Source: Pyrinomonadaceae bacterium
GTDB lineage: Bacteria > Acidobacteriota > Blastocatellia > Pyrinomonadales > Pyrinomonadaceae
Direction: 5' to 3'
NCBI GenBank assembly: GCA_030840675.1
Contig: JAVEEA010000072.1
Coordinates: 3,938-67,937, forward strand
Length of the DNA: 64,000 bases
Position numbers and translations under genes: made by a program. Within the stretch, counting starts at the first letter, position 1. The number at the start of each line of letters is the position of its first letter. The notes below the pieces were generated by a model. That model was not told the origin of the DNA. It saw nothing but the letters and a program-made list of their open reading frames with translations, and did no database searches. Shown one piece after another: positions 1 through 64,000 of this stretch.

Positions 1-1
1 T

Positions 2-3000
2 TTGACGGTCGTCGGACTCTTCTCCTACAAGTCGCTGGGCGTTGATCTATTTCCTAAGATTGACTTGCCGACAATCACCGTGACAGTGGTAAATCCCGGC
101 GCGTCGCCGCAGGAAGTTGAAACGGAAATCACCGACAAGGTCGAAGGCGCCGTCAACACCATTAGTGGAATCGACGAGCTACGGTCCACTTCAGTCGAAG
201 GCGTTTCCCAGGTTTTTATCACTTTCCTGCTGGAAAAAAACCCTGACATTGCCGCGCAGGAGGTCCGTAACAAAGTCGATTTGATCGTCAACGATTTGCC
301 GGTTACCGCCGAGCAACCAATCGTGCAGAAACTGGATACCGACGCCGCGCCAGTGGTGCGCATTGCCGTGTCCGCGCCACGTTCGCCGCGCGAAGTGACG
401 GACGTTGCGGACAAACGGATCAAGCAACAGATCGAATCGATCAGCGGCGTGGGCCAGGTGAGTATCATCGGCGGGCGCACGCGCGAAATTCAAATCTGGG
501 TAGACCCCGACAAACTGCGGGCGTTCAACGTCACGGTCGCGCAAGTAGCCGACGCGGTACGCGCACAAAATATGGAGCTTCCCGGTGGACGCGTAGACGA
601 AGGCGCGCGCGAACTGACCGTACGCACGATGGGTCGCATCGTCCAGCCGTCGGATTTTAACGAACTGGTAGTGGGCAGTCGTGGTGCTTATTCCGTAAAA
701 CTCAGCGACGTCGGTTATGCCGAGGATGGCTCGGAAGAAGCGCGCACCGAAGCGCGCCTCAACGGCCAGCCCGCGGTCACTTTAGTTGTCTCCAAACAGT
801 CGGGACAAAACACCGTGGCCGTCGCCGAAGCGGTTAAGGACCGTCTGCACGAGATTCAGAAAACTTTGCCGCCGGGCTTCAAGACCGAGGTCGTCGGCGA
901 CCAGTCCATCTTTATCAAGGCCTCAATCGAGGCCATCCAGACCCACTTGATCGAAGGCAGCATACTCGCGGCGATCGTGGTTTTCTTATTCCTTTGGAGT
1001 TTTCGCTCGACTGTCATTGCGGCGCTGGCTATTCCCACCTCGTTGGTCGCTACCTTTGGTTTGATGGCGGCGATGGGTTTCACCCTGAATCAGATCACTA
1101 TGCTCGCCCTCACGTTGATGGTCGGTATCGTGATCGACGATGCGATTGTGGTGCTGGAAAATATTTTCCGCTTCATTGAAGAGAAGGGCATGCCTTCGTT
1201 TCAGGCGGCCATCGAAGGCACGCGCGAAATCGGCATGGCAGTTACTGCCACTACCTTGTCGCTGCTCGCGGTGTTTTTGCCGGTCGGCTTCATGGGTGGC
1301 ATCGTCGGGCGTTTCATGTCGTCGTTTGGTTTGACTTCGTCGTTCGCGATTGCAGTTTCGTTGCTGGTTTCATTCACGCTCACGCCGATGCTGGCCGCGC
1401 GTTTGATCAAGCGCAGCAACGACGCGGAAGAAGGACCGATTGAACGCCGCATCGAACCCGCCGATCACGGTTCCAAACAATCGCGCTTTTACGCTCCGAT
1501 TGACCGCACTTACACCCGCCTGCTCACGTGGTCCATGGCCCGGCGCTGGGTAATTGTGGTTGCCTGCCTGATCGTCATTATCAGCATCGTGCCGTTGTTC
1601 ATGTTCGTCGGCAAAAACTTTTTGCCGGTGGACGACCAGTCGCAGTTTGAAATTAACGTACGCGCGCCGGAAGGCTCGACTCTCGCTTCCACCTCGTCGC
1701 TCGCGGAGCGGATTGCCGCGGACCTGCGCAAGTTGCCGGGCGTCTCAGACACATTGACGACGATTGGCGGCGGCGCGCAGGAGCAGGTAAACGTCGCCTC
1801 GATTTACGTGAAGATGCTGCCGCTGGCGGAACGCAGTATTTCGCAGAGCGACGTGATGGTGCGCGCGCGCAACGAAGTGTTGGGGAAATATCTGAAGGAG
1901 TTTCCGGGTCAACTGCGCACCAGCGTGCAGCAGGTGGCCGCGATTTCCGGCGGTGGTTTTCGCAACGCGGACATTCAATACGTCATCGGCGGGCCGGACC
2001 TCGACAAGCTAACGAAGTACTCCGACGCGTTGCTCGCGAAGATGAAGACGATTCCGGACGTGGTAGACGCCGATTCGTCACTGGTCACCGGCAAGCCGGA
2101 GTTGCGCGTCGTGATTGACCGCGCGCGCGCAGCGGACCTGGGCGTGCGCGTGGCGGACGTCGCACAGGCTTTGAACACGCTCGTAGCCGGTCAGAAAGTA
2201 TCCACGTTTAATGCCGGCACGGACCAGTATGACGTGCGCGTGCGCGCGACGGGGCAGTCGCGCTCGAGTGTCGCCGGACTGAAACAGATGATCGTTTCCT
2301 CCGCGAAGCTTGGCTGGGTAACGCTCGACAATCTGGTGCGCGTAGAAGAAGGCACTGGTCCTTCCGCGATCGATCGACTAAACCGGCAGCGCCAAGTGAT
2401 GCTGCTGGCCAACGTGAAGCCGGGCGGCTCGCAGGCGGCAGTGATTCAGAAGATGAATGACGCCGCGAAGGAAGTCGGGATCGACTCTTCCTACACCACC
2501 GGACTCGCCGGTCGTTCCAAGGAACTCGGTCGCGCCGGTTACTACTTCATGCTCGCCTTCGTGCTCTCGTTTGTATTCATGTACATGGTGCTGGCGGCGC
2601 AGTTTGAATCGTTCATTCACCCGATTACGATCTTGTTGACACTGCCCCTGGCAATACCTTTCGGCATTCTGTCGCTGCTCATCACGGGGCAGACGGTCAA
2701 TATTTTTTCCGGACTCGGATTGTTGCTGCTGTTTGGCGTAGTTAAGAAAAACGCAATCCTGCAGATCGATCATACGAACCATTTGCGCGCGCAGGGAATG
2801 GAGCGGCTCGAAGCCATCATCCGCGCCAATCGCGACCGCCTCCGGCCTATTCTGATGACGACTATTGCACTCGTCGCGGGCATGTTGCCTTTGACGATTT
2901 CGAGTGGGCCAGGTTCGGGCACCAACCGTTCAATCGGTGTGTTGGTGGTCGGCGGCCAGTCGCTGTGTTTGCTCTTAACGTTGCTGGCGGTGCCGGTTTT

Positions 3001-3139
3001 CTATTCCCTCTTCGACGATCTCGGCAAGAGCCGAGTTTGGAGTTATCTCGGAGGACGCGTCAATGGAGCGTTCGCCTGGGCGCGGCGCCGAACGGCAAGC
3101 GCGACCGCGTCTTTGGTTGGTTTGGTTTCGAAACATTAA
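2..3139 (+). CDS. RND (HAE1, AcrB/MexB-like) efflux permease, 5'-truncated by window edge
   Basis: 1045-aa ORF open to the window start, so the leading TTG is a track artefact. Multi-TM plus large periplasmic loop layout. Typical RND motifs include [19 protein letters not shown] and [13 protein letters not shown]. Confidence 0.9.
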
Positions 3140-3187
3140 TGACGACCCGGGCCGGCTCGCCGGTGCGGGCTTGAGTAGCTGAAGCGA

Positions 3188-5008
3188 ATGAACGATTTCA
3201 TGTTGAAGCAAGTAATAAAAAAACAAAGCGCGCGCCGGAAGTTTTGGCGCCGGTCTGGGATTTCTCTTATCGGCGTAGTGGCGCTTCTCTTAGGCGTCGC
3301 CTTTACTTTTCCGGCAGTAGCGCAGGAAGCAACCCCAGCCCCGTCTCCTGTCCCGCGGGAGTTGCAGGTGCCGGCGATTGCTCCGGAGTTTCATCCGACG
3401 CAGAAACCCTTGCCGGAACTCGGCCGCGTGGGCGTCGACATGGACCGCCAAAGACCACTCACTTTGCGCGAGGCGCTGGCGCTCGGGTTGGACAACAACA
3501 AAGACATCGAGGTGGCGCGGCAAAATGTGAAGATTGCCGAGTTTGATTTCACTGCCGCACGCGGCGCTTATGACCCGCGCCTGAGTTCGACTTCTTATTA
3601 CGAACGCATCATAAGTCCGATCTCGAGTTTTCTCAGCGGCGGCGCGGACGGCACTACCACGCAAAGCGATTACACGGCAACCGCGCGGCTGGAAGGCCTG
3701 GCGCCGAAATTCGGCGGTAATTATCACCTCGATTTTTCGTCTGTGAGATTGACCTCCAACAATCAATTCACGGCGCTCAACCCGCAGTATCCAACCGGGC
3801 TTACCTTTAGTTATGCGCAACCGTTGCTACGTGGGCTCAAGTTTGACAACAATCGCCGGCAGATCGAAATTGCCAGGAAGAACCTGTCGCTGACCGATGC
3901 GCAGTTTCGCCAACGCGCGATCGAAACCATCACCGGGGTGCAACGCGCTTACTGGGACCTGGTTTTTGCGTTGCGGAATTTGCAAGTGCAGCGAGACGCG
4001 GTGCGTGATTCGCGTTTGCAGTTGGAACACAACAAACGCCTGGTTGCCGAAGGCGCACTCGCGCCCATCGACGTGGTCGCGGCCGAAGCGCAAGTAGCCG
4101 GTTTCGAACAGACTCTTTACAGCTCGCTCGAAGAAGTTTCGCGTTCGGAAAACAATCTTAAGAATTTGATTGCGGTTAATCGTCAGTCAGACCTTTGGAG
4201 CCTGGCCGTCGTGCCGACTGATTCCGTAGACCTCGCGCCGCCGGACATCTCGCTGCCGGAAGCTTTGAAAGCGGCGATGGATAACCGGCCCGAGCTGCAA
4301 CAGTCCGACGTGGTGCGCGAGATCAATCAGATCGATCAGAAGTACTTCCGAGAACAGACCAAGCCGGCCGTTGATCTCGTGGGCAGTTACGGAATGGTCG
4401 GGCTGGCCGGCACCACCAGCGGCGCCACGAACCCACTGACTGCTTCGTCGGTGCAACTTCGCGATGCTGTTAACAGGTTGTTAGTGAATTCAGGTTTCGC
4501 ACAGTTGCCCGAGCCGCCGGTGCAAACGCTGTCGCCGTTTTTGCTGGGGGGCTATGACCAGTCGCTGCAAAATCTGCTGAGTAATCGCTTCAATAATTTT
4601 CGCGTCGGAGTGCAGATCAACCTGCCGCTACGGAACCGCACGGCGCAGGCGCAACTGGGGCGTTCGCTGGTCGAGGGCCAGCGCATAGCTACGCAACGCG
4701 AACAGCTCGAACAGAACATTCAGGTCGATGTGAGAAACGCTTTGCAGGTGGTCCGCAGCGCCGAAGCGCGACTGCGCGCGGCCGGCATCGCGCGCGATGC
4801 CAGCGAGCAACAGTATCAAAGCGAGCAAAGGAAACTGGACGCTGGTCAGTCCACGGTGTTCCTCGTGCTTGAACGCCAGACTGCCTTGACTACCGCGCGC
4901 GGCAACGAGCTGCGAGCGCAGACCGACCTCAACAAGGCGATTGCGGAATTACAACGAGCGACGGGGAATGCGTTAACCAGCAACAACATCGTAGTGCGTG
5001 TGCGCTGA
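3188..5008 (+). CDS. TolC-family outer-membrane efflux protein
   Basis: 606-aa ORF 48 nt after the RND gene. It has a signal-like N-terminus (LIGVVALLLGVAFTFPAVAQE). OEP/TolC-type duplicated coiled-coil pattern (LTLREALALGLDNNKDIEVARQNV..., MDNRPELQQSD...). Confidence 0.85.
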   Translation: MNDFMLKQVIKKQSARRKFWRRSGISLIGVVALLLGVAFTFPAVAQEATPAPSPVPRELQVPAIAPEFHPTQKPLPELGRVGVDMDRQRPLTLREALALGLDNNKDIEVARQNVKIAEFDFTAARGAYDPRLSSTSYYERIISPISSFLSGGADGTTTQSDYTATARLEGLAPKFGGNYHLDFSSVRLTSNNQFTALNPQYPTGLTFSYAQPLLRGLKFDNNRRQIEIARKNLSLTDAQFRQRAIETITGVQRAYWDLVFALRNLQVQRDAVRDSRLQLEHNKRLVAEGALAPIDVVAAEAQVAGFEQTLYSSLEEVSRSENNLKNLIAVNRQSDLWSLAVVPTDSVDLAPPDISLPEALKAAMDNRPELQQSDVVREINQIDQKYFREQTKPAVDLVGSYGMVGLAGTTSGATNPLTASSVQLRDAVNRLLVNSGFAQLPEPPVQTLSPFLLGGYDQSLQNLLSNRFNNFRVGVQINLPLRNRTAQAQLGRSLVEGQRIATQREQLEQNIQVDVRNALQVVRSAEARLRAAGIARDASEQQYQSEQRKLDAGQSTVFLVLERQTALTTARGNELRAQTDLNKAIAELQRATGNALTSNNIVVRVR

Positions 5009-5046
5009 TCCACGTCTCCGGATAGCGGCAGCACCGCACACGAGAG

Positions 5047-5085
5047 GGCGGCGAGTAGCGTGGGGCGAACTCGCCGCCTTCAGTT
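5047..5085 (+). terminator. possible intrinsic terminator after the efflux operon
   Basis: 9-bp GC stem ggcggcgag (5047-5055) / ctcgccgcc (5070-5078), followed by a weak T-rich tail (ttcagttctg). Confidence 0.35.
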
Positions 5086-5193
5086 CTGTAAAGCAAACTG
5101 TTAGTTTGCTGCAACACCTCTGGCGGAGAAGTGTTAACGCACGAACACGCAGGTAACGCAACTCAAGAAGCAAACTAACAGTTTGCTTTACAG
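5086..5193. repeat. inverted pair of a 23-25 nt motif, each arm containing the 8-3-8 palindrome AGCAAACT-N3-AGTTTGCT (copy 1)
   Basis: ctgtaaagcaaactgttagtttgct at 5086-5110 and its exact reverse complement at 5169-5193. This lies directly upstream of the DinB-family gene (ATG 5206). Confidence 0.85.
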
Positions 5194-5205
5194 GAAGAGG
5201 AGCAG

Positions 5206-5673
5206 ATGGACGACAATCAGTTTCTGGAAACCTGGGACGTTCACAATCGCATCAACCTCTATTTGCTTGATGCCGTGCCGCCGTCGGCGCTTGGCAGTTT
5301 GTCTGCGTCGAAGGGCCGCACGGTTGGGGAACAATTTGCCCATATTCACAATGTGCGATTGATGTGGCTGAAGTCTGCGGCCCCGGACTTGTTAGACGGC
5401 CTGGCGAAGATTGAGAAAGAGCGAGCTGCCGATCACAAACTGTTGCGACGATCGTTGGTGAGTTCCGGCACGGCAATCAAAGCGCTGCTGGACCACGCCG
5501 CAATTCAGGGCGGCAAAGTAAAGGGTTTCAAACCCCACGTGTTCGCCTTCCAGGGTTACCTGATCTCGCACGAGTCGCATCATCGCGGTCAAATCGTCCT
5601 GTCGCTAAAACAGGCTGGCAATGTTCCGGACAAGAAGGTTCTTTATGGGATCTGGGAATGGGGCGTGCGGTGA
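5206..5673 (+). CDS. DinB-family (DinB_2/YfiT-like) metal-dependent protein; possible bacillithiol S-transferase
   Basis: 155 aa with a GGAAGAGGAG RBS. His-rich DinB four-helix-bundle pattern (AHIHNVRLMW ... SHESHHRGQI). Confidence 0.75.
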   Translation: MDDNQFLETWDVHNRINLYLLDAVPPSALGSLSASKGRTVGEQFAHIHNVRLMWLKSAAPDLLDGLAKIEKERAADHKLLRRSLVSSGTAIKALLDHAAIQGGKVKGFKPHVFAFQGYLISHESHHRGQIVLSLKQAGNVPDKKVLYGIWEWGVR

Positions 5674-5674
5674 G

Positions 5675-5719
5675 AAAGCGGAAGGCAGAAAGCAGAAGGC
5701 AGAAAGCAGAAGGCAGAGG
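5675..5719. repeat. 14-bp purine-rich tandem repeat x3 (AAAGCRGAAGGCAG)
   Basis: Three head-to-tail units at 5675-5688, 5689-5702 and 5703-5716, plus a partial unit. They begin immediately after the DinB stop codon. Confidence 0.9.
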
Positions 5720-5743
5720 TCTGATCAGAAGCGTATTTGGACG

Positions 5744-5896
5744 TCAGGCGAGCGTTTCGAGAAGGTACCAGGCGGCGACTCCAGCTACCAACACCACCGT
5801 CACAACGACGACATACCACGCAACCAATTTGGTCTTACACGCGGCGCAACGCGTCCTGGCCCAACTGGCCCGCCGGCCACAGTTTGGACACCTCAT
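5744..5896 (-). CDS. small zinc-ribbon membrane protein (50 aa, below ORF-track threshold)
   Basis: Hand translation gives MRCPNCGRRASWARTRCAACKTKLVAWYVVVVTVVLVAGVAAWYLLETLA. It has CxxC-N12-CxxC followed by one clean TM helix. A GGGGAAG element lies about 8 nt upstream of the ATG, in an otherwise gene-free 385-bp gap. Confidence 0.4.
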   Translation of the reverse strand: MRCPNCGRRASWARTRCAACKTKLVAWYVVVVTVVLVAGVAAWYLLETLA

Positions 5897-6058
5897 ACTG
5901 TTGCTTCCCCGGTTCTGAGTTTTGGTACAACCTAAATTGAGAACGCCACTGCTCGGCGGTTACTTTACCATATCGCCTTAGACGAGCCGCAACGACCAGT
6001 ACCCGACCACTCAACGCGAGTGCGAGGAACGGTTTCGCCTGATCAGCTGAAACGACAA

Positions 6059-6823
6059 TTAGAATTCCAGGCGCAACCCGTCAATGGCAGCGATGGTTTC
6101 GCCTGGCCAAAGCTTGCGTGCTTCTCCGGCAAGATCGACGCCGTCCCATTCAAAATAGAGATGGGTTAAAACCACTTTCCCCGGCTTACATGTGCGCGCT
6201 AGTTCCATTGCTTCTGATAACTCCAGATGCGTTGTTACCGGCTTGTTTCGGAAAAAGGAACACTCCATTAGCAGCACGTTTGCGCCCGTGAGAAATTCCG
6301 CCAGTGTCGCAGAATAACCCGTGTCGCCAGTGTAAACGAGTGTGCTGCCGTTTTTGTCTTTCAGGCGAATGCCAAGGCTTTCCTTCGTATGCGGCGTCGC
6401 GAAGGCGTGGGCCATGACGCCTGGCAGAAACTCAAACTCCTCTCCGGCTGCCACCTCGCGGGTCTCCAACGGAAACGACTGTTGGAACAGACGGTAGTTA
6501 TTAGCTTCGTCAATCGCCTGCAGAATTTTAGGAAAGCCGGCGGGCCCAAAAATTCGCAAGGCCCGCTCGCGCTCTCGGGTCTGCGGCGCCGAACGAGTGC
6601 CAAACAAAAATGGGGCGAGGCCGCCGATATGATCGAGGTGAAAGTGGCTCAGCCAAACGGCGTCGAGGTTGGGCCAATCGAGTTGCTCCTGCGCCAGCCG
6701 GTGGGGCACGTCAGCGCTGATATCCAAAAGCGCCTGGTGGGTCTCGGTCGCCAGCCAATAGCCAGACGCAGTACGAGCGGGATGGGGAAGTGAAGTGCCG
6801 GAACCGAGTACGACAAGTTTCAT
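6059..6823 (-). CDS. MBL-fold metallo-hydrolase (RNase Z/PhnP-like)
   Basis: HxHxDH motif (SHFHLDHIGG). The start is moved to MKLVVLGSGTS (ATG 6823, GGAGA RBS); the upstream 38 codons of the track ORF cover the repeat element. Confidence 0.85.
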   Translation of the reverse strand: MKLVVLGSGTSLPHPARTASGYWLATETHQALLDISADVPHRLAQEQLDWPNLDAVWLSHFHLDHIGGLAPFLFGTRSAPQTRERERALRIFGPAGFPKILQAIDEANNYRLFQQSFPLETREVAAGEEFEFLPGVMAHAFATPHTKESLGIRLKDKNGSTLVYTGDTGYSATLAEFLTGANVLLMECSFFRNKPVTTHLELSEAMELARTCKPGKVVLTHLYFEWDGVDLAGEARKLWPGETIAAIDGLRLEF

Positions 6824-6885
6824 GGTGTCTCCCGCGGACGTTAACCAAAGTAATTGTAGCCTCAGCGCCGCGGTGAAACGAAGAC

Positions 6886-6980
6886 CAGTAAAGCAAACTG
6901 TTAGTTTGCTTATCTGTAAGGCGTCATATTGGTCCACCGTAATCCCGGGTGAAGAAGCAAACTAACAGTTTGCTTTACCT
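6886..6980. repeat. second copy of the inverted AGCAAACT-N3-AGTTTGCT motif pair
   Basis: gtaaagcaaactgttagtttgct at 6888-6910 and its reverse complement at 6956-6978. This is the divergent intergenic region between the MBL hydrolase (-) and the BshB1-like gene (+). The spacer between arms differs from copy 1. Confidence 0.85.
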
Positions 6981-7024
6981 CACGCCTTGACCAAAGCCGC
7001 CGGCTCAGTTAAACCTCAAGACGC

Positions 7025-7771
7025 ATGGATGAAACACAATTCGAACTTGACGTGCTGGCCGTGTTTTCACATCCGGACGACGCCGAACTCTGCGTGGCCG
7101 GCACCCTGCTGCGCCTGAAAGCTTTGGGTTATCGCACCGCGGTGCTCGACATGACGCGGGGCGAGATGGGCACACGCGGTACGCCCGAGGGACGCGCCGA
7201 AGAAGCAGTGGCGGCAGCGCGGATCATGAAGCTCGACCTGCGTCTCAACCTGGGCCAGCCCGATGGACACATTTGGCTCAACGACGAATCGCGTACCGCG
7301 CTGGTGCGCGTGCTTCGTGCCCATCGGCCAAAAGTATTGTTGACAACCCACTGGGACGATCCGCATCCGGACCATGCCAACACCTGTCGCATAGTGCGCG
7401 ATGCCGCGCGGTTGGCGACGATGGCGCGTTACGACGAAGCCGGCCAACAATCGCCCGTGGCCATGCCCGCGATCATGCACTCGCTCTTCTCGCGCCACAC
7501 GGTGCCGTCGTTTATCGTTGATGTCTCGGATTTCTTCGAGCAGAAGATGGCTGCGATCAGAGCACACGGCTCGCAGTTTTACCGCCCGGAATCGGACGAG
7601 CCGCCGACCAGAATCAGTGCGCGGGGGTTCCTCGATGAGATCGAGCAGCGCCTGCGCTACTTTGGTTCGTTGATTGGCGTCAGCGCTGGTGAGCCGTTTT
7701 ACGTTAGGGAAGCTTTGAATGTGGACGATCCGGTGGCGCTACTCACCAGACCGATGAATATTTATTCCTGA
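7025..7771 (+). CDS. bshB1: PIG-L family deacetylase, BshB1-like (bacillithiol biosynthesis)
   Basis: LAVFSHPDDAELCVAGTL ... LDMTRGEMGTRGT ... HPDH pattern, as in LmbE/PIG-L and specifically BshB1-type deacetylases. Confidence 0.65.
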   Translation: MDETQFELDVLAVFSHPDDAELCVAGTLLRLKALGYRTAVLDMTRGEMGTRGTPEGRAEEAVAAARIMKLDLRLNLGQPDGHIWLNDESRTALVRVLRAHRPKVLLTTHWDDPHPDHANTCRIVRDAARLATMARYDEAGQQSPVAMPAIMHSLFSRHTVPSFIVDVSDFFEQKMAAIRAHGSQFYRPESDEPPTRISARGFLDEIEQRLRYFGSLIGVSAGEPFYVREALNVDDPVALLTRPMNIYS

Positions 7772-7799
7772 GAATTTCTGGCGCGCTCGAACCAGGCGC

Positions 7800-9719
7800 T
7801 CACTTTGCCTTCTCGCTTAGCAGAGCGCGGGCGACTGCAATCAACGCCGTAGCGCGTGGCGCCTCGCCCTCAAAGCTGCGCGCCAGTTCGATCGCCTGGG
7901 TGGCATTCTCCTGCGACAACGTCTTGAATACGCCCGGCAAATTAAACTCGTCGATAGTGTTGCTGCGCATCGAGGTCATGTTTGGCGTTTGCAGACGCAT
8001 CATGAGCCGGCCGTCTTCGCCATTGAACCCCGCCACGGAGTTCGACGCTTTAACCACTTCCAGCATCGTCTCCCAGGCACGCGGGCGGTCGAGCGCAAGA
8101 AACGCATTGGCGACGGCGACGAGGGCGCGCGGGCGATCACTGTCGGAACCATCGATGCGGCGCGCCTCAACCGCGGCCTCAGCGACCAACTCGAGCGCTC
8201 TATCGCTTGTCGCCGGCGGCAACGCGCGCGCGACTTCCGTCAGTAACCACACTCGCTGAATGTGTGACAAGTCACCTTTGGCTGCCAGCGTCAACGCGTT
8301 CCCCGTATCTTTTTTGCCGACTGCGCTGAAAGCCAGCGTCATGTCCACATAGGGTCGTGCCTGTTTACGCATTTCGCTGTCATCGATCTTTTCGGTGAAG
8401 TCGCGTGCGCGCATGTCGCCCTTCTGTGCGGTCCGGGTAGCCAACTGCAAATAGATTGCGTCTCGTTCGGCGGCGGTCTTGGCGCGGTCAATCCGATCCA
8501 GCAAGGCCTTCTCGACGTCAGCGGCTGGACGATCCGGAGTTATTCCGCGCTGTACCGGAAAGTCGTCGTCACCGTCATCCGTTTCGCGCGCCTGACGGTC
8601 GCTTCCTTGCGAAATCACCGCCAGCTCGCCGCGCAACTGGTCCACCACTTCTTTCGCTGCGTACTGTTCGAAGAGGGGCAGCAGTCGTTTGATGACGGCA
8701 TATTTGCCGGGTGCCCCGGAAGTGCTGCGATCCTGTTCACGCGCGGCCGAGGGACGCAACAGCACCAACCCCGCGGTACGAAAGAACGCGGCGCGAAACT
8801 CCGGAGTCACTGCCGCAGCGGGTGCGGGTGGCCCAGTTTGCGAGGCCTGCTGGCCTCCCTCTGGTCCAAAAGTGATGAAGAGGTGCGGCGTGAATAGATA
8901 GGAGGCGAGCAGCGAAATCGTGTTGGCGTCTGAGTTCAAGTCCGCTTCCGCGATCGCCAGCATGCGGGCGTAGCGCTGGTCGGCAGCCGCGACATTTTTC
9001 TCGCGCAAGGTTGAAAGAAAGTCCAACCCTTCGCTGGTGATGGTTCCCAGCACCGGCTCGGCAAACTGCAACGCTCGATCAACGTCCGTGTCCATTAACT
9101 GACTCGCCAGGGCCAGTCGTTGTCTAGTGGCAGCGGGAGTTTGTGGAGCGCCGATCGGAAGGGGCGAATCGGCGCCAGTCGTTTCGCGCGTGCGCGCGTC
9201 TTTGAGTTTGTCCAGGAACTCTTCGCCGAGGACGCGGTCGCGTCGCGCGGCCAGGCGCAAGACTTCCGCGCGCAGATCGGGTCGCGCCACCAACGCAAAG
9301 GGCCGCTTCGGATCTCCCTGCTGCTGAGTCGCGCGCTCTTCGGCCACTAGTCGCGCAGTCTCCTGGTCCGCAAATTCGGCAGCGTCCCAGGCTTTGCGGA
9401 ATAATGCGCGACCCTGGTCTGCGTCGGCCGCCCAGAGTGCGTCTGCGACTTGCCCGAGGGTACGCGCGCGTAATTTCTGATCGGGATAACTGCGAGCGTC
9501 GTTCGCGAGGGAGACCAACAGAGATAATGCGAGCGCCTTCTGTTGGTCGATCCGCGACTTGTTGGCGGCGCGAGCTGCTTTGGTTTTCTCAGACACCTTC
9601 AGAGTCTGAGACTTGGGCGGAGAAACCATTTTTTCGGAAGTCGCCTGGGCCCTGACTCCAGTCGTTAACGAAACGAAAAAGAGAAGCGCCAAGAGCAAAC
9701 GAAACGCGCGCGAGGTCAT
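7800..9719 (-). CDS. exported alpha-helical repeat protein (paralogue family A)
   Basis: 639 aa with a Sec signal (LLLALLFFVSLTTGVRAQA) and Ala/Leu/Arg-rich helical-repeat composition. Its C-terminal half is alignable by eye to 60154..61998. Confidence 0.7.
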   Translation of the reverse strand: MTSRAFRLLLALLFFVSLTTGVRAQATSEKMVSPPKSQTLKVSEKTKAARAANKSRIDQQKALALSLLVSLANDARSYPDQKLRARTLGQVADALWAADADQGRALFRKAWDAAEFADQETARLVAEERATQQQGDPKRPFALVARPDLRAEVLRLAARRDRVLGEEFLDKLKDARTRETTGADSPLPIGAPQTPAATRQRLALASQLMDTDVDRALQFAEPVLGTITSEGLDFLSTLREKNVAAADQRYARMLAIAEADLNSDANTISLLASYLFTPHLFITFGPEGGQQASQTGPPAPAAAVTPEFRAAFFRTAGLVLLRPSAAREQDRSTSGAPGKYAVIKRLLPLFEQYAAKEVVDQLRGELAVISQGSDRQARETDDGDDDFPVQRGITPDRPAADVEKALLDRIDRAKTAAERDAIYLQLATRTAQKGDMRARDFTEKIDDSEMRKQARPYVDMTLAFSAVGKKDTGNALTLAAKGDLSHIQRVWLLTEVARALPPATSDRALELVAEAAVEARRIDGSDSDRPRALVAVANAFLALDRPRAWETMLEVVKASNSVAGFNGEDGRLMMRLQTPNMTSMRSNTIDEFNLPGVFKTLSQENATQAIELARSFEGEAPRATALIAVARALLSEKAK

Positions 9720-9953
9720 AGTTTTCTCCTGCGGAACGGGTTGGAAAGACAGGTGTGGCCGCGGAATTAAACGCTGGTAGCGAAGGACGGTTCCAAAAAA
9801 GATACTGCTTCAGTGTGGCGACTCGGCTACGAGAAACAAAACCGGAAGCGGGAGAGCGGTAGCGACTGAGGTGGTTTTAGGTGTGACCGCGACCTGTATT
9901 CCTTGACCTGGATCCGTGCGCGCTCCCGGTTCGGATGCTGACTGACGCAAGGA

Positions 9954-10514
9954 CTAGACGGCAATCACTTCCATTTCCGGATCGATCTCCTGCTTGAGCA
10001 TTCCTTCGATAGCCATCAAAGTTCCGGTGAGCGAACTCGGACAACTCCCGCACGCACCTTGATAGCGGATGCTCAAAGTATGCTCCTTGAGTCCCAGCAC
10101 TTCCAAATATCCGCCATCGCCCATCAGAGCGGGTCGCACTTTCTCATCCAGAATTTCATTGATCTTCAAGAGCCGCGGGTCGTCGCTGGTTAAAGCTGCG
10201 ATCGCCCCACCTACTGCTGCCGCGGCGGCCCCCGCCGGAGAGTTCACAGTTGCGGCCGCTCGAATCGGCACAGCCAGGACCGGCAACAGGTCGTCCCAGT
10301 CGCCTTCGTCATCCTTCTCGATGGTAATCATCCGGTCCATATAAAACACAGACACCACATGGCCCACGTCAAACAACGATTTGGCGAGCGTATCGCCGGT
10401 CGCCTGGTCCGCGGAAGCATACTGGTGGGCCGTCCCGTTGCTGACTGCTTCCCGCAGAATAAACTTTACTGCGTTGGGATTGGGAGTCTCTTCGATGTCA
10501 CTAATTTTGGGCAT
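9954..10514 (-). CDS. Nfu/NifU-like Fe-S cluster carrier (Nfu_N + NifU C-terminal domain)
   Basis: N-terminus ETPNPNAVKFIL (Nfu_N). C-terminal region VRPALMGDGGYLEVLG...GACGSCPSS carries the CxxC motif. Confidence 0.85.
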   Translation of the reverse strand: MPKISDIEETPNPNAVKFILREAVSNGTAHQYASADQATGDTLAKSLFDVGHVVSVFYMDRMITIEKDDEGDWDDLLPVLAVPIRAAATVNSPAGAAAAAVGGAIAALTSDDPRLLKINEILDEKVRPALMGDGGYLEVLGLKEHTLSIRYQGACGSCPSSLTGTLMAIEGMLKQEIDPEMEVIAV

Positions 10515-10682
10515 TACTTACTCCAATTGTCTGCTCGTAAAAATCCGGTCTTTCCTTGGTTTTCAGGGCTTGCGAGCATTATAGCTGCTTTGACGCGACG
10601 GCGCAGTCTGCGGGAGTAGGAGGCAGATTTCGGGAATAAATCACGTCCTGGATTTAGGGAGAGTTTTTCTCTCAAAGAACTA

Positions 10683-10711
10683 TTGCCAAAGCCTGAGAGC
10701 AGGCATATACT
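10683..10711 (+). promoter_or_regulatory. sigma-70-like promoter TTGCCA-N17-TATACT
   Basis: -35 at 10683-10688 and -10 at 10706-10711, with an exact 17-nt spacer. Confidence 0.4.
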
Positions 10712-10759
10712 CCGTCCCCTCACTTGCCCCCCCTTACAAAAGGTGAGCCAAGTTGAGAT

Positions 10760-10802
10760 GGAGGCAAACGATTGCGAGGGTCGTTTGCCTCCGCTTTTTT
10801 TT
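10760..10802 (+). terminator. strong intrinsic terminator upstream of bshA
   Basis: Perfect 11-bp stem ggaggcaaacg (10760-10770) / cgtttgcctcc (10782-10792), followed by T8 (10795-10802). There is no upstream plus-strand CDS. Confidence 0.65.
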
Positions 10803-10914
10803 CTGGCGAAGGTCTCCAGACTTCGGTTCGGTCTTTGATCTTTACCTGAGAATCCCTGATCCTGTCGGCGAGAAATTACAAAGACGAAAGTCCAAAACTA
10901 AGGCCACAGCAGCA

Positions 10915-12054
10915 ATGAACATCGGCATCACGGTCTATCCAACCTATGGCGGCAGCGGCATTGTCGGCTCGGAACTGGGGAAGGAACTCGCTGCCCGTGG
11001 ACACACGGTCCATTTCATCTCCTCTTCACTGCCAACCCGGCTCACTGAGTTAAACGAGCGCGTGCGTTTTCATGAAGTGGAGATGATGTCGTATCCCTTG
11101 TTTGAGCATCAGCCGTACACGCTCGCGCTGGCCACCAAGATGGCGACGGTGGCCGAAACAGAGAATTTGGATTTGCTACACGTCCACTACGCGATCCCAC
11201 ATTCAATCAGCGCCATCCTCGCGCGCGAGTCGCTAAAACCAAAGCGCTACCTGCCGGTGATCACCACGCTCCACGGGACCGACATCACGCTGGTGGGCGC
11301 GGACCGCTCGTATCTTCCCATCACGCGTTACGGGATTGTGCAGTCAGACGGCGTGACTGCAATTTCGCATTATTTGAAGGCAGCGACCAAAGAGAGTTTC
11401 CAGTTTGATGACATCGAGGTCATCCCAAATTTTATTTGCCAGACCGATTACCAGCGCCATCCGGTTGCCGCTTTGCGCGCCACGCTCGCGCCCGCGGGCG
11501 AACTGCTGCTGGTCCATGTTTCAAACTTCCGCCCGGTGAAGCGCCCGGTAGATTGCGTCGAGATATTTGCGCGCGTCGCGCAACAGTTGCCGGCCACGCG
11601 GTTGGTCATGGTCGGTGACGGCAGCGAACGCACCAATGTCGAGCATCGCGCGCGCTGTTTGGGCGTTTACGACAAGTGCGTTTTCGTGGGCAAGCAACCG
11701 AACATCGTAGACTACCTTTCGGCTGCCGACGTTTTGCTGTTGCCGTCCGAACAGGAATCGTTTGGTCTCGCGGCGCTGGAAGCGATGGCTTGCGAGGTGC
11801 CCGTGATCGCGTCCCGAGTTGGCGGCCTTCCCGAAGTGGTGACCGACGGGGAAACGGGATACTTAAGCGAGGTCGGCGACGTGGAGAAGATGGCCGCGGA
11901 TGCGACTCGTCTTCTGCGTGATGAAACGTTTCGACGTGACATGGGCCAACGCGCGCGCGAGTCCGCCGTTTCCCGCTACCGGAGCGATATTGTGATCCCA
12001 CAGTATCTTCAGTTTTATCAAAAAGTTTTGCAGCAAGCGCCCAAGCCGAACTAG
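10915..12054 (+). CDS. bshA: N-acetyl-alpha-D-glucosaminyl L-malate synthase BshA (GT4 glycosyltransferase)
   Basis: Start reset to ATG 10915. MNIGITVYPTYGGSGIVGSELGKELAARGHTVHFISSS, TTLHGTDIT, HVSNFRPVKR and SEQESFGLAALEAMACEVPVIASRVGGLPEVV follow characterised BshA closely. Confidence 0.85.
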   Translation: MNIGITVYPTYGGSGIVGSELGKELAARGHTVHFISSSLPTRLTELNERVRFHEVEMMSYPLFEHQPYTLALATKMATVAETENLDLLHVHYAIPHSISAILARESLKPKRYLPVITTLHGTDITLVGADRSYLPITRYGIVQSDGVTAISHYLKAATKESFQFDDIEVIPNFICQTDYQRHPVAALRATLAPAGELLLVHVSNFRPVKRPVDCVEIFARVAQQLPATRLVMVGDGSERTNVEHRARCLGVYDKCVFVGKQPNIVDYLSAADVLLLPSEQESFGLAALEAMACEVPVIASRVGGLPEVVTDGETGYLSEVGDVEKMAADATRLLRDETFRRDMGQRARESAVSRYRSDIVIPQYLQFYQKVLQQAPKPN

Positions 12055-12134
12055 TTCGCCTGGCGATTTGTCGCGCCCTTCCGTCGCCATATCAGGACGG
12101 AGATTCGCACAGTCAAAGGCAGTCACTCTTCTTA

Positions 12135-14051
12135 ATGCACTCAATCATCGTCGGCACTGCCGGTCACATCGATCACGGTAAAAGTTCCCTGGTCCAGGCC
12201 CTAACCGGCAAGGATCCGGATCGTTTGCCGGAAGAAAAACGGCGTGGCATCACCATCGACCTTGGCTTCGCTGATCTTAAGCTCGGCGATACTAGCGTTG
12301 GTTTCGTCGATGTTCCCGGTCACGAGCGTTTCGTAAAAAATATGCTCGCCGGCGTACATGGCATTGATGCAGTGGCGCTGGTGATCGCGGCTGACGAAGG
12401 CGTGATGCCGCAAACACGCGAGCATTTCGACATTTGCCGGCTGCTTGCGGTCCAGCGCGGGCTAATCGTCATCACTAAAACCGATCTGGTGGAGGCAGAG
12501 TTGCTTTCCCTGGTGCGAGCTGAGGCGGAGGAGTTGGTCGCCGGCTCGTTCCTCGCAGGTGCGCCAATCATGGAGGTGAGTGCGCGGACCGGAACCGGCC
12601 TGGCAGAATTTCGTGAAGCGTTGCAGTCGCTGGCCGCGGACGTGCCAACGCGTTCCGGTGATTACGTAACCCGCCTGCCGATCGATCGCGCGTTTACGAT
12701 GAAGGGCTTTGGCGCGGTGGTAACCGGCACGCTCGTTTCCGGTCGCATCGGTGTGGGCAATGAACTGGAATTGTTACCCGGCGGTGCGCGCGTGCGCGTG
12801 CGCGGAGTGCAGGTACATGGCGCCGCGGTGGCTGAGGCAGAGGCTGGCCAGCGTACCGCTGTGAACCTTGCTGGCGTTGACACCGCGGAACTCGAGCGAG
12901 GCATGGTGCTCGCTCCCATAGGACGCTTGCGTCCCACGCAAATCATAGACGTGAAACTCGACGTCTTGCCCAGTGCGTCGCGGGCCGTCCGCAATCGCGC
13001 ACGGCTGCGTGTTCATCTGGGTTCGGCCGAAGTTCTCGCGCGGGTGAAAGTGCTGAACCTCCGCGGCGAAGTGCCTCCCGGTGAGACTGCCTTTGCGCAA
13101 CTCCGATTTGAGACGCCGGTCGTGGCGGTGCATGGAGAGCGTTTTATCGTTCGCTCTTATTCGCCCGCGGCGACGATTGCCGGTGGTCTCGTTTTGGATC
13201 CCCAGGCTACTAAACGCCGCGGAAGGGAACTCGCGCGGGCTGATGGCCCACTGCAAGTTCTGACTAGTGGTGAGCCGGCCGAAAAGCTCGCGGTGTTTGT
13301 CGCCATCGCGGGAAACCTGGGACTGCGCCCGGCTGAGATCGCCGCGCGGACGGGTTGGAACGACGAGGTTATTGCGCGCGTTTCGCGGCAAGCGCAGACG
13401 CAGACACTCGTCGAGGCTGCGGGTGTGCTAGTGGTCCAGGATAACCTTGAGCGGCTCACGCGTGACGCAGTTGCAGCGGTCAAACTCCACCACCAGCGCG
13501 AGCCCTTAGCGCGCGGTTTGCCGCGCGAAACTCTGCGTGAACGTTTATTCGCCCATGCGGCGCCGGAAATATTTCGCGCAGTGATGGCGCGTTTGGAACA
13601 GGACGGGAGGCTCGTCAGCGAAAAGGACGTGGTTCGCGCCAGTGAACACGGCCGCTCCCTATCGCCGGCTGATACGCGGTTGCGAACTGAAATAGCGAGC
13701 GCTTATGAGCGTGCGGGACTTGAGGCCCCGAGCTTCGATCAGGTTCTGGTCGAGGCGGGCGTTCCGCCGGCGCAACGTGCGCATGGGAGAAAAATCCTGC
13801 AACTGCTGCTCGACGACCACACCCTCGTGCGGGTACAGGGCGAGATGTTTTTTCACACGGCCGCGATCAAACGTTTGCAGAGTCTGCTGCGCCAATACGC
13901 GTTGGACCATCAACCCGACCGTTTGATCGATGTCGCCGGGTTTAAAGAACTGGCCGGCGTATCGCGGAAGTATGCAATTCCACTGTTGGAATATTTCGAC
14001 CGCGAACGTGTCACCCGCCGCGCCGGCGACAAGCGAATGATCCTCAACTAA
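12135..14051 (+). CDS. selB: selenocysteine-specific translation elongation factor SelB
   Basis: GTPase motifs [16 protein letters not shown] and TKTDL. A long C-terminal winged-helix extension is typical of bacterial SelB (638 aa). Confidence 0.9.
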
Positions 14052-14059
14052 CACGCGGG

Positions 14060-15259
14060 TCACGCGTGTTGTCCGGCCGCATAACCCGAAGCCCAGGCCC
14101 ACTGAAAGTTGTAGCCGCCCAGCTGGCCAGTTACGTCAACGACCTCGCCGATGAAATAAAGACCCGCCACTCTTTTGGCAGCCATCGTTTGTGAAGAGAG
14201 TTCTTCGGTGGCCACTCCGCCCGCAGTCACCTCAGCTTTTTTATATCCCTCGGTTCCGGAGGGCGCGACTTCCCAGTTATTGAGCCGAGCAGCGATTCCG
14301 GTAAGTTCGCCGGGCGAGTAGCGCCTGAGCGGTTGCGACGGATAATTCAAGGCGCACCAGGCGACGGCAAAGCGATGCGGCAAAAACTGGCTCAGCAAGT
14401 TTGCCAGTGTGAGTTCTCTGTTTTTCGGTTCGCGCAGGAGTTCAGTTACGTCGTAGTCCGGCAACAGATCAATCGCGACGCTGTGACCCGGACGCCAGTA
14501 AGACGAAATTTGCAGGATGGCCGGGCCGCTAAGACCGCGATGCGTGACCAGAATATTTTCGCGAAACTTCGCCCCGTCAAAACTGACTTCGGCAGCGAGT
14601 GAAATGCCGCTCAAGCTCGACAACTCGCGCAGTGTTTCGCGGAGCAGCGTGAAAGGGACCAGCGCCGGCCGCGGTTCGCGAATGGCGAGGCCAAACTGGC
14701 GTGCCAACTGGTACCCGAAGTCGGTCGCGCCCAGCGGCGCAATCGACAACCCGCCGGTGGCGACAACCAAAGAATCTGAAGCGAGGGTAGCGTTACCGGT
14801 TCTAACCGAGAAACGGCGCCGGGACCGGGGGCTCGCCTGCAAGTTGCTTGATGGAGTTACGCTGCGCACGTTTACGCCGCAACGAATTTCCACGCCCGCC
14901 TCTTTCGCTTCAGTCAACAGCATTTCAATAATGCGTTGTGAGCTATCGTCGCAGAAAAGTTGGCCGAGTTTTTTTTCGTGATAGGGAATGCCATGCTTGT
15001 TGACCAGCGAGATAAAGTCGTCAGGCGTGTAACGCGCGAGGGCCGACTTACAAAAATGAGGATTCGCGGAAATGAAATTGTCGGGCGTGGTATTGAGGTT
15101 CGTGAAGTTGCAGCGGCCGCCGCCGGAAATCGCGATCTTTTTTCCCACGCGGTCGGCGTGTTCGAGCACGATGACCTGGCGACCACGCTTGCCGGCTTCG
15201 ATCGCGCAAAACAGGCCGGCGGCTCCGCCCCCGATGACAATAACGTCCGTGTCAGTCAC
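14060..15259 (-). CDS. HI0933/BaiN-family NAD(P)/FAD-dependent oxidoreductase
   Basis: DVIVIGGGAAGLFCAIEAGKRG dinucleotide fold, GGGRCNFTN, and the C-terminal GEVVDVTGQLGGYNFQWAWASG signature. Confidence 0.85.
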   Translation of the reverse strand: MTDTDVIVIGGGAAGLFCAIEAGKRGRQVIVLEHADRVGKKIAISGGGRCNFTNLNTTPDNFISANPHFCKSALARYTPDDFISLVNKHGIPYHEKKLGQLFCDDSSQRIIEMLLTEAKEAGVEIRCGVNVRSVTPSSNLQASPRSRRRFSVRTGNATLASDSLVVATGGLSIAPLGATDFGYQLARQFGLAIREPRPALVPFTLLRETLRELSSLSGISLAAEVSFDGAKFRENILVTHRGLSGPAILQISSYWRPGHSVAIDLLPDYDVTELLREPKNRELTLANLLSQFLPHRFAVAWCALNYPSQPLRRYSPGELTGIAARLNNWEVAPSGTEGYKKAEVTAGGVATEELSSQTMAAKRVAGLYFIGEVVDVTGQLGGYNFQWAWASGYAAGQHA

Positions 15260-15292
15260 GTCTAGAGCCTATCACCGGCAGCGGCCGATACG

Positions 15293-15325
15293 AAAAAGGC
15301 GGCGAACAATATGCTCGCCGCCTTT
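15293..15325 (-). terminator. intrinsic terminator of the VWA gene
   Basis: 10-bp stem aaggcggcga (15296-15305) / tcgccgcctt (15315-15324). On the minus strand the hairpin is followed by a T5 run. Confidence 0.6.
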
Positions 15326-15387
15326 GCCATTCGGAGTGCGATGATCGCGCTCCAATAAAGATCTGAATTCCCCGTTCTCGCTGCCGG

Positions 15388-16620
15388 CTATGGTTTCGCG
15401 GCCGCGTCGGGCTTCGGTGCGTTGTAGAACTGGCGCGCTTGGATCACGTATTCCTTGTCATCAATTACGCCATCGCCGTTTACATCGATGCTTACCTTAA
15501 TCTTGTGTTGCTTGCCGTCGTGGCTGTCACCCGGGTTGAACGCCAGACTGTATTGACTGCGCAACAGAGTGTTGATCGAACCGAGTACTTTCGGTAATTC
15601 ACCCGGGAAGGTCACGGGATAATAAGCGCCTCCCGTTTCCGCGGCGAAGGTTTTTAGCGTGTTCTTCGCTTGCAGAAAAGTCATGCGTCCGGGCGCGCCA
15701 TCAATTGCGTCCACTGGGCCCAGCTGGTTTTCGTATTTCTTAAAAAAGAGTTCGCCGGTGCCGATGATGTAGATGGGGATGCCGGCGTTCTGTGCGACCT
15801 TGCGCGCGTCGCCATAGTTGATCTTGCTGAAAGTATCGATGCCGGAAGCGACCAGGATGATGGCGCGACGCCGGCCCTGGATACTTACCAAGCCCGCGTA
15901 CTCAGACTTTTCTTCTTTCGCGTTGTCGAGCACTACGGAATCACCACGTCCACCGACGAGCACGAATTTAAGCGCGTCAAAGAGATTGGTTTCGCGGAAC
16001 GCGGGAGAATTCCGCAGGAGTAGATTGATAACCTGGCTAATCCGGCCAGGGTCGTTGGTGAAATCAGTAAGCGGCGTCGGCCGCATGTCGAAAGCAACAA
16101 CTGAAACGTAATCCTGGGGAGGTTTGACGAATTGCGATAGGAACATCGCCACCGGCCGAATCACTTCATACGTACCCGGATCGTAACCACCCGAGCCATA
16201 GTAGCCAAACGCTTCCGACCATTTGCTGTATTCAACCACCATAGCCACAGTGATTGGCGCTTCGGGAGTCGAGAAGTTGGTGATGACCTGCGGTGCGCCG
16301 TCAACCTGGATGGAGAAGTTTTCTTTCTTCAATCCGGTTACGATTTGCCCGCTCTTCTTGTGGTAAACAACCGCGTCTACGTTAACGATCTGCGTGGTGA
16401 CCGTTACCTTTTCAGCTTCCTGTGGCCTTCCCACCAGGTCTGGCGGCGGCGGTTCATCCGGCTGTTGACCGGGCTCCGGCGGGCGTTTGTTCTTCTTTTC
16501 ACTCGAGGTCGGAGGCTGGCGGCGCGACTGCGCGCTAGCAGAAGTGAATAACAGACTGCCGCAGAGATTTGATCCAATGAGCAGGGCAAGCAAGAGGCGC
16601 GCGAGCTTAGAGAGTTTCAT
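15388..16620 (-). CDS. exported VWA-domain protein (VWFA-related acidobacterial-type)
   Basis: Signal peptide, Pro-rich linker, then a VWA-like core (ILVASGIDTFS ... IPIYIIGTG). The overall layout resembles the VWFA-related family common in Acidobacteria. Confidence 0.75.
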   Translation of the reverse strand: MKLSKLARLLLALLIGSNLCGSLLFTSASAQSRRQPPTSSEKKNKRPPEPGQQPDEPPPPDLVGRPQEAEKVTVTTQIVNVDAVVYHKKSGQIVTGLKKENFSIQVDGAPQVITNFSTPEAPITVAMVVEYSKWSEAFGYYGSGGYDPGTYEVIRPVAMFLSQFVKPPQDYVSVVAFDMRPTPLTDFTNDPGRISQVINLLLRNSPAFRETNLFDALKFVLVGGRGDSVVLDNAKEEKSEYAGLVSIQGRRRAIILVASGIDTFSKINYGDARKVAQNAGIPIYIIGTGELFFKKYENQLGPVDAIDGAPGRMTFLQAKNTLKTFAAETGGAYYPVTFPGELPKVLGSINTLLRSQYSLAFNPGDSHDGKQHKIKVSIDVNGDGVIDDKEYVIQARQFYNAPKPDAAAKP

Positions 16621-16744
16621 TAATCACCTATTGTGGAAGCAGAAAAGGGAAGAAGACCAAAACTGTCAGTCCGTCTTCACCCGAGTTGCCGATTGCCATG
16701 TGATGCCCGAAGCCAAGGTCACGTTTCCCCGACGCAGGCCCTGC

Positions 16745-17509
16745 CTACCTGACGCCGCCGCCCGCTTCGGCCTCGACAGTTACGTCGTACGTTCCCGTGT
16801 TGTCGTTTAGATTTCCTTCGTTCACACCGAGGAATAACACGCCGTCACGCTGGGCCACAAAATCTCGTCTGGTGGCAATCAACTGAAAATCGTCATTGTC
16901 GTCGCCGATAACCGCTATTAACGCACCAGTCGCTTCGTTGCGCATGAGCTTCTCACCGTCTGTCGAACCCGCAACGCCGGCAGGTGTAGAAAAACGGCCG
17001 CCGCCAAGTGAAACCCGGCCGGTGGCGCTGATACGCAGACGCTGGCCCTTGCGAACCACCAATCCGGTGTTGGTCCACCCATTGTTTGCGTTGTCCGCTC
17101 GCACGGCTACCTTGATAGTGAAGAAAGTCGGTGCACCGGCCGGCAAGTTTGCCGGGTTCGTGCGCGCCGGCACGCGATTACTCTCTGGCTGTTGGGTAGG
17201 GCGCGGCTGTTGATAAACCGGCGCTGCGGTCGAGTTGTTGTTCGGGTCGTCATTCGCGAGCGACGCGGCCGCTGCCGTGGTAGCGGAGTCAAACTCGATC
17301 GACTCAACGTCTTCCACGTAGACGACGGTACGACTGCGGCGTCCCTGACTACCGGAACCGACTAATACCGTAAATTGCTGGTCGCGAAAACCGATCACCT
17401 GGCCGCGAATTACATTGCCGTCCTTGAGACGAATTGTGTCAGCCAAGACCGGCAGCGAAAGGGTAAGAATAAGTGACAGGAAGAAGAGAACGCGAAAGCC
17501 ATTTTTCAT
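16745..17509 (-). CDS. exported protein with C-terminal PA-IL/LecA-like beta-sandwich domain
   Basis: Start reset to MKNGFRVLFFLSLILTLSLPVLA (ATG 17509). The C-terminus GWTNTGLVVRKGQRLRISATGRVSLG ... GALIAVIGDD ... LFLGVNEGNLNDNTGTY resembles lectin-type domains. Confidence 0.5.
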   Translation of the reverse strand: MKNGFRVLFFLSLILTLSLPVLADTIRLKDGNVIRGQVIGFRDQQFTVLVGSGSQGRRSRTVVYVEDVESIEFDSATTAAAASLANDDPNNNSTAAPVYQQPRPTQQPESNRVPARTNPANLPAGAPTFFTIKVAVRADNANNGWTNTGLVVRKGQRLRISATGRVSLGGGRFSTPAGVAGSTDGEKLMRNEATGALIAVIGDDNDDFQLIATRRDFVAQRDGVLFLGVNEGNLNDNTGTYDVTVEAEAGGGVR

Positions 17510-17742
17510 AGTGATGCTCCAGGCGGTTATTTCACGAACGAGTTTTACAAGAGTCGATTTCTTTTGCAAGCGGGAGAGGCAAGCGGCCTATCTCGGATGC
17601 CCGCTGGCTGTTAAAGGTTGCGGGTGGCGGTTTTATGCCGCGTTCCGGGCTGGGCCAGGGTAATGTTCCCAGCAAAACTAAACGTCACGCTCGCACAAGT
17701 GGGGCATCTTGCCGCCGCGGATCCGCTACGCTTTTTGGCCTG

Positions 17743-17771
17743 TTGCCAAGAAGCGAAATGCGCGCTATAGT
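17743..17771 (+). promoter_or_regulatory. sigma-70-like promoter TTGCCA-N17-TATAGT
   Basis: -35 at 17743-17748 and -10 at 17766-17771, with an exact 17-nt spacer. The -35 hexamer is the same as at 10683. Confidence 0.4.
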
Positions 17772-17777
17772 AACGCC

Positions 17778-17880
17778 AACTAGATGGTTGGTGAATCCTT
17801 CCATCCAAGTGGTTGCTGGGGTGAGGACAGTGACCACACAAGATTAGGCGCGACGGCCCAAAGCTGTCGCGCCTTTTCGC
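17778..17880 (+). ncRNA. candidate ~100-nt small RNA (promoter-to-terminator unit)
   Basis: Bounded by the promoter above and a terminator-like hairpin ggcgcgac (17847-17854) / gtcgcgcc (17866-17873) + TTTT. It has internal stems (ccaac/gttgg, gtggt/accac). There is no credible CDS, and the yihY ATG is 300 nt further on. Confidence 0.3.
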
Positions 17881-18176
17881 TAATGGTAAGCAGAGTTGAC
17901 CGAAGTCTCGCAATCGAATATCTGACAAAGTCCCCGGAAATTCGTGCGCAACGCGAAGCTTGTGCGTTCGCTTATCAGACGAGGAGTGTCGTGCTTCGCC
18001 ATCCGTCTTCGTGTCAAACTGGGCCGTCGCTTATTCAAAGATCGTCAAGTGTCAGTGTGATCAGCGGTTGGTCGAAGAAAACCCGCGCCGCCAGAACGTT
18101 CCAGGGTCCTCGGAATAGTCATTGCTTAAACCGACCTGCACCGGTAGCGAAATCTGAGATAAGGATTCAAACAATC

Positions 18177-19088
18177 ATGGCATCAGTTTGGGCTCTGGGT
18201 GGGTTGACCTGGAAAGCTCTGGGTAAGAGGGTCGTTAGTGAAATCCAGAAAGATGATGTTTTCGGACGCGCCGCGCAGCTCGCTTACTATTTCCTCTTGG
18301 CGCTTTTTCCACTGCTGCTGTTTCTCACCGCTGTTATCGGACTGTTGCTGGGCTCCGGCACTGGCTTGCGTCATAACCTGTTCAACTACCTCAGCCAGGT
18401 GTTGCCGGGTTCGGCTTACCAGCTGGTCGATTCGACGATCTATGAGGTGAGCGAAGCCAGCGGTGGCGGCAAGGTGATCTTCGGCATTCTTGCCGCGCTT
18501 TGGGCTGCGTCAAACGGAATGGGAGCAATCACCCAGGCTCTCAATGTCGCCTATAATGTGAAGGAATCTCGGCCCTGGTGGAAACAACGGTTGACGGCGA
18601 TGTGTTTGACGATTGGACTTTCGGTACTCGTGATTTCCGCGCTCATACTCATCCTCTACGGTGGAAAGCTCGGGGACCATGTCGCCGGTCATTATGGTTT
18701 CGGAGAGGTCTTCGTAATCACGTGGAAGGTCATACAGTGGCCCATGTTGCTCGGTTTCATGCTGCTGTCGTTTGCGCTTATCTACTACCTCGCACCGGAC
18801 GTTCGCGATCAGAAGTGGATCTGGATTACTCCGGGTTCGGTCGTTGGGCTGAGTTTGTGGCTGCTCGTTTCCTTCGGCTTCAAGCTGTACCTGCATTTTT
18901 TTGATTCTTACAGTAAGACCTATGGCACGCTCGGCGCGGTGATCGTGCTGATGCTCTGGCTTTACCTGACGGGGGCAGCGATTCTTATCGGCGGCGAAGT
19001 GAATTCTGAGATTGAAAACGCAGCCGCGAAAGCGGGCGCCCCGGACGCTAAAGAGAAGGGCGAAAAAGCGCCACCGGAAAAGAGTTGA
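18177..19088 (+). CDS. YihY/BrkB-family membrane protein
   Basis: Start reset to ATG 18177. DVFGRAAQLAYYFLLALFPLLLF and the multi-TM layout are typical of the YihY family. Confidence 0.85.
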   Translation: MASVWALGGLTWKALGKRVVSEIQKDDVFGRAAQLAYYFLLALFPLLLFLTAVIGLLLGSGTGLRHNLFNYLSQVLPGSAYQLVDSTIYEVSEASGGGKVIFGILAALWAASNGMGAITQALNVAYNVKESRPWWKQRLTAMCLTIGLSVLVISALILILYGGKLGDHVAGHYGFGEVFVITWKVIQWPMLLGFMLLSFALIYYLAPDVRDQKWIWITPGSVVGLSLWLLVSFGFKLYLHFFDSYSKTYGTLGAVIVLMLWLYLTGAAILIGGEVNSEIENAAAKAGAPDAKEKGEKAPPEKS

Positions 19089-19198
19089 CCGCCGGGGCGA
19101 AACTTATAGAACACGCATAACTTCCGGCGACCCTCCGATTCTTGACTAACCGTTCCAGAAAGAGTAAGAGTAGTCACTCGTTGAAAGAGGGAAAATAG

Positions 19199-20242
19199 AT
19201 GTTACGAACAGAAGGTTACGCAGTTACAAGCGCCGAGTCGAAATTCGCTCCCTTTGCATTCGAGCGTCGTGAACTTGAACCCAAAGACGTCTTGATCGAA
19301 ATCATGTTTTGCGGCGTCTGTCACTCGGACATTCACCAGGCGCGGAATGAGTGGGACAATTCGAGCTACCCGATGGTGCCTGGTCATGAAATCGTAGGGC
19401 GCATCAAGCAAACCGGCGCCGGGGTGACGAAGTTTAAGACCGGCGACTTTGCCGGCGTCGGTTGTTTCGTTGATTCGTGCCGCACTTGCGACAACTGCCG
19501 TCAGGGAGCCGAACAGTTTTGCCAGGTACACGCGGTAATGACCTACAACGGAACTGAGATGGACCAGCAGACGCCGACTTTCGGCGGTTACTCATCACAA
19601 ATCGTCGTGGCTGAAGCGTACGCGCTGAAAATTCGCGAGCAGGAAAATCTGGCTGCCGTCGCCCCGCTACTCTGCGCCGGTATCACAACCTATTCGCCGC
19701 TCAAACGCTTTAACGTGCGCGCGGGGCAGAAGGTTGGCATTGTCGGTTTAGGCGGCCTCGGTCATATGGGCGTGAAGCTTGCGGTCTCAATGGGCGCGGA
19801 AGTAACGGTGTTCAGCACCTCGCCGTCGAAAGAAGCGGACGCGCGGAAGTTGGGCGCACATAACTTTGTGGTCACGAAAAACCCGGAGAATCTCGCGCCT
19901 CTGGCCGGCGCCTTTAATTTCATCCTTGACACCGTAAGCGCTCCCCACGATCTTAATCCTTATCTCAATTTGTTGGCACTGAACGGGGCGATGGTCATCG
20001 TGGGCATACCGACAACACCCGCGGAGGTGGCAGCGTTTTCACTCGTCACCAACAATCGCATACTCGCCGGTTCCGGTATCGGCGGCATACCCGAGACGCA
20101 GGAGATGCTTGACTACTGCTTCGAGAACAAGATCTTTTCCGAAGTGGAAATAATTCCCATTCAGAAGATCGAAGAAGCGTTCGAACGCACACTTAAGGCT
20201 GACGTGCGCTATCGCTTCGTCATTGATATGGCATCGCTCTAA
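19199..20242 (+). CDS. Zn-dependent NAD(P) alcohol dehydrogenase (CAD/YahK-like)
   Basis: GVCHSDIH, GHEIVG, the structural-zinc pattern CRTCDNCRQGAEQFC, and GLGGLGHMG. Confidence 0.9.
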   Translation: MLRTEGYAVTSAESKFAPFAFERRELEPKDVLIEIMFCGVCHSDIHQARNEWDNSSYPMVPGHEIVGRIKQTGAGVTKFKTGDFAGVGCFVDSCRTCDNCRQGAEQFCQVHAVMTYNGTEMDQQTPTFGGYSSQIVVAEAYALKIREQENLAAVAPLLCAGITTYSPLKRFNVRAGQKVGIVGLGGLGHMGVKLAVSMGAEVTVFSTSPSKEADARKLGAHNFVVTKNPENLAPLAGAFNFILDTVSAPHDLNPYLNLLALNGAMVIVGIPTTPAEVAAFSLVTNNRILAGSGIGGIPETQEMLDYCFENKIFSEVEIIPIQKIEEAFERTLKADVRYRFVIDMASL

Positions 20243-20521
20243 GGAATGAACTGGGTCGGAATGTTTTGAGCACCTGCTCAAGCGGACGGCGGTCGGCGGG
20301 CGATAGATTACGTAGGAGCGTGGACAAAAACATCCAGCTACCGCGTTGCGTCGCAGTAACACCAATCGCTCAGGTTTGTCGCGACGATCGTTCAATCTCT
20401 CGTTTTTCCGGCGAACGCGAACCAGCTTTTGACGCGGACTAAAAACTCCACCCTCGTTAATTTCCCCCAACACCAACTACAAATTCCCTGAGAATTCTGT
20501 TCGTCTCCCTCACTTTTGAGA

Positions 20522-20537
20522 CGGTATGCAAAATGCT
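20522..20537 (+). promoter_or_regulatory. candidate sigma-54 (-24/-12) promoter of the eCIS operon
   Basis: CGGTATGCAAAATGCT has GG and GC at the exact consensus spacing of TGGCACG-N4-TTGCW, with 4 further matches. It lies 86 nt upstream of the first eCIS start. Chance matches are expected in a window this size. Confidence 0.25.
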
Positions 20538-20622
20538 CTGTACCCTCGCGCGCGTTGCCATGCGGCGCCGGCCTGAAACCAGCAGCCACCGGTGAAGCGT
20601 CACTCAAAAGGAGGGTCCGTGT

Positions 20623-21192
20623 GTGGCCGACTTCACCGTCATCTCGGCGGTTTCAGACACTCTCAGAGTAATGCTCGATGCGGCCATCAAGGCGAAGGTC
20701 GCGGCTGGCGCGGCTGCCTTTCTCAATGTTGAAAGTCTACCGAACAGTCCCACGCTCACGATTTTTTTGTTTGAAGTCGGTGAAGATCCCAGCGCACGCA
20801 ACCAGGCTCGCGTTCGCGAAACAACGCCGCCGAACATGAGCATCAGAAAGCCGCCCGTCACTCTGTTGTTGCGATATCTGTTGACTCCCTGGGGAGGCGA
20901 CGCGGTTACCGAACAAAAGATTCTGGGGATCACAATCCAGACTCTTTACAACCACGCAATTCTAAGCGGCCCGGTACTGCAGGGAGTGCTCAACCCAACC
21001 GACGCCGCGCTCAAAGTAACTTTGTCGCCGCTGAGCCTGGAAGAAAAGGCGCGCGTTTGGAACACCATGCAGAAAGCGTTTCGCCTATCACTTTCTTACG
21101 AAGTGCGCGTGGTAAATCTTGACGCCGACGACGGTGAAAGCTTCAAACCAGTGACCCGGCGAACTGTCGCGGAGGAAGGCGCAATAAGTTGA
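20623..21192 (+). CDS. Pvc16_N/DUF4255 protein (Afp16-like tail cap/terminator)
   Basis: GTG start behind AAAAGGAGGG. The N-terminus ISAVSDTLRVMLD ... TIFLFEVGEDP ... LLLRYLLTPWG follows the DUF4255 pattern. Confidence 0.8.
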   Translation: MADFTVISAVSDTLRVMLDAAIKAKVAAGAAAFLNVESLPNSPTLTIFLFEVGEDPSARNQARVRETTPPNMSIRKPPVTLLLRYLLTPWGGDAVTEQKILGITIQTLYNHAILSGPVLQGVLNPTDAALKVTLSPLSLEEKARVWNTMQKAFRLSLSYEVRVVNLDADDGESFKPVTRRTVAEEGAIS

Positions 21193-21914
21193 TGACGACG
21201 TGGCGTAACTTGCCGGGCGAAAAGCTGGAAATGTACAGCCCGATCGGTTTGATACCTACGGATGTCTTTACCTCCAAGGAGCCGTTCGGGCGAATGAAGG
21301 TGATGCTGGACAGGCGTGAGAATGATGGCCCGTGGCGGTTGACCGATATCAAGGAGGTAAGGACCGCTAGCGGCGTAATTGCTTATCCGGGGTTAGGACG
21401 CGGTGCCATGGTGATGGGCCAACCGCCGCGTCGCTATCGTGTCAGAGTCGAAGCAGAGTTCTATTTGCCGCTGTACACAAAAACGGTCGGCGGCACGCTG
21501 GAGGGAATCGAGTTTGACGGCTTTGCTTACAACGACGCGCTGCCGCCGGACAACTATCCGAAGCAAGCGTCCGAGTTTCCCGCTTATCTCGAAGCGGTGT
21601 TGCGGAAACTGTGGCTGGCGCCGGCGCCGAACTATGCGTTTCCCAACCATGTGCGCGTTTTGCGTGGAGACGTGGTTGACGGGACCACCGGGCTGGCGGT
21701 GAGCGGGGCTGAAGTGAGTTGGGGAAATAAGGAGACGGCGTTAACGGACGACAAGGGCGCATTCGGTTTGCCGTTGCGTGTCAAAAAAAAAGAGGAGCTG
21801 ACGGACCTGCAAAAGATCGACGCCAGCGACCGGCAAGCAACGCCACGATTGGGAATGAAAGAGATCATCATTCCTGAAGCTGTGGGAAACAACCTAACCA
21901 TAACTATCTCTTGA
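21192..21914 (+). CDS. eCIS-associated hypothetical protein with carboxypeptidase-regulatory-like C-terminal segment
   Basis: ATG overlaps the upstream TGA (TGATG). VLRGDVVDGTTGLAVSGAEVSWGNKETALTDDKGAFGL resembles CarboxypepD_reg-type beta-sandwiches. Confidence 0.55.
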   Translation: MTTWRNLPGEKLEMYSPIGLIPTDVFTSKEPFGRMKVMLDRRENDGPWRLTDIKEVRTASGVIAYPGLGRGAMVMGQPPRRYRVRVEAEFYLPLYTKTVGGTLEGIEFDGFAYNDALPPDNYPKQASEFPAYLEAVLRKLWLAPAPNYAFPNHVRVLRGDVVDGTTGLAVSGAEVSWGNKETALTDDKGAFGLPLRVKKKEELTDLQKIDASDRQATPRLGMKEIIIPEAVGNNLTITIS

Positions 21915-21926
21915 GAGGAAGAAAAC

Positions 21927-24470
21927 ATGCCTGAATATCTAAGTCCTGGTGTTTACGTTGAAGAGATCGACGCGGGGCCGAAGCCGATTGAAGGCGTCAG
22001 TACGAGCACGTGCGGCGCGCTAGGAATCACTGCGCGCGGACCGACGTCGGGCAAGCCTGAACTCGTCACCAGCTTTGCCGAATTTCAACGCAAGTTTGGC
22101 GGCTTCTTGCCTGAGCCGCTGCCGGCCCTGGCGAATGGTTGGGCACTCAACGAGGCAGAGGGCGGACGCTGGTGGCAGTTTCCACTGTCGGTCAAGGGCT
22201 TCTTCGACAACGGTGGGCAACGGCTTTACGTCAAGCGCGTCTTTAGCAGCACCGCGACCACCGCCGCGGTTGAGTTAGGCCATGGTCTCGCGAGCGAAAT
22301 ACTCCGCGATGCACCGGCGGCGGCGACGGAGTTGCGCCTGCGCCACACTATCGGCATTGAGAACGGGACCGCTATTCAGTTGATAGTTAACGGACAAGCG
22401 GCCGGCAACTTCACGGTGCAAAGCTACAGCGCGGCTGGCGCGGTCGTCCTCGACAATCCAGTCGGACAGGATATTAAGGGTGGTCGCGATTTTGTTCAGA
22501 TCATAGCGCGTACGGCGACCGCTGCTGGCCCACCGGACGAGCGTCTTACTGTGCGCGCGAAGGCGAGCGGCAGTTGGGGTGGAGACGAAAATAGCGAGAC
22601 GGGAATTCTGGCCGGTAATGGCCTGCGCGTGCGCGTGCGACCGGAAGTTGCGGCTTCGCTGAAATTGCTCGCGTCGCCGGTTGCGGGCGGTAGTCCGGCA
22701 AGTACCGCTGTTCTGGTGCAGGGGCCGGTGGGCGCTACGGTAATTGAAGTGAGAGGAGTCGAAGGTCTCACCAACGGTGACACTGTTTCGGTTGACGGCG
22801 CTGAATACGTCGTGTCGGCTGTGACGGCGGCACGGTTCGACATCGCTCCCTCCGGCGCTCCTCCGCCGGCTGGTCCACTGCCCGCCGGAACCGAAGTGAG
22901 AGAAAGTGGACAATTGCGCGCGCGCCTCGCCGCTCCCGCAACCACCACCGATGCCTTCGTCATTGTCGACACAGTAACCGGTCTAACCAATGGCGACACA
23001 GTAGTGATCGGCGCGAATAGTTACGTCATTGCAAACGTGACGACCGCGCGCTTAACGGTCACCCCCGCGGTGCCCAGCGGCGATCCGTGGGAACCGGGCA
23101 CCGTTATTCGCCGGCTGCGGCCTGCTTATGACACCGGCACCCCCGGGCTCATCGTCAGCGTGCAAAACGCCGCGCAGCTTTACCCGGGCGCGCTCGTCGA
23201 ACTCGATAATGGCACAGACAAAGAGCAACGCGTCGTCGACTCGATCAATGGTGAGTCGGTAACGCTCTCGGGCCCCAACCTCGCTAACAATTATTTCGAA
23301 GGACACCGGCTGCGGCTGATCGAGGTCGAGATCGGCGCGCGTTACCTGCATAACTATCTAGTGGCCGCCGAAGAGATCCTTTCCAACCTGCGCCTCGTTG
23401 ACGATGGTGGTCCAAATTATATTGTGCGCCGCGTCAATGAAGAGTCGAAGCTGTTCGATCTCGAAGCGGGCGCGGACTTCGCGGGCGCAGTAGACACGTT
23501 TGCCGAACTGCCTAGTTTGCCGCTGCCCAGCGCCGCGGCCCCCAACGGTCCGCAAATGAGTGCCTGGTGGAACTTGACGGGTGGTGCGGACAACCTCGAA
23601 GGCTTAACGGTTGACGATTTCGTCGGTGTGCAGGACGGCGGTGAACGTTCGACCGGCGTTCAGTCGTTGGAGTACATCGATGAAATTTCGATCTGTATGG
23701 CGCCCGGGATGTGGTCGTCCACAATTCAATCGGCGCTCATCATTCATTGCGAGACTCTGAAAGACCGATTTGCCATTCTCGATCCTCCGGGCAACCTCGA
23801 CATTGAAGACGTGCGCGTTTTCCGCGAGCCGCTGGACACGAAGTATGCGGCGCTTTATTACCCGCACATTGAAGTGCGCGACCCTTCGCTGAAAAGAAAT
23901 GTAGCCGTTGGTCCGTCGGGACACATGGCCGGGATTTACGCCCGCGTCGATGTGGAGCGAGGCGTGCACAAGGCGCCGGCGAATGAAGTGATTCGCGGCA
24001 TTACCAGGATCGCGGACGATGTGACCAAGCGAGAACAGGATCTGCTCAATCCGCGAAACATAAACGTCCTGCGGTTCTTCCCGGGACGCGGCAATCGCGT
24101 CTGGGGCGCGCGCGTCGTTACCTCCGACGCCGCCTGGAAGTACATCAACGTGCGCCGGCTCTTCATCTTCGTGGAGGAGTCGATCGATGAGGGCACGCAA
24201 TGGGTTGTCTTTGAGCCCAACGACGAGCCGCTCTGGGCGCGCGTGCGCGCGACGATCAACAACTTCCTTACCAGCGTCTGGCGCACTGGCGCGCTTCAGG
24301 GTGCGAAACCCGATGAAGCGTTCTTCGTCAGGTGTGACCGCACCACCATGACCCAGGACGACATCGACAACGGCCGGTTGATCTGCCTGGTCGGTATCGC
24401 GCCAGTGAAGCCGGCGGAATTCGTCATCTTCCGTATCCAGCAGAAGACGCTGGAAAACAAGGTCAGCTAA
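21927..24470 (+). CDS. contractile tail sheath protein (long form, 847 aa)
   Basis: Canonical sheath N-terminus MPEYLSPGVYVEEID. The C-terminal domain contains RFAILDPP ... YYPHIEV ... GHMAGIYARVDVERGVHKAPAN ... NVLRFFPGRGNRVWGAR. Confidence 0.92.
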   Translation: MPEYLSPGVYVEEIDAGPKPIEGVSTSTCGALGITARGPTSGKPELVTSFAEFQRKFGGFLPEPLPALANGWALNEAEGGRWWQFPLSVKGFFDNGGQRLYVKRVFSSTATTAAVELGHGLASEILRDAPAAATELRLRHTIGIENGTAIQLIVNGQAAGNFTVQSYSAAGAVVLDNPVGQDIKGGRDFVQIIARTATAAGPPDERLTVRAKASGSWGGDENSETGILAGNGLRVRVRPEVAASLKLLASPVAGGSPASTAVLVQGPVGATVIEVRGVEGLTNGDTVSVDGAEYVVSAVTAARFDIAPSGAPPPAGPLPAGTEVRESGQLRARLAAPATTTDAFVIVDTVTGLTNGDTVVIGANSYVIANVTTARLTVTPAVPSGDPWEPGTVIRRLRPAYDTGTPGLIVSVQNAAQLYPGALVELDNGTDKEQRVVDSINGESVTLSGPNLANNYFEGHRLRLIEVEIGARYLHNYLVAAEEILSNLRLVDDGGPNYIVRRVNEESKLFDLEAGADFAGAVDTFAELPSLPLPSAAAPNGPQMSAWWNLTGGADNLEGLTVDDFVGVQDGGERSTGVQSLEYIDEISICMAPGMWSSTIQSALIIHCETLKDRFAILDPPGNLDIEDVRVFREPLDTKYAALYYPHIEVRDPSLKRNVAVGPSGHMAGIYARVDVERGVHKAPANEVIRGITRIADDVTKREQDLLNPRNINVLRFFPGRGNRVWGARVVTSDAAWKYINVRRLFIFVEESIDEGTQWVVFEPNDEPLWARVRATINNFLTSVWRTGALQGAKPDEAFFVRCDRTTMTQDDIDNGRLICLVGIAPVKPAEFVIFRIQQKTLENKVS

Positions 24471-24513
24471 AGAGTCGGGGTCAAACCCTGGCTCATAACT
24501 AAAGAGGACAACT

Positions 24514-24975
24514 ATGCCTGTATATCGAGACGACCCATACGCGGGATACAACTTCGAGGTCGTAGTCACTGGCATCAGCGACGACGGCAAAGCGGTCAAG
24601 GGTTCATTCGCCGAAGCTTCGGGACTCGAGGCGGCGATGGATCCGATCGAATACCGCAACGGCAGTGAAGACATCACGGTGCGCAAGCTGCCGGGCTTGA
24701 AAAAGTTTACCAACATCACGCTCAAGCGCGGCGTGACCGGGGACCTGGCCTTCTGGAATTGGATCGTTCAGGGAATGAACGGAACGATATTGCGTACTGA
24801 AGGTTCGATTCTTCTGCTCAACGAAGCGAAGCAGGAGGTGATGCGCTGGAACTTCAAACGTGCCTGGATTACTAAGTGTACCCAACCAAGCATGAATGCG
24901 AAAAACAACGAGGTGGCGATGGAGACGGTGGAAATTTGCCATGAGGGCCTCTCCGTTGACGGACAGACCGGATGA
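24514..24975 (+). CDS. tail tube protein (T4 gp19-like / Afp1-like)
   Basis: YAGYNFEVVVTGISDDG ... FAEASGLEA ... IEYRNG ... NITLKRGV is the typical eCIS/T4 gp19 tube pattern. Confidence 0.9.
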   Translation: MPVYRDDPYAGYNFEVVVTGISDDGKAVKGSFAEASGLEAAMDPIEYRNGSEDITVRKLPGLKKFTNITLKRGVTGDLAFWNWIVQGMNGTILRTEGSILLLNEAKQEVMRWNFKRAWITKCTQPSMNAKNNEVAMETVEICHEGLSVDGQTG

Positions 24976-26618
24976 GATCGGCACCCACAGTTCCCGGACT
25001 GACCTTCTCGGTTTCGCCTCCTTTGGCGGAGCCTTCACCCCTGCGCTCGGACGTGGCCGGTTTCATCGGCCGCACCAGGCGTGGACCAGTGGGCGTGCCA
25101 ATTCGGGTCGAGGGTTGGCGTGGTTATCAGCGGGAGTTTGGCGGACTCTACAGCGCCGCGGTGATGACTTATGCCATTCGGGGCTACTTCGAGAACGAGG
25201 GCGAGGTGGCCCATGTGATTCGGCTGGGCCATCCTTCTGCCTTGCCGGCGCGCGCGATTTGGAACGTCGGCGACTTTGACAAGAGCGGAAAGTGGAGCGC
25301 GAATTCACCCGCGGGATTCGAGCACGCGAGTTATTTGATCGCGGCCAGCAGCGCCGGGGAGTGGGCCAACGACACCCGAATCGCTATCAGATTTCGCCGC
25401 AGTGGGGCCTCCGGAAAACCTGAGTTAGATATGACGATTGCTGTCCCCGACGAGCCGCCGCAGTACTTCAACGGCATTCCGCTGTTGCCTGATGCCGGGG
25501 CCAGGAGTGAACAGGAGCGCAGCACCTTTGCTGAACTCATCAACACCGGTTCGCGCTTCATTCAGGTCACGTCGCTGGGTCCAAAAACGGAGCCTCGTTC
25601 AGCAAGCGAGGGGCCGAACGCAAGAGAGTGGGAAAGGGAACTCACCCTGAAGGGTGGCACGGACTCGGCCCAGGGCGAAACTCCCGACAAGCAAACTTAC
25701 CTCGACGCCATCACTGAACTGCGAGACATCGGCGAGGTGGCCCTCGTCGCTGTCCCGGGATTAGCAGACGACCTGAAAAAAGATCCGGACGGGCAGCAGG
25801 AGATTCTGCTGACCCTGATTGAACAGGCGGAGGAGCTTCGCGATCGCCAGGTGCTGATTGACGTCAGCACCGGCGGGGAACACGAGGACGAAAGTGATGA
25901 CGCAACGCGAGCCGTGGAAGAAACCTTGAAGTGGATCGAAGACCTGCGCAGCAACCTGGACCAGGGGGCGCGGGCGGCGACTGTCTACCATCCGCGGCTG
26001 ACAGTTTCCGATCCGCTTGGGGGCTTGAGGCACCCGCTGCGCAACATTCCGCCTTCGGGACACGTGGCCGGTGTGATTAGCCGCGTCGACCGGCTGCGCG
26101 GTGCGCATCATACGCCGGCAAACGCCGAAATATTTGGAGTGGTCGACGTTACGCAGGGCTTCGATCCACTCGAGCAAGCGCGTTTCAACTCCAACGGCGT
26201 GAATCTGCTGCGGTGCTTCGCCGGCAAGGGCTTGTTGGTTTGGGGCGGACGGACGCTCAACCTTGAACCGCAGTTGAAGTTTGTGGCCCATCGCCGGTTG
26301 ATTCATCGTCTCGTCCGTGCGATTCGCGCTGTAGCCGAGCCACTCGTCTTTGAAACCAACGGACCCGAACTCTGGCTGGCCCTGGCGCGCTCGATTACGA
26401 GCATCTTGCTGCAAGCGTGGCGGGCGGGCGCGTTGAAAGGAGCGCGGCCCGAAGAAGCTTTCCAGGTTCGCTGCGACGAAAAACTAAATCCACCGGAGGA
26501 AGTGGATGCGGGTCGCGTCTTGTGTGAGGTCGAACTGGCGCCGGCCACGCCGATGGAGTTCATTCAGTTGCGGATTTCCCTGGGCGGCGAGGGCAAGCTG
26601 GAGGTGTTTGAGTCATGA
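24972..26618 (+). CDS. contractile tail sheath protein (short form, 548 aa)
   Basis: ATGA overlap with the tube gene. The sheath C-terminal domain is repeated (TVYHPRL ... GHVAGVISRVDRLRGAHHTPAN ... NLLRCFAGKGLLVWGGRT). Confidence 0.88.
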   Translation: MRSAPTVPGLTFSVSPPLAEPSPLRSDVAGFIGRTRRGPVGVPIRVEGWRGYQREFGGLYSAAVMTYAIRGYFENEGEVAHVIRLGHPSALPARAIWNVGDFDKSGKWSANSPAGFEHASYLIAASSAGEWANDTRIAIRFRRSGASGKPELDMTIAVPDEPPQYFNGIPLLPDAGARSEQERSTFAELINTGSRFIQVTSLGPKTEPRSASEGPNAREWERELTLKGGTDSAQGETPDKQTYLDAITELRDIGEVALVAVPGLADDLKKDPDGQQEILLTLIEQAEELRDRQVLIDVSTGGEHEDESDDATRAVEETLKWIEDLRSNLDQGARAATVYHPRLTVSDPLGGLRHPLRNIPPSGHVAGVISRVDRLRGAHHTPANAEIFGVVDVTQGFDPLEQARFNSNGVNLLRCFAGKGLLVWGGRTLNLEPQLKFVAHRRLIHRLVRAIRAVAEPLVFETNGPELWLALARSITSILLQAWRAGALKGARPEEAFQVRCDEKLNPPEEVDAGRVLCEVELAPATPMEFIQLRISLGGEGKLEVFES

Positions 26619-27121
26619 CTCCAAATCCGCTGAGTGTGTTTACCGATCCGCTGACCTCCTATCGCTTCGTGGTGACGCTGAATGCCGGAGACGCTTATCT
26701 GAAACCGCCGCAAGCGGCGCTGCTGAAGTTTTATGCAACGGCTGGTTTCCAGGAGGTCAAGGGCCTGGGCGCCGATCTGGAAGTGACCACCTATGCCGAG
26801 GGAGGCGTCAACGATCATGTACACCAACTTCCGGTGCGTCATTCATGGACGCGCATTTCGCTGCGCCGCGGCCTGACGCTCGGTAGCGGATTGTGGGAAT
26901 GGTATGAGGCGGGCCTGACGCAATCGCTGGGGGCGCGTCGTGACGGCGCCATTATCCTAATGTCACCGGCCGGCATTCCGGTGGCGGCGTGGGAATTTTT
27001 CGGAGGCATCGCCGCTAAGTGGACCGGCCCTGAATTTAATGCGATGCAGAACGCGGTCGCGATCGAGAGTATCGAGATTGCGCACGACGGCGTGCGTCAA
27101 GTCACCGTCTTATCGCTCTAG
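26615..27121 (+). CDS. second tail tube protein (Afp5-like)
   Basis: ATGA overlap. SYRFVVTLNAGD ... FQEVKGLGADLEV ... YAEGG ... ISLRRGL matches the gp19-like tube pattern. Confidence 0.85.
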   Translation: MTPNPLSVFTDPLTSYRFVVTLNAGDAYLKPPQAALLKFYATAGFQEVKGLGADLEVTTYAEGGVNDHVHQLPVRHSWTRISLRRGLTLGSGLWEWYEAGLTQSLGARRDGAIILMSPAGIPVAAWEFFGGIAAKWTGPEFNAMQNAVAIESIEIAHDGVRQVTVLSL

Positions 27122-27160
27122 CAGAGGAACTGTAGCAGCAATGATTGAGAGGCGTAGCTG

Positions 27161-27340
27161 ATGGTTTCAATCAACAACTTGGACGTGAGGTTTGACGTTG
27201 AAGGCGACGGTGACGAAGCGACGTTTGCCAGATTGTTTGAGAAGTATGTGCGCCAGTGGCACACGAAACAGGAAGAAGCGAGCGAGCGAGAACACCGGGA
27301 CAGGGAAGAGCGGGCCGTGGGAGATCGTCCCGAGGTCTAA
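27161..27340 (+). CDS. small eCIS ORF (59 aa) in the Afp6/Pvc6 position
   Basis: Hand translation gives MVSINNLDVRFDVEGDGDEATFARLFEKYVRQWHTKQEEASEREHRDREERAVGDRPEV. It fills the only gap between tube 2 and the LysM gene, on the same strand, and is below the track threshold. Confidence 0.4.
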   Translation: MVSINNLDVRFDVEGDGDEATFARLFEKYVRQWHTKQEEASEREHRDREERAVGDRPEV

Positions 27341-27345
27341 GAATT

Positions 27346-28005
27346 ATGACTAATCCGATAACTAGTGCGAGCCAGAGTTTGCAGCGCGCGAAGCTGATCA
27401 TCGAGTCGCCGGTGACGGGCGATAATATCATCGACTTCAAATTTAATCCGACCGAGTATCAGCTGCAAAAGGCGAACAACTTCGCCGAGATAGCAATCCC
27501 CGGTTTGGAGTCGCCACCGATTCAATTCGTACGCGGCAACTGTGAAAAGTTGAGCGTCGAGCTGTTGGCTGACACTTCCGATACGCTTCTGGACGTGCGC
27601 GTGGTCTATGTAAACAAGTTGCGCAACCTGCTCAGGATTAGAAGCGAGTCGCACGCGCCGCCGATAGTCAACTTTGTTTGGAGCAACAATGAATTTCGCG
27701 GCGTGGTCGAAAGCCTGAACGTTACCTACGTCTTGTTTTCGCCCGAAGGCGTGCCCCTGCGCGCGAAACTTAGTTTGACGCTGAAGGAATATCGTCCGGT
27801 TGAAATTCAACTCAAGGACTCGCCCAGGACATCCCCCGATTTGGAAAAGACCTGGGTCGTCAGACGCGGCGACAAACTCAGTAGCATCGCGGCTGCCGTC
27901 TATCGTGACGCCGGCGTCTGGCGCGCAATTGCCAAAGCTAACCAAATTCAGGATCCCCGCACTTTAAAGCCGGGGAGAGTGCTGACACTGCCGCGAATTC
28001 GTTGA
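27346..28005 (+). CDS. tube-initiator-like protein with C-terminal LysM domain (Afp7/Pvc7-like)
   Basis: Start reset to ATG 27346. The tube-like N-domain contains FKFNPTEYQLQK. The C-terminal LysM region is VVRRGDKLSSIAAAVYRDAGVWRAIAKANQIQDPRTLKPGRVLTLP. Confidence 0.8.
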   Translation: MTNPITSASQSLQRAKLIIESPVTGDNIIDFKFNPTEYQLQKANNFAEIAIPGLESPPIQFVRGNCEKLSVELLADTSDTLLDVRVVYVNKLRNLLRIRSESHAPPIVNFVWSNNEFRGVVESLNVTYVLFSPEGVPLRAKLSLTLKEYRPVEIQLKDSPRTSPDLEKTWVVRRGDKLSSIAAAVYRDAGVWRAIAKANQIQDPRTLKPGRVLTLPRIR

Positions 28006-28020
28006 ACCCGGTGAACTCGA

Positions 28021-29214
28021 ATGTCTATTCAGTTGCAAGAAAACCAGGACGTAATCTCCGGCTTGCCGAGCACGGATTACTACGCGCCGGACTTTCGCGT
28101 GCTCGTGGAAGGGACCGAACTCGACGCTGCCAGTCATGGCGACATCCTCGATCTCAACGTCAGCATGGACATCGACGCGCTGACAACTTTCTCTTTAACG
28201 GTCAACAACTGGGACGACCGGAGTTTTGATTTCAAATACAGCGACACGACCACTTTCGACATCGGCAAGCGCGTAGACATTCAGATGGGTTATGCAAACC
28301 AGTTGCGGTTTATGGCGAGCGGCATCATTCAGACGCTGGCGCCGCGGTTTCCCGAATCCGGTTCACCTACGCTGGCAGTTTCCGGGGCGGACCGGCGAGT
28401 GAAACTGCGCGAGCGAAAACCGAAGCCAAGCGACGTCAAGAAGTTTGTCAACAAGACTGACTGGCAGATTGCGCAAATCATCGCCGAGCGCAACCAACTC
28501 GAGGCCAGCGTCACCAGGCAGGGCGAACAGCACCCAGTTGTCTTTCAAAAGAACCTGGACGATCTCACTTTCCTGATGGGACGAGCCAAGCGCATCGATT
28601 TCGACTTCTATCTGCGCGTCGATCCGGAAAGCGGTAAAGACACGCTCTTCTTCGTCAGTCCCACCGATAACCGCGACGCGCGTCGCACGCAGAGCTACGT
28701 CTTCGAGTGGGGTAAGAATCTGATCAACTACAGCAGCCAACTCTCGCTCAATCGACAAGTGGCCAGCGTCACGGTGCGCGGCTGGGACCCGGCGACCAAA
28801 CAGAGCATCAGTTACACCGCCACGCCGCGGGACCTGCCGGAGACCAGGAGCCAGGGCGCCAATGGACCACAGACGGCGAAAGATCGGCTTGCCGATCGTC
28901 AGGACTTTGTCGTGGACCATCCGGTCGGCAGTGCTCAGGAGGCGCGCGATCTGGCTATCAGTCACCTGCGCGAGCGCGCGTATCAGTTTCTTACCGGCAC
29001 GGGTCGCGTCATCGGCTTACCGGACATGCGCCCCGGCGATGTGGTTGAGCTGCATGGACTGGGCCAGCGCTTCAGCGGCACCAGCGATAAGTACATTCAA
29101 TATGCCGTCAAGAAAGTTACGCACACTCTCGGAGGCTCCGGTTATCAAACCCAATTTGAGGTGCGGTCCACTGCCGATGGCGGCACGCGAAACAGTGCGG
29201 GAGGAACTGCATAG
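28021..29214 (+). CDS. phage late control gene D-like baseplate hub (gp27/VgrG N-terminal equivalent)
   Basis: 397 aa; APDFRVLVEG ... FSLTVNNWD ... LPDMRPGDVVELHGLGQRFSG ... Y is the Phage_GPD-like pattern. Confidence 0.8.
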   Translation: MSIQLQENQDVISGLPSTDYYAPDFRVLVEGTELDAASHGDILDLNVSMDIDALTTFSLTVNNWDDRSFDFKYSDTTTFDIGKRVDIQMGYANQLRFMASGIIQTLAPRFPESGSPTLAVSGADRRVKLRERKPKPSDVKKFVNKTDWQIAQIIAERNQLEASVTRQGEQHPVVFQKNLDDLTFLMGRAKRIDFDFYLRVDPESGKDTLFFVSPTDNRDARRTQSYVFEWGKNLINYSSQLSLNRQVASVTVRGWDPATKQSISYTATPRDLPETRSQGANGPQTAKDRLADRQDFVVDHPVGSAQEARDLAISHLRERAYQFLTGTGRVIGLPDMRPGDVVELHGLGQRFSGTSDKYIQYAVKKVTHTLGGSGYQTQFEVRSTADGGTRNSAGGTA

Positions 29215-29855
29215 TGACAACGCAGGCGCGCTCACGTACTGCCGACCAGCGGTACTTCGGCGTTTACGAAGCAATCGTGACCGAAGTTAACGACCCGTCC
29301 AAGGAAGGCCGGGCGCAGGTGAAGTTTCCCTGGTTTGACGAACAGATGACGACCGAATGGTGCCGCGTACGGCAGTTTTACGCGGGCAATGACTATGGCG
29401 CTTTTTTCGTTCCCGAAGTTGGCGATGAAGTGTTGGTGGCGTTCATCCAGGGTGACATGCATTTCCCCGTGGTCCTCGGCGGACTCTATAACGGCAAGGA
29501 CAAACCGCCGACGGCGCGTTCGGCCGACAAAGATCAGAAGCTGATTCGCACCAAGGGCAAGCATGAATTGCTGTTTGACGACTCAAAGAACCAGGAGCGC
29601 GTTCGCATTAAAACCAAAGGTGGCCATGAGATCACGCTAGACGATATCAGCGGGTCAGAAAAGATCGCCATAGTCGATTCGAAGTCAAAAAATAAGATTG
29701 TGATCGACACGGCGGCAAACTCGATCACGGTTGAGTCCAGCGGCGGGAAACTAGTTCTCAAAGCCAGCGAGGTCGAGATTTCCGCCGACAGCACGCTCAA
29801 GATCGAAGCCGGCGGACAGCTGACCATCAAAGGGGCGACAGTAAATATCAATTAG
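29214..29855 (+). CDS. gpV/gp5-like spike (OB-fold plus beta-helix)
   Basis: GTG overlaps the upstream stop. GVYEAIVTEVNDPSKEGRAQVKFPW ... WCRVRQFYAGNDYGAFFVPEVGDEVLVAFIQGD is followed by 8-residue beta-helix-like repeats. Confidence 0.8.
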   Translation: MTTQARSRTADQRYFGVYEAIVTEVNDPSKEGRAQVKFPWFDEQMTTEWCRVRQFYAGNDYGAFFVPEVGDEVLVAFIQGDMHFPVVLGGLYNGKDKPPTARSADKDQKLIRTKGKHELLFDDSKNQERVRIKTKGGHEITLDDISGSEKIAIVDSKSKNKIVIDTAANSITVESSGGKLVLKASEVEISADSTLKIEAGGQLTIKGATVNIN

Positions 29856-29870
29856 TGTGACAGTGAAACC

Positions 29871-30272
29871 ATGGGACAACCGGCAGCAAAAAACGGGGAT
29901 CAGGTTACGGCCACCGACATCCACATTGTGATGGTTCCGGCGCCGCCGGGCCCCCCTGTGCCCACGCCGCTGCCGCATCCTTTCGTGGGAATTATCCAGG
30001 GCGAACTCAGCAGCGACGTCAACATCATGGGACTTGCGGCAGCCACTGTCGGCAGCACGGCTGATAACACTCCGGCGCACATTCCCACGCCGCCGGGTAC
30101 TTCGTTTCAAAACCCTCCGAGCAACAAGGCAACAATTAAGCTCGGCAGCGCCACCGTCAAGATCAATGGCAAAGCCGCGGCGCGGAGTGGTGATACGGCG
30201 GAGACTTGCAACGATCCAACAGATCTTCCGAGCGGCACGGTAGTCGCCACCGCCACTGTTCTCATCGGCTAG
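29871..30272 (+). CDS. PAAR-domain spike tip protein
   Basis: 133 aa, Gly/Pro-rich, with PAAR-like repeats (HIPTPPGT ... INGKAAARSGDTAE). Confidence 0.75.
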   Translation: MGQPAAKNGDQVTATDIHIVMVPAPPGPPVPTPLPHPFVGIIQGELSSDVNIMGLAAATVGSTADNTPAHIPTPPGTSFQNPPSNKATIKLGSATVKINGKAAARSGDTAETCNDPTDLPSGTVVATATVLIG

Positions 30273-30296
30273 GCGCGAAGAAAGCGTGAGGCAAAC

Positions 30297-30698
30297 ATGG
30301 ATTCTCAAATTGTCGGCAGCGGATGGCGCTTTCCGATTAGGCCTGATTCGACCGGTGGCCTCGGCTACTCGTCCGGGGACGAAAACGTCGAGCAGTCACT
30401 CAAGATCTTGTTGTTGACGAACCTGGGTCAGCGCGTGATGCGTACCGACTTCGGCAGTAAGGCGCCGGGCCTCGTGTTCGCGCCCGGAAATTTGCAGTAC
30501 CTCGGTCTCCTGGAAACAACCATTCGCGAAGCGGTACGCGACTGGGAACCGCGTATCGATCTGGAGGAAGTGCGTGCCGAACCCGAGCTCGACGACGAAA
30601 CTCAGATTACCGTTCACATCGGCTACCGCGTGCGACGGACCAACACGCGCAGCAATCTGGTATTTCCCTTCTATCTCGGAACAGTGGAGCGAAGTTGA
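30297..30698 (+). CDS. GPW/gp25-family baseplate wedge protein
   Basis: GSGWRFPIRPD ... VEQSLKILLLTNLGQRVMRTDFGS ... V matches the gp25 lysozyme-like pattern. Confidence 0.85.
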   Translation: MDSQIVGSGWRFPIRPDSTGGLGYSSGDENVEQSLKILLLTNLGQRVMRTDFGSKAPGLVFAPGNLQYLGLLETTIREAVRDWEPRIDLEEVRAEPELDDETQITVHIGYRVRRTNTRSNLVFPFYLGTVERS

Positions 30699-32878
30699 TG
30701 GCTCTCGACTCGATCAAGCTCGACGATCTTAGTTGGAACGAAATGGTCGTGGCCATCAGGCGGCGCATTGCCGCCGCGTCCGACGGAAACTGGACACTGC
30801 ACGCGCCTGTCGACCCGGGCATAACCCTGCTTGAGTTGTTCGCCTACCTGCTGGACCAACGCGTTTACTGGATGGACCAGGTGCCGGATTCACTGGTGCG
30901 AGGCGCGCTGTCGCTGCTGGGCGAACAACCGCGCTCCACGCGGGCGGCGGCCACAGTGGTCCATTTTCCCGAGCTCAAAAAAACGGTAGTGCTAAACGCC
31001 GGTACGGAATTGACACTCGCCCGTTCGGTACCCGCGTTGGTTTTTTCCACCGCCGCTGAAATCGCTCTGCTGCCTTTTGAGAGCGGCCGGCGGCTTAGCT
31101 TGTTTATCGATAACGTCGATCGTACCGCCGACCTGGAGCATGGGAAAGTGATGCGGTTATTTCCGCCGGCGGGTTCCGGCGAGGTCCGGATTGTCCTCAG
31201 GTTGCGTGAGCCCTTGCCGGAGAGCGCGAAAGACAAATGCTGCTCGCTGCTTTTTCAACTGCGCACGCCATCCGGGGTCGCTCCCGAGTGGGTGCCCCAG
31301 TGGTCGGCACTCGGAACAGTAACTCCGCCGGCGAAAATCTCCTGGTTCTATGGCGGCGGCGGTGGCAAACGAATCGAGTTTAGTGCCAACGAAATCAACG
31401 ACGGCACCGGCGGTTTGCGCCGCTCGGGATTGGTACTGCTGCCGTTGAAAACGGGAACCGGAACCGAAACCGACTGGTCGCCGGAATATGACGCCAAGAC
31501 GATGCTTTATTCCTATTCGCTCTGGTTGCGCGTTGAGCAGTCAACTTTCAGCGCCCCGCCGCGATTGGAACGGCTGGTACCAAATGTCGTGATCGCTTCA
31601 CACCAGCGAACAACGGCTGAACACAAACTTCACCGGGACTTTCTTCCGCTGCCCGGCAACACGCTGGACCTTGCCGATTTGCCCGAAGACAAACTCCTAA
31701 AAGATCACCCACCAATTGAAGACACGATCAAGCTCCAGATTCGCGAAGCCGATGGCCAGTGGCATCCGTGGCGACCGGTGCTGGATTTTAGTTTTCATGG
31801 TCCCTCCGATCGCGTCTTTACTACTGACCGGCTACTGGGCCAGGTTTCTTTTGGCGACGGCTTGACCGGGCGACTGCCGGTGCTCAACAACGACGGTGAT
31901 GTTCAACTAAAGGTCGAGTACAGCGTGGGCGGGGGCGTGTCCGGAAACCTCGGCGCGCATCTTGATTGGAAGATCAGTTCGGCGAAGGATGAAGCGTTAG
32001 CAAACTTGACGGGCGTTAATTTAGTGCAAACCGAGGGCGGTGCGGAACCTGAAACGATGGCTGCGGCTCGGCAGCGCGCGGGCCTGGAACTCAGGAAGCG
32101 AACCCGGGCCGTCGTGCGGGAGGACTATGAGGAGCTTGCCCGCACGATTCCCGGGGTGGCGATCAAACGGGCGTACGCGGCAGTCGGGCTGCACCCAAAT
32201 TTTCCCTGCGTTGCGATACCCGGCGCCGTGACCGTGTTCCTCGTGCCTGACGTGTCGCGGCCTGACGTGTTGAGCGAAGAGTCGTTGGAGTATGACGGAA
32301 GTAGCGTCGAGAGTGCCTTTGTTGCGGCTCCGGTACCTGACCCGGGGGCGCTCGCAATGGTGCGGGCAAAACTCGAGAAGGCTCGCCTGGCTGGCAGTGA
32401 GGTCTTCGTTTCCGCTCCGCACTATCAAGCGGTAGACCTCTTCCTCGATGTCGAATCCAATTCTCTCGACGCCGATGAACTCAGCCGGCAGATCCGGCGA
32501 CGCTTGCGTTACTTCCTCGATCCTCTCAGCGGCGGTGATGCAGGTCTTGGTTGGCCCTTTGGCGAGCCGCTGCGTCCCTCCGCGATTCTGCGTGAAGTTC
32601 AAGCAGCCCTGGGAGACGAAGGCCGCGTCGAGCGACTCTTCATCGTCTTGCCAGACAAATCCCCGAAGCGTGCAGAAGTCGACTATGGGCCGTGCGTGTC
32701 TACGCCTGTTTGTTCTGCGTCCGAAACCGCGGGCGAAACCCAGGTCGAGATGCACCCTTCACAACCAGACGAGCCTGCTTGTGCCGACGTCCTGATCGGC
32801 GAATACGATCTGGTTGAACTGCGCCGGCTCAGCTTGAATTTTAGTCGCGGTACCGAGAGCCAGGGAGGTTTGCGATGA
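30698..32878 (+). CDS. baseplate J-like protein (gp6/Afp11-like)
   Basis: ATG at 30698 overlaps the gp25 stop (TGATG). RAVVREDYEELARTIPGVAIKRAYAAVGLHPNFPCVAIPGAVTVFLVPD is a gpJ-type motif. Confidence 0.8.
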   Translation: MALDSIKLDDLSWNEMVVAIRRRIAAASDGNWTLHAPVDPGITLLELFAYLLDQRVYWMDQVPDSLVRGALSLLGEQPRSTRAAATVVHFPELKKTVVLNAGTELTLARSVPALVFSTAAEIALLPFESGRRLSLFIDNVDRTADLEHGKVMRLFPPAGSGEVRIVLRLREPLPESAKDKCCSLLFQLRTPSGVAPEWVPQWSALGTVTPPAKISWFYGGGGGKRIEFSANEINDGTGGLRRSGLVLLPLKTGTGTETDWSPEYDAKTMLYSYSLWLRVEQSTFSAPPRLERLVPNVVIASHQRTTAEHKLHRDFLPLPGNTLDLADLPEDKLLKDHPPIEDTIKLQIREADGQWHPWRPVLDFSFHGPSDRVFTTDRLLGQVSFGDGLTGRLPVLNNDGDVQLKVEYSVGGGVSGNLGAHLDWKISSAKDEALANLTGVNLVQTEGGAEPETMAAARQRAGLELRKRTRAVVREDYEELARTIPGVAIKRAYAAVGLHPNFPCVAIPGAVTVFLVPDVSRPDVLSEESLEYDGSSVESAFVAAPVPDPGALAMVRAKLEKARLAGSEVFVSAPHYQAVDLFLDVESNSLDADELSRQIRRRLRYFLDPLSGGDAGLGWPFGEPLRPSAILREVQAALGDEGRVERLFIVLPDKSPKRAEVDYGPCVSTPVCSASETAGETQVEMHPSQPDEPACADVLIGEYDLVELRRLSLNFSRGTESQGGLR

Positions 32879-34959
32879 GTGATGTTTGGTGGGGAAAGGA
32901 ATCCCGGGTGGGGACCGGGCGTCTGAAGCGCAGGAGTCAACCTCTGCCTCCGCTGCCGGTGCTCGCGCCGGCCACGCGTCAGGATGCCGGGAACGAAGTG
33001 CGCGCTCGCGTGCAGTCCTTCACGCCGGAGTGGACCAACCTGCGTCCCACGGATGCGGGCGTAGCGCTCACCCAGCTCTTCGGTGAACAGATGGAACCTG
33101 TGCTTGAACGACTAAATCGGCTACCTGATAAAACGTTTGTAGAGTTTTTAAATATCGCGGGTATCAGACCGTTGCCGGCGTCGCCGGCGGCTGCGTTGCT
33201 GGAGTTCGAGATATCCGATACCGCGCCGCAGTCCGTGTTCTTGAGTAAAGGTTTTCAAGTTGGCGCGCAACCCGCCGAAGGTCCTGACGACCTCGTGATC
33301 TTTGAAACTGAACGTGATCTGGTTGCCGCCCCGGTAAAAATAGTCGAGCTGCACCGGCAGGAAAATAATCTGTTTCAGTCGCTGGATCCCGGGGCGACGA
33401 CCGTGGGCGGGTTCCTTCCTTTTGGCAGTAGACCTGAGCCCGGTCGCGCACTCTTCATCGGTCTTGCCGGGGAAGTCGCGCCCGCACCGCGCATCTCGCT
33501 GGGCATTCGCGTCGCCGCGCCCCCGGGAGCGCCGCCGCCATTGGCGGTGGGTGGAGTAGCGCCGTTGCCGGTGACTTACGCGCCGCAATTGGAATGGAGC
33601 GTTCTTGACGGGACCGCGTTTGTGCCGGCCGAGATTTCCTTCGACGAGACCGGCGGCTTAACGCACAGCGGCGTGGTCGAGTTGCGACTGCCGCCGCAAT
33701 GGCGCGTGGGCCGGCCGCGTGGGTTAACCGGTAAGCCGTTGCGCTGGTTGCGCCTGGCAATCGTTTCCGGAACCTTTTCCGAGAGTCCGGCGCTGTCTGC
33801 GATCAAGCCGAACATGGTGCCCGCTATTGCGGCGCGCACGCTCTTCAACGAGGCGCTCGAGCCGTTACCGCAAAGTAAAAATCGCCAGATGACTTTGAGC
33901 CGGAAACCAATTCTCCCCGACTCGTTGCTAATCGAAATTGACGAAGGTGGTTTTGCGACTGCCAGCGGCCCGGAGGTGGACCTGCCGACAGCTGTTGCGA
34001 CTGCGAACGGTGAGGGAGCGAAGCAAGCGAAGACCAAACAATGGTTGCAGGTGGACGATCTCAGTATCTATGGACCAGAGGCTGAGGTCTATTCTCTTGA
34101 TCCACTCGCAGGCGTAGTTACCTTTGGCGACGGCGTGCACGGCGCGCTGGTGCCGCGGGGTTTTCGCAACGTGCGTGCAAAAACCTACCGGGTGGGCGGG
34201 GGCCGCGCGGGCGCCGTTCCCGCTGAGGCGATCAGCACGCTGCTGTCCTCCGCGCCATTCATAACCAAAGTGACGAATCCCTGGCCCGCCACCGGCGGTG
34301 TCAATAGTGAAACCAGCGATCAGGCGTTGCTGCGCGGGCCGCAGGAGATTCGTGCTCGATCGCGAGCGGTCACAATTGCAGACTACGCGCTGCTCGCTCG
34401 CCAGGCCCAGGGCGCGCTGGTGGCGCGGGCCCATGCAGTGGCTGGATTACACCCAGCGTTTCCGGGACGGCCCATTCCGGGAGTAGTGGGAATCTTCGTA
34501 GTGCCGCCGGATCGTAATGAAGGTCCGCCGACTCCCGACGAAGACAGCTTGCGCGCCGTGGCTACTTATCTAAGCCGGAATGCTGCTCCGGCAGGTGTCG
34601 AGGTGGTGGCGGCGGCGGCGCGATTTCACCGGGTGAAAATTGAAGCGGTAATCACAATTCGCAGCGGCGCCGATGCGGCCGGGACAGTGCGCGATGCGCT
34701 GCAAGCTTTGGAGGTGTACCTGCATCCTTTGACTGGAGGTGAGGATGGTTCGGGTTGGCCTTTTGGCGGTCCCTTGCGTTACCAGGCTTTGGTCCGGCGG
34801 CTGACCCGAGTCGCGGGTGTCAGTGCCGTGCCAACGCTAAACATCATTGCCGATGGTTCACGCTTTCTCTCGTGCCACGACTTCATCCCGGAACCTCATG
34901 CGTTGCTGTGGAGCGAGGTCCACCAGGTAATAGTTCAACAGCGGAGGGAGAGCAGATGA
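32875..34959 (+). CDS. second baseplate J-like / putative baseplate assembly protein (Afp12 position)
   Basis: ATGA overlap. It carries the same gpJ-type motif: SRAVTIADYALLARQAQGALVARAHAVAGLHPAFPGRPIPGVVGIFVVPP. Confidence 0.7.
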   Translation: MSDVWWGKESRVGTGRLKRRSQPLPPLPVLAPATRQDAGNEVRARVQSFTPEWTNLRPTDAGVALTQLFGEQMEPVLERLNRLPDKTFVEFLNIAGIRPLPASPAAALLEFEISDTAPQSVFLSKGFQVGAQPAEGPDDLVIFETERDLVAAPVKIVELHRQENNLFQSLDPGATTVGGFLPFGSRPEPGRALFIGLAGEVAPAPRISLGIRVAAPPGAPPPLAVGGVAPLPVTYAPQLEWSVLDGTAFVPAEISFDETGGLTHSGVVELRLPPQWRVGRPRGLTGKPLRWLRLAIVSGTFSESPALSAIKPNMVPAIAARTLFNEALEPLPQSKNRQMTLSRKPILPDSLLIEIDEGGFATASGPEVDLPTAVATANGEGAKQAKTKQWLQVDDLSIYGPEAEVYSLDPLAGVVTFGDGVHGALVPRGFRNVRAKTYRVGGGRAGAVPAEAISTLLSSAPFITKVTNPWPATGGVNSETSDQALLRGPQEIRARSRAVTIADYALLARQAQGALVARAHAVAGLHPAFPGRPIPGVVGIFVVPPDRNEGPPTPDEDSLRAVATYLSRNAAPAGVEVVAAAARFHRVKIEAVITIRSGADAAGTVRDALQALEVYLHPLTGGEDGSGWPFGGPLRYQALVRRLTRVAGVSAVPTLNIIADGSRFLSCHDFIPEPHALLWSEVHQVIVQQRRESR

Positions 34960-37100
34960 GTTGCGGCGGCGGTTCCCAGAATTTCAGATTACTCGACGGC
35001 TTCGTGGGTTGGGACCAGGCCAGCTGCGAAGGACTAGTTGGCCTGGGCTTTGACAATGCCGGCGGAGTGAAACTTGCGCAGGAACAACCGAAGTTGTCGC
35101 CGCTGGATTGTGCTAACGGCGATACTTACCTGTCAGCTGAAGCGCTACTTGCTTACTTACTGCCGCCACGACTGGCGCGTGGCTGTGGCAGCTGCGACTG
35201 GTTTCTGGTTTTTCAAAAACAACTACTGCGCCGGGATTGTTGTGCGCCGGCGTGGTACTCCGCGTGGAGCACTCGTTGTGATCAGCATTTATTAAAGGAC
35301 GCCGTGGCCGTCGCCGCGAAAGGACATCGCGTCGCGGTGGCTGACGCGCGCGCCAGGCGAATCCGGATCTGGGAAGGCGATGGGGAGCGACTGGTCGGAT
35401 CAATAAACCTGGACAGTTTATCAGCGGATTCCGACTGCGAGCCCGACGACTTCGAAAACCGGATCAACCGCATTGCCGCGCTTGCCTTCACGCCCTGGGG
35501 CCAGCTGCTGGTTGCCGACGCGGGCAGTAACTCTATTTGGAGTTTTGCAGCCGGCGGTGTGGTCCACAAAAGACTGAAAATCGCATTGCCCACCTCGCAA
35601 CCGATCAGAAACCTCGCCGTCAGCGACGACGGCCAGATGTGGGTTGTCACTGGCCACGACGACCAGTCGCTGGAACTCTGGCGTGGCAGCCGTGAAGACA
35701 GCACGTTCCAAAAGGCGTCGCTCGCAGAGCTACAGGCGACGTTCAAACCAACCGGACTCATGGCGGCAAATGAAAAAGGTTTTTGCCTTGAGCAATGTGG
35801 GCCCGAGGGAGTGGCCGTCTCTCTTTGTTTTGCTTGGAATGGTGAGCCGGCGAAAGAGCCAATCAAGTCGCCCGAACCGCCGAAGCTTCTGCTTCTGGGA
35901 CAATTGATAACGCGCGCTATCGATAGCGGAATGCCCCGCTGCCGCTGGCATCGAGTACGTCTCGACGCCGACGTCCCCTCGGGAACCACTCTGGAAATTG
36001 CAGTGGCTACCAGTGAACCTAACAGCGCGGGTGAGGAGCAGGCGCCGCAGGGTGAAGGGGCGAAAGCGGAAGGTTGGGAAAGTTTCAATGCCGGAGTACC
36101 GCATCCGACAGACTGGCAGGTAGCTCCCGCTGGGACTCTTGACTTCCTCATCAATCAGCCGCCGGGCCGTTTGCTTTACGTCCGCTTGCGACTTACCGGG
36201 AATGGCAAGATTTCGCCGGTGGTACGCCGCGTGAGGCTGGACTTTCCTCGTATCACCAGCCTGGAGCTGTTGCCCCCGGTCTATCGCGACAATCCCGAAG
36301 CCGAAGATTTTACTGAACGATTCCTGGCACTTTTCGATGCTTCGATTGGCGAGTTGGACCACGCAATCGAGCGGGCGCCGGCACTGCTCGATCCTAACGG
36401 CGTTCCCGCTGAAGTGTTGCCGTGGCTTGGCAGCTTCCTCGACTTGATTTTCGATCCCGGCTGGAGCGCGGAAATGCGCCGCAAGGTGCTGAGCGCTCTG
36501 CCGAAACTTTATCCCCAGCGAGGAACCGTCACGGGACTCAGCGAGACGATCAAACTCATCTTCGGCGTTACCCCCGCGATTCAGGAGTTGGCGATGGAAC
36601 GCAATTTCGGCAGCGTCGCCAATAACCACGGAGCACCGCAGCGCAACCAGGCGCAGCTGGGAGTGGTGCGGCTATTTGGTAAATCGCGCGCGCGCTTCCG
36701 CCTCAGCACCTCAGCGTTGGGCCAGGCGCCGCTGCGCAGTTACGGAAATCCCGACCACGATCCCTTGTTGGCCCAGGCCTTCCGCCTGCGCGTTCTCATT
36801 CCGCCACTGGAGGTCAACACTCCCGCCGCTCGGCAGAGTCTGGAGCAATTGATTACCAGTCAAAAACCGGCACACACGGTGGCCAGCATCCGCTTTGGCG
36901 GCGAGGGTTTCATCCTTGGCGATCGCTCAGCGATAGGAGTTGACACGATTTTTGGACCACCGCCGCCGGCGGTGCTGGGGAAGGCGGGCAATGTGCGTTT
37001 GAGTCGCATGAGCCTGTTGCGACCGGGCAGACGCGGCGCTTTGGGCGGCATACGTTTGGGCGAGACCAGCGTAGTGGGCGTGCAGACGGTCGCTGCTTGA
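34956..37100 (+). CDS. phage tail protein with P2 gpI-like C-terminal domain and beta-propeller-like N-terminal domain
   Basis: Start reset to ATG 34956 (ATGA overlap). The C-terminal region is LLPPVYRDNPEAEDFTERFLALFD ... VLPWLGSFLDLIFDPGWS ... LPKLYPQRGT (tail_P2_I-like). The N-terminal half has NHL/propeller-like strands (LVADAGSNSIWSF, MWVVTGHDD). Confidence 0.7.
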   Translation: MSCGGGSQNFRLLDGFVGWDQASCEGLVGLGFDNAGGVKLAQEQPKLSPLDCANGDTYLSAEALLAYLLPPRLARGCGSCDWFLVFQKQLLRRDCCAPAWYSAWSTRCDQHLLKDAVAVAAKGHRVAVADARARRIRIWEGDGERLVGSINLDSLSADSDCEPDDFENRINRIAALAFTPWGQLLVADAGSNSIWSFAAGGVVHKRLKIALPTSQPIRNLAVSDDGQMWVVTGHDDQSLELWRGSREDSTFQKASLAELQATFKPTGLMAANEKGFCLEQCGPEGVAVSLCFAWNGEPAKEPIKSPEPPKLLLLGQLITRAIDSGMPRCRWHRVRLDADVPSGTTLEIAVATSEPNSAGEEQAPQGEGAKAEGWESFNAGVPHPTDWQVAPAGTLDFLINQPPGRLLYVRLRLTGNGKISPVVRRVRLDFPRITSLELLPPVYRDNPEAEDFTERFLALFDASIGELDHAIERAPALLDPNGVPAEVLPWLGSFLDLIFDPGWSAEMRRKVLSALPKLYPQRGTVTGLSETIKLIFGVTPAIQELAMERNFGSVANNHGAPQRNQAQLGVVRLFGKSRARFRLSTSALGQAPLRSYGNPDHDPLLAQAFRLRVLIPPLEVNTPAARQSLEQLITSQKPAHTVASIRFGGEGFILGDRSAIGVDTIFGPPPPAVLGKAGNVRLSRMSLLRPGRRGALGGIRLGETSVVGVQTVAA

Positions 37101-37231
37101 GCAGTCCGCGGGTTGCGCAACCTGACAACCTTCGCCTGACCCACGGTTGATTGTCGTTCGCTCAAGCATTGTTTTCGAGGGTGCAAGGGGAGCCAGCAGT
37201 CAGCAGCTTAATTTGAGGAGCCCAACTAATC

Positions 37232-38650
37232 ATGGAGTCTGAAACCAAAATCCAAGTGCAGCGCGAAGACGTTTCTGATCGCAAGCAAGCTACCGCCTGC
37301 GAGTCCCTTCCCGATTTTACCCGGTTGCGATATTTTCACGGCCAACTGCTTGGTCATCACGACTTCCAAAACGAACAAGACTACTTTCGCGAGAAGCTCA
37401 AGCTACTCAATCGTTGTCTGCAAGGTTACGGAACGGTCTGCGGTTTGAAAGTCGTCGCCGTTACGGACGACCCTGACTGTAACCCGCGCGACTACGACGC
37501 GGAGTCTCACGAGTCTGAGAATTATGAGACTCGCGACGAAGCCAAGCAGCAAGTCGAGCAGCGATACGAGCAGGACGAACGGCAAGACGAACGGCAGGAC
37601 GAACGCCGTCGCCGGCCCCTGTGCGTGGAAATCGAGTGTGGGCTGGCGCTGGATTGTGAAGGAAACGAGTTAGTCGTGCGCCATCCCTTACGCGTCGATC
37701 TATGGCAGGCGTTGAGCGAGACTGAACGAACGCAGAGTGGACCCGATCAGCGCACCAGGTTTTATCTCAGCATCTGCTATTGCGTGCAGGCGATCGATCC
37801 CGTGCGTCCGGTGCTGCCCGACGCTTGCAACGCGGTCTCCGAGTGCGTCTACAGCAAGCTGCGCGACTCGGTAAAGGTCAAGGTAACGACCCAGGAGCCG
37901 AGACGTGATCATTGCCGCGACAACTGTTGCGATAAATGCGGCGACCGCTGTCTCCTGCTGGCCGCTATCGAGGTTGGCAAAGATGGTTCACCGATCATTC
38001 ATAACGACGTGCGACGTTGGCTCACCGTTTATGAACCGGTAACCATCACTGGCATCAACTGGTATCACGGCGCCGGCTACACAGTGGCTGAAGCGCGAGC
38101 CATGTTGCGCCACGGGCTGAGTCTCAATTTCTCACGTCCGGTGCTGACTGAAACTATTACCGACGGTGTTGTCGACGCCTGGGTCATGGAAGGAGGCAGC
38201 GGGCGCTCCGGAAATATTTACAACCTGGCGTTGCGACTGGTCGTGCCGCCTGACGCGCCGACGACGACCACCTTAAGTTTCAGAAAGCCCTCCGGCGAAA
38301 CATTACAGGATGGCGATCGTGTGCTGCTGATTGTGCGCACCGATTTCATTCTCGATGAATGCTGTCGCCCGGTGGATGGCAATCACGTCGGCGGTCGCGT
38401 GCCATATTACGACCCGGATTACAACGCGGATCGGGCGAGCGCCGCCGCGGACTCCAGGAATCCCGCCCCGGACAAACCAAGAAACAGACTGCGCAACGGC
38501 AACGAGATCGAACAGCGCGCTTGTGTGACGCCGCCGCGGCGCTATGGCCCCTGGGTGTCAGGAAACAGATCGGCCGGCGACACTTTTGAAAGCTGGTTCT
38601 ACATCAAGGACCCGGATTCCTACGACGAAAGAGCGGCGACGGCAGAGTGA
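37232..38650 (+). CDS. fibre-like paralogue 1 (472 aa), function unknown
   Basis: GAGGAG RBS. The N-terminal module LRYFHGQLLGHHDFQNEQDYF...LNRCLQGYGTVCGLKV is shared with the next two genes. The protein is Cys-rich. Confidence 0.65.
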   Translation: MESETKIQVQREDVSDRKQATACESLPDFTRLRYFHGQLLGHHDFQNEQDYFREKLKLLNRCLQGYGTVCGLKVVAVTDDPDCNPRDYDAESHESENYETRDEAKQQVEQRYEQDERQDERQDERRRRPLCVEIECGLALDCEGNELVVRHPLRVDLWQALSETERTQSGPDQRTRFYLSICYCVQAIDPVRPVLPDACNAVSECVYSKLRDSVKVKVTTQEPRRDHCRDNCCDKCGDRCLLLAAIEVGKDGSPIIHNDVRRWLTVYEPVTITGINWYHGAGYTVAEARAMLRHGLSLNFSRPVLTETITDGVVDAWVMEGGSGRSGNIYNLALRLVVPPDAPTTTTLSFRKPSGETLQDGDRVLLIVRTDFILDECCRPVDGNHVGGRVPYYDPDYNADRASAAADSRNPAPDKPRNRLRNGNEIEQRACVTPPRRYGPWVSGNRSAGDTFESWFYIKDPDSYDERAATAE

Positions 38651-38750
38651 CAACCAAAGGTTCGGAGTTGCAACTTGAATGTCGGCGCAGAGCCCGCCGG
38701 CGTTAGACGACCGGTGGTGGTGACGTTTCCGTTCACGCAAGGAGATCAGA

Positions 38751-40685
38751 ATGATTCCCAACCCTACTTATAAAACCTCGGGCTGCGGTTGCGGCGGCAG
38801 CGGCGCAGTTTCAGCCACTCCCTGCGGTTGTGGCGGCGCTGACTGCGCTGCTTGTCAAGGGCAGGGTATTGTTCGTCCGCGATTTTTTGCCGGACAACTG
38901 CTCACCGAAGACGATTTGCAATTGCTGACGGAATACGTCGGTCAAAAGGATCGCTTGCACAATCGCCAACTCTTCGGCGCCGGCGTTGTGTGCGGCCTGG
39001 AAGTGACCTGTCATCCCTGTGGCGAAGGCCGCGTGCTGGTCCACCCGGGCTACGCGCTTGACTGTTGCGGTAACGACCTCACGCTTGCCTGCCAACAGAC
39101 GCTCGACATCAATGCGATGGTCCGGGCCCTGCGACGCGATCAGTTGGGAGGTTACGACTGCGGCGACCCCTGTCCCGACCCAGGCGCCGAGGTCATCCGC
39201 CCGACGACGCCGGTTCGCGGTGCGAATCAGCTCGAGTATGGACCGGTGACCCCGGCGCCGGAACCGTTGCGCTATTGTCTCTACGTGCGCTATTGCGAGC
39301 AGTTGTCCGATCCGGTGATGCCTTATTCGACCGGAGACGATTGTGGCGCCTTGAGTTGTGAACCGACGCGCGTGCGCGAAGGAGTCAAGTTTGAATTGCG
39401 CTGCCGGCCCAAAGGCGATGCGGCAAACGCGCTGCTGCAGCGACTGTGCGCCTGTCTTGGCGATCTGAACCGCTTGCCACTCGTTTACCGCTCGTTGCAG
39501 GCACTACAACGAAGTAACCGGAGCGCACAGACCATCCTGATTACTACTGACACAGGACCTGCGCCTAGACCGCTGGAAGGTATTGCCAGCGACGTTTCGA
39601 AGGCCTTCAGTGAGGTTCGAGACTGGCTGTTGGAGCGTCTTAACAATGCGCCGTACTTAACGGACTGCACGCTGCGCAACAAGGTCCATGCGATGGCGTT
39701 GCCGACCTTTGGAAAACAGATGACGGAAGCGGAGACGCGATCGTTTGTGGCCGCGACGGAGCCTTTGATCGAAGTCTTCATCAATTACCTGCGCGACTGC
39801 CTCTGCCGCGCCGTCAATCCCGCGTGTGTTCCCTGTAACGATACCGCGGTGCTGTTGGCCTGCCTCGAAGTGGACGACTGCCAGGTTGTTAAAGTTTGCA
39901 ATCTCGAGCGCACCTTCGTGTTGTCTCCGTCCGCGGTTCGCTACTGGCTGCCGCCCTTGCAACTCCTAGGCAATTTGCTTGAGCGTTTCTGCTGCGATCC
40001 GTTGGAGGTGCTGCTAACGGAAGAATCAAAACAGTCTGTGAACGTCGGTATCGGTGATTTCGACATCACTCGATTATTTAAGCAGGAGGTCATGCGAATT
40101 CTGGAAGACTCAAGTTGCATGCTTGGCAGCGAGACACTGAAGGGCCATATCGATTCAATGTTTGCCGCGAGACCCAATCAACCCACGCCGCCCGCTTCCG
40201 TTGACACCGCTCAGGCTGAGGCGATCAGGGCCGCGGCCATCAAAGAAGAAGCGGCGAAGGCCGAAGCGAGTAAAGCCGCAGCCCTCAAAGAGGAAGTTGA
40301 AAAGGCCAGGCTCGCTACCGCAGCGGCAGTGAACGCTGAAGCTGCTAAGACCGCGGCCGCCACGGCGCAGATCGTCAAGCTCGAAGCAGAGTTGGCCGAA
40401 GCCAGGAAGGCAGCCCTGCCCGAGTCTACTCCTGTTCCCGTGCCCGCAGCCGAGAGCGCAAAGAAGGACTCGAGCGCAGCAGCCGCGGTGGAAGTTAAGG
40501 CCAGCCCAGGCGCGGTTAGAAAACTTACGGGAATGCCAAAGAGAACCCGTGCTCGCAAGCAGGTAACCGCGGAGACCAAAGCCGAACCTGATGCGATCGC
40601 GACGGTCGAGCCACCCGCGGACACGGTCAGCAAACGTCTAGCCGTCCGCACTAAAACGAAGCGTGCGAAAGGAGCGAAGAAGTGA
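38751..40685 (+). CDS. fibre-like paralogue 2 (644 aa) with Cys/Gly-rich N-terminus and Ala/Lys/Glu-rich tail
   Basis: GGAGA RBS. It carries the shared module PRFFAGQLLTEDDLQLLTEYV...HNRQLFGAGVVCGLEV. Confidence 0.65.
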   Translation: MIPNPTYKTSGCGCGGSGAVSATPCGCGGADCAACQGQGIVRPRFFAGQLLTEDDLQLLTEYVGQKDRLHNRQLFGAGVVCGLEVTCHPCGEGRVLVHPGYALDCCGNDLTLACQQTLDINAMVRALRRDQLGGYDCGDPCPDPGAEVIRPTTPVRGANQLEYGPVTPAPEPLRYCLYVRYCEQLSDPVMPYSTGDDCGALSCEPTRVREGVKFELRCRPKGDAANALLQRLCACLGDLNRLPLVYRSLQALQRSNRSAQTILITTDTGPAPRPLEGIASDVSKAFSEVRDWLLERLNNAPYLTDCTLRNKVHAMALPTFGKQMTEAETRSFVAATEPLIEVFINYLRDCLCRAVNPACVPCNDTAVLLACLEVDDCQVVKVCNLERTFVLSPSAVRYWLPPLQLLGNLLERFCCDPLEVLLTEESKQSVNVGIGDFDITRLFKQEVMRILEDSSCMLGSETLKGHIDSMFAARPNQPTPPASVDTAQAEAIRAAAIKEEAAKAEASKAAALKEEVEKARLATAAAVNAEAAKTAAATAQIVKLEAELAEARKAALPESTPVPVPAAESAKKDSSAAAAVEVKASPGAVRKLTGMPKRTRARKQVTAETKAEPDAIATVEPPADTVSKRLAVRTKTKRAKGAKK

Positions 40686-41842
40686 GTACCGGCATTGAGC
40701 GACCACTCTTCTTCGAGAATCAGATCCTGGGCGCGGCGGACCTTACCGCTTCGGTGGAACATAGCCGCGGGCAGGAAGCGCGACACAATCGCTACCTGCA
40801 TCTGTGGGGCATCGCCTACGGCCTGGAACTGAGCGGCGAGGACGCTGAAGAAAACAATCAGCCGTTTAAGAAGATCACGCTCTCGGCCGGCATGGCGATC
40901 GACGGGACGGGGCGCGAGATCATTGTGCCGCAGTCAGAAGCCTTGAGCGAAAACACTTTTTCGCAGTTGCAACTTACGGCCGGACTCAACCTCGCTGAAG
41001 TTTGGTTTCCTGTTTTTCTAGTTGGTAAAGATCAACCGGCCCAACAACCACCGCTGGCAACAGCCAGGTGCGACAGCTCGGCGCCGTCGCGCAAGGTGGA
41101 AGGCTACGAGATCACGTTTCGTCGGCCGGGCGAAGCACGCACGCTGGATGAACAGGCTGCGGGCAATGTTGCTGACGGACCAGGGGCCGGCGACTGGAAG
41201 ATTCTGCTGGGCTTTGTTCAGTCGAATGCCAATGGCGACAAGTTTACAGATTTTAAGTATGAGGTTAGCGGCATCGGACGCAAGTATGCGGGCGTCCAGG
41301 CAGACGAGGTGGCGGCGCGCAGCGGTTCGTTGAAGTTGCGCACTCGGACCACGCCTGAGGCGAACAAGCCGGCGCTGCTGCTGGACGAAACGGGTGATGG
41401 GCTACTGCAATTCGGTTCGCTTGACGCGCTCGGAAGGCTACAGGCGGTCTTTAGTGTTAACGCCAAAGGTGACGTTAAGGCTGAAGGCAAAATCATCGGC
41501 GCGTTGACCACCAAAAATGTTCAGATTGAATCCGGCATCGCCACCGATGGAGTGGTGCTCCCTCTGCCGCCGGGAATCACGGAAAAACAAGTTGCGGACG
41601 GCGATGCGATTGTGCAAACGCATATCTCACTGCGAATGACTGGGGAAACATCGCCCCCGGGCGCGGCCCCCTCAACGGACCAGTGGGGCGCTTCTCCGCT
41701 GGAAGTTTGGGTCGACTCCGAGCGCCGCGTACATTGTAAGGCGCGCTGGTTTCGCATGATTGGCAGCAGCGGTCGTGTCGAAGACCACCCGGCTGCTTGC
41801 AATTATATGGTGCTCGCCTCGGTGAAGGAGACGCAGCCATGA
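40682..41842 (+). CDS. fibre-like paralogue 3 (386 aa)
   Basis: GTGA overlap. It carries the shared module RPLFFENQILGAADLTASVEH...HNRYLHLWGIAYGLEL. Confidence 0.6.
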   Translation: MSTGIERPLFFENQILGAADLTASVEHSRGQEARHNRYLHLWGIAYGLELSGEDAEENNQPFKKITLSAGMAIDGTGREIIVPQSEALSENTFSQLQLTAGLNLAEVWFPVFLVGKDQPAQQPPLATARCDSSAPSRKVEGYEITFRRPGEARTLDEQAAGNVADGPGAGDWKILLGFVQSNANGDKFTDFKYEVSGIGRKYAGVQADEVAARSGSLKLRTRTTPEANKPALLLDETGDGLLQFGSLDALGRLQAVFSVNAKGDVKAEGKIIGALTTKNVQIESGIATDGVVLPLPPGITEKQVADGDAIVQTHISLRMTGETSPPGAAPSTDQWGASPLEVWVDSERRVHCKARWFRMIGSSGRVEDHPAACNYMVLASVKETQP

Positions 41843-42468
41843 ATGAAAAAATGCAGGTGCTGTTTGCGAAACAAACTGGTCATGTGCTGGCGGCCTTTAC
41901 GCGCACCGCCGACTCTGAAAACAAACCCAAAGTCGTCGCTGCGACCGGTGGCGGTCTGGTGGTTCGCCAGCCCACTTTAGTCACAGCTTTGTCGGCTACT
42001 ATTCAGGAAATGATCGTACCTGCCGAAGCGCTGGATCTGTCAGTGGTTGATTTTGACTCGGCGGTTTTTGGTTCGCCGCGCGAGTATGTAGAAGGCGGAG
42101 GTAAAATTGCGAAGCTTGGTCCGGATACGCTCTTGTCCGTTTCCACTCCGCCACCAGCTTCATCACCAACCACTCTTGTCAGTTCCCCGGAAGTCAGCTT
42201 CAGCACCACTCGGCTCGCTATCCAAATTCCTACTAATACGGCTGATGAAAAGGGAGTGTGCGTAATTCTGGAGGAGAAAGCGCCGTTGCCGGGGGTGGCG
42301 CCGGAGCGCAGGGTGGCCCAGGGGAAGATAGCCACTGGGACACATTTTATTTCGCTTGATTGGAAGACCAGTCCTGACGGTTCCCCAGTCTCGGTTCCCA
42401 GCGGCAGTTATTTCGTTCTGGCCCTGCTGGCCGGCTGCCAGCCACTCTTTCGAACCATAACTCTTTAG
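41839..42468 (+). CDS. eCIS-associated hypothetical protein (209 aa)
   Basis: Start reset to ATG 41839 (ATGA overlap, GAAGGAG RBS). No motif recognised. Confidence 0.55.
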   Translation: MNEKMQVLFAKQTGHVLAAFTRTADSENKPKVVAATGGGLVVRQPTLVTALSATIQEMIVPAEALDLSVVDFDSAVFGSPREYVEGGGKIAKLGPDTLLSVSTPPPASSPTTLVSSPEVSFSTTRLAIQIPTNTADEKGVCVILEEKAPLPGVAPERRVAQGKIATGTHFISLDWKTSPDGSPVSVPSGSYFVLALLAGCQPLFRTITL

Positions 42469-42486
42469 GAACCGGCAGGCCAAGCC

Positions 42487-44754
42487 ATGGTCGACATCAC
42501 CATCCATCGCTGCACGCTACGCATTGTTCGACACGGCGGTTGGGGCTGGGGACCAGAGCCACGCAGACTACTGCAAACTGCAATCAAGGCGTTGCCTGAG
42601 TTGCTGGAAGCGGAGCTGGGTAAACTTTGGCCCGACGATCTTGAGCTGAATTTCGCGGCGCCTGTTTCCCTAAGAATTCCTATGCGGCTCGGAGAGCTTG
42701 TGGCCGCGACCCACCGGGAAGAAGGCTTCAACTCGACCACAACGTCACCCGAGGCGCAGGCCCTGGGCCAACGAATTGCCGTCGCCGCAAGACGCGCGTT
42801 TGGTAGCGAGCAAAGTGCTGCGGTGTCTCAGTCAGAACTGGGGAGACCTGCGAAAGACGAACGCGCGATCGCTTTGCCGCTCCAGCGTGGACCGGGCAGC
42901 GCGGTCTTTGAGGTGCTGCGGTCCTGGTGTGAGGCGGGCGTGCTTACGCAACGATTGTCTGGTTTCTCAGTGACGGCCCTCGCAGCTTGGTTGGCGCAAT
43001 TGATTCAGCCTGCGCCTGGCCCAATTGCTCAAACTCCGGATGGTCCAGTCGCTTGCGAATCTGTGGGTCGCGCCGCACGCGGCGGCGTTCGGGAAGCATT
43101 GTATCCGGTTACTTCGTTTGTGACTCAACCACGCAGCGGTCACGGCGACTCTGTTCCTGCCGAAGTAATTATTCGGGTTGTTGGCGACCACGTTCGCCGG
43201 CTGCAAGACGCCGCAGAGAACCGCGCAGCCACTCTGCGACGCCGCCTAATTATCCTGATCGAAGTCATGACTGAGCTTGGCCTGCGACAATGTGATCCCC
43301 CTTTACTCGAGACTTTGCAGCGGCTGCTGCCATTGCCCGGCGCCGCGAACGTTCCCGCCAGTGAAGCACTAACGTCGCCGAAGTTCACACAAGATGAGTA
43401 CAGCTTGCCCGGTGCCGCGAACGTTCCCCCCAGTGAAGCAGAGGAAACGCGGTCAGGAGGCAGCTCCGAACAACGCACGTCAACGTCGAGTCGAGTAGCG
43501 ACGACTTTGCGAGAAATTGAAAGGGATCGTTCGAACTTTTCGCCCGCGGTTTCGCAGCCAGCGGTGGGTGCCGACCACTCGGAGACAAGGTCAGCGCAGG
43601 CTTCACTCGTCGCAGCCGAGCGCGCTTCGGAACAGTCGCAACGGTCGTCGCAAGCGAATGTCCCTGCGCTCGCGTTGCAACCGGCAATCGCGGTTCCGTT
43701 GCTTTCTGGCGTCCGCAGACTTGCGGCAGACGGAAGCAAGCAACGTGTCGTCTCAGCCCTGCCCTTCATCCTGCTTGGACCATTGTCGCGGGTCGGTTAC
43801 TTGAAGGTGCTGGCGGCAACCCTGGAAGCGGCAGACGCCGTTGCCTCGTCGTCCCTGTTTGCCGCGGCCCTTGCTTATAAAGTATTGGCGCCGCCCGCGC
43901 GCGGCTGGCGGCGTGAACCGGATGCGATCACAGCCGCGAGCGCGTTCGCGGGGTTGGCCCAGCCGGTACCCGAACCCGAGTTGGCCCAGTTAGCACGTCA
44001 CCTGTACCAGCAACTCTCGCCTTTGGACGCGCTCATCTCCGGAGCTTTGATCAGCGGGCACAACCAGCAAAAACCAATCCTGTTGTTGCGGGCGGGGACC
44101 AAAACCGAGGACGGTTTTCTTTTGGTAGACGTCGAGGGAACGTTTGCAATTCAGTGGGCCGAGGAGCTTGCCGAGCTTCGCCAAGCTCTGGTCCAACTGG
44201 ATTCTTCGTTGGTACTGGTGCCACAGGCTACGGCTGATGCCAAAGTGTTGCGCTGGCTCGCTGAGGAGGGTTTCCAGTTCGTCACCGATGCAATTCCGAT
44301 CCGTGGAGAACAGTGGCGCAACCTGAGGTGCCAGCAGGAACGCTGGTGGACCAACGAGGCGATCAGATCAGACACGTCATTGATAAAGATGGCGCGCCTG
44401 ATGCGCACGGCAGCGGAGGAAGCTGCGTCGAGCTGGGCAGCGCTCATGGTTCAGCGTCCGAGCGTGCCGCTGGCTGACGACCACAAACTCGACCGCCACC
44501 TGACGCTCGCGGCTTCGCTCGCACTCGGAACTGTGGCCTGGGAACTGTGGCGCGCTCGTGAACAAACCTCGCCGCAACTGGCGCTTGAAAGGTTCAGCGA
44601 TCTCGGAGCTCTGGTTACCTGGAATCGTGACGCTGTACACGTGACTCTCCCGCTGGGAAAACGATTTCAGGACCTTCGCGATCACGGTCTCCTCGATGAC
44701 GTGAGTGAGGTGCCGTGGTTCAACGGACGCAGGTTGACGTTCTCAACTGATTAG
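42487..44754 (+). CDS. hypothetical protein in the Afp14 (tail-length/assembly) position
   Basis: 755 aa, lying immediately before the Afp15-like ATPase. The middle is Ala/Ser/Gln-rich and probably disordered, and contains an internal 36-bp direct repeat. Confidence 0.55.
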   Translation: MVDITIHRCTLRIVRHGGWGWGPEPRRLLQTAIKALPELLEAELGKLWPDDLELNFAAPVSLRIPMRLGELVAATHREEGFNSTTTSPEAQALGQRIAVAARRAFGSEQSAAVSQSELGRPAKDERAIALPLQRGPGSAVFEVLRSWCEAGVLTQRLSGFSVTALAAWLAQLIQPAPGPIAQTPDGPVACESVGRAARGGVREALYPVTSFVTQPRSGHGDSVPAEVIIRVVGDHVRRLQDAAENRAATLRRRLIILIEVMTELGLRQCDPPLLETLQRLLPLPGAANVPASEALTSPKFTQDEYSLPGAANVPPSEAEETRSGGSSEQRTSTSSRVATTLREIERDRSNFSPAVSQPAVGADHSETRSAQASLVAAERASEQSQRSSQANVPALALQPAIAVPLLSGVRRLAADGSKQRVVSALPFILLGPLSRVGYLKVLAATLEAADAVASSSLFAAALAYKVLAPPARGWRREPDAITAASAFAGLAQPVPEPELAQLARHLYQQLSPLDALISGALISGHNQQKPILLLRAGTKTEDGFLLVDVEGTFAIQWAEELAELRQALVQLDSSLVLVPQATADAKVLRWLAEEGFQFVTDAIPIRGEQWRNLRCQQERWWTNEAIRSDTSLIKMARLMRTAAEEAASSWAALMVQRPSVPLADDHKLDRHLTLAASLALGTVAWELWRAREQTSPQLALERFSDLGALVTWNRDAVHVTLPLGKRFQDLRDHGLLDDVSEVPWFNGRRLTFSTD

Positions 44755-44772
44755 ACTTTTGAGGAATTCGGG

Positions 44773-46962
44773 TTGCTCAATACGATTGCGACAGAACATC
44801 TCCTGCTTCGCTTGCGACCGCTTAATCGCGCCTTGCAAGCGGCGGTCGCCGCTCAGGGACAAGTGGCTGCGCGTCTGTTTCATCCCGATGTCACGCCGTT
44901 GTGCGTGACTGAAGAGCAAGTCCGCCTGCTGTTGAGCGAGATCGATCAGTTGAATACGGATCCCGACGAGCCGCCGCCGGCTAGTCTTTCGCCGGAAGAA
45001 CTTTCCCTGGAAGCAGTCCTGCGCCAGCGAGCCCACGCGGCGCAAACGCAACTTCCGCTCGATCGCCTGGCCCGGGAACTGCAACTCTCAAGCTTCGAAC
45101 AAGAGGCCGTACTCTCATGTGCCGCCGTCGAGTTGGATCGTGCGTACGAACGCATCTATGCCTTCATCCTCGATGATCTCAACCGCCGTTATCCCTGCGT
45201 CGAGTTAATTTGCAATCTCACTACGGCCACCCTGGTTGAGCGTTGCGCCCGGCGTCCGGCGCTTGGTCCGTATGGAAAACTTCGGCGCCATGGAGTGTTG
45301 CGGGCCTATGGAGATCCGCCCACCGAGGGACGCCAGGAATTGCGACTGGCGACTGGCCTGTTCGCTTTTCTGACCGGCGCCGCCGGAGACGCGACTACAC
45401 TCTTTCGCGACCGGAGCAAGGTAACTTTACCCGCGCATCCGGACGGAAGGCTCCCCGCCGAAATCGATGCTGAGTTAGTAAGGCGTGCCGGACGTGCGAT
45501 CAGTGCTGGCGAAATTGCCGTGTTGGGTATTTGGGGTCCGCGCCATTCAGGTCAAAAGGAAGTTGTGCTCGCGGTCGCGGTCGCCGCGGGTTTGCCGTTG
45601 CGCTGTTGGCCCGCCGGCGAGATCACGACTCCGGGTTTTAGTTGGGAACAGAGCATTGCGGAATCCATTCATTGCGCGACGGCCTTAGGATCGCTGTTAT
45701 GGATTGATACTGACTTGCTTGACGGTCAAGCCAACGAAGGTTTGCGGGCCTTGAGTGCGCTGCTCGCAGACTACCTGGCCGTCTGCAGGATTCCCATCAT
45801 TCTCACCGGCACAAACCCCTGGCGTCCCACCGCTCTGCTTGAAGCACGACCTTATGCCCAACTGGAAACCAGCACGCCGGGCTATGCCATGCGTCAGGCT
45901 ATGTGGGAACGCGCGTTGCCCGAAGTAAGCCGGAATCACCGTGATGATTTGGCTGCTCGTTTTCGGATGAACAATCAGGAGTTACGCGCCGTGGCACTGA
46001 TGACCGGGACGCAAGCGTGTCTCGCCAACAACGGCAGCGCACTTACGATCAATGAGCAACTCGAACAAGCATGCGACGCCATTACACGCAAGCAGAGTCA
46101 CCGCTTTGCCAGCGTAATCAGACCGCGACGCGGCCGCGATGACTTGATTCTTCCAGCTCCGCTGCACCAGCAGATAATTGAGATTGCGCAGTTTCATCGC
46201 GCCTGGCCGCGCGTGGCTGAAGGCTGGGGCTTTGGCCGGATGATAACTGGAGAAGGCGGCATCAAGGTGCTGTTCACCGGCCCTTCGGGTACCGGCAAAA
46301 CGTTAGCCGCCGAAGTGATCGCCGGCGAACTGCGCATGGCCCTGCTCAAAATAGATTTGTCTCGCGTCGTTTCCAAGTGGGTGGGCGAGACAGAGCGCAA
46401 CCTGGAACAGGCGTTCAGTGAAGCCGAGGACAGCAACGCATTGTTATTTTTCGACGAAGCGGATTCGCTGTTTGGAAAGCGCGGCGAGGTGCGTCACGGC
46501 GTCGACCGTTATGCGAACCTCGAAGTCAGTTACTTGTTGCAGCGACTGGAAACATATTTCGGTCTGGTCATTCTCGCCAGCAACCTGCGCGAGAACATCG
46601 ACGCTGCCTTCACCCGCCGTTTCCAGATCGTATTGAACTTTCCTCGTCCCGAACCAGCCGAGCGCCAGCGTATTTGGCGGCTAGCGTTTCCAGCCGCGGC
46701 ACCGGTCGACGAAGAGGTGGATTTCGAGTTGCTGGCAAAGTTGGATATGACCGGTGCGAGCATAATGAATGCCGCCCAGACTGCGGCCTTGCTGGCAATT
46801 GAATCTACGCAGAACGGAAAAGCGGATGGCAGTCAAGCAGCAGTGACAATCATGCCGGCTCACGTGGTCCAGGCAATCGCGCGCCAGTATCAACGCGAAG
46901 CGCGACTGCTGACCGCCTCGGAGTTGGGAGCTTATGCCGAACTGCTGCCGGAGGGACGATGA
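44773..46962 (+). CDS. Afp15-like AAA+ ATPase (eCIS assembly/cargo-loading ATPase)
   Basis: TTG start. Walker A GPSGTGKTLAAEVIA, Walker B LLFFDEADSLFGKR and sensor ILASN. The long N-terminal non-ATPase region matches Afp15/Pvc15-type proteins. Confidence 0.9.
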   Translation: MLNTIATEHLLLRLRPLNRALQAAVAAQGQVAARLFHPDVTPLCVTEEQVRLLLSEIDQLNTDPDEPPPASLSPEELSLEAVLRQRAHAAQTQLPLDRLARELQLSSFEQEAVLSCAAVELDRAYERIYAFILDDLNRRYPCVELICNLTTATLVERCARRPALGPYGKLRRHGVLRAYGDPPTEGRQELRLATGLFAFLTGAAGDATTLFRDRSKVTLPAHPDGRLPAEIDAELVRRAGRAISAGEIAVLGIWGPRHSGQKEVVLAVAVAAGLPLRCWPAGEITTPGFSWEQSIAESIHCATALGSLLWIDTDLLDGQANEGLRALSALLADYLAVCRIPIILTGTNPWRPTALLEARPYAQLETSTPGYAMRQAMWERALPEVSRNHRDDLAARFRMNNQELRAVALMTGTQACLANNGSALTINEQLEQACDAITRKQSHRFASVIRPRRGRDDLILPAPLHQQIIEIAQFHRAWPRVAEGWGFGRMITGEGGIKVLFTGPSGTGKTLAAEVIAGELRMALLKIDLSRVVSKWVGETERNLEQAFSEAEDSNALLFFDEADSLFGKRGEVRHGVDRYANLEVSYLLQRLETYFGLVILASNLRENIDAAFTRRFQIVLNFPRPEPAERQRIWRLAFPAAAPVDEEVDFELLAKLDMTGASIMNAAQTAALLAIESTQNGKADGSQAAVTIMPAHVVQAIARQYQREARLLTASELGAYAELLPEGR

Positions 46963-47054
46963 GCGCGGACCTCAGCAGGAAATGGGTCAGCGTCGTTCGC
47001 TCCCGAAACTCTTACTGACTCTTTGAGTTATGCAACGTTAACGCAGGAGGCGAA

Positions 47055-49352
47055 ATGAACTCTAAACGGACTCAGCCCTTAGAGCGCGAGATTCAGGTCG
47101 CGTCAGCGACTGCTGTTTCGAACTCCTATTCGGATCCCTTGAATCGCCTTGAGGACTCGCAATCAGCCCTGGGGAATGCCGCAGTTGCCGAAGCTGCCAA
47201 AAACACCAACACGGCGGGGAGGTCCGGATTGCGATCTGCCATGCAGCCTGGTTTTGGCGCCTTGGAACTACAGTTAAAGGTTGGAAACTCCGGTGTTCAA
47301 AGGGCCCTTCGCGCCGCTTCGATTCAACCGAAGCTTGCCGTTGGCCAGCCAGACGACTTGTACGAACAAGAAGCTGATCATGTGGCACAAATGGTGATGC
47401 GCATGCCGTCTCCGTCCGCGCCGACTGAGGCCTCAGCGTCTGTGCTGGAACGAAAATGTGCTGCCAGTGAAACCGCTCATGAGCAATGTTCGAAATCTGC
47501 TGAGGGGCAGGGGAGAGTGCAACGGAAGCCACTGTTCTCAAGAATCACATCGTTCATTCAGCGTCACGCAAGTGCATCCGAAGGCAGTGGTGAATCGGAA
47601 CTTCGCCAACCGGTGGAAAGCCAAATAAAGAAAACGCGCGGCGGAGGGGAACCGTTGTCAGCTAATGCACGCTCCTTTTTTGAACCGCGGTTTGGCATGG
47701 ACTTCAGCGAGGTTCGCGTGCACACCGGTAACGATGCTAACGAAATGAACCGCGCCGTCGGCGCCCGGGCCTTCACCCACGGTTCGGACATTTACTTTGG
47801 CGCGGGAAACAGTCCAGCAGATTTAGAGCTCACCGCGCACGAGTTGACCCACGTGGTGCAACAGACCGGCGAAGGCGCGAGCCCGTCAGATGCCGAGCCC
47901 GCGGTGCAACGCGTGCCGATTGCAACCAACGGCGGCAGCTTCGACACCCCCAGCGGCTACTATGGCATCAACGCGCCGACCGGCGCGATTGGACAGCGCC
48001 TCGGCGCGAACATTTGGCTCGAATTCATGGCCAACGATTTAGTCGAGAGCACCAAGATAGGCTTGATACAGAGCGTAAAGGCGATGAAAAGTTCGGCGCC
48101 TGCCGGATCGCGCGACACCGTCGCGACAGGGGTGGGCGATACCGAAGAGGGCCAGCTCATCATGGGCCCCGGTCAGGCAGATCCGGGCCGCGAAATCGAT
48201 CAGGCAGTGCACCCTGGAGGCAGGGCGGTGCCTAGCACCAGCCCCGTCTATGGCGTCGGATACAGCGCCGGCGGCGGGGAGACGACCTTGAGCCAGGGCG
48301 CGCCGTCAGTAGCGAATAGCCAGTGGGGCTCGCACACGAAGGATCCCATAACCGGGGCTTTTCTGGCGGCTGTGCCGGCTCGCATCGCAGATGGGCCGGG
48401 CCGCACCATTGAGTTCGTTGGTCAGAACTTCGAACACACCTTCGAGGTCGCCGCCCTGGCAATCGAAGGTCCCATCCCAGTAAATACTTATCTGGGGTCA
48501 GTATCGTGGGGCTATACCTCGGACGCCGCCGGCCACGTGACCGTCGCTCCCCTGGCGTTGGTAGGCGCCGGCACGCCCAGTGCCGGCTTCATGGGTGCCG
48601 CAGAGCGCTGGAACGCGGCCACTTTCCAGAATGCCCCCGGCGCCGCGCTCCCTTCAGTCGATATCCCGATCACCAACCTGACTTCCACTCTGGTGTCCAC
48701 CCGAACCACGAGCGATCTGGTTATCCAGATCGCCAGGATCACCGCCGAGTTGATTCCGATGGCTCCCGGTACGGATAGGGCCAACAAGGAATTTGAGAAG
48801 AGGGCGATGGAAGCCGAGCTGGCCAGGCGCGCCGATCAGCCAACTCGCTCTCTGGCGGATCAGGAAGCGTCCGCCGCTCTACTCTCGACGGCCGATCTCA
48901 TCAGACGCTCCGACGCGCTGCCTGCCGAGATTCGTGCCATGCCGGCAAGTCCGCCGCGCACCGACAAGGAACTGGAGCAGGAGGGCGTGAAGCGAGAGAT
49001 CGCGAAGCGAAGAATGCTCATCACCGTCCACGTCCATGAGACCGAGGACATTATTGGCTCCGACAGCGTCTACGTTACAGCGGTGTCCGGGTTTCTAAGC
49101 AATAGGACTTCCGTAGTCAACCTGAACAACGGCGAGGAACATGCCTTCGTCGTGCCTCTTTCCGCCCTATTTGTCGCGCCGCTTACGATGGGATCCACCT
49201 CGCTAGTGATCCGGGCATACGACGAGGACTGGGAGGGAGACGACAAGATGTTCGAGAAAGATTGGATATGGTCCAATCTCCCGGCGGAAGAGACGCAGTC
49301 CCGGGACGGCGGCAGGTACACCGTGCGGATCGACTTCGTGCAGCTGAGATGA
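47055..49352 (+). CDS. DUF4157-domain protein (HExxH), putative eCIS cargo/effector 1
   Basis: AGGAGG RBS. Motifs are IQPKLAVGQPDDLYEQEADHVAQMVM, GGGEPLSANARSFFEPRFGMDFSEVRVHTGNDA and LTAHELTHVVQQ. Confidence 0.8.
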   Translation: MNSKRTQPLEREIQVASATAVSNSYSDPLNRLEDSQSALGNAAVAEAAKNTNTAGRSGLRSAMQPGFGALELQLKVGNSGVQRALRAASIQPKLAVGQPDDLYEQEADHVAQMVMRMPSPSAPTEASASVLERKCAASETAHEQCSKSAEGQGRVQRKPLFSRITSFIQRHASASEGSGESELRQPVESQIKKTRGGGEPLSANARSFFEPRFGMDFSEVRVHTGNDANEMNRAVGARAFTHGSDIYFGAGNSPADLELTAHELTHVVQQTGEGASPSDAEPAVQRVPIATNGGSFDTPSGYYGINAPTGAIGQRLGANIWLEFMANDLVESTKIGLIQSVKAMKSSAPAGSRDTVATGVGDTEEGQLIMGPGQADPGREIDQAVHPGGRAVPSTSPVYGVGYSAGGGETTLSQGAPSVANSQWGSHTKDPITGAFLAAVPARIADGPGRTIEFVGQNFEHTFEVAALAIEGPIPVNTYLGSVSWGYTSDAAGHVTVAPLALVGAGTPSAGFMGAAERWNAATFQNAPGAALPSVDIPITNLTSTLVSTRTTSDLVIQIARITAELIPMAPGTDRANKEFEKRAMEAELARRADQPTRSLADQEASAALLSTADLIRRSDALPAEIRAMPASPPRTDKELEQEGVKREIAKRRMLITVHVHETEDIIGSDSVYVTAVSGFLSNRTSVVNLNNGEEHAFVVPLSALFVAPLTMGSTSLVIRAYDEDWEGDDKMFEKDWIWSNLPAEETQSRDGGRYTVRIDFVQLR

Positions 49353-49572
49353 GTCGAAGCCGGCTGCAAGAGATGGCGGCCGAGATAAGCGCTCGGATGT
49401 TCCGACCTGTCATGCGGGCAGGCACGGAACAGCGCTGAAATTAATTCCGCCCATCGTCTCTTCGCGGTCGTCGTGTACTCGATGCCGTCTCGAAGCCTAC
49501 GTCGACCCCTACTTGCGTCAGGTACTGATTTCACACCTGTGCGTGTAATGCGCGCGTGATTGGAGTAACAGC

Positions 49573-50010
49573 ATGGGCAGTCAATCTCTCGACCCAACTG
49601 CTTCGTTCAACACCGGCGGCCTTGAACTTCGCATTGCTGCGCGCGGCTCCAACGCCGTGCTCACCTTGCACAACGACGGTCCGGATCAGCTGACAGTTTT
49701 CAGTTACGTCCAGGGCAGTCTAGAACAGTACGACTGGTTCACGATCTTTATTGCGGGTCCTGCCGAGACGTGCACCCTGCACCTCTACGACGACCGCAAC
49801 GCTTCGGCGCGCGTGACGGCTAACCTCGCTCCCGGCCAGGAAGTCGAACACGTGATCGATGTTGTCGCCTGGGCGCAGCGAAAGCCGAACGGCGCACGGC
49901 CGCTAGCGCCTGGGACCTATCGCATGTGGGCCAGCTACGAAGTAACGGAACCAGGCGACGTGTGGACTGGCAAGTTAGTGTCGCCGACAGTTGCCATCAC
50001 CATCCCGTAA
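49573..50010 (+). CDS. small beta-rich hypothetical protein (145 aa)
   Basis: ATG with a TGGAG RBS and no TM segment or signal. It lies between the two DUF4157 genes. Confidence 0.5.
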   Translation: MGSQSLDPTASFNTGGLELRIAARGSNAVLTLHNDGPDQLTVFSYVQGSLEQYDWFTIFIAGPAETCTLHLYDDRNASARVTANLAPGQEVEHVIDVVAWAQRKPNGARPLAPGTYRMWASYEVTEPGDVWTGKLVSPTVAITIP

Positions 50011-50074
50011 TCGCCAAGGTTCGTGGCTGTGCGAAGTAGCAGCTGCAACTAAACAAACGTTTGCAATCGAACGC

Positions 50075-52117
50075 ATGAAGTCCATTTTTGGCAAGCGACA
50101 AAACACCCAGGCCGACGCGGAGGCATCTGCCGAGCGTCTTCTCGATCTGCGCCAGCCCAAAGCATCAACAAGCGATGGGTTGGACCAAGCCTACTCTGCC
50201 AACGATCAGGGCAGCACACTTAATCTGCAAGCGAGTTTTGGTAACGCTGCCGTGACGCGCACGATAATTCAGCGCAAGGCTGAAGACGCTGAGATGTCCA
50301 GCGTTGCCAGCGCGAGTTCGGAAGCGGCTAACTCTGCGACGGAAGCTCCCGCGGACAATGCCTCCGCTATGGTCGTTGCGGCTGCAACTGTGACGCAGGC
50401 ATTGATCGTTGAAGACAACGTCGAAACAATTGCTTCAGGGCAAATGAAGAAGAGTGAGTTTCTCGCGCAGTTGCGCGCGGCAGTAAGTAGCACCGCCGCG
50501 GACGCACTCGCCGGCAGTCCCATGTCAGCGGCGGCGAGTCTCTACATTGACAACGTCTTTGCTCAATATTCCGCACAAGGTAGTGGCCAACTCGAAGGAA
50601 GCATTCGACGCTACGCACCTGAAGCTGCCGCAGTCACCAGCGCCGGCGCGCTTATACCTATCATCACCGGTCGCGTTCGTCGGTCGCTCACGACATTCGT
50701 GGCGACGGGCCAGCTCACCGGCGTGCCGGAAGGTTTGCCGCTGGGTTTGCCTGGGCCAGGCCCCTTGGGTGCGATGGCAGGCGCAGTCTCCAGTGTAGCG
50801 TCGGGAGTCGCCGACGTTGCTTCAAGTGTGGCCTCCGGAGTGGGGAGCGCGGCTTCCGCCGTGGGCAGTCTTCTTTTCAAAGAGCACAGCGGCGGCGCCC
50901 GAGAAGTTAACGATCCGCGTGCGATTGAAACCCAGTTGGGCTCCGGGCAATCTCTTGACGCTGAGGTGCGCTCACGAATGGAGTCGGCGTTTGGGGAAAG
51001 CTTCAGCGGCGTCCAGGTCCACGCGGATTCGAACGGTGCCGGCATCTCCCAGAATCTCAACGCGCGCGCGCTCACGGTGGGACAACACATCGCCTTTGGC
51101 ACGGCCGAATACCAACCCGGCACATTGATTGGCGATGCGTTGATCGCGCATGAGTTGGCCCATGTGCTGCAGCAACGCGGAGGAGCAGGGGCCGCTAGCC
51201 CGGCAGAGAAGGGAGCTGGCGAGTATGGTTCGCTCGAAGCGGACGCGGATGAGGCTGCGGTCGGCGCGATAGTGTCCGCTTGGGGCGGCGGGAAAAAGGG
51301 ATTGGCGAAGATTGCCAGGAATGCCTTGCCTAGTCTGAAGTCCGGATTGCGTTTGCAGCGCTGCAGTAAGACTTCAAGCGGACCTGTCGGCGCCACGCGA
51401 CTAACCAAGGCGCGAGCGAATTTCCAAAACAAGAATGATCACCTCGCCCCGGACGAACTCGCGAGAATTGACGCGGGTCTGAGCGCGGTGACCGCTGACA
51501 ACTTAAACCTTTGGATTGCCTTTTATGACTACTACTCACGCAATAAGATTTTAAAAATGGATGCGGACACGGCGGCGAAAGCCACAGCCTCCGGGTTATA
51601 CGCCACCACGAAACCGAACGATGACACGTACCTGCGACCAGACTTACTGGCTGCCGGCTTTCCCGCGGCGAAGCTGGGCACGACGTTGATCCACGAATTC
51701 ACCCACACGCGACACGATACCAACTACATGGGAAGCCGTGATTACCAGGAGGGTGAATCTTATGGCATCGAGTATTTCCTGGCGGAACGCGCTGGGGAAC
51801 GCACGCGAATGAGTGAGATTCTCAGTGTTATGTCCAATCCCAAAACCATTGCGATGCCCGCAAGTGTTCCCGCGCTGTTAATGGGATTCAGATCACAATA
51901 CGCGACCATGCAGGGGCTATACGAGATTATCGACAAAGGCCACTCTTCTCATGCCGGCTCACCTTTCGTGACGCCGGTATTGTTGACTGCCGCGGACGCC
52001 AGGGCGTTAGCCGAAGAACTGGTTGACACCAGGGAGGACAATCGTGGAGCACAACTCAAGAGTCTTTTGACCTGGGTTCAGGCCAATCTCAAGAGCTTCA
52101 CAATTCCACCGGTCTAG
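50075..52117 (+). CDS. DUF4157-domain protein with second HExxH-like motif, putative cargo/effector 2
   Basis: Start reset to ATG 50075. The DUF4157 region is GSGQSLDAEVRSRMESAFGESFSGVQVHADSNG ... LIAHELAHVLQQ. A downstream LIHEFTHTRHD motif is encoded at 51692-51706. Confidence 0.8.
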   Translation: MKSIFGKRQNTQADAEASAERLLDLRQPKASTSDGLDQAYSANDQGSTLNLQASFGNAAVTRTIIQRKAEDAEMSSVASASSEAANSATEAPADNASAMVVAAATVTQALIVEDNVETIASGQMKKSEFLAQLRAAVSSTAADALAGSPMSAAASLYIDNVFAQYSAQGSGQLEGSIRRYAPEAAAVTSAGALIPIITGRVRRSLTTFVATGQLTGVPEGLPLGLPGPGPLGAMAGAVSSVASGVADVASSVASGVGSAASAVGSLLFKEHSGGAREVNDPRAIETQLGSGQSLDAEVRSRMESAFGESFSGVQVHADSNGAGISQNLNARALTVGQHIAFGTAEYQPGTLIGDALIAHELAHVLQQRGGAGAASPAEKGAGEYGSLEADADEAAVGAIVSAWGGGKKGLAKIARNALPSLKSGLRLQRCSKTSSGPVGATRLTKARANFQNKNDHLAPDELARIDAGLSAVTADNLNLWIAFYDYYSRNKILKMDADTAAKATASGLYATTKPNDDTYLRPDLLAAGFPAAKLGTTLIHEFTHTRHDTNYMGSRDYQEGESYGIEYFLAERAGERTRMSEILSVMSNPKTIAMPASVPALLMGFRSQYATMQGLYEIIDKGHSSHAGSPFVTPVLLTAADARALAEELVDTREDNRGAQLKSLLTWVQANLKSFTIPPV

Positions 52118-52204
52118 CCAATCAGTGGTCACTCAGATTCGAACCTGGCCTGAGGCAAACAATGCTCGAACCGTTTTTATCCTGGTGCTGAAAGTTGGTA
52201 ACTA

Positions 52205-53374
52205 GTGCCGTGGCCTGACATTAATTCTTACGGCGATCGACTTGTCTCGCTGCACGTCCGCATAGGGCAGCGGCGTTACTCTGCCTTTAGATTTTGGGGA
52301 GCAGCGGGATTGGTAACCGCGGTGTTACTGGACCTCCTGCTCGCGCACCATTACCGACTCCCTGTTTGGCCCACGGCGGCGAGCATCGTCTTTGCCTTCT
52401 TCACGGCTTACGTCTCAGCCTGCGCGACAAAGCTAATATCCGGTCAGGAGAATTTCACTTTCTACCAGGCTTTGATCTCCGTACCGCTAGCGACGTGTGC
52501 TTTCACCTGGTTACTGAGTCAACCAATTTTGCTTTATCTCGACGTAACAATAATCAGTGTGGGTTCGGCGGCGGTGCTGGGCCGGATTGGGTGTCTGCAG
52601 GTGGGTTGCTGTCACGGCCGACCGTACCGCTTTGGCGTTCGCTATCGCGCTGAACATGCCGCCGCGGGATTCACTTCACAACTAGTGGGCGCGCGTTTAT
52701 TTCCAATACAAATCGTCGAAGGCCTTTGTGCGGGGGTGCTGGTAGTTGTTGGCTGTTTCATGATTTGGCAGCGCTATCCGCCTGGGGCGGCCGCTGGTTG
52801 GTTTGTTTCCGGCTATTGCCTGACGCGATTCTGCTTCGAGTTTGCGCGTTGGCCTGCCAACTACCAATTCAAATCGGGACTGTCGCCATATCAAGGGATT
52901 TCCCTTGCGCTCGTTTTGTTCTCAGTCAGTCTCGAGTGGGTTGGCGTGCTGCCGTTTCAATTCTGGCAGGAGTTGACGGCCGCCGGTTTGCTGTTGGCAA
53001 CCGCTGTTGTTGTGCTTGAGCGGCGCCTGCGAAGTTTCGAAAAATCTTTGAGTCAACCCGATCATATTCGAGAATTGACGAGTGCGCTCAATGCGACCCG
53101 GCGCGCGACTGACAGCAACTGCAACTACGCAGGCATTGTAGTGACAACGACGACCCTTGGCTTGCGGATCTCGGCAGCTCGGATCCACGGACCGACAGGC
53201 GACGTGCTTCATTACGCTCTCTCTTCACGATCCGGAAAATTGAGCGCCGCAACGGTTGATTACCTGTTGAAGGCGATCCTGCGACTCCAGAGTATCGGCG
53301 AGCGAACGGTGATGGTCGAAGGGAACGCCGGCGTCATTCACTTCTTGATGCACCGCCAGGCGCACGAGCCATGA
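52205..53374 (+). CDS. Lgt-family (prolipoprotein diacylglyceryl transferase-like) membrane protein with extra C-terminal domain
   Basis: GTG start. It is multi-TM, with an Lgt-like core GRIGCLQVGCCHGRPYRFGV ... LFPIQIVEGL. About 110 aa of soluble C-terminal extension follow. Confidence 0.65.
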   Translation: MPWPDINSYGDRLVSLHVRIGQRRYSAFRFWGAAGLVTAVLLDLLLAHHYRLPVWPTAASIVFAFFTAYVSACATKLISGQENFTFYQALISVPLATCAFTWLLSQPILLYLDVTIISVGSAAVLGRIGCLQVGCCHGRPYRFGVRYRAEHAAAGFTSQLVGARLFPIQIVEGLCAGVLVVVGCFMIWQRYPPGAAAGWFVSGYCLTRFCFEFARWPANYQFKSGLSPYQGISLALVLFSVSLEWVGVLPFQFWQELTAAGLLLATAVVVLERRLRSFEKSLSQPDHIRELTSALNATRRATDSNCNYAGIVVTTTTLGLRISAARIHGPTGDVLHYALSSRSGKLSAATVDYLLKAILRLQSIGERTVMVEGNAGVIHFLMHRQAHEP

Positions 53375-53530
53375 CGCAGCGAAAAATCGCGGCTGAGCGT
53401 GCTGGTGTTTCCGCGGATAGGCCGGCAGTAAACGTCCGAAGGTTTTATGCAAACACCTACTGGCACCGTCCACTACCCGCATTCCTGTTCAATGATCGCG
53501 GGCCGTTTTTTTTGGACATGAAGCACGACG

Positions 53531-56500
53531 ATGAGCCTATCCTTCGACAAACAGACGTTGGCTGAGCAGGAGGATTTGGCGGCTTCCTTGCGGCCGGCCG
53601 CGGCGGCGCTGACGACTGCAACACCGGCGCACAGTACCGATCCCAGCGCACGGCAAACAAGTTCCAGTGCGACCGCGAATGGTCCTGCCGCTTCGTCGTT
53701 TCAAAGTACGCCTAACCTGCAGTCCGCTTTTGGGAACGCTGCTATTGCCCAATCACTAAGTCAGCAAAGCTCGGCAAATGAACCGGGCTCTCATGTTGGT
53801 GGTCCGGCCTCTTTCGAAAATGCCCGCCAGCAGTTTGGTTACGGTAACGGCGCCGTCGCGCGCGCAAATCTGTCGGTGGGAACCGGTTTGCAGTCGCACC
53901 CGGCAACTTCCGGAAATCCAGTCGCAAGCGCCGCAAGTTCGGCCTCACCACAACCATCACTGACTGGACTACCAGCGATCAATAACGCGGGCGCGCTTGC
54001 ACCCGACGTGCGTTCCGTGCCTCAAGTCCCGCAGACTGAGGTTGGCCCCCCGACCCCCGGGACAGGAAACCAATTGCCTTCAGCAACAGGCGTTGGCCCA
54101 GTCGCGTCCCCAAATTCTGAAGGCCCAGTCTCGCCAGAGACACCGCCCCGTCCAGCCGGTGCCCAGACCAGCGCGCCCGCAACCGTTGGGCCGCCAGCGG
54201 AACAGACAACATCAGATCGTTCCGCAAAGGAACCGTCAGAGCGCGCTGCCAGCAGTGTCGCTGAGACGGGTGCTTCCCCCAGCGGTCCGGAAAATTCTGT
54301 TAAAGGTGACGGCCCAGGTTTGAATAGCGAACAAGCCGTGGAGACGGCGGGTGCGTCAGGCGACAATGCAGGAACGAGCCTTACTGCTCTTGACGTACCC
54401 GAGACGCCTGAGGTCGACACGCAACCCGCCATTGATACCGAGCTGGTCGCGAATGCCGCACCCAACCTGCAAACAGCGATCGCGCAAGTAAGGTCAACGA
54501 TTGCGCAGAAGAAAACGCAAATTCGGACGGCCGCCGCGGCAGCGAAAGATGCGCTGCACACTCAAGCCGCGACTAAACGACAAGAGGTAAGCAACGCCGC
54601 CAGTGAACTGGTGCAGCGAGCGAGAACTGACGTTGCGCAAAGTCGCTCGCAAGTTTCGTCTATCATCGGCGAGCAACGTGCAGTGGTGTCGCGGACTCTA
54701 GCGGTACAAAAGGAAACTACGCATCAGGGCGTAACGCGAGAGTCGCAGCGCCTTGGTACTGAAGCCGCGAAACTGAGCGTGTCGGTAATGAGTGTGGCCC
54801 GCGATCGGACCAGCGCCGCTGCCGCGCTTGGCGTCGCGCAATCCACTCGCGCGCGCACCGAAGTCGCGAGGCAATCCGCCGAAGCTCGTCGGCGAGGCGC
54901 TAACAAAGCGCATTCCATACGCGACGAAGATCCGGAGCGGGCACAGACACAACAATTTGCCGTGCTTCAAGTTGCTGAAGAACAGGCGCAGCAGATTACC
55001 ACTACCGGTCCTGAGATTGAGCAGTTCGCGCTTGACCGGGCCGGCGAGATTGCTACCAGTTTTTCAGCCCAGGCGATACAGGTTGCCACGGGAATCAATA
55101 GTGCAGTGCCCGAAGTGCAGGCGTCGGTGCTCAGCTTGAGTAACCATGCCGATGGGCACATGGATCGGCTGGCGCAGACTACGCTCGGTTCTTTGGCTGG
55201 TTTGGAACAGCGTCTGATGCGTCAACTGGACGAGCTGGAAGCAGCGTCACTGCTCCAGGCTCGCGGACTCGCCCGAGAAATTCTGCCGCAGATCGACGCC
55301 GCCGAGCAGGCTGGTGTGGCGCAGCTTGCTTCGTTAACTCAAAGGGCCCTGGCGGCGCTCGACGATTCAGCCGGCGACACGATTGCAGAATTAACTGCCG
55401 CTGATACTCCGGGCGAAGCTCAGGTGGGCACACGCCAGGAAGAAATTGCGCAACAGACTCTCACTCATTTTCAGACGCTCACTCATTATCTCGACACTCA
55501 AATATTGGAGATAGCCGCGCATGCAAACGACGGGTTCACGCAAATCCAGGCGCAGTTGAACGGCGCGCTCACCGCTACCCAGGAAGCGGCACGCTCAGGA
55601 GTTAACTCGCTGGTGCAGCAGCTGAATCAAGGCTTCGAACTGGCGCGCAACGAAGTGGTAGGGAAGGCGACTGGAATAGTCGATCAGTCGTTGGCGAAGT
55701 TCGGCGAACCGGTAAACAAAGCGATCGCGGAGTTTCAAAGCACCTATGCAAAAGGCGAACGGGATGTAATCGCGGGAGTGACTGACAGTCTGCTCTCGAA
55801 TGACCGGGCACTCGATGAAATGGGTACCCACTGTAAGTTGACCGAAGCCGCCGACCGCGCCAGGGAGGAATACGATCGCCCCACCTGGCAAAAAGTACTC
55901 ATCGCTGTAGGCAAAGCGGTGCTCTATCTCGCCGCGGCGCTTCTTTTTACTTTTGTGGTGGCGGTCGTGATTTTCGTGGGCGCGATTATTCTGGGAATTA
56001 CCGGCGTCACGTTCGCCATTGCGTTTGCGATTGCCGTGGTTTTGGTGGCGATTGGTTTTGTCATTTATGAATTTGTTCAGCGGCTCATTGCTTACAAAGC
56101 GGAACACGGTGCCATCGATAGCTTTTGGGAGGCACTCGGTGTTTCGGCAGCATTACTTTTGATAAGCGTCGCCAGTCTTACCGGCATACCACAAATTATC
56201 GAAGGCCTCAGGGGTAAACGTTTCTTCAGCGACATTCCACTCACTTCACAGGAACGCTACGATCTCGTAATCGGCGGCGTTCTTCAACTGGTCTTGATCG
56301 TCGTTGCCAGATCTTTCAGGGGACGTGGGGGACGTACCGGGCGCGCAGGCCCCGTAGAAGAACCGCTGCCGGTGCGTCCTCCAATTGAAGAAGAACCGCC
56401 GGTGGTCCTCGTTGACCCGTGGGCCGTCCTCGCCAGGCGATTTGGTCTCAGCGCCGAGGTGATCGAAATCCTTCGTACCAGCGGCATCGACGTTACCGTG

Positions 56501-57370
56501 TTCGAGCGCATCCTCGCCCGTGGCGTCAGTGGCGAAACGGTTGGTCTGATTACTAGTTTGCACGGCCGCGCCGGCGTCGGTGTGCTCGATCGGATGTCTG
56601 CTGACGGCTTTACCGACGGCGATATTCTGCGGCTTGTCGACGACGCTGACCGGCTGGGCCAGTTGGACGCTCTCAGCGATCTGACTGCGCGCGGGATAGC
56701 CCAGAGGCTGCTGCGCAATGGCTTCGACTCGACCGAGCTGATTCTCTTGCTACAGGAGTTGCATCAGGCGGGCATCCAGACAATCGACGGACTGATGCGA
56801 GCCGGTGTACAAAAGGCCCCGGCCATCGAAGCCGCGCGACTGGCAAGACAAATTGGTGCGGTCGAAGAAGTGACCCAACTGGCAACGAGTGGTAATCTTG
56901 AGAATCCGCTGGGCCTGCGAAACTTCCTGAGAGAAGTGGCTGCTGAACTAGAAGTTGGTAATCAAGGCAAACTCACCCAGTTGCGTGAAGCTGCGCAGAG
57001 ATCTTCGGGTGGCCCAGTGGCAATCGAGAGATCAGCACGGGGCCAGGCTGATATTATCGACTTCGGTCGGCAAGAAGCGCTGCAGATGAAAGTGGTGAGC
57101 AGCCCCGAGCCTGCTCAGGTTGGCGTAAGGGTTAACGAGGCTGCGAGCCAGCTTCGTGGCGAGAGAGGTGAGGTTCCGCCGGCCGGGTTTAAGACGATCG
57201 CCGATATCCGCATCACGAACCCCGACAATCCGATGTTTCCGCTTAACCGTGCGCAGTTACTACTGCAGTTAAGAAATAATGGCGTGACGCAGGCATCGCT
57301 GGCAGGCGTCGGCGAAGTGCATGTCACCAATGGGAGCGGCACACACGTCTACACTCCTAACGAGTTTTAA
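53531..57370 (+). CDS. 1279-aa coiled-coil/TM protein sharing the cargo N-terminal leader motif; putative cargo/effector 3
   Basis: The LQSAFGNAAIAQSL leader resembles those of the DUF4157 proteins. Order: Pro/Ser/Ala-rich region, about 450 aa of Ala/Gln/Glu-rich helical region, two to three TM helices (aa ~790-880), then a ~370-aa C-terminal globular region. Confidence 0.75.
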   Translation: MSLSFDKQTLAEQEDLAASLRPAAAALTTATPAHSTDPSARQTSSSATANGPAASSFQSTPNLQSAFGNAAIAQSLSQQSSANEPGSHVGGPASFENARQQFGYGNGAVARANLSVGTGLQSHPATSGNPVASAASSASPQPSLTGLPAINNAGALAPDVRSVPQVPQTEVGPPTPGTGNQLPSATGVGPVASPNSEGPVSPETPPRPAGAQTSAPATVGPPAEQTTSDRSAKEPSERAASSVAETGASPSGPENSVKGDGPGLNSEQAVETAGASGDNAGTSLTALDVPETPEVDTQPAIDTELVANAAPNLQTAIAQVRSTIAQKKTQIRTAAAAAKDALHTQAATKRQEVSNAASELVQRARTDVAQSRSQVSSIIGEQRAVVSRTLAVQKETTHQGVTRESQRLGTEAAKLSVSVMSVARDRTSAAAALGVAQSTRARTEVARQSAEARRRGANKAHSIRDEDPERAQTQQFAVLQVAEEQAQQITTTGPEIEQFALDRAGEIATSFSAQAIQVATGINSAVPEVQASVLSLSNHADGHMDRLAQTTLGSLAGLEQRLMRQLDELEAASLLQARGLAREILPQIDAAEQAGVAQLASLTQRALAALDDSAGDTIAELTAADTPGEAQVGTRQEEIAQQTLTHFQTLTHYLDTQILEIAAHANDGFTQIQAQLNGALTATQEAARSGVNSLVQQLNQGFELARNEVVGKATGIVDQSLAKFGEPVNKAIAEFQSTYAKGERDVIAGVTDSLLSNDRALDEMGTHCKLTEAADRAREEYDRPTWQKVLIAVGKAVLYLAAALLFTFVVAVVIFVGAIILGITGVTFAIAFAIAVVLVAIGFVIYEFVQRLIAYKAEHGAIDSFWEALGVSAALLLISVASLTGIPQIIEGLRGKRFFSDIPLTSQERYDLVIGGVLQLVLIVVARSFRGRGGRTGRAGPVEEPLPVRPPIEEEPPVVLVDPWAVLARRFGLSAEVIEILRTSGIDVTVFERILARGVSGETVGLITSLHGRAGVGVLDRMSADGFTDGDILRLVDDADRLGQLDALSDLTARGIAQRLLRNGFDSTELILLLQELHQAGIQTIDGLMRAGVQKAPAIEAARLARQIGAVEEVTQLATSGNLENPLGLRNFLREVAAELEVGNQGKLTQLREAAQRSSGGPVAIERSARGQADIIDFGRQEALQMKVVSSPEPAQVGVRVNEAASQLRGERGEVPPAGFKTIADIRITNPDNPMFPLNRAQLLLQLRNNGVTQASLAGVGEVHVTNGSGTHVYTPNEF

Positions 57371-58179
57371 TGGAAGACAGGATGAGAAATCTTTGGGTTA
57401 CGCGCGATGATCCAATCGCTGGTTGGGTTGCGGACCTGACTCCGTTACAACCTGAGCCGCAGGTTTTGCTGGACTGGTTGCAAAAGGTGTTGGCGGAAGG
57501 CGAGCGCTGTGAAGTATTCAAGGTTCGCGCCGCCCCTCTGGCTGATTATGTTTGGGCCAAAGATGGTCCACTAGCCTCTTATCTCAGACAGAGTTTTGCT
57601 GACACCGGAGTGGTGGACCTGTTCCATTTTTCTACTTCCCAGCTGAAGGTAATGGGAGACTCGCAGTTTCAGGCCTTAGCGCGCATGGCTTACTTTGACG
57701 CTGAGGGTCGACTGGCTGAAGCGGATGTCGCTGATCTGGGGTTGCTGCTGCGCAGCGTTCGTCCAGCCGATTTCGAAGTTAACTGGGGCCTATTCCATCG
57801 CTGCTTCCCGCTGCTGATCACGGGTCCAAAGGTAGTTTTAGGAAACCTGCAACCAGCGATCGCAGCGGATAAGCCGGAGGCCATCCGAGTCCGGTTTCGG
57901 ATCTTCTCTGACATTTGGTTTCCCTGGGTGCTTGGTTTTCTGGAGGACTCGTTTGACGTCAACCGCATGTATGACAATCGCCTTCTTTCCGAACGACACA
58001 CGCCGCGTTTGAACCGCTTTCTTTCGTTCGTCAGTGACCTCACCAAAGCGCTCGGGGGAACCTGGCAACTCGATAAGGAGGAATCGAACACAGTCTCGGC
58101 CTTCATGCTGGCGGACGAAGGCATACGTTTCGACGTGGAACCTCCTGCCGTATGGCCCATTGACCAAGACTCCCGCTGA
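57370..58179 (+). CDS. hypothetical protein, candidate immunity/accessory partner of the 1279-aa protein
   Basis: The ATG shares one nucleotide with the upstream TAA (TAATG). 269 aa, cytoplasmic-looking, no motif recognised. Confidence 0.6.
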   Translation: MEDRMRNLWVTRDDPIAGWVADLTPLQPEPQVLLDWLQKVLAEGERCEVFKVRAAPLADYVWAKDGPLASYLRQSFADTGVVDLFHFSTSQLKVMGDSQFQALARMAYFDAEGRLAEADVADLGLLLRSVRPADFEVNWGLFHRCFPLLITGPKVVLGNLQPAIAADKPEAIRVRFRIFSDIWFPWVLGFLEDSFDVNRMYDNRLLSERHTPRLNRFLSFVSDLTKALGGTWQLDKEESNTVSAFMLADEGIRFDVEPPAVWPIDQDSR

Positions 58180-58233
58180 TCAAATTTCAGCAGCGCGGAT
58201 GACGCTTCGTCGCGCATGGCATCAGCCACGCAG

Positions 58234-59316
58234 TTAGACGTTAACCTTTCTGTTGTGCTTCGTCGTCGTGCCCGCGTTCGTTGCCGGATTAGTGGCGGAA
58301 ACTTCGTTGCCGTCGTTACCGGAAAAAGAGTCGCCTTCCTCAGGCAGTTCCGCGGGCCTGATCCCATACTTGCGCATCAACTCAAAAAACGCGCGCCGAG
58401 GTTTGCCGCTGGCACGGGCGGCGTGGGCGATGTTGCCATTGTTTTGCCGCAGTACCTCCTGCAGGTATTCACGTTCAAAGCGACTTACCAGTTCGCGCTT
58501 TGCTTCCTTGAGCGGCCGCTCACTCACAAACACGGTAACCGGTGCCGCTTGCTTTTCCGGTTCTTCAACCAGCAAAGGCAGATCCTGAGGTTGTGCCGGC
58601 TCTTCCAGGCGCAGGCAGGTCAGGTATTGCATGCAATTCTTGAGTTCGCGAATGTTACCCGGCCAGTTGTAGCTGCACAGCAACTGCATCGCGCTTTCAC
58701 TGAAGCGGAGTTTTGGCAGACGATACATGCGCGCGTAGGAGTCGACATAGTTCGACATCAAGAGCGGAATGTCGTCACGACGCTCGCGCAAGGGAGGTAC
58801 TTCGATCGGTACTACGCGCAGCCGGAAAAACAGATCTTCACGGAAACGTCCTTCGCGCATTGCGGCGCTCAAGTCCGCGTTGCTGGCGGCAATGAAGCGA
58901 ACATTGGAACGCCTGATTCGCGTTTCACCCAGGCGGCGATACTCCCCGTCCTCGAGATATCGCAGCAGCTTCACCTGACTGGCCAACGACAGGGAATCGA
59001 TCTCGTCAAGGAACAGGGTCCCGCGTTCGGCTTCCGCTACCAGCCCTTCGCTCTGCGGCCGGGCTCCGGTGAAGGCGCCCCCGACGTGTCCGAAAAATTC
59101 ATTCTCAAACAACTCAGTGGGCAGGGCGCCGCAGTTCACCGGTACAAAAGCCGCGTGTCGTCGTTCACTGCGTCCGTGAATAAAGCGCGCGTAAAGTTCT
59201 TTACCCACTCCGCTTGGTCCGCTGATCAGAACTTCCACATCGGTGGGTGCAATCTTCAAAATCGTTGCGATCAACTTGCGGTGGGCCAAGCTGCGACCAA
59301 TTAATGAGACAGTCAT
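58234..59316 (-). CDS. sigma-54-dependent transcriptional activator (bEBP) lacking an N-terminal sensory/receiver domain
   Basis: The AAA+ sigma-54 interaction domain starts at residue ~10: Walker A GPSGVGKE, GAFTGA loop (GHVGGAFTGA), Walker B TLFLDEID, FREDLFFRL and NWPGNIRELKN. A C-terminal Fis-type HTH is present (NNGNIAHAARASGKPRRAFFELMRKYGI). Confidence 0.9.
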   Translation of the reverse strand: MTVSLIGRSLAHRKLIATILKIAPTDVEVLISGPSGVGKELYARFIHGRSERRHAAFVPVNCGALPTELFENEFFGHVGGAFTGARPQSEGLVAEAERGTLFLDEIDSLSLASQVKLLRYLEDGEYRRLGETRIRRSNVRFIAASNADLSAAMREGRFREDLFFRLRVVPIEVPPLRERRDDIPLLMSNYVDSYARMYRLPKLRFSESAMQLLCSYNWPGNIRELKNCMQYLTCLRLEEPAQPQDLPLLVEEPEKQAAPVTVFVSERPLKEAKRELVSRFEREYLQEVLRQNNGNIAHAARASGKPRRAFFELMRKYGIRPAELPEEGDSFSGNDGNEVSATNPATNAGTTTKHNRKVNV

Positions 59317-59756
59317 ACGATTGATCCTTTCGTAAAGATCAATTAGCGGAGATACGACCTGGGCGAGGCTCGCACGTGAAGCCAGTAGGCAGCGGCCCGA
59401 CCGTTAGCGAAAGCTCTTGTCAGTACCGCCTGTCTGCGGTCGGGGAGACGACTGGGCCAAAAAATCCGTAACAACAAACGCACTGGACGTTCAGCATTTA
59501 GACGCCGGCGATTAGGGGAATCATGCCGGATCTTGTTGGGGAGCAGCCTGCGGATTTGCTGTCGAGATTCATGGAGGACTCGTGCACTGCCTTGCCGGTG
59601 TCAATCAAGGTGCCGTGGTTGAAACAACTCAGTGGCCGCCCGGTTGTTGTGAAAGGGACAGTATGATTAAGGTTTACTGTCCAATAACCCTGGTCATTGT
59701 TAGCGCAGCTTCATCCGCGAAGTAAGACGCGGATGGGCCACGTCACTGTCAACGCC

Positions 59757-60131
59757 TCAACTCCTCTGCGAGATCATGATGCGAGTAAAACGGCGGCACG
59801 GAATAGCGAGCATGCGAGGAAACAGCTCGTGAGAAGTTAGCGCATTGAGAAACAGCGGTCGGACAATATTCCAAGCGCGAAGAAAAGTCAACATTTCCTG
59901 AGCGCGGTGTGCTCCGTCCAGGGTGTTGCCAAAAGGATCACAGGAAATGAGGTCATTACCGTAGGTCAGCGGGGGGGTGTGCTTAGCCAAATAGCCAGGG
60001 CCGCCCGACCAATTGCTGCTTGGGTTGCCATCTCGCCCAGATGAGATTCGCACCACGATGATCGCGACCACAAGAATCGCTACCTTGGCTGAGATTTCAA
60101 GAAAGCGGCGGGCCTTAGCTGATATTCTCAT
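59757..60131 (-). CDS. small hypothetical membrane-anchored protein (124 aa)
   Basis: N-terminal TM helix (VAILVVAIIVV), 22 nt downstream of 60154..61998 on the same strand. It contains the segment duplicated at 62518-62644. Confidence 0.35.
   Translation of the reverse strand: MRISAKARRFLEISAKVAILVVAIIVVRISSGRDGNPSSNWSGGPGYLAKHTPPLTYGNDLISCDPFGNTLDGAHRAQEMLTFLRAWNIVRPLFLNALTSHELFPRMLAIPCRRFTRIMISQRS
59895..60005. repeat. ~110-bp segment duplicated at 62518-62644 (copy 1, inside ORF 59757..60131)
   Basis: Shared blocks are ttcctgagcgc, gtgctccgtc.agggtg, aaaggatcacaggaaatgaggtca and gtgtgcttagccaaatagccagggccgcc. Confidence 0.8.
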
Positions 60132-60153
60132 TCTGGTTAGTCAAGGTATTAGG

Positions 60154-61998
60154 TCAGTTCTTGGCGGAAGGCTTCGGACTTGCCTTCTTGCTCTTGGGTT
60201 TCGATTCCTGGGCAAGGATGGAGCTCGCAAACTGAAGTTTTAGGCGAATCCGCAACGCCGGTTCGCGAAATTCGTCGGCCAAATATTGTGAGCGAAACCA
60301 ATCAGTTGTGCCGAGAAGCGACAGCGATGGATCAAGCTGAAGCTCAGCTAGGCTTTCGGGGAAGACCCCAAGCTTTGTGTGTGCATCCCCAATTGCGGCG
60401 TCGAGTCCAAACGCGACCGCTGGCTTGGTTGGCGGGTTGACCTTAGAAGCTGAGGAGTTGGCGTACCTCGACGCGGTCGACAGTGTATCGAACGCCCGTT
60501 GGGGATCACTCTTCGCGAGCATGGCACTGGCAATCAGCGCCAATTCCACCTTGTGCGGGCTCGGGGGTGCCTTATCCAACGCTTTTAGTGCGTTGCTGAT
60601 CAACTCAAAACCAAGAACCCGATCGCCCTTCGCGGCAACAGTTGACAAAGCAAGCAACGCCCACGCCCGTGTCTCTTCTGAAGAGATCGAACCAGCGAGC
60701 TCTTGAGCTTCGATAAACTTCTCCTGTTTCACGAGCGCGTCCAAGCGAGTTATCGTTAAGAGATCTGTGAAGGCCGATTTGACATCAGGATCGCTGAAAC
60801 CGCTGATAGCGTCCGAGGCCGTCTCACGATTCTTCTGAAAGTCCACAGAATCGTCTCGTAAGAGTTCAGAGGTGAGACGAACGAGACGAAGATCGCGCTT
60901 CTGCGGATTTGCGTCACTCAAGATGTCATGCAACCGGTCCCGCGGGTCTGAGAGCTTCTCCGGCTCGAAAGCCTGTAGCCTCGACCTTGTTGCTTCTGGA
61001 ACCAACGGCCCCAATTGTTTCATCACCGAATCAAACACGGGAACCTGTGCCGGCGCATGCTGGAAAAGCGCGGGCCTGACATTCATAGAGAACATCGTGA
61101 ATGCTAGATTTATGTAAGAAGAGTTCAGCCCGCCGTTAGCGCTGGCATCTCTAAGGAGTTGAGACCATGACTGAAGCGAGCCCATGAAGAAGCTAATAAA
61201 TGCGGCCCTCGCTTCAGGTGGCATGTCCTTGTCGGATTGCAGGAGGGCGCTGGAAAAACTCAGGCTAAGAGGATCGAGCGTTACATTCGCTGCCAAGGTC
61301 TCACCGATACCCATTTCAAGCTTGTTAAGAAACGCGCGGTCTCCCTTCTGAATCAGCTTTTGAACAATATCGAACAAAAGGCCGGAGACCGTCCCTCCCT
61401 GAAGGCTCTGGACGACAAGCGTCAACGCCTTATCAGGTTCAGTGTCGACCGTCGAGAGCGCGATTTTTGCGGCTTGGTCAGCAGTTGTTCGCCGATTACT
61501 GAACTGGGCAAACCATGCATCAGTTTTGAGCGAAGCTGCACCCGCGTTAGTCGCCGTCGATTCCACCTCCGCTTGAAACTCCTTCTGTAGAGCGGTTGCG
61601 TTTTCTGGATCAATCCGCACATAGAGGGCTAAGACCTCATTGCGCAATCCCGCCGCCCTATGTCGTTGATACCAACTCGCATTGTCTTCGGAAGCCCACT
61701 GCTTAAGATCGCCCACCGCAACATCAAGAAGGTGCATTGTCTCGTCGCGACGAAAGGGTGCCAAAATCTTGGCCGCAGAAAGCAAAAGTCCGACTCGCTG
61801 CGGTATGTTAGGCAGTTTGGAAGCCTCCCTTGCTGAGTTCGAAATCGACGTGAGCGCAAGAGAGTGGTAATCGTACTCTGCGGTTGCTAACCTGGTTTGG
61901 GCATCACATTCCGGCAGCTTGCCGAAAAAACCGCACGAAGTCAGAACGACCACGAATGCAACTAGCCTAGCGATTTCTGATGTCTGATTTTTCTTCAC
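60154..61998 (-). CDS. exported (probably lipoprotein) alpha-helical repeat protein (paralogue family A)
   Basis: GTG start. Lipobox-like VVLTSCG. The C-terminal half is alignable to 7800..9719, and the extreme C-terminus (RIRLKLQFASSIL...KPKSKK) to 63475..64000. Confidence 0.7.
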   Translation of the reverse strand: MKKNQTSEIARLVAFVVVLTSCGFFGKLPECDAQTRLATAEYDYHSLALTSISNSAREASKLPNIPQRVGLLLSAAKILAPFRRDETMHLLDVAVGDLKQWASEDNASWYQRHRAAGLRNEVLALYVRIDPENATALQKEFQAEVESTATNAGAASLKTDAWFAQFSNRRTTADQAAKIALSTVDTEPDKALTLVVQSLQGGTVSGLLFDIVQKLIQKGDRAFLNKLEMGIGETLAANVTLDPLSLSFSSALLQSDKDMPPEARAAFISFFMGSLQSWSQLLRDASANGGLNSSYINLAFTMFSMNVRPALFQHAPAQVPVFDSVMKQLGPLVPEATRSRLQAFEPEKLSDPRDRLHDILSDANPQKRDLRLVRLTSELLRDDSVDFQKNRETASDAISGFSDPDVKSAFTDLLTITRLDALVKQEKFIEAQELAGSISSEETRAWALLALSTVAAKGDRVLGFELISNALKALDKAPPSPHKVELALIASAMLAKSDPQRAFDTLSTASRYANSSASKVNPPTKPAVAFGLDAAIGDAHTKLGVFPESLAELQLDPSLSLLGTTDWFRSQYLADEFREPALRIRLKLQFASSILAQESKPKSKKASPKPSAKN

Positions 61999-62138
61999 TG
62001 TTTTTCATCCTAGAGACCGATGGAGGCACCCTGAATAGCGGCAGCCGTTCAACATACCCCCAAGCCGGCCTCAGAGAGATTTTCAGCGACGGCAGAGCGT
62101 CGGCGTCGCTGGCGCCCGCCGGTGGACGCCTACTAGCC

Positions 62139-62154
62139 TGCTTACTCAGTGCCC
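62139..62154 (-). promoter_or_regulatory. candidate sigma-54 (-24/-12) promoter upstream of 60154..61998
   Basis: The minus strand reads GGGCACTGAGTAAGCA, i.e. GGCAC-N6-AAGCA with exact GG/GC spacing. It lies about 140 nt upstream of the GTG at 61998. Confidence 0.2.
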
Positions 62155-62352
62155 TTGGCACCCGTTCAAGCAGGTCGTTAGTTTGTCGGAACAATACTGC
62201 TGGTTAGGAGGGTTGGCTCCCATGCAATACTCGTAGCCTCGATAACAGCCGTCTTGACACTGGCTAGCGTGACTAACCGGAGAAACCAGATTTGTAAAGG
62301 TGGCGATGCCAATCAACAGGACGAGCACCAAGAGTCGTAAAGTAAGACGCAT
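62146..62352 (-). CDS. small secreted Cys-rich peptide (68 aa precursor)
   Basis: Start reset to MRLTLRLLVLVLLIGIATFTNLVSPVSHA (GGAAAGGA RBS). The mature ~39 aa, SQCQDGCYRGYEYCMGANPPNQQYCSDKLTTCLNGCQGH, contains 6 Cys. Confidence 0.55.
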   Translation of the reverse strand: MRLTLRLLVLVLLIGIATFTNLVSPVSHASQCQDGCYRGYEYCMGANPPNQQYCSDKLTTCLNGCQGH

Positions 62353-62517
62353 GGAATGATCCTTTCCGTTGGAGGCCGCGTTAGTAGCCGGGAACACGGG
62401 AAGTGTTGAGGTTGACGTCTTGATTTTCCGAAGACAAATGAAATGTCTCGAACTGAGTTTAGTGATGCCCGAAATCTACTCCCTCTAGATACCACTGTCA
62501 ATATTTTTAGCGTTGGG

Positions 62518-62644
62518 TTCCTGAGCGCATTCCCTGATCTGCCTAGTGCTCCGTCAGGGCGCTGCCACAAAGGATCACAGGAAATGAGGTCAATACCGCC
62601 TTCGTCAGCGGGTGGGTGTGCTTAGCCAAATAGCCAGGGCCGCC
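62518..62644. pseudogene. degenerate duplicate of part of ORF 59757..60131 (copy 2)
   Basis: Same blocks as 59895-60005, interrupted by a 17-nt insertion and a 2-nt indel. These break the frame (GGPGYLAKHT.PLT is conserved, then frameshift and stop). Confidence 0.5.
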
Positions 62645-62757
62645 AGCGTTCCTCGCGCCCGGGCGGGAGCCGCGGTTTGTTATTTTCTTGGTCACGTATT
62701 GGTCATACTGAGAGCGCCCCAAAACCAAGCCTTCTTTTACTTCCAAACATTCAACCT

Positions 62758-63465
62758 TCAGTGGCTGTTGGAATTTGATCTCTTTGACAAGGCAGCAACT
62801 GTGTCGATTATGACATTGGTATCATCAACGATCTGCTTCGCCATTCTGATCCGAAATGCCTGGTCCTCGTTCGCTCCCGGCCAAGTACGAATGATGACTC
62901 CACTCTTGTCGAGTAAAAGATGCGAGGGCGCTACCATGGTGGACAGTGATGTGAGCGGTTGTTCTTTATTTGCCCACATGTATGTCGGAACGCCGATACC
63001 TAGCGAATCGCAATACTGGAAGAAGGCTTGAGAATTCTCCAATGGGACGAAAGATACAACGTAGTACGGAATACCCAAGAGCGCGACCTTGTCACGTACG
63101 TGACTCATTTCATCGGTTGCCACTTCGCACATCTTGCAGGCTGGATTGACCGACACCACCATAAGGAACTGTGTTTTCCCGGAGCCGGGGTGGGAAGCAT
63201 TGTCCTTACCTCTCAACTGAGTCAAATCGATCTTTTCTCCAAAGGATGGACCTTTCCACTTGCTGTCCTCGCTCCGGAGCTTATCGAAGGCAAACCCATC
63301 TCTGAAAAATATGCTGGGTCGTTGCGGCGCTTGTTGAACCGTCTGTTCCGGTTTCTGCCTGGGCGAAATAAGCGCCCGCGATAAAAACGCCGCATCCGCA
63401 AAGCCGAAAACACACGCCACGAATATGACTACTGATCGTAGCCGTTGCGAGTGGATCATAAACAT
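62758..63465 (-). CDS. TlpA-like/redoxin-family thiol-disulfide oxidoreductase, membrane-anchored
   Basis: N-terminal TM anchor. Thioredoxin-fold pattern with CxxC (VSVNPACKMCEV) and a C-terminal LLLDKSGVI motif. Confidence 0.7.
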   Translation of the reverse strand: MFMIHSQRLRSVVIFVACVFGFADAAFLSRALISPRQKPEQTVQQAPQRPSIFFRDGFAFDKLRSEDSKWKGPSFGEKIDLTQLRGKDNASHPGSGKTQFLMVVSVNPACKMCEVATDEMSHVRDKVALLGIPYYVVSFVPLENSQAFFQYCDSLGIGVPTYMWANKEQPLTSLSTMVAPSHLLLDKSGVIIRTWPGANEDQAFRIRMAKQIVDDTNVIIDTVAALSKRSNSNSH

Positions 63466-63474
63466 TTTGGCTCC

Positions 63475-64000
63475 TTACGACTTGCTTGGTTTAGGCCGCG
63501 AGTTTGAACGTTTTCGTTGTGACAATGAGCTGCTTAAGAGTTCCAGCCTGATTTTCGCGCGTCGAGTTGGCGACTCTATTGAGGTTATCGCACCGAGAAA
63601 TGCAAACTGGTCAGTTTCGAGCAGTGAGAGGGGAAGATCATAGGTTGACTGAGTATTGGCCAGCTCGCTCTTCCCCAGCTCGCTAAGATTCTTGTCTGTC
63701 GTTGGCGTAGCTCGTTCGGTGCGATTCAACGCGGCAATCATTTCCTTGAACACCGCAAAAGCGTCTACCGGAAGAAATTTCGCGTAAAGCTTCAAGAGCG
63801 GTAGGTACCACTGCCCCTTCTCAGCGTTGGTCATATCCGCTTTGGGCAACCCTTCGCGGGCCTCCTGAAGCAGTCCTATTATCAAATCGCCATACTTCTG
63901 TGGTGGGGCCTGATATGCCAGTGAGATTTGGCTGGCTACCCGCAGGCCCGCGGGCACTGCTTCGATGATTCTCCGCATGCCGGCAAAATCATCATTCTTG
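63475..64000 (-). CDS. C-terminal part of a third paralogue of helical-repeat family A (runs off window end)
   Basis: The frame stays open upstream of the track's ATG to position 64000. The C-terminus RRAKIRLELLSSSLSQRKRSNSRPKPSKS parallels that of 60154..61998. Confidence 0.6.
   Translation of the reverse strand, partial: KNDDFAGMRRIIEAVPAGLRVASQISLAYQAPPQKYGDLIIGLLQEAREGLPKADMTNAEKGQWYLPLLKLYAKFLPVDAFAVFKEMIAALNRTERATPTTDKNLSELGKSELANTQSTYDLPLSLLETDQFAFLGAITSIESPTRRAKIRLELLSSSLSQRKRSNSRPKPSKS

Follow-up and report, generated by a model that had tools for sequence, protein, structure and literature searches.

In the window (the whole 64,000-nt stretch of DNA that was analysed, from a Pyrinomonadaceae MAG of the Acidobacteriota), we found that the locus of a contractile injection system (CIS) is complete and that a gene at its payload end encodes a 1279-aa protein. 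This protein is very probably a toxin that the phage-tail-like machine carries as payload, with a swappable toxic tip on a loading and membrane scaffold that is reused. Our overall explanation, to which we give a probability of roughly three in four, is of a five-part CIS cargo toxin with a nuclease-type tip and with its antidote encoded by the next gene. The effector assignment, made earlier when the protein was read from its letters alone, is supported by the location of the gene in the CIS payload region, by an N-terminal motif that both neighbouring DUF4157 effectors also have, and by membership of a scaffold family in which DUF4157 and known toxin or pre-toxin domains occur. Systems of this kind are known, and the closest published relatives of the protein are the Tme and Sle1 CIS effectors; its tip and the antidote family are undescribed.

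The structural part of the locus encodes a Pvc16-like cap, two sheath proteins, two gp19 tube proteins, a CIS_tube-LysM protein, hub, spike, PAAR, gp25, two Baseplate_J proteins and Tail_P2_I, together with CIS13-like fibre paralogues (Table 1). The gene for the 1279-aa protein is found 3' of an AAA+ ATPase gene and two DUF4157 effector genes, as about the third gene after the ATPase and on the same strand, and an LGT-like gene sits between the DUF4157 effectors and it. Toxins have been counted as eCIS-associated when CIS core genes lie no more than about ten genes away (PMC11297309), and the gene for the 1279-aa protein lies within this distance. A DUF4157 protein is also encoded within two genes of it, the 708-aa eCIS_core protein being two genes 5'. 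By contrast to these neighbours, the 1279-aa protein had no eCIS_core/DUF4157 match, even at E<=10 on residues 1-320, and an HExxHxxQ motif was not found in it.

The three cargo-like ORFs were found to have a short motif, Q-x3-GNAA[VI], near their N-termini. GNAA[VI] occurs three times in the six frames of the window compared to 0.22 expected, and all three occurrences are near the N-termini of these adjacent ORFs and nowhere else in the window. By composition and motif, the cargos of this one system have a disordered N-terminal sequence in common. Similar arrangements have been described for the AlgoCIS cargos Cgo1 and Cgo2, for which an N-terminal loading sequence, AAA+ ATPase-dependent loading and an Alg15 loading model were presented in the PROCIS preprint (10.64898/2026.05.27.728243); there too a disordered N-terminal region is common to the cargos of one system, the operon includes an AAA+ ATPase, DUF4157 is optional and the C-terminal effector domain is variable. 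By this analogy, we propose that the leader region may be a loading signal. The AlgoCIS loading region is not conserved across systems (10.64898/2026.05.27.728243), whereas Q-x3-GN-x-A was seen in several unrelated loci; motifs resembling the leader were found in loci L003 and L004 and in 32 of 97 long members of the scaffold family described below. The leader motif is not a universal CIS signal, since a regular-expression search detected it in none of the DUF4157 carriers of the same terminal domain in loci L011, L012, L013 and L015.

Table 1. Positions in the window of the CIS locus, the 1279-aa protein, its segments and its partner gene.
Feature	Position	Strand	Basis
CIS structural genes	20623..44754	+	
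WHD and AAA+ ATPase, Afp15/Alg15-type, proposed cargo loader	44773..46962	+	Domains; function via PROCIS preprint
DUF4157 (eCIS_core) effector, 765 aa, leader SQSALGNAAV	47055..49352	+	
DUF4157 (eCIS_core) effector, 708 aa, leader LQASFGNAAV	49991..52117	+	
Gene for the 1279-aa protein, very likely a CIS-associated polymorphic toxin	53531..57370	+	ORF list, near-identical homologue
N-terminal Ser/Ala/Thr-rich leader region, aa 1-85, proposed loading signal	53531..53785	+	Motif common to neighbours
LQSAFGNAAI motif, aa 63-72	53717-53746	+	
Pro/Gly/Ser/Ala-rich spacer, aa 86-315, presumably disordered	53786..54475	+	Composition
Ala/Gln/Thr/Glu/Arg-rich region, aa 316-786, probably helical, internally repetitive	54476..55888	+	Composition
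Hydrophobic region, aa 787-931	55889..56323	+	Hydropathy
Pro/Glu-rich linker, aa 932-962, closes conserved scaffold	56324..56416	+	Composition
Acidic helical-repeat pre-toxin region, aa 963-1104, first residues VDPWA	56417..56842	+	AF2 pLDDT 95
Terminal alpha/beta toxin domain, aa 1105-1279, probable restriction-endonuclease-like fold	56843..57367	+	AF2, alignment
Gene for the partner, probably the cognate immunity protein, 269 aa if the longest ORF is taken	57370..58179	+	ORF, homologues, co-divergence

The ORF and its layout were as the sequence-only reading had described them: the gene is present with an ATG start, the segment map gave the same order of leader, Pro/Ser-type spacer, helical part, hydrophobic part and C-terminal region, and the string GQADIIDFGRQEALQMKVV cited there was found in the protein. 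A hypothetical protein of a Pyrinomonadaceae MAG (P0001) is 99% identical to the 1279-aa protein, and both this protein and its partner have conserved homologues. The spacer contains 13.5% Pro. The region that follows it is Pro-poor (1.5%) and was judged helical by composition only; its second half is part of the conserved scaffold module. The hydrophobic region includes a 69-aa uncharged block (aa 787-855, nt 55889-56095) with a mean Kyte-Doolittle value of up to 3.08 and two more hydrophobic helices (aa 865-893 and aa 910-931), with a conserved motif, TGIPQIIEGLxG, between the hydrophobic segments; the transmembrane (TM) topology was taken from hydropathy alone. When the whole protein and its parts were searched against Pfam, NCBIfam, PHROGs and PADLOC, the only match was a sub-threshold one of the helical region to Apolipoprotein, which was taken as compositional. 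The copy number of the helical repeat in the pre-toxin region differs among carriers. HhH- or TAL-like DNA-binding units were considered for this region and rejected: the region is acidic, with a pI of 4.95, it matched no fold significantly, and the Rhs and PAAR carriers retain just one or two of its units. VDPWA was likewise rejected as a family-wide cleavage or boundary motif, as just 7 of 149 members have it and it belongs to the tail type of the 1279-aa protein.

The central module of helical and hydrophobic segments (aa 582-958) was used in a profile search and defines a large family. At least 317 clusters were found at E<=1e-3 and 45 at E<=1e-30, and the members are of about 900 to 1500 aa. 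DUF4157 (eCIS_core) was detected in 16 of 40 sampled members, and others among the 40 carried the toxin or pre-toxin domains PT-HINT, PT-TG, Ntox1, Ntox17 or PIN. The C-terminal tails are varied, with 137 of them falling into 61 clusters. For example, P0002 aligns to aa 583-958 of the 1279-aa protein (E 3e-21) and is encoded in a separate CIS locus, with another tail and another downstream gene (109 aa, unrelated to the partner). Thus, one delivery module is found with many C-terminal domains.

The converse was also observed, in that one C-terminal domain is found on varied delivery modules. The terminal domain of the 1279-aa protein also ends an Archangium Rhs protein, where it follows a DPLGL motif (38% identity, E 1.5e-29), a Cystobacter PAAR protein and four DUF4157 proteins; further carriers are a 1262-aa Paraburkholderia protein encoded beside a WHD-AAA ATPase and an Actinosynnema protein. 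DUF4157 is combined with this domain in L013, P0182 and probably L001. At least four architectures are represented, the contexts being Rhs, PAAR, DUF4157 with or without the scaffold, leader plus scaffold, and orphan copies. The T6SS-type Rhs and PAAR effectors have the same terminal domain and partner family as the 1279-aa protein, whereas its own delivery module is of the CIS type (leader plus helical/TM scaffold) and is neither PAAR nor an Rhs cage. A genome scan with terminal-domain motifs gave no confirmed locus, and linked loci were subsequently sought with the partner as probe.

A partner homologue was found 0-27 nt 3' of the terminal domain in all 12 domain-carrying loci. Pairwise identities of the domain and of the partner were correlated (r 0.85; Mantel 0/5000), and the partner family, which comprises at least 150 clusters, includes orphans as well as stand-alone cassettes of domain plus partner. 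The partner is acidic (pI 4.8) and without a TM segment, and it had no match in Pfam, NCBIfam, PHROGs or PADLOC. The pair is read as a polymorphic toxin/immunity cassette because the domain is reused behind Rhs, PAAR and DUF4157 modules and the partner remains linked to it and co-diverges with it. That the downstream gene encodes cognate immunity, as had been suggested from the sequence, is thus backed by comparative genomics (12 loci, at least four architectures, co-divergence and orphan partners), and a role for the partner as immunity protein for the terminal domain appears strongly supported by these patterns. T6SS effectors with TM helices require chaperones, and the tight coupling of the two genes in the window (gap of at most 11 nt) would also suit a chaperone or adaptor, similar to Eag or DUF4123 in T6SS, that stabilises or loads the TM-containing toxin. 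We consider this role quite improbable, in that the partner follows the terminal domain rather than the scaffold: it is present behind Rhs, PAAR and TM-less DUF4157 carriers, the unrelated gene stands in its place behind the same scaffold in P0002, and it lies downstream and occurs also as an orphan, in small-gene arrays behind other toxins and in the stand-alone cassettes.

The fold of the terminal domain was modelled with AF2. The C-terminal model had a pLDDT of 95 (90.4 for the terminal 175 residues) and the terminal domain was alpha/beta, with secondary-structure elements in the order alpha-beta-beta-beta-alpha-beta (H42-54, E59-64, E67-73, E78-85, H91-104 and E117-124 in model numbering), which is the order of the PD-(D/E)xK core. 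Invariant residues are E1139, E1153, R1157, D1174, D1177, Q1185, K1187, Q1207, E1214 and N1267; E1153 is on a helix, D1174 and D1177 are on strand 2, and Q1185-x-K1187 is on strand 3. The invariant Q1185 takes the place of the acidic residue of (D/E)xK, and the nearby E1182 is E or Q. Foldseek on the whole C-terminal model, a check proposed in the sequence-only reading, was uninformative because designed helical repeats and TAL effectors dominate the top matches at E ~1. With the terminal domain, 19 of the top 50 PDB matches were restriction-endonuclease-fold nucleases of six distinct families, and most of the named matches in BFVD (10) were of this fold as well. None of the PDB matches was significant (best E 0.3, TM-score<=0.40), and Can2, Vsr, MUS81, arenavirus L, Cas4 and PA-N were all at E>=0.57. 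In BFVD, the best match was a 'minor capsid protein' (E 4.4e-3), with a restriction endonuclease at E 0.029 and Mrr at E 0.22 (TM-score 0.44). Eleven copies of the terminal domain had no match in Pfam, NCBIfam, PHROGs or PADLOC, and PDB sequence searches with the terminal-domain and partner profiles gave none. Of the earlier PD-(D/E)xK assignment, therefore, the strand order and the E...D-x2-D...Q-x-K pattern agree with the model, and a significant structure or sequence match is absent. A metal-dependent PD-(D/E)xK nuclease is probable and is consistent with the model, though unproven.

The main competing view keeps the toxin/immunity pair but makes the tip another cytoplasm-acting enzyme or binder, with a Rossmann-like or unrelated alpha/beta fold; we regard it as a serious possibility, with a probability of roughly one in three. 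The lack of a significant match to any nuclease and the Gln at the second acidic position are in its favour, as are the mildly acidic nature of the domain (pI 5.8) and the weak matches to non-nucleases (Arf GTPases, the ACC central domain and VldE), with Arf-like GTPase, ACC-central and glycosyltransferase folds scoring equal to nucleases. On the other side, the order of the elements and the placement of the invariant E, D, D and Q-x-K match the PD-(D/E)xK template, nucleases of the six restriction-endonuclease-fold families recur among the matches, and the terminal-domain alignment has neither a conserved His or Cys nor an R-S-E-type motif of other common toxin chemistries. PoNe/PoNi and Tox-REase resemble the nuclease-type tip in being polymorphic tips of several secretion systems that were proposed as PD-(D/E)xK by motif and secondary-structure position, PoNe toxins being PD-(D/E)xK DNases (Jana et al. 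2019, PMC6688995). Membership in PoNe itself was rejected: its motif Kx3GE...GIDx2Y...ExK is absent from alignment A9, the partner is without DUF1911/DUF1910, and the second catalytic position is Gln.

Two other views concern the protein as a whole. Tme of Streptomyces davawensis, a CIS effector related to tape measures (Nagakubo et al. 2024, PMC11126660), was compared by description and is similar in that it is the largest ORF of its cluster, has long disordered regions, a coiled coil, several predicted TM helices and a toxin domain at its C-terminus, and is proposed to be ejected and inserted in membranes (PMC11126660); the 1279-aa protein is likewise the longest ORF of its cluster and has three hydrophobic segments. 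DUF4157 is a further link to Tme, being found in the 16 of 40 scaffold-family members and in the relatives with the same terminal domain named above. Unlike the 1279-aa protein, Tme-like genes are defined by DUF4157, Tme is encoded immediately 5' of the baseplate genes rather than 3' of the ATPase at the distal end, and its tip is EndA/DRGH-HNN-like; a downstream immunity-like gene is a further difference of our locus. The long helical region and hydrophobic helices in so large an ORF recall phage tape measures, and other ORFs of the locus are also without a match to tape-measure families, so that the protein could be mainly a structural length ruler of the CIS with the toxin as an add-on. This is improbable: the gene is at the distal payload end, past those for the ATPase and both effectors; an ORF of 755 aa directly 5' of the ATPase gene holds what we take to be the Afp14/Pvc14 position of the Afp/PVC gene order; the protein has a cargo leader; and its family is variable in length with polymorphic tails. 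PHROG and Pfam tape-measure families likewise gave no match at the level of HMMER, which a remote homology could escape. It is very improbable that the protein is instead a producer-membrane anchor that tethers an intracellular CIS, as the membrane protein CisA, which is required by Streptomyces CIS, may bring to mind with regard to the disordered N-terminus, hydrophobic helices and folded C-terminal domain. CisA has 468 aa, a single membrane pass and a periplasmic solute-binding-like domain, whereas the 1279-aa protein has multiple hydrophobic segments and a C-terminus of helical repeat plus alpha/beta toxin domain, is not of the CisA type, and carries at this end a polymorphic domain that is also used by Rhs and PAAR effectors and has an immunity-like partner. 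Its N-terminal motif is that of the neighbouring DUF4157 effectors, and the fibre-like CIS13 paralogues suggest an extracellular target.

The other close published relative is Sle1, described together with Sle2 and the effector-immunity pair M. eburnea RS14790/RS14785 (J Bacteriol 2026, PMC13277306). By description, it is likewise a CIS effector without DUF4157 that is encoded near DUF4157 proteins; its coiled-coil region spans ~440 aa, a TM hairpin is present, the functional domain at its C-terminus is exchangeable, and one relative has a nucleic-acid-targeting tip that is neutralised by the downstream gene (PMC13277306). The coiled coil of Sle1 lies at the N-terminus and binds a small DUF4157 protein from a neighbouring gene, whereas the 1279-aa protein begins with a disordered leader and spacer and its DUF4157 neighbours are large effectors separated from it by the LGT-like gene. 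Sle1-type proteins were described in Actinobacteria, and ours is from the Acidobacteriota.

In the mechanism that we propose for the cargo toxin, Q-x3-GNAA[VI] in the disordered N-terminus would tag it and the two DUF4157 effectors as cargo for the particle, and the adjacent AAA+ ATPase, by analogy with AlgoCIS, would thread the cargo by its N-terminal end into the tube lumen, where the long Pro-poor helical region may lie extended as in tape-measure-like effectors. After ejection, the 69-aa block and the two hydrophobic helices would enter the cytoplasmic membrane of the target cell and aid the C-terminus in crossing it; insertion and translocation are suggested by hydropathy and by published proposals on related effectors. 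The Pro-rich linker and the pre-toxin region would join the scaffold to the tip, a 175-aa domain that is probably a metal-dependent nuclease with an E...D-x2-D...Q-x-K signature, and the acidic cytoplasmic protein of the next gene would bind and neutralise the tip, sparing the producer and its kin. A broader combined claim, that the helical and hydrophobic part is a cross-phylum translocation device, the motif a cross-system loading tag, the tip a new Q-x-K variant of the restriction-endonuclease fold and the partner a new immunity family across CIS and T6SS, is somewhat unlikely to hold in all its parts. If it did, the device (a ~60-70-aa hydrophobic hairpin plus two TM helices) would serve any soluble toxin, and an envelope-puncturing phage-tail-like particle would gain a passage for its toxin across the cytoplasmic membrane of the target cell.

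Programmable tools for protein delivery are being engineered from CIS particles, and few of the native cargos of CIS are understood. The locus described here provides one CIS and three cargos with a common short N-terminal motif, one of them from a large family without annotation, whose conserved helical/TM scaffold carries dozens of interchangeable toxic tips and may be a natural template for swapping tips. It would carry the recent Tme/Sle1 idea beyond Actinobacteria, to Acidobacteriota, Myxococcota, Proteobacteria and others, and it adds a probable new toxin-domain/immunity pair. This pair has no model in Pfam, NCBIfam or PADLOC and is exchanged between effectors of CIS and of T6SS (Rhs, PAAR).

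At the junction of the two genes, a promoter and terminator scan around the pair returned nothing usable. The junction reads TTT TAA TGG, such that an ATG uses the last A of the toxin stop codon, and the 1-nt overlap noted earlier does exist in this sense. This overlap is probably an artefact of taking the longest ORF, since the four residues (MEDR) added by the ATG at 57370 are not conserved and the conserved start is more probably at 57382. In the 11 homologous loci, the partner begins 0-27 nt past the toxin stop or overlaps it by ATGA, and in all 11 it starts with M[RK]N[LV]W; in the window this start is the second ATG, which has GGAAGACAGG just 5' of it and gives a partner of 265 aa.

The sequence-only reading had described two adjacent ORFs, the longer one running from a leader and spacer through helical and hydrophobic stretches to a C-terminal region, and ORF calling, hydropathy and composition were found to agree with this description and segment layout. 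The longer ORF (the target) shares 99% identity with a hypothetical protein from a Pyrinomonadaceae MAG. At its junction with the downstream ORF (the partner), TTT-TAA-TGG, one ATG uses the last A of the stop codon, as required for the 1-nt overlap that had been proposed. The partner N-terminus was found to read M[RK]N[LV]W in every homologous locus, 0 to 27 nt past the toxin stop (with an ATGA overlap in one), and in the window this conserved start is the second ATG, at 57382, behind GGAAGACAGG. Thus, the 1-nt overlap is probably an artefact of calling the longest ORF, and the coupling of the two genes is tight even with the 57382 start.

Coordinates of the target, its segments and neighbouring genes in the window
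Feature	Target residues	Nucleotides	Strand	Basis or remark
Target ORF, 1279 aa		53531-57370	+	ORF calling
Ser/Ala/Thr-rich leader	1-85			hydropathy and composition; LQSAFGNAAI at aa 63-72
Pro/Gly/Ser/Ala spacer	86-315			hydropathy and composition
Ala/Gln/Thr/Glu/Arg-rich region, Pro-poor (1.5%)	316-786			hydropathy and composition; helicity from composition only
Uncharged hydrophobic block, 69 aa	787-855	55889-56095		hydropathy; TM topology from hydropathy only
Two further hydrophobic helices	865-893, 910-931			hydropathy
Pro/Glu linker	932-962			hydropathy and composition
Folded C-terminal region	963-1279
Partner ORF, 269 aa as longest ORF		57370-58179	+	ORF calling
Three CIS13-like fibre paralogues		37232-38650, 38751-40685, 40682-41842	+	consecutive
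755-aa ORF		42487-44754	+	no family match
145-aa ORF		49573-50010	+	no family match
708-aa DUF4157 protein		49991-52117	+	called TTG start
LGT-domain membrane protein, 389 aa		52205-53374	+	LGT domain 52.7 bits
360-aa ORF		58234-59316	-	convergent

The pair lies in a contractile injection system (CIS) locus that fills the whole plus strand of the window from about 20.6 kb onwards. Structural genes on this strand encode a Pvc16-like cap, two sheath proteins, two gp19-type tube proteins, a CIS_tube-LysM protein, a hub (phrog_52), a Phage_base_V spike, PAAR, gp25, two Baseplate_J proteins and Tail_P2_I. The three CIS13-like paralogues, two of which match NCBIfam CIS13 weakly, have R-x-x-[YF]F-x-x-Q-[LI]L in common as an N-terminal motif and probably serve as alternative tail fibres or in receptor binding. 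The gene order 3' of the structural genes is the 755-aa ORF, a WHD-AAA+ ATPase, the two DUF4157 proteins (765 aa, then 708 aa), an LGT-like gene, the target and the partner.

The only distant relative recovered by whole-protein search (P0002, 24% identity, E 3e-21) aligns to aa 583-958 of the target, and its tail beyond this module is unrelated. P0002 is encoded in another CIS locus (L003), where an unrelated 109-aa gene follows it, and its full ORF of about 1057 aa combines a leader and Pro/Ala spacer with helical and hydrophobic segments and a Pro linker. A module profile, run in a search that used no word index, matched 317 representative clusters at E<=1e-3; 181 of these reached E<=1e-10 and 45 reached E<=1e-30. 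Most of the matched clusters are proteins of 1000-1500 aa with the module in the middle. By Pfam scan of 40 full-length members, eCIS_core (DUF4157) was detected in 16, PT-HINT in three, PT-TG in two, and Ntox1, Ntox17 and PIN in one member each; when 137 members were clustered by their last 220 residues, 61 clusters resulted. Because of this diversity of tails and toxin domains, the module is predicted to be a common delivery scaffold with polymorphic tips. The family fits the published layout of Tme (DUF4157, coiled coil, TM helices and nuclease tip; PMC11126660) and of Sle1 (coiled coil, TM hairpin and exchangeable tip without DUF4157, one relative having an immunity gene; PMC13277306), a likeness of architecture. 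At nt 3-3854 of another locus (L001), DUF4157, Ala/Gln-rich helical and TM-plus-toxin (P0007) segments occur in different frames of one contig and look like a single Tme-like gene with two frameshifts, either an assembly error or a pseudogene.

Together, the six frames of the 64-kb window contain three copies of the leader motif GNAA[VI], compared to 0.22 expected, and each copy is in the S/T/A-rich N-terminus of one of three adjacent cargo-like ORFs. Similar motifs were detected in the L003 scaffold protein (LQRRFGNRMLQ), its DUF4157 neighbour (LQQSIGNRAARQLL), a Paraburkholderia counterpart (MQAAYGNAAV) and an Actinosynnema member (LQQAAGNRAV). By regular expression, a leader-type motif was present in 32 of 97 long scaffold-family members and absent from the four DUF4157 carriers of the terminal domain that were checked (L011, L012, L013 and L015). 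In AlgoCIS, cargo loading needs a disordered N-terminal region and an AAA+ ATPase, DUF4157 being dispensable (PROCIS preprint, 10.64898/2026.05.27.728243); by analogy, we infer a loading role for the motif in the window. The DUF4157 neighbour in L003 (1146 aa; nt 12784-16224, minus strand), which is convergent with the scaffold protein and has a DUF4157 HExxH and a Peptidase_M15-like C-terminal region, is a predicted second cargo of the L003 CIS, its tip being of the cell-wall-hydrolase type.

A search with aa 960-1279 recovered five relatives (37-73% identity). AlphaFold2 modelled the C-terminal region, from a shallow alignment, with pLDDT 95.2 as roughly ten helices (aa 963-1157) and then an alpha/beta domain; the last 175 residues alone, also from a shallow alignment, reached pLDDT 90.4 with the order H-E-E-E-H-E-H-E-E. 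Across 11 diverged copies of this terminal domain (35-73% identity), E1139, E1153, R1157, D1174, D1177, Q1185, K1187, Q1207, E1214 and N1267 were the invariant polar residues, and no His or Cys was conserved. In the model, D1174 and D1177 are on strand 2, Q1185-x-K1187 is on strand 3 and E1153 is on the preceding helix, a predicted PD-(D/E)xK arrangement with Gln replacing the second acid. Pfam, PADLOC and PDB-sequence searches matched nothing. By Foldseek, restriction-endonuclease-fold nucleases made up 19 of the top 50 PDB matches, all below significance (best E 0.3, TM<=0.40), with Can2, Vsr, MUS81, arenavirus L, Cas4 SSO0001 and PA-N as the six families among them. Ten named matches in BFVD, where the best E of 4.4e-3 was called not significant, were nucleases of the same fold, including a restriction endonuclease (E 0.029) and Mrr (TM 0.44).

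The partner (pI 4.8) lacks hydrophobic segments and gave no match in Pfam, other family and PDB searches. Its family comprises at least 150 clusters, all unnamed, from Acidobacteriota, Myxococcota, Paraburkholderia, cyanobacteria and Chloroflexota. Its contexts were examined by four look-ups and in 13 genome loci by local HMM scans, and in 12 loci, the window included, the terminal domain was found to form the very C-terminal end of the ORF just 5' of the partner. The others are L001, L002 and L016; L004 (Paraburkholderia, beside a WHD-AAA ATPase); an Archangium Rhs protein (L005), where the domain comes after the DPLGL motif and a VgrG is encoded upstream; a Cystobacter PAAR protein (L008); a stand-alone cassette (L010); DUF4157 proteins (L011, L012, L015); and a DUF4157 protein with the scaffold (L013). 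The partner was also found without the terminal domain in other loci. Pairwise identities of domain and partner were correlated over the 12 pairs (r 0.85; Mantel 0/5000 permutations), as would be predicted if the two bind and as is also expected from linkage alone. In L002 (nt 463-2167, with in-frame stops upstream) and L010 (nt 6023-7807), a helical-repeat-plus-toxin domain and partner without a delivery module make up putative orphan toxin/immunity cassettes. In L006 (nt 1-8813, Haliangium sp.), a >2905-aa protein without this toxin domain is followed by three small unrelated genes, the last of which is the partner homologue, and this row resembles an immunity-gene array.

The sequence-only reading had ventured a PD-(D/E)xK-like nuclease at the extreme C-terminus; the modelled strand order and E/D/D/Q-x-K placement fit this assignment, and nuclease folds recur in the structural searches at non-significant scores. 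For the terminal domain, we put the probability of a nuclease with this fold at about 0.55. That it is a toxin of another kind, as the Gln at the second acidic position and the want of a significant nuclease-fold match would allow, is a tentative alternative that the same placement and strand order speak against.

For the target as a whole, a structural tape measure of the CIS appears unlikely: the Afp14/Pvc14 (tape measure) position directly 5' of the ATPase is taken by the 755-aa ORF, which we assume from gene position only to be the ruler and which is itself also without a family match, and the target matched no tape-measure family at HMMER sensitivity. A CisA-like membrane anchor is the least probable reading of the target. 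The downstream gene had been proposed as cognate immunity, and the linked loci and co-divergence uphold this proposal at the level of genomics. The partner tracks the tip and not the scaffold; therefore, an immunity protein is favoured over a chaperone, a role that we regard as highly improbable.

As a putative CIS effector, the target would be recognised at its leader by the ATPase and threaded into the tube, as suggested by the preprint on AlgoCIS, with its helical region extended in the tube lumen, as suggested by the Tme and Sle1 papers. Upon firing, the hydrophobic helices would enter the inner membrane of the target cell, and the acidic helical repeats and tip would pass to the cytoplasm, where the tip would probably attack nucleic acid. 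Given that the same tip occurs in T6SS Rhs/PAAR effectors and that the partner is cytoplasmic, the likely site of action of the tip is the bacterial cytoplasm. The partner, as genomics strongly suggests, would protect producer and kin cells by neutralising the tip.

A tape-measure-like helical/TM body with an exchangeable tip is already published for CIS effectors, and polymorphic toxin/immunity cassettes are likewise a published kind. Four points appear undescribed: a leader-bearing variant without DUF4157 in Acidobacteriota, how broad and polymorphic the scaffold family is, the recurrence of the Q-x3-GN-x-A motif, and the terminal domain with its immunity family (both without a database model). 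By contrast to PoNe (PMC6688995), the terminal domain does not have the PoNe motif and the partner is without DUF1911 immunity.

Several neighbouring genes were also noted. The LGT-domain protein ends in an additional soluble part of about 140 aa, and its gene was not found beside the homologues in L003 or L004. The 145-aa ORF, directly 3' of the 765-aa effector gene, could be an immunity or accessory gene of that effector and slightly overlaps the called start of the 708-aa effector gene, for which the ATG at MKSIFGKRQ, some 84 nt further downstream, is the probable true start. The C-terminal part of the 708-aa protein, in which a second HExxH (LIHEFTHTRHD) occurs, may be a metallopeptidase toxin tip. 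Directly after the target/partner pair, the 360-aa ORF has, by eye, the appearance of a sigma-54-type transcriptional activator.
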